A stretch of 32,000 bases of DNA, from NCBI RefSeq assembly GCF_001552715.1, contig NZ_BCRS01000002.1:67099-99098 (forward strand), in the 5' to 3' direction. How positions within the stretch are numbered: position 1 is the first letter of the stretch; each line of letters opens with the position of its first letter. The notes beneath the pieces were generated by a model that had not been told where the DNA came from, searched no databases, and was given only the letters and a program-made list of their open reading frames with translations. A program made the position numbers and the translations under genes. Positions 1-32,000 of the stretch are shown one piece after another. The stretch is from Mycolicibacterium vaccae NBRC 14118 = CIP 105934 (GTDB taxonomy: Bacteria; Actinomycetota; Actinomycetes; Mycobacteriales; Mycobacteriaceae).

Positions 1-172
1 TGCCGTGCACCATGAACGCGCCGATGTTCATCACGTCGCTGACGCCCAGATCGCTGATGTAGTCGGCGAGGTAGCTGTAGCCGGGAAAGCCCGCCGCCGC
101 GACGGCCTCGCACACCAGATAGGCAGTCGCGCCGAGTATCCAGATCACCGCGGCGGTGCGGGCAGAACCCAC
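1..172 (-). CDS. DUF998-like integral membrane protein, N-terminal part only (gene runs off the left edge)
   Basis: The minus-strand frame from GTG at 172..170 reads VGSARTAAVIWILGATAYLVCEAVAAAGFPGYSYLADYISDLGVSDVMNIGAFMVHG and stays open to position 1. It has one TM helix followed by a YSYxxxYISDLG-type signature that I associate with DUF998 proteins. The start overlaps the TAG of the upstream SDR gene by 1 nt (TAGTG). It is absent from the ORF track because it is truncated. Confidence 0.4.
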   Translation of the reverse strand, partial: MGSARTAAVIWILGATAYLVCEAVAAAGFPGYSYLADYISDLGVSDVMNIGAFMVHG

Positions 173-1650
173 TACCAGTTGCCCGGCGAATAGTCCTTCA
201 GGAAACAGCCGTACAGGTCCTCGCCGGCCTCCCCGCGCACGATCGGGTCATACACGCGCGCGGCTCCGTCAACCAGATCCAGTGGGGCGTGGAAGCCTTC
301 GTCGGCCAGGCGCAGCTTCGTCGGATGCGGGCGCTCGTCGGTGATCCAGCCCGTGTCCACCGCGGTCATCAAAATGCCGTCCTGCTCCAGCATTTCGCCG
401 GCGCTGGTCCGCGTCAGCATGTTCAGCGCGGCCTTGGCCATGTTCGTGTGCGGGTGACCGGGCCCCTTGTAGGCCCGGCTGAACTGGCCTTCCATCGCCG
501 AGACGTTGACGACGTACTTGCGGCGCGCCGACGAGGCGGCCATCGCCGGCCGCAGCCGGCTGACCAAGATGAACGGCGCCGTCTGGTTGCACAGCTGGAC
601 TTCGAGCAGTTCCATCGCGTCGACCTCGTGCACCCGTTGGGTCCAGCTGTTGACCGATGCGGTGTCGGGCAGCAGCCCGCCCGCGTCGATGGCCGTGCCT
701 GCCGCGATCCGTTCCGGCGAGGCGCTGCGCGCCGCGAGCGCGAGCTCGGTGACGGCGTGCGGGGTGTGCTGCTCGGCCAGGCTCCCGGCGAGCGCAGCGG
801 GGTGGGCGTCGCTGACGCGGTCGAACGAGATGACGTCGACGAGTTCGAGTTCGGTCGGCGCGGTGCGCTCGGCCTCGACGAGGGCTGCGTACGAGCCCGG
901 AGAGCGGCGCACCGTCTGGGCGGCGTTGTTGATCAGGATGTCCAACGGACCCTGCGCGGCGACGGTGTCGGCCAGCGCGACCACCTGCGCGGGATCGCGC
1001 AGGTCGATACCGACGATGCGCAGCCGGTGCAGCCAGTCGGCGCTGTCGGGCATCGCGGCGAAGCGCCGCACGGCGTCGTGCGGAAAGCGCGTCGTGATGG
1101 TCGTGTGCGCCCCGTCGCGCAGCAGTCGCAGCGCGATGTACATACCGATCTTGGCGCGGCCGCCGGTGAGCAGGGCACGCCGGCCGGTCAGGTCGGTGCG
1201 GGCGTCACGCTTGGCCCTGTTGAGTGCCGCGCAGCTCGGGCAGAGCTGGTGGTAGAACGCGTCGACCACGGTGTGGTGGGTCTTGCAGACGTAGCAGGCC
1301 CGAGACCGCTGCAGGGTGCCGGCGGTGGCTCCCTCGGCGGTGGACACCAGGGGCAGCCCGGCCGTCTCGTCGTCGATGCGGCCCGGTGCGCCCGTGGCGG
1401 TGGCGGCGATCACGGCACGGTCAGCCGCCGCGACGGCGTCGCGTTTGGCGTGCCGGCGGGCCTTGCGAACCGACTTGAAGATGCCCGCCGTGGCCCGGCG
1501 CACAGCGACGGCGTCGGGGTGTTCGGGCGGCAACGCCTCAATGTCGGCCAGCACCTGCAGGCAGGTTCTCAGCTTGTCGGGGTCGATGGCGCTCACGGGG
1601 GAAGGGTACGGACCGCACCGCTGATCGGCGAATTCATGGCCGGCACCCAC
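172..1650 (-). CDS. SDR-family oxidoreductase with a long N-terminal extension carrying a CxxC...CxxC zinc-ribbon-like motif
   Basis: 492-aa ORF. The Rossmann motif is ALLTGGRAKIGMYIALRLL, followed by NNAA and the SAMEG...AKAALNML region of SDRs. Upstream lies CYVCKTHHTVVDAFYHQLCPSC (two CxxC pairs). The expected YxxxK position reads TNMAK by eye. The start is uncertain: GTG 1650 lies 12 nt after the allB stop, and GTG 1596 is an alternative. Confidence 0.75.
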   Translation of the reverse strand: MGAGHEFADQRCGPYPSPVSAIDPDKLRTCLQVLADIEALPPEHPDAVAVRRATAGIFKSVRKARRHAKRDAVAAADRAVIAATATGAPGRIDDETAGLPLVSTAEGATAGTLQRSRACYVCKTHHTVVDAFYHQLCPSCAALNRAKRDARTDLTGRRALLTGGRAKIGMYIALRLLRDGAHTTITTRFPHDAVRRFAAMPDSADWLHRLRIVGIDLRDPAQVVALADTVAAQGPLDILINNAAQTVRRSPGSYAALVEAERTAPTELELVDVISFDRVSDAHPAALAGSLAEQHTPHAVTELALAARSASPERIAAGTAIDAGGLLPDTASVNSWTQRVHEVDAMELLEVQLCNQTAPFILVSRLRPAMAASSARRKYVVNVSAMEGQFSRAYKGPGHPHTNMAKAALNMLTRTSAGEMLEQDGILMTAVDTGWITDERPHPTKLRLADEGFHAPLDLVDGAARVYDPIVRGEAGEDLYGCFLKDYSPGNW

Positions 1651-1662
1651 GAAGACGCTGGG

Positions 1663-3030
1663 CTACACGCCGCCGCGCCGAAGCATCCTGCCCTGCGGGG
1701 TCTTGAAGTCGATTCTCTTGCCGCGCAGCCACGTCCCCGTCACGACGCCGGCGAGTGCACGACCGTCATACGGGCTGATCGGGTTCTTGTGATGCAGTTT
1801 GTGCACGTCGACCACTTGCGCGGACTCGGGCTCGAAAATCGCGAAATCGGCGTCGTAGCCGAGAGCGATCTTGCCCTTGTTGTTCAACCCCGCGAGCTCG
1901 GCGGGCTTGGCCGCCATCCACTCGAGGACCTGGGAAAGTGCCACGCCGCGCCGCTTTGCCTCGGTCCAGATCAACGAGAGGCCGAGCTGCAGCGAGGCGA
2001 CGCCACCCCACGCCACGCCGAAGTCGCCGTTCTCCACGTCCTTCAGGTCGATCGTCGACGGTGAATGGTCAGAGACGATGCAGTCGATCGTGCCGTCGAG
2101 CAGGCCCTGCCACAGAAGTTCCCGATTCGACGCCTCACGGATCGGCGGGCAGCACTTGAACGCGGTCGCACCGTTGGGGATCTCCTCGGCGAGCAGCGTC
2201 AAGTAGTGCGGGCACGTCTCCACCGTGATCCTGACGCCGTCGCGTTTGGCAGTGGCGAGCATCGGCAGAGCATCCGACGACGACAGATGCAGAATGTGCG
2301 CGCGGGCACCGGTCCACCGGGCGCGCTCGATGACCTCGGCGATCGCCACGTTCTCGGCGCCGCGCGGCCGTGACGCCAGGAAGCGACTGTATCGGTCGCC
2401 CTCGGCAGTGGGGGCATGATCGATGGCACGGGAGTCCTCGGCGTGCACGATCATCATGGAGTCGAACTCGGCCAACACCCGCATGTCCTTCTCCATCTCG
2501 TCGGCGTCGAGATGCGGGAACTCGTCGACGCCGGAGTGGAGCAGGAAGCATTTGAAGCCGAACACGCCATCGTCGTGCAGACCGCGCAGATCGCCGGTAT
2601 TGCCGGGGACTGCTCCGCCCCAGAAACCGACGTCGATGTGTAGCTTGCCCGATGCTGCCGCACGCTTGACGTTGAGTGCTTCGACGTTGACCGTTGGCGG
2701 AATCGAGTTGAGCGGCATGTCGATCAACGTGGTCACGCCGCCCGCCGCCGCGGCCCGGGTAGCGGAGTCGAACCCCTCCCACTCGGTGCGGCCCGGCTCA
2801 TTGACGTGCACATGCGTATCGACCAGGCCGGGGATCATGACCTGCTCGTCGGTGAGCTCGATGATCTCCGCGCCGGGGAGGCCGCTGCCCAGCGGCTCGA
2901 TCGCGACGACGCGACCGTCGCGAATACCGATCTCGCGGGCGACGATTCCCGCCGTTGTCAACGTGCGTTTGCCGCGGACCACCAGGTCGAGATCGGAGTG
3001 GTTCGGCTGCTCGCGGGTGTCGGCGGTCAT
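1663..3030 (-). CDS. allB: Allantoinase (cyclic amidohydrolase superfamily)
   Basis: The track ORF 1663..3414 was trimmed to ATG 3030 (MTADTREQPNHSDLDLVVRG...), which has GGAG-like purines upstream. Metal-binding DTHVHVNEPGRTEWEGF is present, followed by GGVTTLIDMP, FKCFL, HAED, HILHLSS and VSDHSP, the ordered motifs of allantoinase/dihydropyrimidinase-type amidohydrolases. Context includes an allantoin-type permease, a racemase and allE. Confidence 0.85.
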   Translation of the reverse strand: MTADTREQPNHSDLDLVVRGKRTLTTAGIVAREIGIRDGRVVAIEPLGSGLPGAEIIELTDEQVMIPGLVDTHVHVNEPGRTEWEGFDSATRAAAAGGVTTLIDMPLNSIPPTVNVEALNVKRAAASGKLHIDVGFWGGAVPGNTGDLRGLHDDGVFGFKCFLLHSGVDEFPHLDADEMEKDMRVLAEFDSMMIVHAEDSRAIDHAPTAEGDRYSRFLASRPRGAENVAIAEVIERARWTGARAHILHLSSSDALPMLATAKRDGVRITVETCPHYLTLLAEEIPNGATAFKCCPPIREASNRELLWQGLLDGTIDCIVSDHSPSTIDLKDVENGDFGVAWGGVASLQLGLSLIWTEAKRRGVALSQVLEWMAAKPAELAGLNNKGKIALGYDADFAIFEPESAQVVDVHKLHHKNPISPYDGRALAGVVTGTWLRGKRIDFKTPQGRMLRRGGV

Positions 3031-3173
3031 GGATGGTCTCCGTTGCTGCGAGATATTCCTCATGGTGGAACTCACGCTCCACTTTTCGGTGACTCTAGAG
3101 GTGGGGGTAACTGTCGTCAATCGCGCCGAGGGTTGACAGGTGCCGTCCCGATGCGAGTTACTTACCCAACTTG

Positions 3174-3200
3174 TGGAATACAACTTCCACAAGGTGGAAT
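3174..3200. promoter_or_regulatory. Overlapping inverted repeats GTGGAA-tacaac-TTCCAC and TTCCAC-aag-GTGGAA in the allB/permease divergent intergenic region (candidate IclR/AllR-type operator)
   Basis: Read directly: GTGGAATACAACTTCCACAAGGTGGAATTCC. TTCCACAAGGTGGAA (3186..3200) is a perfect 6+3+6 palindrome. The same motif recurs at 7628..7642 and 7697..7711, next to the IclR gene. Confidence 0.5.
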
Positions 3201-3249
3201 TCCAGCGACGACGCGGAGCGTCGGCGCTCCGACCGTGACAGGTGTGTCC

Positions 3250-4752
3250 ATGAGCACAGGGTCCACCGGGCTGATCGGCGACTCCAGTCGTGACGATGCC
3301 CCGTTCGCCGGCGTGAGTCCGGATCTGTACAACCCCGATCTCGCGCCCACAAAGCGCGAAGGTCGACGGTGGGGTGCGTACAACATCTTCACTCTGTGGG
3401 CGAACGACGTCCACAGCCTCGGCAACTATGCGTTCGCCATCGGGCTGTTCGCGCTCGGCCTCGGCGGGTGGCAGATCCTGCTCGCCCTGACGCTCGGCGG
3501 AGTGTTCCTCTTCCTGCTGCTCAACCTGTCCGGGTTCATGGGAGAGAAGACCGGCGTCCCGTTCCCGGTGATGAGCCGCATCGCGTTCGGCACCAGCGGC
3601 GCGCAGATTCCCGCCCTCATCCGCGGGGCGGTCGCGATCGCGTGGTTCGGCATTCAGACCTACCTCGCGTCAGTGGTGCTGCGCATCATGATCATCGCGC
3701 TCGCACCGTCGGCCGAGGCGCTGGACTCGAACAGCTTCCTGGGGCTCTCGACGCTCGGCTGGATCTCGTTCGTCGCGCTGTGGGTGGTCCAGGTGATCAT
3801 CGTCAGCTACGGCATGGAGATGATCCGCAAGTACGAGGCGTTCGCCGGCCCAGTCATCCTGTTCACGATGATCGCGCTGGCGATCTGGATGCTCAACAAC
3901 GCCGACTGGAGCATCGCGTGGAGCACGCCCGACTCGCTGACCGGCCTCGACATGTGGCTGAAGATCATCGGCGGCGCCAGCCTGTGGGTCGCGATCTACG
4001 GCACGTTCGTCCTCAACTTCTGCGACTTCACCCGTAACGCCACATCGAAGTCGGCAATCGTGCGCGGCAACTTCTGGGGTATCCCGCTCAACATGCTGGT
4101 GTTCGGCGGCATCGTGATCACCATGGCCGGTGCGCAGTTCCGCATCGACGGACGCATCATCGAGGCACCCGCCGACATCGTCCAGGAGGTGCCCAACACC
4201 CTGCTGCTGGTGCTCGCCGCCCTCGCGCTGCTGATCCTGACCATCGCCGTGAACCTGATGGCGAACTTCGTCGCCCCGATCTATGCGCTCAACAACCTGT
4301 TCCCGAAGCACCTGAACTTCCGTCGCGCAGCGTTCATCTCGGCCGTCATCGGCCTGGTCATCCTGCCGTGGAACCTGTACAACACCCCCGCGGTCATCAA
4401 CTACTTCCTCGGCGGACTCGGCGCCATTCTCGGTCCGCTGTTCGGCATCGTCATGGCCGACTACTGGTTGGTGCGTCGCTCGAAGATCAACGTGCTGGCC
4501 CTGTTCACGACCGATGCGGACGGCGAGTACCACTACACGAAGGGGGTCAACGTCCGCGCCGTGATCGCCCTTGTCGTCACCGCGGTGGTGGCACTGCTGA
4601 TGGCGTTCATTCCGGCGTTCGCGATTGTCTCCGAGTTCTCCTGGTTCATCGGCGCCGGACTCGGTGCGATCGTCTACCTGGCGGTTGCAGACCGCCGCGG
4701 ACCGTTCCACGATGTCTCCGGTGAGCCCATCGCCGTGGCCAGTACGCACTAG
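3250..4752 (+). CDS. NCS1-family (nucleobase-cation symporter 1) permease, allantoin/hydantoin/pyrimidine type
   Basis: The track ORF 2806..4752 was trimmed to ATG 3250 (MSTGSTGLIGD...). The N-terminus LYNPDLAPTKREGRRWGAYNIFTLWANDVHSLGNY is typical of NCS1 permeases, and about 12 hydrophobic segments follow. The start is uncertain by a few codons because an upstream GTG is possible. Confidence 0.8.
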   Translation: MSTGSTGLIGDSSRDDAPFAGVSPDLYNPDLAPTKREGRRWGAYNIFTLWANDVHSLGNYAFAIGLFALGLGGWQILLALTLGGVFLFLLLNLSGFMGEKTGVPFPVMSRIAFGTSGAQIPALIRGAVAIAWFGIQTYLASVVLRIMIIALAPSAEALDSNSFLGLSTLGWISFVALWVVQVIIVSYGMEMIRKYEAFAGPVILFTMIALAIWMLNNADWSIAWSTPDSLTGLDMWLKIIGGASLWVAIYGTFVLNFCDFTRNATSKSAIVRGNFWGIPLNMLVFGGIVITMAGAQFRIDGRIIEAPADIVQEVPNTLLLVLAALALLILTIAVNLMANFVAPIYALNNLFPKHLNFRRAAFISAVIGLVILPWNLYNTPAVINYFLGGLGAILGPLFGIVMADYWLVRRSKINVLALFTTDADGEYHYTKGVNVRAVIALVVTAVVALLMAFIPAFAIVSEFSWFIGAGLGAIVYLAVADRRGPFHDVSGEPIAVASTH

Positions 4753-4761
4753 GGGAGCGCC

Positions 4762-5484
4762 GTGAGAATCCTCGTCGCCAACGTCAACACGACGGCCTCG
4801 ATGACCGAGGCGATCGCCGAGTCGGCGCGCGCAGTCGCGTCTGCGGGTACCGAGATCGTCGGCATCACACCGCGGTTCGGTGCGGAGTCGTGCGAAGGAA
4901 ACTTCGAGAGCTACCTTGCGGCCATCGCTGTGATGGACGCCGTGACGTCGTACCCCGAACCGTTCGACGCCGTGATCCAGGCCGGCTACGGCGAGCACGG
5001 CCGCGAAGGTCTGCAGGAGTTGCTCGACGTCCCGGTGGTCGACATCACCGAGGCGGCCGCGTCGACGGCGATGTATCTCGGACACAAGTACTCGGTTGTC
5101 ACCACGCTCGACCGCACCGTGCCGCTGATCGAAGACCGTCTCAAGCTCGCGGGACTCGACGCACGGTGCGCGTCGGTCCGGGCGTCCGGACTCGGTGTGC
5201 TCGAACTCGAATCAGATCCCGATCGTGCGGTCGAGGCGATCGTCCGCCAGGCGCGGGAGGCCGTCGAGAACGATCACGCCGAAGTCATCTGTCTGGGCTG
5301 TGGCGGCATGGCCGAACTCGAGGAGAAGGTCAGGGCCGCGACCGGCGTCCCGATCGTCGACGGAGTCCGCTCGGCGGTCACCATCGCCGAAGGTCTGGTC
5401 CGGATGGGTCTGTCCACATCGAAGGTGCGTACCTACGCGACTCCGCGCGAGAAGAAGGTCATCGGCTGGCCTTTTCAGTTGTAG
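4762..5484 (+). CDS. Asp/Glu/hydantoin racemase family protein (allantoin/hydantoin racemase candidate)
   Basis: 240 aa with a GTG start 9 nt after the permease stop and AGGGGAG upstream. The sequence MRILVANVNTTASMTEAI...FDAVIQAGYGEHG...VICLGCGGMA matches the two-Cys hydantoin-racemase pattern (SCEGN... and LGCGGM). Confidence 0.75.
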   Translation: MRILVANVNTTASMTEAIAESARAVASAGTEIVGITPRFGAESCEGNFESYLAAIAVMDAVTSYPEPFDAVIQAGYGEHGREGLQELLDVPVVDITEAAASTAMYLGHKYSVVTTLDRTVPLIEDRLKLAGLDARCASVRASGLGVLELESDPDRAVEAIVRQAREAVENDHAEVICLGCGGMAELEEKVRAATGVPIVDGVRSAVTIAEGLVRMGLSTSKVRTYATPREKKVIGWPFQL

Positions 5485-5493
5485 GGCAACGTC

Positions 5494-6321
5494 TTACAGC
5501 ATGATCTGGCGGTTGACGTCCTTGTACAGCAGGTAACGGAAGTTCGACGGCCCGCCCGCGTAGCACGCCTGCGGGCAGAAGGCGCGCAGCGCCAGGAAGT
5601 CGCCTTCCTGAACTTCCACCCAGTCTCCGTTGAGGTGATAGACGGCCTTGCCTTCGAGCATCAGCAGGCCGTGTTCCATCACGTGAGTTTCGGCGAACGG
5701 AATGGTGGCGCCGGGCTCGAACGTGACGATGTTGACGTGCATGTCGTACGCGAGATCCTGGGGGTCCAGCATGCGTGTCGTGCGCCACTTGCCGTCGGTT
5801 CCCGGCATGGCTGACGGTTCGATGTCCTGCTCGTTGCCGAACTTGACCGATGCGGTGTGGCCCTCGACGGCCTCGTAGCGCTTGCGGATCCAGACGAACG
5901 TCGCATCGGCGTCACCGTTGTTGTGCGCCGACCAGTCGGTGCCCGCCGGGAGGTAGGCGAAGCCGCCCTCGGTGAGTGTCTGCGACTGGCCGGCCGCGTT
6001 GACGGTGAGCGCGCCGGAGGTGACGAACAGGAAGCTCTGCACCTCGGGCTGGGGCTCGGGTCGCTGCGCACCGCCGCCGGGCTTGACCTCGACGATCGCC
6101 TGGAAGTACGTCGTCGCACCACCGGCGACCGGCCGGTTGAGAATCCATGCGCGCGTATTGGTCCACTCCGGGAACACCGAGGTGACGATGTCGGAGAGGA
6201 CGCCGCGCGGGATCACCGTGTAGGCCTCGGTGACGATGGCGCGGTCGGTCAGCAGATCGGTCTGCGGGGGCAGGCCGCCGCGGGGCGTGTAGTACGACGC
6301 TGCGGGCACTGGGAGGGTCAC
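5494..6321 (-). CDS. allE: (S)-ureidoglycine aminohydrolase, bicupin (YlbA/AllE family)
   Basis: The track ORF 5494..6657 was trimmed to GTG 6321 (VTLPVPAASYYTPRGG...), preceded by AAGGAG. The protein is collinear with my recollection of E. coli YlbA: DLLTDRAIV, ...FLFVTSGALTV..., RKRYEAVEGH, MHVNIVTFEPGA...ETHVMEHG, YLLYKDVNR. Its GTG overlaps the TGA of the upstream gene (GTGA). Confidence 0.8.
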   Translation of the reverse strand: MTLPVPAASYYTPRGGLPPQTDLLTDRAIVTEAYTVIPRGVLSDIVTSVFPEWTNTRAWILNRPVAGGATTYFQAIVEVKPGGGAQRPEPQPEVQSFLFVTSGALTVNAAGQSQTLTEGGFAYLPAGTDWSAHNNGDADATFVWIRKRYEAVEGHTASVKFGNEQDIEPSAMPGTDGKWRTTRMLDPQDLAYDMHVNIVTFEPGATIPFAETHVMEHGLLMLEGKAVYHLNGDWVEVQEGDFLALRAFCPQACYAGGPSNFRYLLYKDVNRQIML

Positions 6322-7595
6322 TGGTTGCTCCTTGTGGGGCGGCCGAGCGCGATATCGCGCACGGTGGACATGGGCAGATCGACGGCGGTCTCGACCTCGT
6401 CGACAGTGAGGGCGCCGCACACACTGCCCCGATGGATGACGGTGGCAAGTGCGCGGGCGGTGGCAGGCTCGTCCATGACGGTCGAGTCGAGCTGGTGGAC
6501 GTAGTTGCGTAGGCGCGTCGCGGCGGGGGAGAAGGCGCCGCGGTAGAACGCGTAGGTCGCCAGGTACCGGGTTACGAGCTGGGCCGGGTGCATGTCCCAG
6601 CCCTGGTAGATGCCGCGCTCCAGGTGGCGGCGGACCAGTCGGGCGTGCAGCTTCCATGCCATGGCGACGTTGTCGGGATCGCCGACCGGGACGATGTTGG
6701 TCGAACCGTCGGACATGTGCACACCGGTGCCCGCGACCGCGAGTTGCATGACGTTCTTGGCGTGATCTGCCGCCGGATGTTCCATCGACTGGTACGCGGC
6801 GGCGATACCCAGGGAGGCCGAGTAGTCGTAGGTCCCGTAATGCAATGAGCTGACGCGGCCCTGGCCGGCGTGGATGAACTGGGCCACGGGTGCGCGACCA
6901 TCGGCGCCGAGGATCGCCTGCGGTGTCTCGACCTGCACTTCGAAGCGGATCCGGCCATCCGGTAGTCCTTGTGCGGCTTCGAGGGCGCTCGCGACCGCGA
7001 CCATGGCCTCGACCTGGTCGACGGACGTCACCTTGGGCAGGGTCAGGGTGAGGCCGTCAGGGAGGCCGCCGGAGTCGACGAGTCCGCTGATGAACATGTC
7101 GAGCGTGCGCAGTCCGCGTGCACGGGTGCCTGCTTCCAGGCACTTGAAGCGCGTACCGACGAACGGTGTCGAGGTGCCCGCGTCGAGCGCGATCCGCAGC
7201 GCGGCGATCGCCTGTGCGACATCGGCATCCTCGGTCACATCGTCGAAGGTGCCGTAGCCGTCCTCGAAGTCGATGCGGAGGTCTTCGATCGGCTCGGTGG
7301 TCAGCTTGTACTCGACAAGAGCTGCGAGAGTCTCCGGCTCGCAGTCGGTTCCGCTGCTCGCGCCGACCAGTGCGGCCACGGCGTCGAGCCCGCCGGCATC
7401 CTTCGCGGCTGCAAGAGCGGTGGATCCCCACTCGGCGGGCATCGTCGCCGAGTACCGGTTGCCCGGGATGTAGACCGTGTGCACCGGCTGGCGGCGGCCG
7501 TCATCGCCGGGGTATCGAGCCACCAGTTGGGCGTCGGCGGCCGCGAGGCGACGATCGATATCGGCCAGCGCCGCGTCATCGAGGCATCGAGTCAC
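6318..7595 (-). CDS. Divergent malate-synthase / CitE-like (HpcH superfamily) TIM-barrel protein, specificity unknown
   Basis: 425 aa. The ordered motifs are RIDFEDGYG (cf. ADFEDS of malate synthase A), FEVQVETPQAI (cf. LIETLPA), LHYGTYDYSASLG (cf. NCGRWDYIFS) and QGWDMHPAQL (cf. DGTWIAHPGL). It is about 100 aa shorter than malate synthase A. It is translationally coupled to allE. Confidence 0.6.
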   Translation of the reverse strand: MTRCLDDAALADIDRRLAAADAQLVARYPGDDGRRQPVHTVYIPGNRYSATMPAEWGSTALAAAKDAGGLDAVAALVGASSGTDCEPETLAALVEYKLTTEPIEDLRIDFEDGYGTFDDVTEDADVAQAIAALRIALDAGTSTPFVGTRFKCLEAGTRARGLRTLDMFISGLVDSGGLPDGLTLTLPKVTSVDQVEAMVAVASALEAAQGLPDGRIRFEVQVETPQAILGADGRAPVAQFIHAGQGRVSSLHYGTYDYSASLGIAAAYQSMEHPAADHAKNVMQLAVAGTGVHMSDGSTNIVPVGDPDNVAMAWKLHARLVRRHLERGIYQGWDMHPAQLVTRYLATYAFYRGAFSPAATRLRNYVHQLDSTVMDEPATARALATVIHRGSVCGALTVDEVETAVDLPMSTVRDIALGRPTRSNQ

Positions 7596-7627
7596 GGGTG
7601 GCGCCCTAGCTGGACGGGGAGGCGGAA

Positions 7628-7711
7628 TTCCACATTGTGGAGTTTAGGGTGCGGGCTGGGAAATGTACACGCAAGGTTCTGTCGAGGCTCAGTTTGTTCC
7701 ATATTGTGGAA
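7628..7711. promoter_or_regulatory. Two TTCCAC-N3-GTGGAA-type palindromes in the divergent region between the malate-synthase-like gene and the IclR gene
   Basis: TTCCACATTGTGGAG lies at 7628..7642 and TTCCATATTGTGGAA at 7697..7711. A further half-site-like GGAATCCACA starts near 7733. The motif is the same as at 3186..3200. Confidence 0.5.
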
Positions 7712-7763
7712 TCGATTCCTGGACTGTTGAATGGAATCCACATCGGCGGCCAGGAGTAGATGG

Positions 7764-8525
7764 ATGGCAGAGAAATCGGGCGGCGTGCAGTCGGTCGAGC
7801 GCGCGTTCGAATTGATGGAGTTGATCGGACGTGCCGGAGGGGAGTGCTCGCTGACGGAGTTGTCCGCGGAGTCCCCGTTGCCGCCGCCGACGATCCACCG
7901 CCTGCTGCGCACACTGGTCGGCCTCGGCTACGTGCGCCAGTTACCCAATCGCCGCTATGCGTTGGGCCCGAGATTGATTCGACTCGGCGAGGTCGCGAAC
8001 CGCCAGTTGGGCGCCGTCGCCGGTCCGGTGCTGGAGTCGTTGGTCGACGAACTGTCGGAAGCGGCGAGTCTCGCGGTGCTCGACGGCGACATGGTGATCT
8101 ACACCGGGCAGGTGCGTTCTCCGCAGATGACGCGGCCGAATGACGAGGTCGGCAAGCGCGTCGGTCTGCACACGTCCGGCGTGGGCAAGGCCGTCCTGGC
8201 TGAACTGGACGATGCGCGCATTCTGAAACTGGTGACGCAGTCCGGGCTTCCGGCGCCGACGAAGAACAGTGCGTCGACCCTTTCCGCGGTGTTCGCGAAC
8301 GTCGAGCGCGTGCGCGCCGACGGCTATGCCATCGATGATGAGGAGTCGGAGATCGGTGTTCGCTCCGTCGCGATGGCGGTGCCGGGTGCTCCGACTCCGA
8401 TGGCGATCGGCATCTCCGGCCCCTCGGGACGGATGGGCAAGGATCTGATCGCCCGTGCTGTTCCCGCTCTGAAGAGGGCGACCGGCGTGATCTCCGAGGC
8501 CCTGATCGGGGCGAAAGAGGCGTAG
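7764..8525 (+). CDS. IclR-family transcriptional regulator (AllR-like by context)
   Basis: The N-terminal winged HTH is VQSVERAFELMELIGRAGGECSLTELSAESPLPPPTIHRLLRTLVGLGYV. The C-terminal effector domain contains ...GKAVLA...GYAIDDEESEIGVRSVA. I prefer ATG 7764, which has AGGAG 7 nt upstream, over the track start 7731. Confidence 0.85.
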   Translation: MAEKSGGVQSVERAFELMELIGRAGGECSLTELSAESPLPPPTIHRLLRTLVGLGYVRQLPNRRYALGPRLIRLGEVANRQLGAVAGPVLESLVDELSEAASLAVLDGDMVIYTGQVRSPQMTRPNDEVGKRVGLHTSGVGKAVLAELDDARILKLVTQSGLPAPTKNSASTLSAVFANVERVRADGYAIDDEESEIGVRSVAMAVPGAPTPMAIGISGPSGRMGKDLIARAVPALKRATGVISEALIGAKEA

Positions 8526-8592
8526 TTCTCTGGAGGGGGGCGAACTCCTGACGGCGCCTCGCGCCCGCATCGTCGCCCGTTAGGGTGTCCGC

Positions 8593-9894
8593 ATGACCGA
8601 ACAGCTCGACGCCACCCATCCGGACCTCGTCACCGTCACGGTGCCGACGCACTGGTACAACCTGGCGGCCGAGCTCTCCGAGCCCATCCCGCCTCATCTG
8701 CATCCCGGCACCAAGGAACCGGTCGGCCCGGATGACCTCGCGCCGCTGTTCGCCAGCGGATTGATCGCGCAGGAGGTGGCCACCGAGACCTACATCGAGA
8801 TCCCGCAGGAGGTGCGGGAGATCTACGCGATGTGGCGCCCGTCTCCGCTGATCCGCGCTCGCCGCTTCGAGAAGGCGCTGAACACCGGAGCGCACATCTA
8901 CGTCAAGTACGAGGGTGTCAGCCCGGTCGGCAGCCACAAGACCAACTCGGCGGTGGCCCAGGCCTACTACAACTCCATCGACGGTGTGCGGAAGCTGACC
9001 ACCGAGACCGGCGCCGGCCAGTGGGGCAGCGCACTGTCGTTCGCCGGGGCTCAGTTCGGCCTGGAGATCGAGGTGTGGCAGGTCCGCGCGTCGTACGAGT
9101 CCAAGCCGTATCGCGGGCATCTGATGCGGACCTACGGCGGCACGGTGCACTCGAGCCCGTCGACGCTCACCGAGTCGGGCCGCGCGATCCTGGCCAAGGA
9201 TCCGGACACCACCGGCAGCCTCGGTATGGCGGTCAGCGAGGCTGTCGAGGTCGCCGCGGCGGACCCGGAGGCGCGCTACGCGCTGGGCAGCGTGCTCAAC
9301 CACGTGGTGCTGCATCAGACCGTCATCGGCCAGGAGGCCGTCGCGCAGTTGGCGCTGGTGGAAGCCGACGGTGCCGACGTCGTATTCGGTTGCGCCGGAG
9401 GCGGTTCCAACCTGGCCGGGCTGTCGTTCCCGTTCCTGCGAGAGAAGATCCACGGCCGGTCGAACCCGCGGATCGTGGCCGCCGAACCGGCCGCGTGCCC
9501 GTCGATCACCCAGGGTGAGTACCGCTACGACCACGGCGATGTGGCCGGGCTGACCCCGCTGCTGAAGATGCACACGCTCGGCATGGATTTCGTGCCGGAC
9601 CCGATCCACGCCGGCGGCCTGCGCTACCACGGCATGGCGCCGGCGCTCAGCCACACCGTCGAACTCGGACTGGTGGAGGGCGTGGCGATCTCGCAGCACG
9701 ACGCATTCGCTGCTGGTGTGCAGTTCGCGCGCACGCAGGGCATCGTGCCGGCGCCGGAGGCGACGCATGCCATCGCGGCCGCGGCCAAGCATGTCGCGGA
9801 CGATCCGCGGGAGCAGGTGGTGGTCATCGGGCTGTCCGGACACGGCCAGCTGGATCTGCCGGCCTACGCGGAGTACCTCGACGGCAAGTTCTGA
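8593..9894 (+). CDS. TrpB-like pyridoxal-phosphate-dependent enzyme (TrpB2-type tryptophan synthase beta paralogue)
   Basis: 433 aa. Motifs include WYNLAAEL...PPHLHPGT, YVKYEGVSPVGSHKTNSAVAQAYY (PLP lysine in SHK), GAGQWGSAL and GCAGGGSN. Length and N-terminal extension fit the long TrpB2 group. Confidence 0.85.
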   Translation: MTEQLDATHPDLVTVTVPTHWYNLAAELSEPIPPHLHPGTKEPVGPDDLAPLFASGLIAQEVATETYIEIPQEVREIYAMWRPSPLIRARRFEKALNTGAHIYVKYEGVSPVGSHKTNSAVAQAYYNSIDGVRKLTTETGAGQWGSALSFAGAQFGLEIEVWQVRASYESKPYRGHLMRTYGGTVHSSPSTLTESGRAILAKDPDTTGSLGMAVSEAVEVAAADPEARYALGSVLNHVVLHQTVIGQEAVAQLALVEADGADVVFGCAGGGSNLAGLSFPFLREKIHGRSNPRIVAAEPAACPSITQGEYRYDHGDVAGLTPLLKMHTLGMDFVPDPIHAGGLRYHGMAPALSHTVELGLVEGVAISQHDAFAAGVQFARTQGIVPAPEATHAIAAAAKHVADDPREQVVVIGLSGHGQLDLPAYAEYLDGKF

Positions 9895-9954
9895 CCAGGC
9901 GGTTTGTGGCCGCGACTATCCTCGACACCAGGCAGTTTTCTCGAAGAGGTGAGT

Positions 9955-10506
9955 GTGGTGTTCCGTCTGCGGCAGCGCGACCGATCGCTCGAGGCGGCCC
10001 TCAGGCAGATCGAACACCGGGTGCTCGAGGACGTTCATCTGCCCGTATGGGCGCGTCGCGTGGCGTGGGTAGCCGTCCTGGTGTTGGTTGCGTGTGGGAT
10101 CACGACATGGGTGGTCGGCCACGACGTCGGGACGGTCCCGCTGGCCGCGTCCGTGCTGGCCGCCGGCGGCGCGATGTGTTCGGTCGTCACGCTGCGGCGT
10201 CGCCGGTTCCGGTGGTGCGCTGCGGCGGCCTACCTGTCGGGGTTGTCGACGGTCGCCGGGGTCGGCGCGTATTGGTGGTGCCAGACCAGCTCGGCGGGTC
10301 CGATCCTGGCGATTTCGTCCGGCGTGTCCGCGGTGGCCGCTGCGACGCTGACCGCGGTGTGGGTCGCGGTGGCGATCACCCCGGTCGAGGATTCACACCC
10401 GGACATGCGGCAGCCCTCGAAGCGTAAGTGGGGCGTCCGCGAGAGCGGCGACACGATCATCTGGCCGCCGCCGTGCGCGGGGCCGCGCCGTCCTGATCGG
10501 AAATAG
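9955..10506 (+). CDS. Hypothetical membrane protein (about 4 TM segments)
   Basis: Third codon positions are mostly G/C on reading the frame. Hydrophobic segments are VAWVAVLVLVACGITTWVV, LAASVLAAGGAMCSVVTL, AAAAYLSGLSTVAGVGAYWW and ILAISSGVSAVAAATLTAVWVAVAI. No recognisable family. The start is ambiguous among GTG 9949, 9955 and 9958. Confidence 0.45.
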   Translation: MVFRLRQRDRSLEAALRQIEHRVLEDVHLPVWARRVAWVAVLVLVACGITTWVVGHDVGTVPLAASVLAAGGAMCSVVTLRRRRFRWCAAAAYLSGLSTVAGVGAYWWCQTSSAGPILAISSGVSAVAAATLTAVWVAVAITPVEDSHPDMRQPSKRKWGVRESGDTIIWPPPCAGPRRPDRK

Positions 10507-11413
10507 CTTGCAGGGCTTGACGACACGTGACCGGAAAAGAGAGCGACGTCAAGTCTCGTGTTCGCCGAACAGATACGAACCAGGTGGAACCTTAGGGAGC
10601 CTGCTGGATGCTGACGAAAGTCAATGTGGTGCTGCGCAATTGGGTTCCGGCCATGCGCCCCCAATTCGTCACAGTGACGCTATTCGAGCGTGAAACGGGG
10701 AAGGGTGGCATAGTCCCGGGGGACTCCCGCAGCACGCGGAAACATCATCGATCAACACGTGTGGCGAAACAACCCGACGACCGGAGGGAATTCAGATCGC
10801 GGCCGCGAGTGAGTGATTGCACGGCCGGACATCAACGGGACGTTCAAGTTCCGACACCCGCAAAGCTACGGATGCGTTTGCAGGACAGCGCAATTAGGTC
10901 CAGCGGCGCAGACTCAATTTGTCACTGTGACGTATTGAATCGACCGAACGGCTCCGGTGACGGCCGGGACCGAGGGCGCTAACCACTGGCAATCCCGTCA
11001 GACAAGCCTCGCGGGCCGAGTCTGCGATGACCACCAGGCCGGCCTAGCCCGACCTCAGCCGATACAGACGATGGCCCGCCGCGGGCGACGATGATGGCGA
11101 CAGTTGGCGACGAGCAGCCGACCGACGGTACGGGGTAGTTCGGAGAGGGCTGGACAGAAACTGCAGCGGTGGACAGATCGCCCAGATCAGCGCAGACCTG
11201 CACAAACGACGCGCAAGGCCCACGTGGTCTGTTCTCGCAAGTCAGCATTGTGCCGATAAGCCACATTATGTCAACTAAAGCACTGCATACTGCATCAGAT
11301 GGATCATCCCTGAGCTCGTGCCGGCCACCACTCCCTCCCGTCGTTTCGGCCGCGTTGCAGGACTTCCTCACTGATCTCCCCGTCGGCCGGCGAGCCGGGG
11401 GCCTACGCCGTCC

Positions 11414-12424
11414 TCAGTCGAAGGTGATGACGATCTTGTCGGACGCGCCGGGCGTGGCGGCGCAGCGCAAAGCTTCATCGAGGTCGTCGAAGGCGAAGGT
11501 GTGGCTCACGATCACGGCGTATTTCTCCCAGTGCTCGATGATGTCCTTCGTGACTTCGAAGATCTCGTCCGGGTAGCCCATCGAGCCGACGATGGTGAGT
11601 TCATTGCTCATCACGTTCATGAGATCGACGGTCACCGGTTCCTTGTGCACACCGACGATCCCAAGGGTGGCTCCGCGCTGCGCCGCCGCCAATGCCGTCG
11701 TGACGACCTCGGACGCACCAGCGGCATCGAGGTAGATGTCCGTGCCGGACTTTCCCGGCCAGATCGACTCACCCGGGCCGTGCAGGTCGATCAACCGCGC
11801 GACGACGTCTTCGTCGGCCGAATTGATGACCGCATCCGCCCCGACCTTCATTGCCTTGTCCAGGCGAGTCTGCAGCAGGTCGATGACAACCACATGGCCG
11901 ACTCCAAGGGATTTCAGGGCTATCGTCGCGCCGAGTCCGATCGGCCCGGCGCCGAACACCGCCACGCGATCTGTGGGCTTGGGAGCCACCTGGTTCACCG
12001 CGTGCCGGGCCACGGCCATGGGTTCGTTGAGCGCAGCGACCTGGTAGGGAACGTAGTCGGGAATGACCTCGATGCTGTGGCCCCGCACGGCGTCCTTGAC
12101 CAACAGGTAGTCGGCGAGGCCACCGGCGGATCCCCCGTTTCCGATGATGTCGTCGGGTACGGCCATCGGATTGATGACGACGCGGTCGCCGACCGCGATA
12201 CCGGTCACGTTCTCACCGACGGCGGCGACCTCGCCGGCCGGTTCATGCCCGAGAGGCATGCTGCCCTGATGCGGTGGAAGACCCCCGATGGAGATGTAGA
12301 ACGTGTCCGACCCGCAGATTCCACACGCGCGGATGCGGACGAGGACCTCGTCGGGGCCTGCCTGCGGTGTGGGAACGTCGATGATCGCGGTCGTACCTGC
12401 ACCGGAGACTATGGCTGACCTCAT
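11414..12424 (-). CDS. Zinc-dependent medium-chain alcohol dehydrogenase (MDR family)
   Basis: 336 aa. Motifs are CGICGSD, ...GHEPAGEV (catalytic Zn ligands) and the GxGxxG fold VFGAGPIGLG. The ATG overlaps the P450 stop (ATGA at 12421..12424). Confidence 0.85.
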   Translation of the reverse strand: MRSAIVSGAGTTAIIDVPTPQAGPDEVLVRIRACGICGSDTFYISIGGLPPHQGSMPLGHEPAGEVAAVGENVTGIAVGDRVVINPMAVPDDIIGNGGSAGGLADYLLVKDAVRGHSIEVIPDYVPYQVAALNEPMAVARHAVNQVAPKPTDRVAVFGAGPIGLGATIALKSLGVGHVVVIDLLQTRLDKAMKVGADAVINSADEDVVARLIDLHGPGESIWPGKSGTDIYLDAAGASEVVTTALAAAQRGATLGIVGVHKEPVTVDLMNVMSNELTIVGSMGYPDEIFEVTKDIIEHWEKYAVIVSHTFAFDDLDEALRCAATPGASDKIVITFD

Positions 12425-13587
12425 GGCTGGGATGTCCTTTTCTCGTTGACGCGAAGGGGAATCGACTCGAACGCCCGCGCCCAGGTGGACACCATCCGCG
12501 TGGGCGCACCGATGAGTTCACACTCGGGGAAGCGCGTGAACCATTGCTCGAAGGCGAGCCGGGCTTCCAAGCGCGCGAGACCTGAGCCCATGCAGAAGTG
12601 CACACCGTGACCGAATGACGCGTGGCGCTGGGCACGTCGTGTCACGTCGAATCGCTCCGGATCCGGGAACTCGCGTTCGTCGTGATTGGCTGCGCCCCAT
12701 ACCAGCAGCACCCGTGAGCCGGCCGGGATGCGTACGCCGTGCAACTCGACGTCGCGGGTTGCGGTCCGGGGCAGGGCCTGGGTTGGAGCCTCGATACGGT
12801 TGATCTCCTCGACCGCGGACAACCACAGTGACGGGTCGTGGCGCAGCAGATCCAGCTGATCCGGGTTCTGTAGGAGAAGCACCGTGCCGGAACCGATCAG
12901 GCTGGCTGTGGTGTCGTTGCCGCCGAGTACCAGCAGCAAACAGAATCCGAGCAACTCCTCGTCACTGAGCCGCTCGCCGTCGATTTCCGCGTTGAGCAGT
13001 GCGGTCATCATGTCTTCACGCGGTTCACGACGGCGCTCTTCGAGAAGTTCGGCGAACGTCGTGTAGATGCTCACGGCGGCGTTGAGCGCATCCTCGTTGT
13101 TCTCCGTCAACCCGATGAACGCCTCGGTCCATGCGCGCATCGGGGCGAGATACTTTTCGTCGAGGCCGATCATCCCGCCGACCGCGACGCTCGGGATGAC
13201 CGCGGCGTATTCGTGCTGGAATTCGCACGTGCCTTTGGCTGCGATGGTGTCGATCAGTCGTTCTATCGACGCACTGAGATCGGCTTCCATCCCGGCGACC
13301 CGGCGCGGGGTGAACACGCGAGATACGAGCTTGCGCAGCGCGGTCTGCCTGGGCGGATCCATGAAGATGAGTTGCGGCAGCAGCTCGTTGGCTTCCGCAA
13401 CCTTGCTGGAGAAGGTCTCGTGGTCTGCTGCGGCAGCCCACACATCGTCGAACCGGGTCAGTGCGTAGAACCCTTGGTCGGGGTCGTGGTACACGGGATG
13501 CTCATCGCGCATCGTGCGGTAGATGTCCCAAAGGTCGGTCTGGAACTCCGGGGTCGACGTGTTGTACAGAACTTCTGTTTCAGTCAT
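12421..13587 (-). CDS. Cytochrome P450 monooxygenase
   Basis: The heme-thiolate loop is FGHGVHFCMGSGLA, the I-helix is LVLGGNDTTASL and the ExxR motif is EEINRIE. ATG 13587 (MTETEV...) is preferred over the TTG at 13596 used by the track. Confidence 0.9.
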   Translation of the reverse strand: MTETEVLYNTSTPEFQTDLWDIYRTMRDEHPVYHDPDQGFYALTRFDDVWAAAADHETFSSKVAEANELLPQLIFMDPPRQTALRKLVSRVFTPRRVAGMEADLSASIERLIDTIAAKGTCEFQHEYAAVIPSVAVGGMIGLDEKYLAPMRAWTEAFIGLTENNEDALNAAVSIYTTFAELLEERRREPREDMMTALLNAEIDGERLSDEELLGFCLLLVLGGNDTTASLIGSGTVLLLQNPDQLDLLRHDPSLWLSAVEEINRIEAPTQALPRTATRDVELHGVRIPAGSRVLLVWGAANHDEREFPDPERFDVTRRAQRHASFGHGVHFCMGSGLARLEARLAFEQWFTRFPECELIGAPTRMVSTWARAFESIPLRVNEKRTSQP

Positions 13588-13620
13588 ACCAATCAAACCT
13601 GTCTCATCGGGTTGTGCCGG

Positions 13621-14373
13621 TCACAGCACGCTGTAGGCGCCGTCGACGACAAATGCCGATCCTGTGCAGTACGAAGCACTTTCAGTGCACAAGTACACGA
13701 TCGGCGACGCGATCTCTTCGGGTCTTGCGAACCGACCGAGGGGAATGTGGTCGACCTGCCCCTGCTTGATTTCCGGCACGTAATCCATCGGCGCCGTCAT
13801 CCGGGTCGCGACGACTCCCGGTACGACGGTGTTGAGCCGGATGCCGTCGGCCGCCCACTTCACGGCGAGATTGCGGGTCAACGCCAGCACACCTGCCTTC
13901 GCGGACCCGTATCCGGGGACCACCGGTACCGACCGGATCGCCGCCATCGACGCGAGCATCACCACGCTGGCTCCCCCGGGCGCCGTCGATCGCTTCAGGG
14001 CGTCGTGTAACCGCTCGGTCAACTTGAACGGCGCCAACAGGTTCACCTCCACCGACAGAGTGAAGCCTTCGGGGGTGGACTCGTCGAGCCCACCGGGAAA
14101 GTTGGCCCCCGCGTTGTTGATCAGGATGTCCAGCTCGGTAAACGACGCGGCGAGGGCGGCGATGCCGGCGTCATCGGTCAGCGACAGCTGCCGGTAGTCC
14201 AGGCCCGAGAGGTCGACGTCGTCGTAGTCGTCGGGCCCCTGCCGGGTGCCGGTGATGGTCACCGTCGCTCCGCTGTCACGCAGCAGCGACGCTGTCGCGT
14301 GACCGATCCCGCTGGTTCCGCCCGTCACCAGCGCGGTGGTGCCGGTGAAGTCGAACTGAACACGATTCGTCAT
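13621..14373 (-). CDS. Classical short-chain dehydrogenase/reductase
   Basis: The track ORF 13621..14697 was trimmed to ATG 14373 (MTNRVQFDFTG...). Motifs are TALVTGGTSGIG, NNAG and S...YGSAKAG. The ATG overlaps the stop of the upstream MBL gene (ATGA). Confidence 0.9.
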   Translation of the reverse strand: MTNRVQFDFTGTTALVTGGTSGIGHATASLLRDSGATVTITGTRQGPDDYDDVDLSGLDYRQLSLTDDAGIAALAASFTELDILINNAGANFPGGLDESTPEGFTLSVEVNLLAPFKLTERLHDALKRSTAPGGASVVMLASMAAIRSVPVVPGYGSAKAGVLALTRNLAVKWAADGIRLNTVVPGVVATRMTAPMDYVPEIKQGQVDHIPLGRFARPEEIASPIVYLCTESASYCTGSAFVVDGAYSVL

Positions 14374-15614
14374 GCGAGCTCCTCGATCTTCTTGTGCAGC
14401 CATGCCGACTCCCAGAAGTTGGTGCTGCCTCCCAGCAGCCGCTTGTGTGCAGCGACCAGAAGCTGCCGCGCATCCTGGTCGTCCGGGTAGTTGCGGTTGA
14501 CGATCTCGGCCAAGTGGATGGCCTGAACGGGTTCGTCCGCCTCCAGGAGGGCTGCCGCCCGACCCAGAACAGCTTCTGTCCCGGCAAGTTCCAACAGCGC
14601 GTGCTCTGCGGAGTCCGGGCCCTCGGCGTAGAGCTCGGTCGTAGAGCGGTGGTGGAACCAGCCTGCGTAGTTCTCCCAAATCGCTCGCACGTTCCACCGC
14701 ACCATCCCGTAGCCTTCACCGACCTGCAGCGCGGGCGGCAACACCACCTCACGCATCAGCGTGTGTACATCCTTGCCTGCGTTCATCCCCGCCACAGTCT
14801 GGTCGTGGATGGACAGCACGGCGTCACGAAGGCGAGTCAACTCCCAGTGGATCCGTTCCTTGCCGACGATCGGGCCGAAATGGCCGGTGAGAAGCGTCTC
14901 CGCTCCCAGCGCCCGCACCCTGTCGATGGACTCGACGACGGTGAGCGCATCGCGGTACCGGTCGCCGCGGATCGTCACCAGGTTCGGGATGTGCCCGAAT
15001 AGCGCCCCGAACACGTTGCCGCATAGGCAGACACCCTCGTCGGGCAGCCACACGACGAGGCTGTCGGTGGTTTCGCCGCCTGGTGTCGCATAGAGCTGCA
15101 GGTGCCGCCCGCCCAGTTCGATGAGGAATTCGTCGTCGAACACGATGGTCGGGGTGGGGGCACTCTGTGGCGGCGGCGTACCGAATCGAGCCGTGGCGTG
15201 GTTGATCGTGTCCATCACCTTGTCCACCCAGGCGAAGGCAGAATTCTGCGCGCGGAACGCGGCCAGAATCTCGTTGTCCCGTCGCCACATCTCCCAGTTC
15301 GACTGGGCGACAATGTCACTGTCCGGGTCGGCGACAGTGCCGACACCGCCCACGTGATCCACATGCCCCTGGGTGAGGATGACGTACCGGATCGGCGACG
15401 AATCGACGGCGTCGTAGTTGGCGCGGTGAACCGGCCCCTCGAAGCCCATCCCCGTGTTCACCACGATCCGGCCCTCGCCGGTCGTCAACAGGAAGGAGTT
15501 CGACAGGCCCGGTGACATCCAGATCCCCGGCGCGACCTCTTCGGCGGGCGCCCCGGCGCCGACGATGGCGTCGCCTCCCGGCCGGCTCAGATAAATGGGC
15601 TCGAATGTGCTCAT
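14370..15614 (-). CDS. MBL-fold hydrolase of the alkyl-sulfatase (type III sulfatase, SdsA1/Pisa1-like) family, without a C-terminal SCP2 domain
   Basis: 414 aa. The metallo-beta-lactamase motif reads ILTQGHVDHVGG, so Gln sits where the first His of HxHxDH is expected. Downstream, EGYGMVRWNVRAIWENYAGWF resembles the alkylsulfatase dimerisation-domain signature (GY..S.NV.AIY..Y.GW). The ATG overlaps the sulfotransferase stop (ATGA). Confidence 0.7.
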   Translation of the reverse strand: MSTFEPIYLSRPGGDAIVGAGAPAEEVAPGIWMSPGLSNSFLLTTGEGRIVVNTGMGFEGPVHRANYDAVDSSPIRYVILTQGHVDHVGGVGTVADPDSDIVAQSNWEMWRRDNEILAAFRAQNSAFAWVDKVMDTINHATARFGTPPPQSAPTPTIVFDDEFLIELGGRHLQLYATPGGETTDSLVVWLPDEGVCLCGNVFGALFGHIPNLVTIRGDRYRDALTVVESIDRVRALGAETLLTGHFGPIVGKERIHWELTRLRDAVLSIHDQTVAGMNAGKDVHTLMREVVLPPALQVGEGYGMVRWNVRAIWENYAGWFHHRSTTELYAEGPDSAEHALLELAGTEAVLGRAAALLEADEPVQAIHLAEIVNRNYPDDQDARQLLVAAHKRLLGGSTNFWESAWLHKKIEELA

Positions 15615-16873
15615 ACTTCGGCCCGCACATCGAACCGGTCGAAGTAGAAGGCGAACCTCGCCCGTATCTCTTCAGGGGTCCGCCCGAAATCCCGTGCGAG
15701 GTCGTAGCGCACCTGGCCGTGCTTGCCCCGGGGGTTGGCGTCGAGGTAGCTCTGGAAAGCCGCACTAGCCTCCGGCGTGAGTTCCGTTCCGTTGCACTCG
15801 TACAGCGTCTCCAGGATCGAAATCTCGTTGCCGTTGAGCTGATGGAACGGGATATCGACGCTGCGGTCCGCACCGATCAATTCGCGGTCGCGCACGCAGG
15901 CGCGCAGCAACCGTTCGATCCGGTCGATCCAGTACTCCACCAGTCCCTCGGGGTCGATCTCTTTGCGGCGCATCCGGTCCCCGTAGGCCAGCATGGTCAC
16001 GGCGGACTGGATGACGGCCACGGGGTCTCGGTGGGTGAACGCCACTGTGGCGTCCGGGAAGGTCTGCATCAGCGGTCCGAGTTGCTCGCAGTGTTGCGGC
16101 GATTTGAGGACCCACTGGCGTGGACCACGCAGGAAGGTCAGCGCCTGCAGAACAGTCCGCAGGTAGCCGTAATGTTCGCGCTGGTCGAGCCCGAGGTAGA
16201 AGTCTCGCCATTGCGGCACCCGGGCGTGCCACTCCAGGACATAGCTCGCGAAGTCGAGGTCGAGGAGCTCGACTTCCTCCTCGATGGCCTGCGGGAATCG
16301 GTCGTGCATCGCCTGCACCAGGGGCGTCATCATCTTGGCCGATTCGTGCTCTTCGACGCTGCGCGTGAATCTCGGGTCGACGCCGCCGACGTCGGGACCT
16401 TCACCCAGGTACGGAAAGGGTTCCTGGCTTTCCCAGTACGGCAGCGCGCGCCGACGGGTGTCGGCCGCTATGAGATTCACCAGATGCGTTGTACCCGAGC
16501 GGGGAAGACCGACGACGATGAACGGACTTTCGATCTCGATGGCGTGGATCTCCGGGTAGCGACGCAAGAGGTCGGCCAGCAGCAACCGCTGTGACAGCAG
16601 TCGGATGATCCGGTTACGGATGATCAGCCTGTTCAGGTTCGTGTTGCCCGAATCGGCGTCCACTGCCGCGGCGTATGCCTCCAGCCGGGGACGAAAGTCG
16701 CCCGGGCCGAAGTCGTCCATTCCAGTTCGCTCGATCGCCTCGTCGATCAGGGTGGCCGGATCGAGTTCGACCGATACCGCAGCCATGTGTTCGAGGACCT
16801 GCCGTTGGATCGGATCGAGCACCGGCGCTGTCAGATCGTCGATGTCCAGAACTGTTTGCGCCATCGCGGGCAT
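15611..16873 (-). CDS. Sulfotransferase family protein (PAPS-dependent type)
   Basis: 420 aa. The 5'-phosphosulfate loop is VVGLPRSGTTHLVNL and a 3'-phosphate motif is THRDPVAVIQS. An N-terminal helical region of about 110 aa precedes the catalytic core. Start is ATG 16873 or ATG 16864. Confidence 0.75.
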   Translation of the reverse strand: MPAMAQTVLDIDDLTAPVLDPIQRQVLEHMAAVSVELDPATLIDEAIERTGMDDFGPGDFRPRLEAYAAAVDADSGNTNLNRLIIRNRIIRLLSQRLLLADLLRRYPEIHAIEIESPFIVVGLPRSGTTHLVNLIAADTRRRALPYWESQEPFPYLGEGPDVGGVDPRFTRSVEEHESAKMMTPLVQAMHDRFPQAIEEEVELLDLDFASYVLEWHARVPQWRDFYLGLDQREHYGYLRTVLQALTFLRGPRQWVLKSPQHCEQLGPLMQTFPDATVAFTHRDPVAVIQSAVTMLAYGDRMRRKEIDPEGLVEYWIDRIERLLRACVRDRELIGADRSVDIPFHQLNGNEISILETLYECNGTELTPEASAAFQSYLDANPRGKHGQVRYDLARDFGRTPEEIRARFAFYFDRFDVRAEV

Positions 16874-16893
16874 CCTCTTCAGAATGGCAGTGT

Positions 16894-16919
16894 GTCGAAT
16901 ATTCGAGTTATGATTCGAC
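16894..16919. promoter_or_regulatory. Operator-like palindromes in the 49-bp divergent region between the sulfotransferase operon and its IclR gene
   Basis: GTCGAATATTCGAGTTATGATTCGAC contains the perfect 12-bp palindrome TCGAATATTCGA (16895..16906). A third half-site ATTCGAC (16913..16919) is inverted relative to GTCGAAT (16894..16900). TATGAT (16909..16914) is a possible -10 element placed to give a leaderless IclR mRNA at ATG 16923. Confidence 0.45.
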
Positions 16920-16922
16920 TAT

Positions 16923-17834
16923 ATGAACGCGAAGTTAGGCGAGGAAGACCCCGACGGTCAAGACCTTTCGCCCCCGACCCGACGTGTCGTCGCAGTCGTC
17001 GAGTTACTGGTCGATCGTGCCGGCACCCCGTTGACATTGGCTGAGATATGCCGTGAGCTGCGGATCAGCCGATCCACCGGGCACGCCATCTTGCACACAC
17101 TGCGCGTGTGCGAGTGGGTTCTGCGTGACCCACTCAGCGGGAAATACTCACCGGGCCCGGGCCTGCCTACCCCACCGTCGGCCGCGACACCGCTGTCACG
17201 CGTTCTCAGAGCGCCTCTGCACAAGCTGTGCACCGAGCTCGGCATGGCGGTCTGCATCTCGGAGGTGAGCGATGGTTCCATCACCGTCATCGACGCGGCG
17301 TCTCCCGGAGCCAATCCTCCCCCTGTTCGCGCCGGGGTGCGCCTGCCCTTCGTCGCACCGTTCGGCCGCGAGTTCGTCGCATGGGCACCCACAGCCGCGC
17401 ACGAGCGCTGGATGGACGCCGCCGGTGCGGCCAATGATGTCTACCGGGCGCGGATGCCAAAGGTGCTGACAGAGGTTCGGGAACGCGGATTCGGTATCGA
17501 ACGCCTCAGCGACCCCCTGCTGCGCGTGTACACCGCGCTGCTGGCCCTCGACAATGGAAACGGGCCGGATCCGGTCTCGGTTCGTCTGGCCGGTGCCGTC
17601 GCCGACCTGACAGTCGTCGACTTTCTACCCGACGAGTTGCCCGAGGTGGATGCCCATCCCCTCGCCACAATCTCGGCACCGATTTTCGATGAGCACGGCA
17701 CCGCCGTTATGTCGGTCTCCGCGCAGCCGTACCGTCAACTCACGCAGCAGCAGGTACGTGAAATCGGGGCACGGATCATCGACTTCGCCAGCGTGGCTGC
17801 GCCTCTCATGAGGCGCTCGGCGCCGTCGGCGTAG
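16923..17834 (+). CDS. IclR-family transcriptional regulator (divergent from the sulfotransferase operon)
   Basis: 303 aa. The N-terminal winged HTH is RRVVAVVELLVDRAGTPLTLAEICRELRISRSTGHAILHTLRVCEWV. The C-terminal domain has IclR-like length, with ...GFGIERL.... Confidence 0.7.
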   Translation: MNAKLGEEDPDGQDLSPPTRRVVAVVELLVDRAGTPLTLAEICRELRISRSTGHAILHTLRVCEWVLRDPLSGKYSPGPGLPTPPSAATPLSRVLRAPLHKLCTELGMAVCISEVSDGSITVIDAASPGANPPPVRAGVRLPFVAPFGREFVAWAPTAAHERWMDAAGAANDVYRARMPKVLTEVRERGFGIERLSDPLLRVYTALLALDNGNGPDPVSVRLAGAVADLTVVDFLPDELPEVDAHPLATISAPIFDEHGTAVMSVSAQPYRQLTQQQVREIGARIIDFASVAAPLMRRSAPSA

Positions 17835-17967
17835 CCATCGCGTCGATCGTCAGCAGGGCGCCGTACAGCACGGCGTCGGCGATCGAGCGCTTGCTCACGT
17901 TATGTGCCAGCCTCATACGCCGCACCTGACGGGAACCGCGCACGACACGTGGGCATCTCGTCAACGA

Positions 17968-18004
17968 TTATGCAGCAATCGAATATGCAGGGTTACCCGT
18001 AAAG
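17968..18004 (+). repeat. Island repeat copy A (leader plus 23-nt core; the 22-nt spacer seen in copies B-D is missing)
   Basis: The sequence is ttatgcagcaatc-GAATATGCAGGGTTACCCGTAAA. The core matches the C/D core at 21 of 23 positions and keeps TTAC-NN-GTAA. It is followed after 5 nt by CCATGGT (cf. CCAATGGT in C and D). Confidence 0.7.
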
Positions 18005-18436
18005 CATGCCATGGTCACCTGATGAATCAGGGACGCCTCAAGTGACCGCCACCCGCCGCGTGTTTCGTCCACTTCCTGTCTGTTCGATCTCAATAGATCT
18101 GGCGGCTTTCGCATCGAACCTGGGGATCGTGGCGCTCGCCCCAACCTCCATCGAAGTTCGAGAACTCGAGCGCCTGCTGCTGCGGTGCATAGCGTTCGAG
18201 TACGAGCAACTGGAGCTGCAGAAATCGATTCACGTACGTATTCTCCGGGTACTGGCCGCGCTTCCCGAGACCGCGGACTATCGGTAGCCGTACAGCCCGT
18301 CGACTCGGCCGTGGCGCGTATTTGTGGTCCGACAACGATGTGGGTCTAGTGAGCGCTTCGAACTCGGGTTACCGACGCGCCCTCGGTCTTGGCCCAGCCG
18401 CCGAGGCGTGGCGCGGGTAATAGCGCCGCCACAGGA

Positions 18437-20017
18437 TCAGCGCTTCACGCCCTGGACGCCGAACCGGCGCCCACCCCAGTTGAAGGGTCCGCCGCCCCAC
18501 CGTGTAACACCGGAGAACCGGCCGAGCTCCCACGTGTGGGCCAACAGGGTGAATGGCTGGATGCCGTCGGGAAACATGATCATCAGGCGCAGTTCGTGCG
18601 GGGAGACCAGGCTGCCCACCACGTCGAGCGACTCCCCGGCGTCCGGTGTGTACCGGACGCGAAGCGGCGCGACCGACGAGATCTCCAAGCGTCCCCCCCA
18701 CCCGTCGTGGTTCATGTCCCAGGTGCCGATCCACTGACTGGCATCGAATCCCCGGTTTCCTAGCGTGTGAATAGGGTCCCGACTCATGGTTACCCCGAAC
18801 GGGATTCCCGACCACCATGTCTGGCCGGCAGCGTTGTCTGGATCCCAGGAGAACACATACGCGCGGAACTCTTGACCGGTCAGTTTGCCCGCGGGCACCC
18901 GCTTGGTCGAGTCGGCAACCCAGAAGTGCAACTGCTGGCCGTCATCCTCGACGTATCCGTTGACGGCGTATCCCTTGCCGTCGCGGAAATAGGTCCCCAG
19001 TTTGGTCGGCTTGCCCTCTGCCTGGCGGTAATCGGTCGTCCGGCGGATCACCAGGTGGCCCGTCCAGCCGTCGTGGTCGACGTTCCAGCGGCCGATCCAC
19101 CAGGCATCCTTCTGCACTGAGCTCTCGGGCGGGCACACCGCGGTGATGTAGTGCGCCCCCAGGATCGCCGGAGCACCGAAGGGCACTCGAATGAAGGTGT
19201 TCTGACCCCTCGAATCCTTCACGAGCCATTCGCGACTGCCCCGGTCATAACCGACGATGAGATAGCAGTGCCCTGGAATATCGGCGATCACCTCGTGGCC
19301 CTGCGACAGCACGGCCTGGATCAGGATGTCCGAGGGGTCGTCGCCCAGCGACCGGAAGCCGGTCACGCGGTACCGGGCCCGATATCGCGATGCCAGCGGG
19401 ATGTGCCCCTGCGTGTATTCGAAGGCATCGATTTGGCTTTGCGGCGTGGACTCTTCGGAGATCAGTGCGCCCGCACCGGGCGTGTTGAGGCGCAGCGTGT
19501 TCATGTCGCTGTGTGACAGATACCGCGCGTGGCGTTCCAACGGGATGGCGCTGCGGGCGAGTTTGGTGACGATGTCCGAGGAGCCCTGGAAGCCCCAGAA
19601 CGAACTGTTGTTCTCATGCAGCAGTTTCGGGCTGCTGTGGAACCCTGGGATCAGTTCGCCCGCCTTGTTGATGTGGAATGCGAACTGCTCGGACAAGTCG
19701 AGGGTGACGTGATGCTGGCGTCGGTAAGCGGCCTCCATGCCCGCGCACGTGGCGAATGCGTAACAGGTGCCCCGGTCCAGCTGATCCTTGAACGGCGTCT
19801 GCCAATGAGCCAGCGAGACCACTTCCGGCAGGAAATCGAACAGGCCGGTGAGCGTCTTTGGCGCGGGGAACCGTCGATAGGAGAGTGCATTGAGGCGGCG
19901 AACCTCCCCGATGTGCTGTGCCACGAACGCCGGATCGTCATCGATCACCGCCGCCGATAGCACACGCGTCGGCCAGGTGGTGGAGAACACCTCCGAGGGT
20001 GCGGATGTTGTCGTCAT
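18437..20017 (-). CDS. Papain-like (C1-type) cysteine peptidase fused to two tandem C-terminal repeat domains; no signal peptide
   Basis: 526 aa. The catalytic signature is collinear with papain: Q79-x5-C85 in KDQLDRGTCYAFA (papain QGSCGSCWAFS), H250 in IPGHCYLIVGYD (papain DHAVAAVGYG) and D268 in EWLVKDSRG (papain IKNSWG). Residues ~306-412 and ~428-526 form an internal repeat. Repeat 1 reads WWIGRWNVDHDGWTGHLVI...GTYF...YAVNGY...LHFWV...FRAYVFSWD...GQTWWSGIPFG. Repeat 2 reads QWIGTWDMNHDGWGGRLEI...VRYT...VVGSL...LRLMIMF...FTLLAHTWE...GVTRWGGGPFNWG. The N-terminus MTTTSAPSEVFSTTWPTRVLSAAVIDDD has no hydrophobic signal core. Confidence 0.8.
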   Translation of the reverse strand: MTTTSAPSEVFSTTWPTRVLSAAVIDDDPAFVAQHIGEVRRLNALSYRRFPAPKTLTGLFDFLPEVVSLAHWQTPFKDQLDRGTCYAFATCAGMEAAYRRQHHVTLDLSEQFAFHINKAGELIPGFHSSPKLLHENNSSFWGFQGSSDIVTKLARSAIPLERHARYLSHSDMNTLRLNTPGAGALISEESTPQSQIDAFEYTQGHIPLASRYRARYRVTGFRSLGDDPSDILIQAVLSQGHEVIADIPGHCYLIVGYDRGSREWLVKDSRGQNTFIRVPFGAPAILGAHYITAVCPPESSVQKDAWWIGRWNVDHDGWTGHLVIRRTTDYRQAEGKPTKLGTYFRDGKGYAVNGYVEDDGQQLHFWVADSTKRVPAGKLTGQEFRAYVFSWDPDNAAGQTWWSGIPFGVTMSRDPIHTLGNRGFDASQWIGTWDMNHDGWGGRLEISSVAPLRVRYTPDAGESLDVVGSLVSPHELRLMIMFPDGIQPFTLLAHTWELGRFSGVTRWGGGPFNWGGRRFGVQGVKR

Positions 20018-20334
20018 GACTGAATCCTTGGACGGCGGGAGTGCCGACGCACGAGTAGTCGGATACCTGCATCGGCCCGGGGCATTACTGGGCCGATGAG
20101 CTGCGCGACGACCGCGCGGCGTTCAATCGCAAGTGGTTTCAGCCAGCGATACAGGGCGCGTTCTTGGTGATCAACGATGCGATAGAACTCCACCACCGGC
20201 GAACCACCATCCAGTCCCCACCGGACTAGAGCAATAGCAAAGTGTGGAGCTTCACTGAGCGCATGGCGGCTAGGCGTAGCGGTCGGGCCTTCTCCCCGTG
20301 AGTCGCTGGGGCGGCATCTTCTTAGCCGGTGCAC
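20014..20334 (-). CDS. Possible small protein translationally coupled to the peptidase gene (true start probably internal)
   Basis: The ORF stop overlaps the peptidase ATG (ATGA at 20014..20017). The C-terminal part VVEFYRIVDHQERALYRWLKPLAIERRAVVAQLIGP... looks protein-like. The 5' third contains rare CTA/AGA codons, so GTG 20334 is doubtful. No recognisable family. Confidence 0.3.
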   Translation of the reverse strand: MHRLRRCRPSDSRGEGPTATPSRHALSEAPHFAIALVRWGLDGGSPVVEFYRIVDHQERALYRWLKPLAIERRAVVAQLIGPVMPRADAGIRLLVRRHSRRPRIQS

Positions 20335-21546
20335 TTGTGCGGCAGGAACTTCCTGACGACGCGAATCGCTGGCCAGTCGAGCGCGGAGGTGGTTGTGGCG
20401 CGGCGGTGGTGGTTGCCGGTCGATAACCGCAGTGTGAAGGAAAAAAGGGCATCTTTCAGTTGTTAGCGATAGGCCTAGGGGTCGTCGGTGCGGCGCTACT
20501 AATCTCAGGCTTCTTCATCCCAGCATCTTCGAAACCGATTGGAGCACAGGGTTACACGCGGTCGCAAGGTTCCTCTTGAAAAGTTGATGGGCGTTGGGGT
20601 AGCCGTAGTCGCACTCACGATGCTGACGCCGGCACACTTGCCGACGCAGACCCACGATTTTTCAGCCCAAATGAAGAGAGGTGGCTCAACCACTTTCGGA
20701 AAAATCTGGGCGTGAATATCGTTGACCCCATCGCGGCGGAAGAGACGGGCTATCAGCGATGTACTGCTGCGATGTATTCGCCCGATGTCGATACGGCCCG
20801 GACGCGCATGGATGCCATTCTCGCCGACTCCGTCTAGCCTCTCACCAATATTCAGAGACTCGCCATCCAAGGGTCCGCTCTAAATCTGCTCTGCCCTGGC
20901 AGCTAGACAATTGGACCGCTAGTCGCGTGTAGCGGGTGCTTCCTGAAATGGCGTCTCACCGAGCAGCACGTTCGTGAAGGACTGCCGATGAACGAAGCTG
21001 AAATACCGGCCCCAGCCTACCGCGCGCTTGGCCGGCCACGATGGCGGCGTTTGCCAACTGCCTTCCGCAATAATATTGCGGCACAACGATTTGCGAATCC
21101 AGAATGCATCCGACTAGCGCACCGCCGCAGCCATCGCCGCGCCGATGGCAACGAGCATATCGTTGTTGGCCTGGTTCGGACTGGGGACTGGGACTCCCCC
21201 AGCCCGCACTACACACTCATCTGCAGGAGGATCCGACGAGGCTGGTGCAGTCCTGCTGATCTGGCCGCGCTTAACTCCTCAGCAGTGCGTGGCCCGCGCC
21301 CTGCGGGCCTGACGGCGTAGAAATATCGGGCGTCCTGAACAAACTCCGCAGACACGTCGACCAATAGATGCCCGAGCCCGACCACAAATCCTCCGATTCG
21401 ATCAACCGGTACTTCCCGAGAAAATCAGCGAACTGCGGACTACGCCCCTCGCTACGCCGCGGACACCCTACTGAGGTTGATCGCGACAAGCATCCGGGCT
21501 CTCCCCGGCTCGACCGACCACATGTACCCCACGCGCGTGGGTCCGG

Positions 21547-21612
21547 GAATGCGGCGGAATCGAATATGGCGGGTTACCAGTAAGTGACTGTGTACTGCGC
21601 TGCCGCCCAATG
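21547..21612 (+). repeat. Island repeat copy B
   Basis: The sequence is gaatgcggcggaatc-GAATATGGCGGGTTACCAGTAAG. The core matches at 19 of 23 positions and TTAC-CA-GTAA is intact. CCAATG follows exactly 22 nt after the core, as in C and D. Confidence 0.65.
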
Positions 21613-21640
21613 CGCCCAACGACAGATGACCTGCGACGTA

Positions 21641-22090
21641 ATGGCTCGACTCGCCGACGAATGCCACACTCGTACGGTGGATACCCGTGAGGTCGTCGCC
21701 GAACTGCTTCGCCGCATCGCCGCCGGCGACCCGGCAAGGATAGCCGAGCTATATGCCGAGTCGATCTCGTGGAAGCTGAACTGGCCGGCCGGAGACTACG
21801 CCGCTGTCGTCCCGTGGATCCAGCAGCGATCCGACCGTGCCGGTGTCAACGAGCACTTCAAGCTCATCATCGAGCATCACATCACGAATCAGAGTTCTGC
21901 GGAGGTGTTTTCTGTGCTGGTCGACGGCGCAGACGCAATCGTGCTCGGCGAGCTCCACAACACCGCCAAACCGACTGGGCGAAGCTACGACGCCGCTTTC
22001 GCATTGCACCTCACTGTGGAGCACGGGCTGATCACCCGCCACCACATCTACGAGGACAGCCTTTCGGTGTTACAAGCTTTCGTGGTGTGA
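21641..22090 (+). CDS. NTF2-like / SnoaL-like (ketosteroid-isomerase fold) small protein
   Basis: About 149 aa from ATG 21641 (alternative ATG 21626; the track GTG 21584 lies inside repeat B). The pattern VVAELLRRIAAGDPARIAELYAESISWKL...FSVLVDGADAIVLGEL...FALHLTVEHGLITRHHIYEDS is typical of NTF2-like domains. Confidence 0.6.
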   Translation: MARLADECHTRTVDTREVVAELLRRIAAGDPARIAELYAESISWKLNWPAGDYAAVVPWIQQRSDRAGVNEHFKLIIEHHITNQSSAEVFSVLVDGADAIVLGELHNTAKPTGRSYDAAFALHLTVEHGLITRHHIYEDSLSVLQAFVV

Positions 22091-22127
22091 GAGCCTCGCT
22101 GAATTTGTGGATGCCACAAGCGGCTGA

Positions 22128-22380
22128 CCAGCCCCACTGGTTTCCGGCACTGTTGGGACTGCCGCGCCGCTCCCCGGCTGGCTGCTGCTGCGGCAGGCTC
22201 AGGTAGCCAATGACGCTCTGTTGCACGTGCTTTCGGATCAGGACCAGCAGTTCTACGAGGGCAAGATAACCGCAGCGCGGTTCTTCGCTCGCACGGCATT
22301 GCCTCAGATAGCGGCGGCTCGCGTGACTGTTGCGGGTGCCGACTTCGGGGTGATGGATCTGCCCGAAGACGCGTTCTGAG
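22128..22380 (+). pseudogene. 3'-terminal remnant of a FadE5-type acyl-CoA dehydrogenase (about 83 codons, no N-terminal part)
   Basis: The frame opens after a TGA at 22125..22127 and reads ...PGWLLLRQAQVANDALLHVLSDQDQQFYEGKITAARFFARTALPQIAAARVTVAGADFGVMDLPEDAF*. This resembles, from memory, the C-terminal tail of long mycobacterial acyl-CoA dehydrogenases (FYxGKxxxAxFFxxxxLP...LxExAF). There is no start codon or upstream catalytic domain. Confidence 0.55.
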
Positions 22381-22480
22381 CGATCAGCGGATCGAAAACG
22401 CCGTCGGAGACGCCCGCCACCCGCGACAAGATCGCATACCTACGGAAGTGTTGCGCGACCTCTGCAGGCACTCGCCGGAA

Positions 22481-22551
22481 GATGTGCAGGAATCGAATAT
22501 GCAGCGTTACCAGTAAATCACTGCATATTACGTTGCCGACCAATGGTTTTG
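22481..22551 (+). repeat. Island repeat copy C (full architecture)
   Basis: The sequence is gatgtgcaggaatc-GAATATGCAGCGTTACCAGTAAA-(22 nt)-CCAATGGTTTTG. The 23-nt core and the 12-nt distal box are identical to copy D with identical spacing. Only this copy has a perfect 9-bp hairpin, AATATGCAG (22496..22504) pairing with CTGCATATT (22521..22529). It lies 14 nt beyond the vapC stop. Confidence 0.8.
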
Positions 22552-22564
22552 ATACGTCGCACCG

Positions 22565-22987
22565 TTAGATGGTCCCCCGTTCCAGAACCCATTGATGCCG
22601 GAATGGTAGTACCTCTGCGGCAATCTCAAAGTCGGCGTCATAGTGAATCAGCGTCACATCATGGGCCCCTGCGATGGTGGCGATCAGGAGGTCGGCCATG
22701 CCGACGGCGCGGTGGCGACCAGTGCTGGCGAGCTGCCGTTGCGCGCCGAGTGCCATCTGCCAGTGCTCGTCATCGGTTGGCAGGTACTCATAGGCCAGAC
22801 GGCGGTCTGACCGGAGTTGTTCATAGTCTTTAGGGCTGCGGGCGCTGTAGAGCGCCTCGGCGTCGAGCTGAGCGGTGGTTGCGACCAATCCGGCCTCAAT
22901 GAGCGGGGCCAGCCTGGAGGCAACCTCGGGGTGCTTCATCCGTGCTGCCGCGCTGGTATCGACGAGGTGCCGAGCGATCAGCGCCAC
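22565..22987 (-). CDS. vapC: PIN-domain ribonuclease toxin VapC
   Basis: 140 aa. The sequence HLVDTSAA...D.LIATIAGAHDVTLIHYDADFEIAA carries the acidic PIN residue pattern. The GTG start overlaps the vapB 3' end by 10 nt. Confidence 0.9.
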   Translation of the reverse strand: MALIARHLVDTSAAARMKHPEVASRLAPLIEAGLVATTAQLDAEALYSARSPKDYEQLRSDRRLAYEYLPTDDEHWQMALGAQRQLASTGRHRAVGMADLLIATIAGAHDVTLIHYDADFEIAAEVLPFRHQWVLERGTI

Positions 22988-23184
22988 ACGTCACCACGTT
23001 GATCGGGGTCCGCCATCTCCCCTAGGCCGCCGGCTTGCAGCCAAGCGATCTGGCGTGCACGAGCAGACGAGGCTGCTGCCTGCTGCAATGCGATGCGCAC
23101 GGTGTCCGATACGCCGGACGTTTTGAGCTCCTTCTGCGCGGCGGCCAGCAGGTCATCGTCGAGATCGATCAGTCGCTTTGTCAT
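22978..23184 (-). CDS. vapB: VapB-type antitoxin (ribbon-helix-helix/DUF2191-like)
   Basis: 68 aa. MTKRLIDLDDDLLAAAQKELKTSGVSDTVRIALQQAA is the typical N-terminus of this VapB family. It lies immediately upstream of vapC and overlaps it. Confidence 0.85.
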   Translation of the reverse strand: MTKRLIDLDDDLLAAAQKELKTSGVSDTVRIALQQAAASSARARQIAWLQAGGLGEMADPDQRGDVWR

Positions 23185-23201
23185 CCGACAAGCCTCCCAG
23201 T

Positions 23202-23231
23202 GTATATACCAAGTTGAGGATCAGTATATAC
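23202..23231. promoter_or_regulatory. Two copies of the self-complementary octamer GTATATAC upstream of vapB (candidate VapBC operator/promoter)
   Basis: GTATATAC occurs at 23202..23209 and 23224..23231, 22 bp centre to centre (about two helical turns). The sites start 18 nt upstream of the vapB ATG, and GGGAGG is the RBS. Confidence 0.5.
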
Positions 23232-23270
23232 AAAGTTCGGGGTCGCGCCAGCGCTCGTAGACCTAGATCG

Positions 23271-23341
23271 GATATGCAGTAAATGAATATGCAGCGTTAC
23301 CAGTAAAGTACGTCCTATTGCCCTGCACACCAATGGTTTTG
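23271..23341 (+). repeat. Island repeat copy D (full architecture)
   Basis: The sequence is gatatgcagtaaat-GAATATGCAGCGTTACCAGTAAA-(22 nt)-CCAATGGTTTTG. It lies between the vapB promoter and the Nudix gene stop, and sits 790 bp from copy C in the same orientation. Confidence 0.8.
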
Positions 23342-23392
23342 TTCTGCGCTGTCCCGGCGACATTGAGACTGGACTCAGATGCTGGCCCTAGT

Positions 23393-23815
23393 TCAATTCA
23401 ACAACGTGCGACGCCGAAGAGCCGATGCGGCCTGCCGCGTCGCCTCGGTCAGCGGCTCGGGCAGATTATCGAGATCGAACCACCGCATCGCCGACAACGC
23501 CTGCGGTTCGAGAACGGAGGGTGTGCCGTCATAGCGTTCGATGAGATAGACCGGAGCCACCCAGTGTTGGCCGGCCTGACGATCGATCTGGTCGACGACA
23601 CATAGGAGCAGGCTCGGTTCGATGGAGATGCCGAGTTCTTCGCGGATCTCGCGCGTCACCGCGGCCGCCACGGGCTCAAACGGGTCGACCTTGCCTCCCG
23701 GGAGGCCCCAGCAACCCGCCTCCGGATTGCGCCTGCGGCGGACAAGCAGCAGGTTACCGTCCTGGACGATCGCTGCACCACATCCGACGCGTGGGCCAGA
23801 GCCATCAGCGTTCAT
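23393..23815 (-). CDS. Nudix hydrolase
   Basis: The Nudix box is perfect: GGKVDPFEPVAAAVTREIREELGI (Gx5Ex7REUxEExGU). ATG 23815 (MNADGSGPRVGCGAAIVQDG...) is preferred to the track start 23866. It overlaps the 3' end of the LOG gene by 11 nt. Confidence 0.85.
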   Translation of the reverse strand: MNADGSGPRVGCGAAIVQDGNLLLVRRRRNPEAGCWGLPGGKVDPFEPVAAAVTREIREELGISIEPSLLLCVVDQIDRQAGQHWVAPVYLIERYDGTPSVLEPQALSAMRWFDLDNLPEPLTEATRQAASALRRRTLLN

Positions 23816-24386
23816 CGCGCCTGATCCACTTCGTCTCCGTTGAGAGTTGATAGGTGAGTAGTCCATTCAGCAAGTCAGTGGGTGAATCCGAAGAGAGAAG
23901 CATCTGTCGATGGACGGGCTTCAAGAAACTCTCGTCGACAACATGGTCGAGGAAGGCCAGCAATCCGTCGTAGAAGTTGAGGGTGTTGAGCAACCCGCAC
24001 GGTTTTGCATGGGCGCCAAGCTGAGTCCACGTCCACACTTCGAAAATCTCTTCGAGAGTGCCGATTCCTCCAGGCAGGGCAATGAAGGCATCGGACAGCT
24101 CAGCCATCAACGCCTTGCGCTCATGCATGGAATCGACGATCCGCAAATCCTGCAGGCCGGTATGCGCGACTTCGTGTTCAACAAGGGCCCGCGGGATCAC
24201 CCCGATAACCTCGCCGCCAGCGGCCAAAGCCGAATCTGCAACTGCTCCCATGAGTCCGACGGCGGCTCCCCCGTAAACCAGACCGATCTGGCGCTCAGCC
24301 AGTAGTGCGCCCAGTTCCATTGCCGATGTGCGATATTGGTCATGGCGACCCAAATTCGAGCCGGAGAAAACGCAGATCCGATTCAT
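23805..24386 (-). CDS. LOG-family protein (TIGR00730-type; cytokinin riboside 5'-monophosphate phosphoribohydrolase-like)
   Basis: 193 aa. Motifs are ICVFSGS, GLVYGGAAVGLMGAVA, RK and the hallmark ALPGGIGTLEEIFE (PGGxGTxxE). AAGGA lies 8 nt upstream of the ATG. Confidence 0.9.
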   Translation of the reverse strand: MNRICVFSGSNLGRHDQYRTSAMELGALLAERQIGLVYGGAAVGLMGAVADSALAAGGEVIGVIPRALVEHEVAHTGLQDLRIVDSMHERKALMAELSDAFIALPGGIGTLEEIFEVWTWTQLGAHAKPCGLLNTLNFYDGLLAFLDHVVDESFLKPVHRQMLLSSDSPTDLLNGLLTYQLSTETKWIRRDER

Positions 24387-24690
24387 CCATCAATCCTTAC
24401 ATGAGCTTCTCGGCCAAAGTTTCTTGGGGATGCTGAGCGGGACCTGACCGCCTCCGATTTCGCGGCGTTGCCGGCGCAATATCGGCTCACCTACGCCTTG
24501 GCCATGGCCCACCCACGCTCTGCCGGAAGCCCATCTCGACAACGCCGCGCCGAGGCTGCAGACACTGACCACCCAAGCGTGCCTGGCAGCCCAACGCTGA
24601 CGGCCGCGTTGGAACGCGGTTAATCTCCGGCCGCGCAGATGGTGTGAGATACATAGGTTCGAGTGAGCCTGTCGCAGAAGCATTCTGCCT

Positions 24691-24724
24691 GCATCTGCAG
24701 CTTGAGTATCAGCGACCGGAGTGA
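24691..24724 (+). repeat. Possible degenerate fifth copy (E) of the island repeat
   Basis: gcatcTGCAGcttGAgTAT-CAGCG--ACCgGagTgA aligns to the leader plus core consensus only with gaps and several mismatches. The TTAC-NN-GTAA core is lost. This match is weak and made by eye only. Confidence 0.2.
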
Positions 24725-24982
24725 TTCCGTGCCCCGGTGCCGGGATGTCAGCGGGCTACGGCTACCCACCCTCCTCGCCACAGTGGCTTGACCCCACCCC
24801 GAATCTGCCCCGTCCTTCGCGCTTTCGACTTCTCGGAGTGCTGTACGCGCCTACGGCCCGTATCGCTGCGATCGACCACGAGTGCACCGACCCTGCCGAA
24901 CTTGCCCACAGGATCTGCAGTCACAGGTGCTACGAGAGCGGCCCGACTAATCGGTGAGCTTCGCCAGGGTGGACACTATGAC

Positions 24983-25534
24983 GTGGCCCTTTCTGCAACA
25001 GTGTTCAAATTCGAACTTGGCGTCTCCGATGTCGATCACGGTTACTACGCCGATCACGCGCTGACCGTGGCCCGTCATCCCAGTGAGACCGATGAGCGGA
25101 TGGTGGTGCGCTTGTTGGCGTTTGGATTGCGCGCACACCGGCTCAGCGAAGTCGACGGTGAGTTGGCGTTCGGCGCGGGCCTGTCCACCCCTGGCGTGCC
25201 GGACTTGCGGCTCTCGGACTACACGGAGCGGACCCTGGAGTGGATTGTCGTCGGTCAGCCCGATGAACGGGTCTTGGGCAAGGCGGCCAGCAAGGCCGAC
25301 CAGGTGCTGCTGTTCCCATTCGCCGCCGGCGTGGCCACCTGGTGGCGCACCGTGGGACCCAAAGTGGCGGGTCTGCCGAATCTGTCCGTCGTGCAGATTC
25401 CGCACGCGCCGGTGCAACAACTGGCCCAGAGCGTCGATCGCCGGGTCTCGGCGCAGGTCATGGTGATGGAAGGTCAGGTAACGATGACCGTGGGCGGTAT
25501 CGACGCCACCTTTACGCCCGAGCCATTGAAGTAG
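24983..25534 (+). CDS. yaeQ: YaeQ-family protein (PD-(D/E)XK-like fold family)
   Basis: The track ORF 24737..25534 was trimmed to GTG 24983 (VALSATVFKFELGVSDVD...). It is collinear with my recollection of E. coli YaeQ (MALKATIYKATVNVADLDR...[21 protein letters not shown]...). Matching segments here are LTVARHPSETDERMVVRLLAF, LEWIVVGQPDER and NLSVVQI. At 183 aa it compares with about 181 aa in E. coli. Confidence 0.8.
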   Translation: MALSATVFKFELGVSDVDHGYYADHALTVARHPSETDERMVVRLLAFGLRAHRLSEVDGELAFGAGLSTPGVPDLRLSDYTERTLEWIVVGQPDERVLGKAASKADQVLLFPFAAGVATWWRTVGPKVAGLPNLSVVQIPHAPVQQLAQSVDRRVSAQVMVMEGQVTMTVGGIDATFTPEPLK

Positions 25535-25605
25535 ACCTCGGAGCCCGAGGTGCTGCGCCCCGGGACTCTCGTTGGCTGGGACCTACTGCACGCCGCAGGC
25601 AACGC

Positions 25606-25649
25606 CCAGGATCACGCTAGGTGCGCTAGCGCGACTAGCGTGATCCTGG
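25606..25649. promoter_or_regulatory. 44-bp near-perfect palindrome immediately upstream of the Phd/YefM-PIN operon (candidate operator; could also act as the yaeQ terminator hairpin)
   Basis: The sequence is CCAGGATCACGCTAG-gt-GCGCTAGCGC-ga-CTAGCGTGATCCTGG. The arms are perfect 15-bp repeats and the centre GCGCTAGCGC is itself palindromic. It ends 12 nt before the GTG at 25662. Confidence 0.5.
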
Positions 25650-25661
25650 TAGCGTCGATTT

Positions 25662-25901
25662 GTGGACACGACGGTGACGAGTACGGAGGCCAAGAACCGG
25701 CTCAATGCCCTTCTTGCCGAAGTGGAACGCACGGGCAAGTCCGTGACGATCACGAATCACGGCCGCCCCGTCGCCAAATTGGTGCCCGTCGAACTGATGC
25801 CGCGAAAGTTCGGGCAGCTGCCAAACCTTCTGGTGCCCAAGGACTTCGACGAGCCCCTGCCAGATTCGGAACTGGCGCGCTGGGAAAGCGCCGAAACGTG
25901 A
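25662..25901 (+). CDS. Phd/YefM-family type II antitoxin
   Basis: 79 aa. The sequence VTSTEAKNRLNALLAEVERTGKSVTITNHGRPVAKLVPVE is a canonical Phd/YefM N-terminal domain. The stop overlaps the toxin GTG (GTGA). Confidence 0.85.
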   Translation: MDTTVTSTEAKNRLNALLAEVERTGKSVTITNHGRPVAKLVPVELMPRKFGQLPNLLVPKDFDEPLPDSELARWESAET

Positions 25902-26287
25902 ACGTGCTGCTGGACACGCACACACTTCTATGGCTGGCGAGTACGCCGTCGGAGCTGGACGCCTCCGCGCTGGCCATCATCGCCGATCCGAACACCAACG
26001 TGTGCGTGACCGCGGCCTCGGCCTGGGAAATCTCGATCAAGACTCGGTTGGGCCGCCTTGACGGTGAGGCACTCCTGTCGGCCTGGGCCGACATCATTGC
26101 TGATATGACCACAACCGAATTGCCCATCGAGTCTCCCGATGCGATCCTGGCCGGCCGACTCCCCTGGGAGCACAAGGATCCCTTCGATCGCGTGATCGTC
26201 GCCCAGGCTCTACGGCGAAATCTCACCATCGCGACCCGCGACGCGAGGATCCTCGATGCCGCCCTGGCCCCAACCTTGCGAACCTGA
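25898..26287 (+). CDS. PIN-domain toxin (VapC-like)
   Basis: The track ORF 25550..26287 was trimmed to GTG 25898. VNVLLDTHTLLWL...SAASAWEISIK...HKDPFDRVIVAQA...TRDARI is the LLDT/EI.IK/DPFDR pattern of this PIN subgroup. 129 aa. Confidence 0.85.
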   Translation: MNVLLDTHTLLWLASTPSELDASALAIIADPNTNVCVTAASAWEISIKTRLGRLDGEALLSAWADIIADMTTTELPIESPDAILAGRLPWEHKDPFDRVIVAQALRRNLTIATRDARILDAALAPTLRT

Positions 26288-26323
26288 GTCATTCGCCTAT
26301 TGGCAGTGTGCGCCGTCCGGTGC

Positions 26324-26989
26324 TCAGTGTCCCTTGCGCATGCTGATCGCCAACTCTTCCAGTTCGTGTTCGGTCGGGGCGCGTAGTGGCAGTGGCCGCG
26401 AACCCTCCGGGCTCGGCGCCATCGCGTCGAACACCAATTCCAGATAGCGCCGCCACAGTTGGGGCTGGCTCGGGGTGTGCATGGTGCTGACCACCATCAT
26501 GAGCGCGCCGATGTCCAATGGCTCCACGTCGGCGCGAACGGCACCCTCCCGCTTGGCGCGATCCAGCAGGCTCGCCACCGCGGGCTCAATCCGACGGCGC
26601 ACCCGTACCAAGCGCTCATCGCGAAATGAACTGCCGGCCACCAGCTCCTGCAGTCCGCGATCCTCGACCTGCATCTCCACCGCCCGCTCCAGGAACCATC
26701 GCAGACCGCTTAGACCGTCGGGCTTTTCCAGGGCGGCGTCCGCCACGTCGACCAGCACATCGACGCGCGACTCGAACAACGCGATGACGAGTTCGGCGCG
26801 TTCAGGAAACCGGCGGTACACGGTGCCCACCCCGACCCCGGCGCGCCGCGCGATCTCCTCGTAGCCGACGTCCAATCCCACCTCGGCGAACGCCTCGGCC
26901 GCGGCGTCGAGAACGCGCTGCCGGTTACGCGCGGCGTCACGTCGCAGCGTCTTGCCGTCGGAGTCGGCGGTCGATCCGGGGCGCGGCAC
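26324..26989 (-). CDS. TetR-family transcriptional regulator
   Basis: The HTH is NRQRVLDAAAEAFAEVGLDVGYEEIARRAGVGVGTVYRRFPERAEL. The track start 27133 would abut the divergent MFS gene with no promoter space, so GTG 26989 (VPRPGSTADSDGKTLRRD...) is preferred. The start remains uncertain. Confidence 0.8.
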   Translation of the reverse strand: MPRPGSTADSDGKTLRRDAARNRQRVLDAAAEAFAEVGLDVGYEEIARRAGVGVGTVYRRFPERAELVIALFESRVDVLVDVADAALEKPDGLSGLRWFLERAVEMQVEDRGLQELVAGSSFRDERLVRVRRRIEPAVASLLDRAKREGAVRADVEPLDIGALMMVVSTMHTPSQPQLWRRYLELVFDAMAPSPEGSRPLPLRAPTEHELEELAISMRKGH

Positions 26990-27100
26990 GCCGCCAGGAT
27001 ACGAGACGTCGTCGAGCTGTCGGTGCCCGCGCGCTGTGCTGAACGCCACGTCGCTACCCCACTCTTCGAAATGGAAACACTCTTCCGGATAGCCTACATT

Positions 27101-27124
27101 GAAACGGAACAAACTTTCCGCTTT
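27101..27124. promoter_or_regulatory. Imperfect inverted repeat GAAACGGAAC-aaa-CTTTCCGCTTT in the TetR/MFS intergenic region (candidate TetR operator)
   Basis: Read directly from the sequence. The arms AAACGGAA and TTCCGCTT differ by 1 mismatch. The site lies 10 nt upstream of the MFS GTG, and the half-site recurs at 30603..30623. Confidence 0.4.
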
Positions 27125-27133
27125 GGAGGCCAA

Positions 27134-28654
27134 GTGACCACTCTGAGCTCAACGCGCCCGGCAGAACCGCGCGCCGGCGGTCGGCACCGCGCACCCGACT
27201 CTGGCGCGAAGCGCACCATCGGCGGTTCGAAGTGGTTGATCCTGGGCGTCATTGCGCTGGCTCAATTGGTCGTGGTGCTCGACGCCACCATCGTCAACAT
27301 CGCCCTGCCGTCGGCCCAGCTGGACCTGGGCTTCTCCGACGACGCCCGGCAGTGGCTGATCACGGGATACGCCCTGGCCTTCGGGTCTCTGTTGCTGGTC
27401 GGTGGCCGCCTCGGCGACCTGGTGGGACGGAAGCCGATGTTCCTCATCGGGTTGATCGGTTTCGCGTCTGCGTCGGTGCTCGGTGGCGTGGCGGGCAGCG
27501 TCGAAGTGCTGATTGCCGCCCGTGCGCTGCAGGGTGTCTTCGGCGCCATGCTTGCCCCGGCCGCTCTTTCGCTGCTCACCGTCACGTTTACCGAAAAAGA
27601 CGAGCGGGCAAAGGCATTCGGTGTCTTCGGCGCCATCTCCGGTGGTGGCGGCGCGATCGGCCTGATTCTCGGCGGCGCTCTGACCGAGTACCTGTCCTGG
27701 CGCTGGTGCCTCTATGTCAATGCGCCGTTGGCCCTGATCGCCGTCATCGGCACCATCGTCCTGGTCCCGGCACTGGGCCGCTCGGAGGCCCGGGCCCGCC
27801 TCGACCTGCCCGGTTCGCTGGTCATCGTCGGCGGTCTGGTTGCGCTGGTGTACGGCCTGGGCAACGCCGAAGCAGAGGGGTGGACCAGCGCCGTGACGCT
27901 GGGCTGCATCGGCCTGGGCATCTCGCTCATCGGCATCTTTCTGCTCATCGAACGCGACGTCGCCAATCCCCTGCTGCCGCTGCGCATCCTGGCCGACCGC
28001 ACCCGAGGTGGCGCCTACGCGGCACTGCTGGTCTGCGGCGCAGGAATGTTCGCCGTCCTGCTGTTCCTGACCTTCTACCTGTCGACGGTCAAGCAGTTCA
28101 CACCGCTGCAGACCGGGTTCGCGTTCCTGCCGATGATCGCGGCGCTGGCCGTGTCGGCTACCGCGCTGGCGAAGGTCACCGCCGCGGTGGGACCCAAGCT
28201 CTCGGTGTTCACGGGCATGTTGCTGGCAGCCGTCGGCCTGCTCCTGTTCACGCGGTTGGGGTTCGACAGCTCGTACGTGACGCATGTGGTGCCGGGTCTG
28301 GTGATCACGGGCCTGGGCCTGGGTCTGGTGATGGCGCCCGCGATGGCGGCGGCCACATCCGGGGTGCAGGCCGAGGATGCCGGTGTCGCCTCCGCGGCGG
28401 TGAGCACGTTCCAACAGATCGGCGGGTCGATCGGCACGGCTGTGCTGAGCGCGCTGGCCGCGGCCGCAGCGTCGGACTACCTGCAGGGCCGGGTACCCGA
28501 CCCAGCGACCCAGGCGATGGCCGCGATGGAGAGCTACACCACCACGTTCTTCGGGGGTGCGGTGATCTTCGCCGCCGGCGCGCTGGTCTGCGGTCTGCTG
28601 TTTCCGTCCGGTCCCATCGAGTCCGATCCCGCGGTCACTACCGTGCCGGCGTAA
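27134..28654 (+). CDS. MFS transporter, DHA2 (EmrB/QacA, 14-TMS) drug-efflux type
   Basis: GTG 27134 follows GGAGG. Motifs are LDATIVNIALPS and motif A GRLGDLVGRKPMF. About 14 hydrophobic segments. 506 aa. Confidence 0.85.
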   Translation: MTTLSSTRPAEPRAGGRHRAPDSGAKRTIGGSKWLILGVIALAQLVVVLDATIVNIALPSAQLDLGFSDDARQWLITGYALAFGSLLLVGGRLGDLVGRKPMFLIGLIGFASASVLGGVAGSVEVLIAARALQGVFGAMLAPAALSLLTVTFTEKDERAKAFGVFGAISGGGGAIGLILGGALTEYLSWRWCLYVNAPLALIAVIGTIVLVPALGRSEARARLDLPGSLVIVGGLVALVYGLGNAEAEGWTSAVTLGCIGLGISLIGIFLLIERDVANPLLPLRILADRTRGGAYAALLVCGAGMFAVLLFLTFYLSTVKQFTPLQTGFAFLPMIAALAVSATALAKVTAAVGPKLSVFTGMLLAAVGLLLFTRLGFDSSYVTHVVPGLVITGLGLGLVMAPAMAAATSGVQAEDAGVASAAVSTFQQIGGSIGTAVLSALAAAAASDYLQGRVPDPATQAMAAMESYTTTFFGGAVIFAAGALVCGLLFPSGPIESDPAVTTVPA

Positions 28655-28687
28655 TCCTCTGTCGCCAAACGTTTCTCGCCTAAGGAG

Positions 28688-28712
28688 CGATCCGGGTTCG
28701 CTAGCCGGATCG
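28688..28712. terminator. Hairpin between the convergent MFS and WYL-regulator genes (possible bidirectional terminator, no U-tract)
   Basis: CGATCCGG-gttcgctag-CCGGATCG forms a perfect 8-bp stem with a 9-nt loop. It sits in the 63-nt gap between the two stop codons. Confidence 0.3.
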
Positions 28713-28717
28713 GGGCG

Positions 28718-29410
28718 TCACCCGAGCCTTCGCGTGCTCCACCGCGACAGATCCTCATCCAGCACTGAAGGATCGCGTTCGGGAAACACCTCGTCAGTGA
28801 TCTCCAGATGTCGGATGCGGTCAAGCTGGAACCCGCGGATGCCCTCGCGCAGTCGACACCATCCGACGAACAACCACGCAGCACCTCCGCGCAGCAGACC
28901 CAGCGCCTCCACGTCCCGGGTGGTGTCGGTCTTGCCATCCTTGGCGGTATAGCTCAACCGTACGACCCTTCGCGCGGCGATCGCCTCCGGAATCAGCGTG
29001 ACCGCCGCCTCGGACGACGGCTGAGCATCGATGACGAACATCGACGCCAACGCCCCGTCGATCGGCGCGAGCTGATCCTCGCGGCTGACCGCGAGAACCT
29101 TCGCCCTTGCCCGACGCGCCGCCGCACCATAGGGCGAGGTCTCCACCAAACCAAGCCCCGCGAGCACCGCCAACGACTCCGCAACGGTGAGATTCAGCGG
29201 CGGCAACGAGTGTTCGCGCAGGATCGAATACCCGCCCGACACCCCGTGGTCGGCATAGATCGGCACGCCCGCGAGCTGCAGGGACTGGATATCACGCTCG
29301 ATGGTGCGCTTGGACACCTCGAACTCCTCCGAGAGCCGAGCGGCCGACCATGGCCGGCGTGATCCCCTCAGCAGATCCACCAGCGCGTACAACCGCTCGG
29401 CTCTCCTCAT
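28718..29410 (-). CDS. HTH plus WYL-domain transcriptional regulator (YafY-like)
   Basis: The N-terminal HTH is RAERLYALVDLLRGSRRPWSAARLSEEFEVSKRTIERDIQSL. The WYL-type region is VRLSYTAKDGKTDTTRDVEALGLLRGGAAWLFVGWCRLREGIRGFQLDRI. Confidence 0.85.
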   Translation of the reverse strand: MRRAERLYALVDLLRGSRRPWSAARLSEEFEVSKRTIERDIQSLQLAGVPIYADHGVSGGYSILREHSLPPLNLTVAESLAVLAGLGLVETSPYGAAARRARAKVLAVSREDQLAPIDGALASMFVIDAQPSSEAAVTLIPEAIAARRVVRLSYTAKDGKTDTTRDVEALGLLRGGAAWLFVGWCRLREGIRGFQLDRIRHLEITDEVFPERDPSVLDEDLSRWSTRRLG

Positions 29411-29431
29411 GAAGGTGAGTCTCCCCCGGTC

Positions 29432-29836
29432 TCAGGTCAGGTGCGCGCGCGTCCCGTTCACCGACCACACCTCGCGAATCAGCCCATCGTCGGTGAAGTC
29501 GAAGACGTCGATCCCGCCCGCTGCAACATCCCTGGCCTGCATGTTCCACAGCATCCGGCCGTGCGCGCCGTCTACTGCCCGTGCGGCCTCGGTGAACACC
29601 ACACCGGGATGCCGCCGGCGCCACTTATCCAGGAACTGCGCGAAACCGTCCCCACCCAGAACGTCGTCGCCCGGGTTGGACCCGTCCTCCTCGGGGATCA
29701 GGAAGTGAATCCGGAAATCCTCACTGCAGATCCGTCGCGCGATCTCACTGTCGGCGTTCCACATCTGCAACCACACCGCCAATGCCGCATCCGCAGCAGC
29801 CGTGTCTGTTTGCACCGTGTTCGTGTTCTCAGTCAT
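29432..29836 (-). CDS. SnoaL/NTF2-like small protein, probably co-transcribed with the WYL regulator
   Basis: The track ORF 29432..30223 was trimmed to ATG 29836 (MTENTNTVQTD...). LAVWLQMWNADSEIARRICSEDFRIHF...IDVFDFTDDGLIREVWSV is an NTF2-like pattern. The gap to the WYL ATG is 21 nt and contains GGGGGAG. Confidence 0.6.
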   Translation of the reverse strand: MTENTNTVQTDTAAADAALAVWLQMWNADSEIARRICSEDFRIHFLIPEEDGSNPGDDVLGGDGFAQFLDKWRRRHPGVVFTEAARAVDGAHGRMLWNMQARDVAAGGIDVFDFTDDGLIREVWSVNGTRAHLT

Positions 29837-29928
29837 GGTGCCAGCGTCGGACACCGCTGCGACAACGGTATGTCGGTGTTCTGTCCACCACCAAGACTGG
29901 CCGTACCGGGCAGTCATTCCGACTCGGG

Positions 29929-30528
29929 TCAGGCGCCGTAGCGCAGCCCGTCGAGCAGGACTGCGACCATTTTCTGGCGGTCGTCGGCAGGCTCGCCCGC
30001 GGCGGGCAAGCACAGCTTCGCGACGGCGTACATGAGTTGGCGTGGGCCGACGTCCGGTCGGATCTGGCCGTCGGCTGTCGCGGCGTCGAGCAGCGCTCGC
30101 AGGGTGGGTTCGAGCGTGTCGAGGATGTGGTTTCGCAGGGTGTCGAACGAAGTGCTTCCCGAGGCGAGGGCCGAGGCCAAGCCGTCCTTGGTGGCCAGGA
30201 ACGCGGTGTACCGCAGCAGCCACTTCTGCAGTGCGAGACCGGGCTCGTGCTCGGCGCTCAAGGCTGGGCCGGCTTGGGCGCAGTCGTCGATCTCGCTGTC
30301 GAGGACGGCCTTGGCCAGATCGGCGCGCTGCGGGAAATGCCGGTAGAGCGTTCCGACTCCGACTCCGGCCCGGTCGGCGATGTCCTTCGCCGGCGCGTCG
30401 ACGCCCGCCGCTGCGAAGACGACCTTCGCGGCGGCGAGTAGCGCCGACCTGTTGCGCTGCGCATCAACGCGCGGACGCCGCGACGCCGGTGCGGCCGCGT
30501 CGGCCGCACCCATCCGGGCCTCAGGCAT
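29929..30528 (-). CDS. TetR-family transcriptional regulator
   Basis: The HTH is QRNRSALLAAAKVVFAAAGVDAPAKDIADRAGVGVGTLYRHFPQRADL. It is divergent from the aldo/keto reductase gene. Confidence 0.85.
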   Translation of the reverse strand: MPEARMGAADAAAPASRRPRVDAQRNRSALLAAAKVVFAAAGVDAPAKDIADRAGVGVGTLYRHFPQRADLAKAVLDSEIDDCAQAGPALSAEHEPGLALQKWLLRYTAFLATKDGLASALASGSTSFDTLRNHILDTLEPTLRALLDAATADGQIRPDVGPRQLMYAVAKLCLPAAGEPADDRQKMVAVLLDGLRYGA

Positions 30529-30576
30529 GCCGCACTCCCCTTTCCTGCGTCACGACGAACTTTGACCGTTGTAATC

Positions 30577-30623
30577 CGGAAACGCTTTCCGTATCGTCGG
30601 ATAAACGGAAAGGCATTCCGTTT
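30577..30623. promoter_or_regulatory. Two palindromes in the TetR/AKR intergenic region: CGGAAA-cgc-TTTCCG and AAACGGAA-aggca-TTCCGTTT
   Basis: Read directly: 30577..30591 and 30603..30623. The second has perfect 8-bp arms. These are candidate TetR operators. Confidence 0.45.
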
Positions 30624-30692
30624 TGATGGTACGGCACCGCGCGCTCCCCGAGTGGTACCAGCCGGCGAGAGCGCCGAGACGAGGACAGACGA

Positions 30693-31730
30693 ATGAAGTA
30701 CCGACCCCTGGGACGCACGGGCATGCACGTCAGCCCCTACGCACTCGGCACGATGCTGCTCGGCGCAGCGATCGGCAATCCCGACCATGACGACTCGATC
30801 CGCCTCATCCACACCGCGCTCGACGCCGGCATCAACTTCATCGACACCGCTGACGCGTACTCGATCCCGCCGCACGGCGCGTCGGAGGTGGTCGTCGGTA
30901 AGGCCCTCAAGGGTCGTCGAGACGACGTCGTCCTCGCCACCAAGTTCGGCCGCCCGATGAGCGAGGCCGCCAACCACGCCGGCGCCTCGCGGCGCTGGAT
31001 CATGACCGCGGTCGAGGACTCGCTACGCCGATTGCAGACCGACCACATCGACCTGTACCAGGTGCACCGCCTCGATCCCGACACCGACGTCGAGGAGACA
31101 CTGTCCGCGCTGTCAGACCTGATCCACAGCGGCAAGGTCCGCGCGATCGGGACCTCGACCTCACCGGCTTCCGACATCATCGACGCCCAATGGGTCGCCG
31201 AGCGTCGCGGACTGGCCAGGTTTCGCACCGAGCAGCCGCCGTACTCGATCCTCAATCGCGGCATCGAAGCCGAGATCCTGCCGCTGGCAAAGCGATTCGG
31301 CATGGGCGTGCTGGTGTGGGGCCCGCTGGGCCAGGGCATGCTGACCGGGCGCGTGCGCAGAGGACAGGAGACCGACGTGCGTCGGGCGAGCTTCCTCAAC
31401 GTGTTCAATGACGAGCGGCGTCTCGACGCCGTCGAACAGCTCATCACCCTCGCTGAGGAAGCCGCGCTGCCGCTGACCCACCTGGCGATGGCCTTCGCGA
31501 TCACCCATCCCGGCGTCACCAGCGCACTGCTCGGCCCTCGCACGACGGAGCAGCTCGCGGACCTGTTGGCCGGGGTCGACGTCGTCCTGTCCGACGACGT
31601 CCTGGACCGGATCGACGAGATCGTTCCCCCCGGCACGGACGTCGGCACTCTCGACCAGGCGTTCGTTCCGGCCGCCCTGCGCAGTGTGGACTTGCGCCGC
31701 CGACCCAGCGAGTCACGCTCCGCGGCGTGA
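30693..31730 (+). CDS. Aldo/keto reductase
   Basis: 345 aa. MKYRPLGRTGMHVSPYALGTM...GINFIDTADAYS...GKALKGRRDDVVLATKF...DLYQVHRLD...GKVRAIGTS are canonical AKR motifs (D-Y-K-H tetrad context). GAGGA lies 7 nt upstream. Confidence 0.9.
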   Translation: MKYRPLGRTGMHVSPYALGTMLLGAAIGNPDHDDSIRLIHTALDAGINFIDTADAYSIPPHGASEVVVGKALKGRRDDVVLATKFGRPMSEAANHAGASRRWIMTAVEDSLRRLQTDHIDLYQVHRLDPDTDVEETLSALSDLIHSGKVRAIGTSTSPASDIIDAQWVAERRGLARFRTEQPPYSILNRGIEAEILPLAKRFGMGVLVWGPLGQGMLTGRVRRGQETDVRRASFLNVFNDERRLDAVEQLITLAEEAALPLTHLAMAFAITHPGVTSALLGPRTTEQLADLLAGVDVVLSDDVLDRIDEIVPPGTDVGTLDQAFVPAALRSVDLRRRPSESRSAA

Positions 31731-31853
31731 GCTGACCGCGACCGCCCCGGACCGCAGCCGCCGGACGTCGATCCGAAATCCGTGGGCGATCGCTCTCATG
31801 GCGAAGGGGCGCGTATCGACCCATCCGGCCTGTCGAAGGCGGACACTGGGGCT

Positions 31854-32000
31854 ATGTCCACTGCATTCTGGATCATCGCGGCGGTGATGGCCATTGGCAC
31901 CGTCGCGGGCGGCTTGGTGCGGATGAGGACGTGGTTACAGCGGCCGGTCTCGCCCGAGGTGATCGAGGCCGCACACCGCGACGACGAGGATGCAGAATAG
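31854..32000 (+). CDS. Possible small single-TM protein
   Basis: ATG 31854 gives MSTAFWIIAAVMAIGTVAGGLV RMRTWLQRPVSPEVIEAAHRDDEDAE*, one TM helix followed by a charged tail. The stop occupies the last three bases of the window. The only support is the open frame and the hydrophobic segment. Confidence 0.3.
   Translation: MSTAFWIIAAVMAIGTVAGGLVRMRTWLQRPVSPEVIEAAHRDDEDAE

Follow-up and report, generated by a model that had tools for sequence, protein, structure and literature searches.

In IMEX-type arrays, as formed by CTX/RS1/TLC in Vibrio cholerae, the gonococcal genetic island and the filamentous prophages of Xanthomonas and Yersinia, integrase-less units are stacked next to dif in the terminus of replication, all pointing the same way, and an intact dif is kept at one end, so that integration is repeatable. 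Integrons, especially the sedentary chromosomal ones, form long one-directional arrays of small cassettes, mostly of a single gene or operon, which are rich in toxin-antitoxin systems, are in some cases ORF-less and have the recombination site 3' of the cargo gene; the enzyme is not cassette-borne, and one end holds the only privileged point of entry. The pdif modules of Acinetobacter are discrete, often toxin-antitoxin or accessory units that are bordered by short recombination sites and carry no recombinase. SCC elements of staphylococci accrete in tandem at one conserved site, orfX/rlmH, with short direct repeats as borders, and recombinase-less units are mobilised in trans. Elements of the IS200/IS605 (IS608) and IS91 types have end signals made up of structure and sequence, not simple long inverted repeats, and their oriented insertion immediately 3' of a short retained target makes repeat insertion possible. 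The locus described here resembles the first four of these systems, and may resemble the IS types, in the traits just named, and it departs from each of them in others. The Acinetobacter pdif sites are genuine XerC/XerD sites in alternating orientation on plasmids, whereas the copies here are all co-oriented and none is dif-like, and pdif-type modules were rejected on these grounds. SCC has Ccr large serine recombinases on some units and a gene 3' end near oriC as its target, and no ccr-like gene was found here; the IS200/IS605 and IS91-type elements encode their own HUH transposase and have dispersed targets, not one genomic site.

In the 32-kb stretch of DNA that was analysed as a whole (the window), a repeat search returned four same-strand copies of 71 nt belonging to one family, with spacings of 3581, 933 and 790:

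17967-18037, + strand: copy A
21548-21618, + strand: copy B
22481-22551, + strand: copy C
23271-23341, + strand: copy D

This bears out a preliminary description of the region, which had reported four co-oriented copies of about 70 nt. Copies C and D contain the 23-nt core given there without a change, and copy A deviates from it at 2 positions; no further match at up to 3 mismatches occurs in the window (0.00 expected in shuffles), and copy B falls outside this limit, in agreement with the 4 mismatches that had been counted for it. GTTACCNGTAA has exactly four occurrences in the window, against 0.27 expected. The tandem ATATGCAG duplication is real and represents two direct 11-mers (DR1 and DR2), and CCAATG stands in register in B, C and D; copy A carries another 3' module. 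Pfam agreed with the gene calls made before (C1-like peptidase, SnoaL/NTF2-like, Acyl-CoA_dh_C remnant, PIN and VapB, Nudix, LOG), and the proposed low-GC island corresponds to a modest reduction, with a GC content of 0.59-0.62 at 20-24.5 kb versus 0.63-0.70 elsewhere. A possible decayed copy at 24691 did not hold up, as it aligned poorly and a profile made from 96 copies had no match there even at E ≤ 50.

Each copy is a seam that joins the ends of two neighbouring cassettes, and not one element. The left half is the right end (RE) of the preceding cassette and has two direct copies of an 11-mer (GAATAYGNNGG) 4 nt apart, followed by GTTACC-AGT, while the right half is the left end (LE) of the following cassette and has AAA, 2-4 nt, one complementary and thus inverted 11-mer, and a variable module. 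Every cassette forms a separate unit of DNA whose inverted ends match each other, and the window contains the following parts:

11249-11276, + strand: chromosomal dif site TGTGCCGATAAGCCACATTATGTCAACT (XerC arm, 6-bp centre, XerD arm), from a consensus match
11277-11310, + strand: LE of cassette 1, AAAGCACTGCATACTGCATCAGATGGATCATCC, adjoining the XerD arm directly
11277-18000, + strand: cassette 1 (6.7 kb), from the dif seam to the left half of copy A, with Zn-ADH, P450, SDR, MBL/alkyl-sulfatase and sulfotransferase genes on the - strand and an IclR-like regulator on the + strand (Pfam)
17966-18000, + strand: left half of copy A, RE of cassette 1, composed of DR1 GATTATGCAGC, AATC, DR2 GAATATGCAGG and GTTACCCGT
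18001-18037, + strand: right half of copy A, LE of cassette 2, with class-1 module ...CACCTGATGAATCA
18001-21581, + strand: cassette 2 (3.6 kb), seam to seam
18437-20017, - strand: C1-like peptidase of cassette 2 (Pfam)
21547-21618, + strand: copy B, RE of cassette 2 (GGCG-type direct repeats) and LE of cassette 3, seam after 21581
21582-22514, + strand: cassette 3 (933 bp), with a SnoaL-like gene (+) and a 52-aa Acyl-CoA_dh_C remnant (Pfam)
22480-22551, + strand: copy C, RE of cassette 3 (GCAG type) and LE of cassette 4 (CTGCATATT, CCAATGGTTTTG), seam after 22514
22515-23304, + strand: cassette 4 (790 bp), seam to seam, with vapB-vapC on the - strand and their own operator/promoter region (Pfam)
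23270-23341, + strand: copy D, RE of cassette 4 (GCAGCG type) and LE of the next unit, seam after 23304
23305-24400, - strand: distal unit with Nudix and LOG genes (Pfam)

Since an LE abuts dif at 11249-11276, the array begins 6.7 kb before copy A, and the full copies are confined to 5.4 kb downstream of dif within the window. The LE of cassette 1 carries a class-1 palindrome and an inverted 11-mer of the CTGCA type, which agrees with the GCAG type of the direct repeats in copy A, where this cassette ends. In cassette 2, about 1.5 kb after the C1-like peptidase are without a Pfam-supported gene. The unit after copy D is the oldest of the array, and as it has no recognisable RE it is probably the decayed array end. 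The half-copy (right half only) that adjoins dif lies outside the region covered by the preliminary description, where it was overlooked, and the ADH/P450/SDR/sulfatase/sulfotransferase/IclR block upstream of that region is the first cassette of the array.

The types of the 11-mers are in line with a unit that extends from one seam to the next. The 11-mer type found right of a seam shows no association with the direct repeats in that copy (Fisher p=0.42) and is associated with those at the next seam (OR 22, p=0.003), where the end-type association refers to 33 informative cassette pairs in a GCAG/GGCG 2x2 table; the DR1 type is associated with the DR2 type (p=5e-16), and the LE and RE types disagree in 19 of 49 type-classified cassette pairs. 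Reconstructed RE+LE junctions of one cassette, folded as ssDNA, fold better than random pairings (p=0.0014) and better than the observed seams (p=0.007), which fold no better than random pairings. Pairs that have one flank in common and differ in the other switch within about -2 to +4 of the boundary between AGT and AAA, and the exchange point, as mapped by such comparisons, lies within a few bases of ...AGT-AAA. The base before the seam varies (AAGT, AACT and AATT at dif; CAGT, CGGT and CCGT at seams).

The dif anchors the array at its 5' end, in a fixed position, and is the integration target within the window. Its 28 bp have 2 mismatches to the actinobacterial consensus, with 0 such sites expected by chance, and can be compared with the F. 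alni dif, CACGCCGATAATGCACATTATGTCAAGT (PMC3025954). It is located at the cumulative GC-skew maximum, where the skew switches, and at about 3.343 of 6.236 Mb, which is 53.6% of the 6.24-Mb chromosome. ACATTATGTCAA was found in 19 of the 118 pattern-derived 8-kb loci listed. Wherever a locus contains dif (20 of 20), the site precedes the array on its 5' side, is in the same strand and has no copy ahead of it; dif is likewise 5' of the array in M. conspicuum, which is additional to these 20. A cassette LE with its inverted 11-mer directly follows the XerD arm in 19 of the 20, the sole exception being one locus (L018) with no recognisable LE after dif, and the genes to the left of dif differ between loci and are not conserved. 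Copies are also present on five large plasmids, and no dif was found within 10 kb of them (20-kb regions, 4 of 5 inspected), indicating that adjacency to dif is not obligatory.

A genome scan requiring the exact 18-base core gave at least 118 loci, of which at least about 105 are in Mycobacterium, Mycolicibacterium, Mycolicibacter, Gordonia, Dietzia, Nocardia and Rhodococcus. All copies are on one strand in each of the 48 loci with two or more copies, and the median spacing is 1.2 kb. The preliminary description had named genome-wide scatter as the pattern that would speak against cassettes; in the exact-core scan, contigs larger than 1 Mb among the matches listed have the repeat at a single locus each. 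It had also proposed that modules might vary independently with breakpoints at the core, and between genomes MazEF and vapBC cassettes do occur in differing contexts. A MazEF cassette of about 790 bp is 70-98% identical inside in 8 genomes, and 50-150 nt outside both seams the identity of its surroundings is 18-36%, which is the chance level. The vapBC cassette is fourth in the array of the window and first, touching dif, in M. conspicuum, and homologous cassettes in three further loci (L049, L091, L090) have different neighbours. Its LE class in M. conspicuum is not that of the window, and the link between LE and cargo is therefore not constant. Cassettes without an ORF are also present (99-209 bp). 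The only close relative among the matches listed (L120) is identical to the window, with no within-species gain or loss, and it is from the between-species comparisons of sequence that we infer cassette mobility.

The cargo is rich in toxin-antitoxin pairs, and its families include PemK/MazF (two families), PIN, RES, CBM_2, LGFP, isochorismatase and GMC oxidoreductase; recurrent families are almost entirely on the strand pointing to dif. The repeat stands at the 3' end of most genes and is always intergenic. No recombinase domain was found among the Pfam-scanned genes of the 32-kb window, and no recombinase cluster recurs in three or more of the about 105 loci listed. Pfam scans and a search for tRNA/tmRNA bear out the earlier remark that the window has neither an integrase nor a tRNA target, and tandem accretion at a tRNA gene was rejected given that the window has no tRNA/tmRNA and no integrase.

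The region is, in our judgement, likely to be a dif-anchored array into which circular cassettes have been inserted by a putative trans-acting enzyme. Serial site-specific integration or a cassette array had been suggested for it, and the distribution and the homology breaks at seams support this suggestion. A cassette would be transiently circular, with the RE-LE junction as the complete site, in which two inverted 11-mers about 15 bp apart would surround GTTACCAGTAAA and a third, direct 11-mer would be added. The putative recombinase, supplied in trans, would bind the 11-mers. It would exchange strands between the site on the circle and a short sequence that this site has in common with the edge of dif or with a seam already present, and the cassette would be inserted in one fixed orientation, so that cassettes would stack by repeated insertion. 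The invariant dif may then serve as a conserved landing pad, comparable to the tRNA genes used by other integrases, while toxin-antitoxin cassettes may stabilise the array and the fixed orientation would keep the cargo genes co-directional with replication.

Integration of the IMEX type, by which host XerC/XerD would insert the cassettes at dif as they do for the CTX, TLC and VGJ phages and the gonococcal island, leaving hybrid dif/attP sites behind as the repeats, appears unlikely to us. The array lies at the chromosomal dif and has no integrase of its own, its cassettes are without integrase, and it adjoins dif in M. conspicuum and in each of the 20 scan loci that contain one. A XerC-arm-like [GA]CCGATAA, of which about 0.009 are expected per 160 nt, is present in 13 cassettes of one LE class at a fixed +59 to +61 from the seam, and around seams the XerC arm scores slightly higher (mean 7.0 vs 2.9 bits). 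However, Xer exchange at the borders of the 6-bp centre should leave the XerD arm TTATGTCAAGT at old junctions, and the seams read GGGTTACCAGT; with a weight matrix for the full dif, true sites reach 44-53 bits and the best of 177 seams reaches 3.7. The exchange point is about 11 bp outside the dif centre, at the outer edge of the XerD arm and not central in a 28-bp site as in IMEX arrays, and in place of dif-like flanking sites with a central crossover only the lone XerC-arm-like motif was found, in one LE class. The junctions are not dif/attP hybrids, the units are gene cassettes of 0.1-7 kb and not phage or island genomes, and no dif is close to the copies on plasmids. Rather than XerCD, we favour a dedicated recombinase or transposase whose gene lies elsewhere, since the seams are outside the dif centre and without Xer arms, while Xer proteins may have a non-canonical or accessory role.

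Target-specific transposition is quite improbable in our estimate, even if the sequence by itself does not separate it from the insertion of circular cassettes. Each cassette would then be a non-autonomous transposon whose terminal inverted repeats comprise an 11-mer six nt from each tip and a second 11-mer at one end. Insertion beside a short target would be the work of a transposase, either DDE or an HUH enzyme like those of IS200/IS605 or IS91, and AGT would be either a 3-bp duplication or the target itself. Their ends are indeed symmetric (AGT, 6 nt, 11-mer ... 11-mer, 6 nt, AGT) and matched, AGT flanks each cassette on both sides, the RE-LE junction has hairpin potential, and insertion is oriented beside a fixed sequence, as with IS608 or Tn7. 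Yet no transposase is recurrent near the arrays, the tips are without TG...CA or TGT...ACA, and the variable base before the seam means that a strict duplication or a tetranucleotide target is not conserved.

An integron-type array, with the repeats as attC sites recombined by an IntI-family integrase, is to be regarded as very improbable. Co-oriented repeats do stand between small, often single-gene, toxin-antitoxin-rich cassettes that are discrete and occur in differing contexts, mostly at gene 3' ends and with ORF-less cassettes among them. But there is no intI, attI or Pc in the 32-kb window and none recurs in the loci, and the array is anchored on chromosomal dif as its entry point. As noted earlier, the repeat is unlike attC: the invariant core GTTACCNGTAA does not fit RYYYAAC...GTTRRRY and has no RYYYAAC partner, and whereas attC is a self-paired unit, a chromosomal copy here is made up entirely of the ends of two cassettes, and its halves show no more complementarity than expected by chance. 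The hosts here are Actinomycetota, from which integrons are reported as essentially absent.

A generic intergenic repeat (REP/MITE-like, small RNA, terminator or operator) has a negligible probability, since the copies, short, partly palindromic, confined to intergenic DNA and in many cases directly 3' of a gene as they are, occupy one locus per large contig among the exact-core matches listed and are co-oriented (48/48), two grounds on which a REP/BIME/MITE interspersed repeat was rejected, lie downstream of dif where dif is present, have between-genome homology that breaks exactly at them, coincide with no promoter-like or terminator-like site, and in the proposed single-strand folding check fold no better than shuffles (z -0.84 to +0.93), with no Rfam 15 match in the window at gathering score and only a chance miRNA match elsewhere at E ≤ 1.

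We found no published description of such arrays. The arrangement recurs across mycobacteria and their relatives, and seems to represent an undescribed, integron-like way of collecting genes.

The search of the window for repeats returned one family, with four 71-nt copies on the same strand at 17967 (copy A), 21548 (B), 22481 (C) and 23271 (D), which confirms the four co-oriented copies claimed in a preliminary description made from the sequence. The mismatches it counted in the 23-nt core were reproduced for D, C and A (0, 0 and 2, respectively), and the gene content of the intervals between the repeats is as described there. The core has no further occurrence in the window at up to three mismatches (0.00 expected in shuffles), and for GTTACCNGTAA exactly four matches were counted where 0.27 would be expected. 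A fifth, decayed copy had been proposed at 24691. The hand alignment is suggestive, but a profile search gave no match even at E ≤ 50, and this copy is rejected. No tRNA, Rfam match or recombinase domain was found in the window, in line with the earlier statement that it holds neither integrase nor tRNA. A known RNA, promoter or terminator can be dismissed, as Rfam (gathering score and E ≤ 1) and consensus scans were negative at the copies.

Alignment of the copies gives two halves. The left half consists of a direct 11-mer (DR1, GAATAYGNNGG), 4 nt (AATC), a second direct 11-mer (DR2, GAATATGNNGG) and GTTACC-N-GT. The right half consists of AAA, 2-4 nt, an inverted 11-mer (CNNCRTATTS) and a 3' module of several classes, where class 1 is the palindrome TTCATCAGATGAATCA and classes 2 and 3 contain the short hairpin GTTG...CAAC with TTTC after it. 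When the variable bases of the 11-mers were sorted into GCAG, GGCG, GGAG or GACG types, the inverted 11-mer showed no association with the direct repeats within its own copy (36/88 agree, Fisher p = 0.42), and it was associated with those at the next downstream seam (30/49 agree, odds ratio 22, p = 0.003). DR1 and DR2 within one copy agreed strongly (p = 5e-16). This categorical test superseded a crude complementarity score for end matching, which had given a weak signal (p = 0.014). Chromosomal copies folded as single-stranded DNA no better than shuffles, and junctions reconstructed by joining a unit's own two ends folded better than both random pairings (p = 0.0014) and the observed seams (p = 0.007). 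The association of 11-mer types and the folding therefore indicate that the unit runs from one AGT/AAA to the next, with matched inverted ends, and that each copy is the seam between two units. By hand comparison, the four units of the window from dif to copy D (cassettes 1 to 4) all follow this end-matching rule, although cassettes 2 and 3 have degenerate left ends.

The right half of the repeat (AAA, inverted 11-mer and 3' module) directly follows the XerD arm in 19 of 20 dif-containing loci, and the array therefore begins at dif, the site of chromosome dimer resolution. The window has one such site:

11249-11276, same strand as the copies: dif site TGTGCCGATAAGCCACATTATGTCAACT, of the actinobacterial dif type

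The dif of F. alni served as comparison for this type (PMC3025954), and the mycobacterial dif is a 28-bp site with a XerC arm, a 6-bp centre and a XerD arm, used in Xer-cise (10.1101/758037). In the window, dif is located at the cumulative GC-skew peak and the array starts 6.7 kb before copy A; the change in GC skew that marks the switch at the replication terminus spans about 13-24 kb. The window maps to about 3.34 Mb, or 53.6% of the length, of the 6,235,754-bp chromosome CP011491.1, which we take to be that of Mycolicibacterium vaccae 95051. The 12-mer ACATTATGTCAA was found in 19 of 118 pattern-derived 8-kb loci, and in all 20 dif-containing loci (the window counted in) dif lies 5' of the copies on the same strand with no copy upstream. 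The exception to the abutting right half is one locus (L018), where none is recognisable after the XerD arm. No gene left of dif is common to different loci. The class-1 palindromic left end was assigned, with a crude classifier, more often beside dif (8/20) than at internal seams (21/179), and in a small number of genomes the related CATCTGATGCAAC stands to the left of dif.

An exact-match scan with GAATATGNNGNGTTACCNGTAA, using one genome per species, gave at least 118 loci. About 105 of those listed are in Mycobacterium, Mycolicibacterium, Mycolicibacter, Gordonia, Dietzia, Nocardia and Rhodococcus, and the listed loci outside these seven genera are evident chance matches in unrelated phyla. 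Additional copies within the loci were found with a profile built on the conserved 5' portion of the repeat. Every copy is on one strand in all 48 listed loci with two or more copies, and the spacing in multi-copy loci is 186-4630 bp (median 1.2 kb), with a cluster near 790-800 bp. Among the matches listed, each contig larger than 1 Mb has a single repeat locus, two 6-Mb contigs included. The genome-wide scatter that would have spoken against a cassette array is thus not seen among the matches listed, and a dispersed REP or MITE element is ruled out by the same single-locus distribution of these matches. A phage search found no phage carrying the repeat, and the loci retrieved through RES-toxin homologues as a link to M. 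tuberculosis had neither repeat copies nor dif. No description of the system was found in a full-text literature search that included motif strings and covered mainly papers outside subscription journals, and the system may have been described before.

In some pairs of loci the left flank is common up to and including ...GTTACCAGT, and the sequences part 1-4 nt later; other pairs have everything rightward of a seam in common and differ leftward. These pairs, together with the junctions at dif, map the exchange to no more than a few bases from AGT/AAA. In total 93 complete cassettes of 99-6724 bp were delimited. A MazEF cassette of about 720-793 bp is present in eight genomes of three genera, and its instances are 70-98% identical inside and 18-36% identical (chance level) 50-150 nt beyond both seams; in two of the eight it abuts dif. 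The vapBC cassette of the window (22515-23304) recurs in three other loci (L049, L091 and L090) beside different neighbours. In M. conspicuum it is the first cassette and directly touches dif, and in AP025524.1 it lies deeper in the array, at 55% of the 6.26-Mb chromosome. Judged from such comparisons, the cassettes apparently move as units between contexts. Modules varying at the core were what the preliminary description looked for, and homology does stop at the seams, with the same cassettes found in different contexts. The only other contig with the IclR protein of the window is 100% identical over 17.5 kb.

Recurrent cargo families are two PemK/MazF groups, PIN, CBM_2, LGFP and isochorismatase, and first cassettes also carry GMC oxidoreductase, Rieske oxygenase, P450 and RES toxin. 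In the recurrent clusters of real genes nearly all members are opposite to the repeat strand (e.g. 24/25, 13/13 and 8/9), and this cargo is therefore transcribed toward dif, which from the GC skew would be co-directional with replication on this side of the terminus. The VapB operator is probably a pair of GTATATAC-containing repeats just upstream of vapB (window 23199-23240), which is conserved in the homologous cassettes of L049, L091, L090 and M. conspicuum. Of an acyl-CoA dehydrogenase gene (Acyl-CoA_dh_C, window 22221-22379), cassette 3 retains no more than the final 52 codons, and cassette 2 has about 1.5 kb without a Pfam-supported ORF (20018-21547); both look like debris of decayed cargo. 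The peptidase gene has an internal 55-nt direct repeat (18680-18734 and 19046-19100, 76% identical, 366 bp apart), which suggests two tandem repeats of about 120 amino acids in the C-terminal half of the protein. Beyond copy D, a Phd/PIN pair (25615-26288, compared with L098 3225-3900) and yaeQ (24937-25554, compared with L026, L015 and L002) are homologous to genes within repeat-bounded cassettes elsewhere and have no detectable seams in the window. The array may formerly have reached about 26.3 kb and decayed since.

Four large plasmids of Mycobacterium and one Rhodococcus replicon carry the repeat as well. Across the inspected regions of the four Mycobacterium plasmids, paired copies are co-oriented with toxin-antitoxin cargo nearby, and no dif within 10 kb and no common neighbouring recombinase were found. 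One of these plasmids shares its strain with chromosome AP025524.1. Qat-type defence genes (KAP NTPase, QatB and TatD) adjoin the array (L127, from AP025524.1, 12525-15087 and 16481-20426; L126), and two assemblies that otherwise match differ by an IS21 insertion; the same segment with Qat genes and repeat is also found on the 380-kb plasmid AP025525.1 (L129) of the strain. M. gordonae plasmid p1 (L128) has a single intact, internally matched site, which may be an unrecombined junction, 3 kb from a tyrosine recombinase with an IS3 fragment between. This plasmid has three clustered tyrosine-recombinase genes in the 'recombinase in trio' style (13930-20082), a few kb from the repeat, and a fourth at 6008-7054 adjoining a MucR-like gene. 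Such a neighbour is not a general feature: the other plasmids inspected are without one.

In an all-against-all clustering of 2,971 ORFs, no recombinase gene near dif or within the arrays recurred in at least three loci, recombinase motif screens of the loci were empty, and the large ORFs of first cassettes are metabolic or toxin genes. Canonical Xer exchange in the centre of dif, as in Xer-exploiting integrative elements (IMEX), was rejected on the junction sequences and the dif weight matrix. It predicts that each older junction keeps a XerD arm, whereas the sequence at the seams is GGGTTACCAGT, and with the matrix they score at most 3.7 bits versus 44-53 for true dif. An accessory Xer role is kept open by two hints, the enrichment of the class-1 palindrome at dif and a XerC-arm-like [GA]CCGATAA in class-3 left ends. 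The latter lies at +59 to +61 from the seam in 13 cassettes versus about 0.009 expected per 160 nt (L013, L038, L043, L049, L068, L072, L105, L110, L113 and others; also L128 10090-10105), and no XerD arm follows it. An integron is excluded by the lack of intI and attI, a copy that is not self-complementary and a core that does not fit attC; the preliminary description had likewise seen no resemblance of the repeat to an attC site.

The compared loci establish discrete units whose ends match and whose orientation is fixed, together with an invariable anchor, an exchange point that could be mapped and contexts that differ between genomes. We propose that a circular form of the cassette would be inserted by an enzyme acting in trans and binding all three 11-mers. 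At the junction of the circle, GTTACCAGTAAA would be framed by two inverted 11-mers at a distance of about 15 bp, and the third 11-mer would lie alongside; for the vapBC cassette the predicted junction is ...GAATATGCAGCGTTACCAGT/AAATCACTGCATATTACG... Strands would be exchanged with a short sequence common to the edge of dif and existing seams. Both conservative recombination and transposition are possible as chemistry, and new cassettes could enter at dif alone or at seams too. The favoured catalyst is a dedicated enzyme whose gene lies elsewhere.

Site-specific cassette arrays are known as a concept; for this site, its anchor and the enzyme (missing so far) we know of no precedent, and there is a substantial chance that the array is a distinct system. 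It is tempting to go further, and we tentatively suggest, as a serious possibility that may well prove wrong, that bacteria have, in addition to integrons and Xer-dependent IMEX, a third platform for gene capture. This system would be Mycobacteriales-wide, with non-autonomous, matched-11-mer cassettes inserted in one orientation at the outer XerD-arm edge of dif by a new recombinase or by a new, off-centre use of Xer/dif. Through it, in large part, mycobacteria would acquire genes for toxin-antitoxin pairs, defence and metabolism and exchange them between chromosomes and large plasmids.

The finding poses a mechanistic question about the enzyme, which would have to recognise three 11-mers and cut where the XerD arm has its outer edge. 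If that enzyme is found, the site of about 60 bp and its invariant, essential chromosomal target could serve as a tool for site-specific integration in mycobacteria. A hypervariable hotspot at the replication terminus is also relevant to genome comparisons and typing schemes. To our knowledge, integron-like gene capture is considered essentially absent from Actinomycetota; our data suggest that mycobacteria and their relatives have a cassette system of their own, on a different site and landing pad. MazEF, VapBC and RES cassettes recur in the arrays and appear to have spread across species and onto plasmids, and this offers a concrete and testable explanation of where some of the many toxin-antitoxin systems of mycobacteria, a puzzling set, come from.

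Follow-up and report, generated by a model that had tools for sequence, protein, structure and literature searches.

A putative C1A-like cysteine peptidase with predicted twin avidin/calycin-like barrels in Mycolicibacterium vaccae

Introduction

The barrel of cathepsin C blocks part of the active-site cleft and sets specificity. This exclusion barrel has been counted among the cleft-occluding barrels (PMC7863939), and in the potempin/KLIKK and staphostatin/staphopain layouts a beta-barrel inhibitor is encoded by a small ORF that ends within, or directly against, the start of the peptidase gene (PMC9890683; PMC7863939). In prokaryotes, C1A peptidases have a spotty occurrence and are prone to horizontal transfer (PMC10380794), and their multi-domain representatives were set aside in the 2023 survey of the family (PMC10380794). 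These multi-domain enzymes are numerous and almost unstudied.

Here we analyze a gene of this kind from M. vaccae NBRC 14118 = CIP 105934, located in a window (the whole stretch of DNA analyzed) of 32,000 nucleotides, in whose positions all coordinates are given. A first-pass annotation, made from the sequence alone, had described an apparently cytoplasmic papain-like peptidase with two C-terminal repeats, coupled to a small upstream ORF. We conclude that the protein is an uncharacterized variant of a known enzyme family. Our preferred reading, which we judge fairly probable, is that of a monocistronic gene for an intact C1A-like cysteine peptidase, composed of an N-terminal extension, a catalytic domain and twin avidin/calycin-like barrels.

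The gene and its catalytic domain

The protease gene lies at 18437-20017 on the minus strand (526 codons plus stop), would encode a multi-domain C1A-type cysteine peptidase, and is identical to MYVA_3198 of M. vaccae 95051. The 526-aa ORF starts with ATG and its reading frame is full length and intact. Its GC content is 0.639 overall, with 0.61 at first and 0.81 at third codon positions (GC1 and GC3), and both the overall and the GC3 values are those of the adjoining core genes. A Shine-Dalgarno-like AAGGA, read directly from the sequence at 20025-20029 on the same strand, stands 7 nt ahead of the ATG, and the gene has a ribosome-binding site of its own. The protein aligns end to end with homologs at 58-68% identity, and with the closest of them (P0002) from residue 1. 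Searches of NCBIfam returned no match for the protease or for the small upstream ORF. Many homologs carry the NCBI label "C1 family peptidase", and the family is already present in databases, so it is not unknown there. Literature searches found no characterized member of the family, in agreement with the first-pass annotation.

A papain-fold catalytic domain is assigned to residues 66-296 (19130-19822, minus strand) by Pfam, by sequence matches to cathepsins K/L and by Foldseek. The Peptidase_C1 profile (PF00112) gives 21.6 bits where the cut-off is 20.7, a marginal match that covers only residues 74-111 (38 residues). The same profile is found in the precomputed annotation of most homologs, and in one of these (P0096) the match spans profile positions 15-213 of 220. 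A PDB sequence search gave weak matches to cathepsins K/L near the catalytic Cys and His. When the AF2 model of the whole protease (pLDDT 94.5, pTM 0.93) was searched with Foldseek, cathepsins S/K/L, papain and xylellain were retrieved (E ~1e-6, probability 1.00, target TM 0.60-0.65), as was Cwp84; identity to solved C1A enzymes is about 15-19%. The profile score above cut-off, the cathepsin matches and the structural search together uphold the placement in the papain clan that had been proposed.

The active-site residues sit at the positions first given for them: Gln79 of the oxyanion hole (codon at 19781-19783, minus strand, as are the following), the nucleophile Cys85 (19763-19765), the catalytic base His250 (19268-19270), and Asp268 (19214-19216), which replaces the usual Asn. 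Among 78 homologs, Cys and His are invariant (78/78), Gln is present in 77, and position 268 is Asn in 74 and Asp in 4. The four Asp sequences come from at least three lineages. Because W270 is also lost in all four (it is Arg in the M. vaccae protease), the combination suggests a tolerated alternative triad. Both substitutions, N268D and W270R, lie beside the catalytic triad at positions kept in at least 90% of members, which makes a reduced or altered activity of the M. vaccae protease possible. Overall, the protein departs from seven columns conserved in at least 85% of homologs. No Cys in the 78-homolog alignment is conserved enough to suggest a disulfide.

A pair of barrels shared with other proteins

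The C-terminal part consists of two units, barrel 1 (residues 303-416; 18770-19111, minus strand; motif WIGRWNVDHDGWTGHL) and barrel 2 (residues 424-526; 18440-18748, minus strand; motif WIGTWDMNHDGWGGRL), each modeled as a short helix plus eight strands. The two are related by BLASTP (E 8e-7, 27% identity), and both repeats align over their full length across 45 barrels, with G-x-W-x-M-x-H-D-G-W-x-G-x-L as hallmark, in line with the tandem modules recognized in the first-pass annotation. Modeled separately, the C-terminal part again gave two helix-plus-8-strand units (pLDDT 95.3), and these models point to homologous 8-stranded up-and-down barrels of the calycin/avidin type. The early impression of an avidin/calycin fold received support when the C-terminal model was searched with Foldseek: the best single-domain matches were a designed beta-barrel (6d0t), avidin (5hlm) and FABPs (TM 0.45-0.57), with the U-Omp19 inhibitor barrel also among them. 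The lowest E-values (2e-4) belonged to tandem-barrel OAA-type lectins, but at a TM of 0.2 and an rmsd of ~15 Å; judging from these models, the barrels might have a lectin-like role. Neither barrel, nor the 45 aligned barrels, matched any Pfam family at E<=1, be it Avidin (PF01382) or one of the known carbohydrate- or cell-wall-binding domains with which the repeats were to be compared. The 45-barrel profile gave only chance-level matches among PDB sequences, to a xylanase and a designed protein, and hhalign against streptavidin (an approximate query sequence) returned a probability of 0.5%.

Exhaustive phmmer searches of 1.84e9 representatives located barrels in 197 clusters, defined at 50% identity; a word-index profile search with the barrel alignment gave five proteins, an undercount with respect to phmmer. 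The twin barrel motif directly follows the catalytic domain in nine C25 (gingipain-type) peptidases, all with Sec signals, and their barrel pairs match by phmmer at E 1e-8 to 1e-20. Because the same pair follows C25 catalytic domains, we infer that cysteine peptidases use it as an accessory module; any function suggested for the barrels derives from domain co-occurrence alone. There are also secreted single-barrel proteins, for example in Thiothrix (P0257), and UniRef gives one such protein the name "Avidin family protein"; the stand-alone ones have no peptidase gene adjoining. In Streptomyces there are deletion derivatives that retain the barrels only.

Export signals and site of action

The N-terminal extension (residues 1-65; 19823-20017, minus strand) contains a confident helix at residues 29-49, according to AF2 secondary structure and pLDDT, and is possibly a short pro-segment. 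No I29-type propeptide was detected in the protease. Zymogen structures were among the top Foldseek matches and gave longer alignments, but at an rmsd of 11-14 Å.

The protease has no signal peptide at its annotated N-terminus, and none precedes it in frame: the stretch ahead of the ATG reaches back 37 codons to a stop and is not signal-like. A frameshifted signal peptide upstream was considered and rejected, since all three minus-strand frames ahead of the gene lack signal-like features. About 25 of 120 homologs (about one in five) have an N-terminus of Tat, Sec or lipobox type, as read by hand and heuristically, not with SignalP, and orthologs at 50-54% identity include Tat substrates or lipoproteins. 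One ortholog with a Tat signal is from Amycolatopsis (P0028). About three quarters of the homologs, the M. vaccae protease included, have no recognizable signal. Relatives are fused to SLH, Cu_amine_oxidN1, LGFP, PASTA, tachylectin and DUF346 modules, and those without a signal can still carry LGFP, PASTA or lectin modules. The normal site of action of LGFP, PASTA and lectin modules is outside the cell. Because relatives have Tat, Sec or lipoprotein signals and SLH, LGFP, PASTA or lectin modules, the family would often act outside the cell. This may not hold for the M. vaccae protease, because it belongs to the signal-less three quarters; together with its closest clade, it would be either cytoplasmic or exported by a route invisible to these tools. 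Of the apparently cytoplasmic protein described in the first-pass annotation, the absence of a signal peptide stood, whereas the location itself is uncertain in view of the signals and the cell-surface or lectin modules of relatives.

Neighborhood of the gene

Protease loci, 75 in number, are scattered across many phyla, with none in other Mycobacteriaceae. This patchy spread, as seen in sequence databases, fits the pattern of prokaryotic C1A peptidases, and M. vaccae probably obtained the gene by horizontal transfer. Gene neighbors differ among the six neighborhoods compared, and among 81 protease loci each flanking ORF family recurs in 6 at most; the gene stands alone, without a conserved partner gene. 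It had been described as the largest cargo of a low-GC island. A dip in GC (0.59-0.62) is indeed real upstream, at ~20000-24500, over gene-poor DNA and toxin-antitoxin/LOG genes, but the GC of the protease gene itself equals that of its core neighbors. The gene-poor DNA upstream amounts to 1.6 kb, and a fragment of an acyl-CoA dehydrogenase gene lies nearby. The M. vaccae neighbors include two VapBC-type modules, and those of the Janibacter homolog include IS elements and TacA/HipA-like genes. Scans for promoters and terminators gave counts at or below chance. Within the window there is no tRNA and no Rfam family, and therefore no classical island boundary was found. Four intergenic repeats were noted as possible marks of cassette junctions. 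A phage or defense origin was considered and dropped: no PADLOC-DB model matched either the protease or the small ORF, nor any of three neighboring ORFs, at E<=0.1, and neither phage records nor BFVD viral structure models gave a meaningful match.

Upstream of the protease lies a 106-codon ORF with a GTG start (20014-20334, minus strand), whose stop overlaps the protease ATG (ATGA); the overlap is physically present, as had been reported. Its GC1/GC3 values are 0.74/0.57, compared with a GC3 of 0.70-0.86 in other annotator-called genes (0.65 in LOG). There are 81 ORFs of at least 40 aa within the surrounding 7 kb, and the presence of this one is no more than chance. It was called neither in CP011491.1 nor in a contig that a metagenome yielded for the same organism, has no homolog at E<=10 among 5.8e9 proteins, and gave no tblastn match in related loci. 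Beside the two closest protease homologs, its place is taken by a divergent gene ~210 nt upstream. Because its codon-position GC is wrong, it is never called, it has no homolog and it is absent beside relatives, we judge this ORF from its sequence to be spurious and not a gene.

Discussion

The preferred reading starts with a helical extension of 65 residues, followed by the catalytic domain with Gln79/Cys85/His250/Asp268; the tandem barrels and the catalytic domain are predicted to form one rigid body. The protein would be an active thiol peptidase with a Cys-His-Asp triad, and the barrel pair would either control how the active-site cleft is reached, in the manner of the cathepsin C exclusion domain, or target the enzyme by binding a ligand or substrate. 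Substrates of the family would mostly be extracellular proteins.

The first-pass annotation had suggested a two-gene unit, in which translation of the small ORF is coupled to that of the protease and the ORF product serves as inhibitor, immunity protein or partner, comparable to the potempins of KLIKK peptidases or the staphostatins of staphopains. The stop/start overlap is real, and small beta-barrel inhibitor genes that overlap or abut a peptidase start are on record (PMC9890683, PMC7863939). Nonetheless, the ORF has non-coding codon statistics (its GC1 and GC3 are unlike those of called genes), is uncalled in two assemblies and lacks any homolog in the large protein search, while the protease has its own Shine-Dalgarno site. 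The check on co-occurrence went against the pairing as well, with a divergent gene instead of the ORF beside both closest homologs and no conserved flanking family across the 81 loci. We therefore regard the two-gene reading as largely refuted and extremely improbable. We also think it quite unlikely that the signal-less copy is a cytoplasmic effector, that is, a regulated or toxic protease acting inside the cell, for example in stress or against phage, within a variable region rich in toxin-antitoxin genes. The signal-less state and intact catalytic residues are conserved throughout the closest clade, the lack of disulfide-grade Cys fits folding in a reducing cytoplasm, and VapBC-type modules (M. 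vaccae) or IS and TacA/HipA-like genes (Janibacter) are nearby. However, PADLOC models and phage records are without a match, no partner, sensor or antitoxin is conserved across the 81 loci, LGFP, PASTA or lectin modules occur in relatives that lack a signal, and the orthologs with 50-54% identity have Tat or lipoprotein signals.

Two further explanations concern activity. The barrels or the N-terminal extension could occlude the active site, the barrels resembling a fused staphostatin, potempin or Inh-type inhibitor, and keep the enzyme in zymogen form until it is processed. As modeled, the barrels belong to the same broad class of 8-stranded up-and-down barrels as PotB/PotE potempins, staphostatins and U-Omp19 (PMC9890683, PMC7863939), they directly follow the catalytic domain in two unrelated families of cysteine peptidases, the three-domain model is rigid by its pTM, and zymogens yield long alignments among the top matches. 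Such built-in latency is nevertheless quite improbable, given the large rmsd of those alignments, the absence of staphostatins and potempins from the best 50 Foldseek matches listed, and the secreted stand-alone barrels that have no peptidase gene beside them. Alternatively, the gene could be a decaying, inactive remnant of horizontal acquisition, degenerating amid pseudogene fragments after loss of its export signal. The seven departures from conserved columns, two of them beside the triad (N268D, W270R), the gene-poor DNA with the acyl-CoA dehydrogenase fragment, and the barrel-only derivatives of Streptomyces agree with decay; the full-length frame with host-like GC3, the end-to-end alignment with homologs, and the intact Cys, His and Gln argue against it, and the recurrence of Asp268 with W270 loss in other lineages looks like an alternative configuration. 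We find this decidedly improbable.

Beyond the preferred reading of an intact, monocistronic peptidase, a speculative and rather unlikely extension is that the twin "HDGW" barrels are an undescribed regulatory module shared by the unrelated C1 and C25 clans, a fused pair resembling an exclusion domain or an inhibitor, which gates the cleft or couples proteolysis to the binding of small ligands or glycans. The signal-less C1 majority, the M. vaccae protease included, would then be proteases kept in the cytoplasm, to be set free or activated only when lysis, predation or stress occurs.

The locus provides a clean, confidently modeled example of a subfamily that is small, with ~200 clusters at 50% identity. 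The barrel accessory module is without a Pfam entry and without a solved relative by sequence, and, being common to C1 and C25 enzymes, points to a general means by which cysteine peptidases are controlled or targeted. The mixture of Tat, Sec, lipoprotein and signal-less orthologs raises a testable question on the location of the enzyme. For annotation, a "hypothetical protein" becomes a C1-family peptidase and a false partner gene is removed.

Compared with known systems, the protease shares with C1A peptidases such as xylellain (3ois) and Cwp84 (4d59) the fold and the order of Gln, Cys, His and a third polar residue, and differs in having Asp for Asn and no disulfide-grade Cys, detected I29-type propeptide or signal peptide. 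As in other prokaryotic C1A genes, its occurrence is spotty and its product multi-domain, as theirs often are (PMC10380794). Cwp84 of C. difficile is a bacterial C1A enzyme too, in which a beta-rich domain likewise follows the catalytic one, but where Cwp84 has a lectin-like sandwich and cell-wall-binding repeats, the M. vaccae protease has a twin avidin-like barrel. In cathepsin C, too, a papain-fold domain forms a permanent unit with an additional beta-barrel; its exclusion domain is N-terminal, single and eukaryotic, whereas the barrels here are C-terminal and duplicated, and no sequence match or listed structural match of the protease to cathepsin C was obtained. In contrast to potempin and staphostatin pairs, the small ORF here is a non-conserved non-gene, and the only barrels are those fused within the peptidase. 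The barrels are modeled with an 8-stranded up-and-down topology like that of avidin and the calycins, with which they also share a G-x-W in strand one (by Foldseek, TM is 0.56 for avidin 5hlm and 0.45 for FABPs), but have no match to Pfam Avidin or to PDB sequences. To our knowledge, the H-D-G-W hairpin is not an avidin feature. The C25 (gingipain-family) peptidases with the barrel pair belong to clan CD instead of CA and are large secreted proteins with Sec signals and many PKD, CARDB, FG-GAP or CBM96 modules; yet they carry homologous tandem barrels, with the motif G-x-W-x-M-x-H-D-G-W-x-G-x-L kept, at the same place, right after the catalytic domain.

The protease gene and its catalytic domain

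The window protein belongs to a subfamily of bacterial C1A peptidases that is uncharacterised and of sporadic occurrence, and that is set apart by an undescribed pair of predicted avidin-like barrels, also seen in C25 peptidases. It is encoded by an ATG-started ORF of 526 codons (18437-20017, minus strand). In Mycolicibacterium vaccae 95051 (chromosome CP011491.1), a protein with 100% identity to it is annotated as MYVA_3198, "hypothetical protein". GC content at codon positions 1/2/3 (0.61/0.49/0.81) matches that of the neighbouring genes, and the frame is thus clearly coding. The ATG is preceded, at a distance of 7 nt, by an AAGGA motif, and the alignment between the closest homologue, P0002, and the window protein starts at residue 1 (MTTTISDVLATTWP... 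versus MTTTSAPSEVFSTTWP...).

Several analyses agree on the papain-like placement put forward in the first-pass annotation and on the conservation of the catalytic Cys and His. Pfam Peptidase_C1 matches residues 74-111 with 21.6 bits (cut-off 20.7 bits), and cathepsins K and L from the PDB gave weak sequence matches around both catalytic motifs, that of the Cys (72-118) and that of the His (246-273). We found 139 homologues, many of them named "C1 family peptidase" by NCBI; in an alignment of 78 sequences, C85 and H250 are invariant and Q79 is present in 77. The AlphaFold2 model built from the alignment is very confident (pLDDT 94.5, pTM 0.93), and Foldseek relates it to cathepsins S, K and L, papain, xylellain and Cwp84 (E ~1e-6, probability 1.00, target TM 0.60-0.65). 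Beyond the nucleophile, no Cys in the alignment shows conservation indicative of a disulfide (C91, 36%; C251, 56%).

After the His, the consensus of the 78 sequences reads V-K-N-S-W-G-E, which is the Asn-Ser-Trp motif of papain. The window protein has V-K-D-S-R-G-Q at this place, i.e., N268D and W270R. Asp268 occurs in 4/78 sequences from at least three lineages; in the family alignment (A1), Trp270 is gone from all four (R, A, A, N) and is missing in only 3 of the 74 sequences with Asn268. Positions 268 and 270 change together across the family. We infer that Asp268 without Trp270 would be a tolerated alternative triad rather than a sign of decay. In the model, residues 1-65 are an ordered extension in which residues 29-49 make up a long helix. 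With zymogen structures the Foldseek alignments become longer, but at an rmsd of 11-14 Å, so that a pro-segment role for this extension is only a suggestion.

Sequence and fold of the barrel repeats

The protease and its twin barrels were both confirmed, well above chance. The two C-terminal repeats (residues 303-416 and 424-526) are mutually related (BLASTP E 8e-7), and the end-to-end alignment of 45 family barrels shows the conserved positions W-x-G-x-W-x(3)-H-D-G-W-x-G-x-L ... Y ... G ... Q-x-F ... G-x-T-x-W ... F-G. When residues 295-526 were modelled separately (pLDDT 95.3), two units resulted, each with a short helix followed by eight strands. Foldseek searches of the PDB returned only weak matches, and the single-domain ones are all small up-and-down barrels: the designed barrel 6d0t (TM 0.57), avidin 5hlm (TM 0.56), FABPs and UnaG (TM 0.41-0.48), a lipocalin and the U-Omp19 inhibitor barrel. 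Another match, at E 2e-4, is DUF3598 (2o62), a protein of two barrels; OAA-type tandem-barrel lectins had among the lowest E-values, but a TM of 0.2. No Pfam family matched the barrels, no solved structure among the PDB sequences is related to them by sequence, and profile comparison with streptavidin was negative. The avidin/calycin likeness initially proposed therefore holds at most for the predicted fold, and not for the sequence. Nor did the repeats match a known carbohydrate- or cell-wall-binding domain in these searches.

Genomic setting

On one side, the protease gene is flanked by an IclR-linked cluster of sulfotransferase, alkylsulfatase, SDR (short-chain dehydrogenase) and P450 genes, and on the other by a patchwork of SnoaL, an acyl-CoA dehydrogenase (ACAD) fragment, two VapBC-type modules, NUDIX-LOG and YaeQ. 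The gene had been described as cargo of a low-GC island; a GC dip (0.59-0.62) does exist nearby, at ~20000-24500, but lies outside the protease gene. In a pattern scan covering 185,579 species, each represented by one genome, 75 loci turned up across Actinomycetota, Pseudomonadota, Bacteroidota, Myxococcota, Bacillota, Thermotogae, Cyanobacteria and archaea, with no other member of the Mycobacteriaceae among them, and the closest relative (68% identity) is from a forest-soil metagenome. So patchy a distribution is consistent with acquisition by horizontal transfer, a pattern described across the prokaryotic C1A peptidases (PMC10380794). In contrast to this reading, the composition of the gene is host-like, and no boundary is indicated by an integrase, a tRNA or an Rfam element.

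Four copies of an intergenic repeat, all on the plus strand, occur at 17967-18037, 21548-21618, 22481-22551 and 23271-23341; with up to 3 mismatches allowed, chance alone would give none. The unit of 45-70 nt has the core GAATCGAATATGCAGSGTTACCAGTAAA, with a second copy of the octamer ATATGCAG before it; it has no Rfam match and no significant fold. The copies lie between gene blocks (the protease with 1.5 kb of gene-poor DNA; SnoaL with the ACAD fragment; VapBC; NUDIX-LOG). They may represent junctions of cassettes, operators or an element of the MITE kind. The ~1.6 kb upstream of the protease (20018-21676; GC 0.60) contain no convincing gene and no frame with sustained high GC3, the sole ORF called by the genome's annotators being of 41 aa (20712-20837, plus strand); this DNA may be decayed or foreign. 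Beside the SnoaL-like gene lies an 80-aa ORF (22137-22379, plus strand) whose sole match is to the acyl-CoA dehydrogenase C-terminal domain (Acyl-CoA_dh_C); it looks like a piece of a gene or what remains of a pseudogene. The NUDIX-LOG pair (23393-24386, minus strand), whose LOG gene has the lowest GC (0.57), and the YaeQ gene (24983-25534, plus strand) are enclosed by two toxin-antitoxin pairs: at 22565-23184 (minus strand) a PIN protein and a partner of 68 aa that overlaps it, and at 25662-26287 (plus strand) PhdYeFM with PIN.

A GTG reading frame (20014-20334, minus strand) had been proposed as a partner gene, and the overlap of its stop with the protease ATG (ATGA) is real. This frame has a GC1 of 0.74 and a GC3 of 0.57 with many A/T-ending codons, and has been called neither in the NCBI genome nor in a contig of this organism from a metagenome. 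A search of 5.8 billion proteins gave it no homologue at E<=10. It is absent beside the two closest protease homologues, which have a divergent gene ~210 nt upstream in its place. Together, these observations rule it out as a gene. Moreover, no gene is common to the six annotated protease neighbourhoods, and when all flanking ORFs of 50 aa or more from 81 loci were compared with one another, no family occurred in more than six loci and the window's flanking ORFs matched nothing at any other locus. We therefore reject a two-gene unit of protease and partner.

Export and location

As first noted, the window protein has no signal peptide or lipobox, and the in-frame stretch upstream of its ATG, closed by a stop 37 codons before, is not signal-like either. 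We read the N-termini of 120 homologues manually, guided by a simple heuristic based on hydrophobicity and RR: ~12 have Tat-type N-termini (e.g., P0010, P0014, P0019, P0028), ~13 have Sec or lipobox N-termini (e.g., the Archangium lipoproteins P0093 and P0101), and the rest showed no signal. Extending genomic ORFs to the longest possible start gained no signals in Kitasatospora, Streptomyces, Janibacter, Microbacterium and others. The mature part of Tat-bearing orthologues starts exactly where signal-less orthologues start (...A-P-R-F-E-D-V-V versus M-A-Q-A-V-R-F-E-D-V-V), and the family, with its mixed N-termini, therefore alternates between exported forms and forms that lack a signal. The latter keep all catalytic residues, some along with LGFP, PASTA or lectin modules. 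"Apparently cytoplasmic" is a fair description of the protein's sequence; the cytoplasm is a candidate site of action.

One Tat-signal homologue is encoded at locus L011, in a record titled Rhodococcus rhodnii NRRL B-16535 (JOAA01000024.1). The first 90 residues shown are identical to those of P0010, assigned by NCBI to Kibdelosporangium aridum, and the two records are nearly equal in length (151,383 versus 151,440 bp); L011 may come from a mislabelled strain or a duplicated record.

Distribution and possible role of the barrel pair

Among 1.84 billion cluster representatives, an exhaustive phmmer search yielded only 197 barrel-carrying proteins. The majority are C1 peptidases in which the pair comes immediately behind the catalytic domain. 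Further C1 members bear Cu_amine_oxidN1 or SLH domains at the N-terminus, or LGFP, PASTA, tachylectin, DUF346 or BTRD1 modules at the C-terminus. In nine of the 197, all large proteins with a Sec signal, the pair directly follows a Peptidase_C25 (gingipain-type) domain; they have the H-D-G-W motif twice, as in the C1 members, and additional PKD, CARDB, FG-GAP, Big or CBM96 modules.

Barrels also occur without a peptidase domain. Secreted single-barrel proteins of 130 aa exist, that of Thiothrix unzii being an "Avidin family protein" in UniRef. Its gene (locus L086, 5001-5393; CP072793.1) lies in a run of small unannotated genes, near those for a DM9-like protein and a TGase_elicitor-domain protein; none of the adjoining genes has a peptidase domain annotation, and most have no annotation at all. 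Streptomyces proteins of ~250-260 aa consist of the barrel pair only, e.g., WP_003959239.1 on Streptomyces clavuligerus plasmid pF1D10B (L085, 4878-5633). Such barrel-only derivatives keep the family's N-terminal residues and look like deletion products. Among them, P0126 keeps the first residues (MPRPLRFE...) and has no catalytic domain, and thus looks like an internal deletion derivative.

The fusion of the barrel pair right behind the catalytic domains of two unrelated cysteine-peptidase clans argues that it would serve proteolysis itself, via specificity, targeting or control. Parallels are found in the exclusion-domain barrel of cathepsin C and in staphostatin and potempin, barrel inhibitors of proteases (PMC7863939, PMC9890683).
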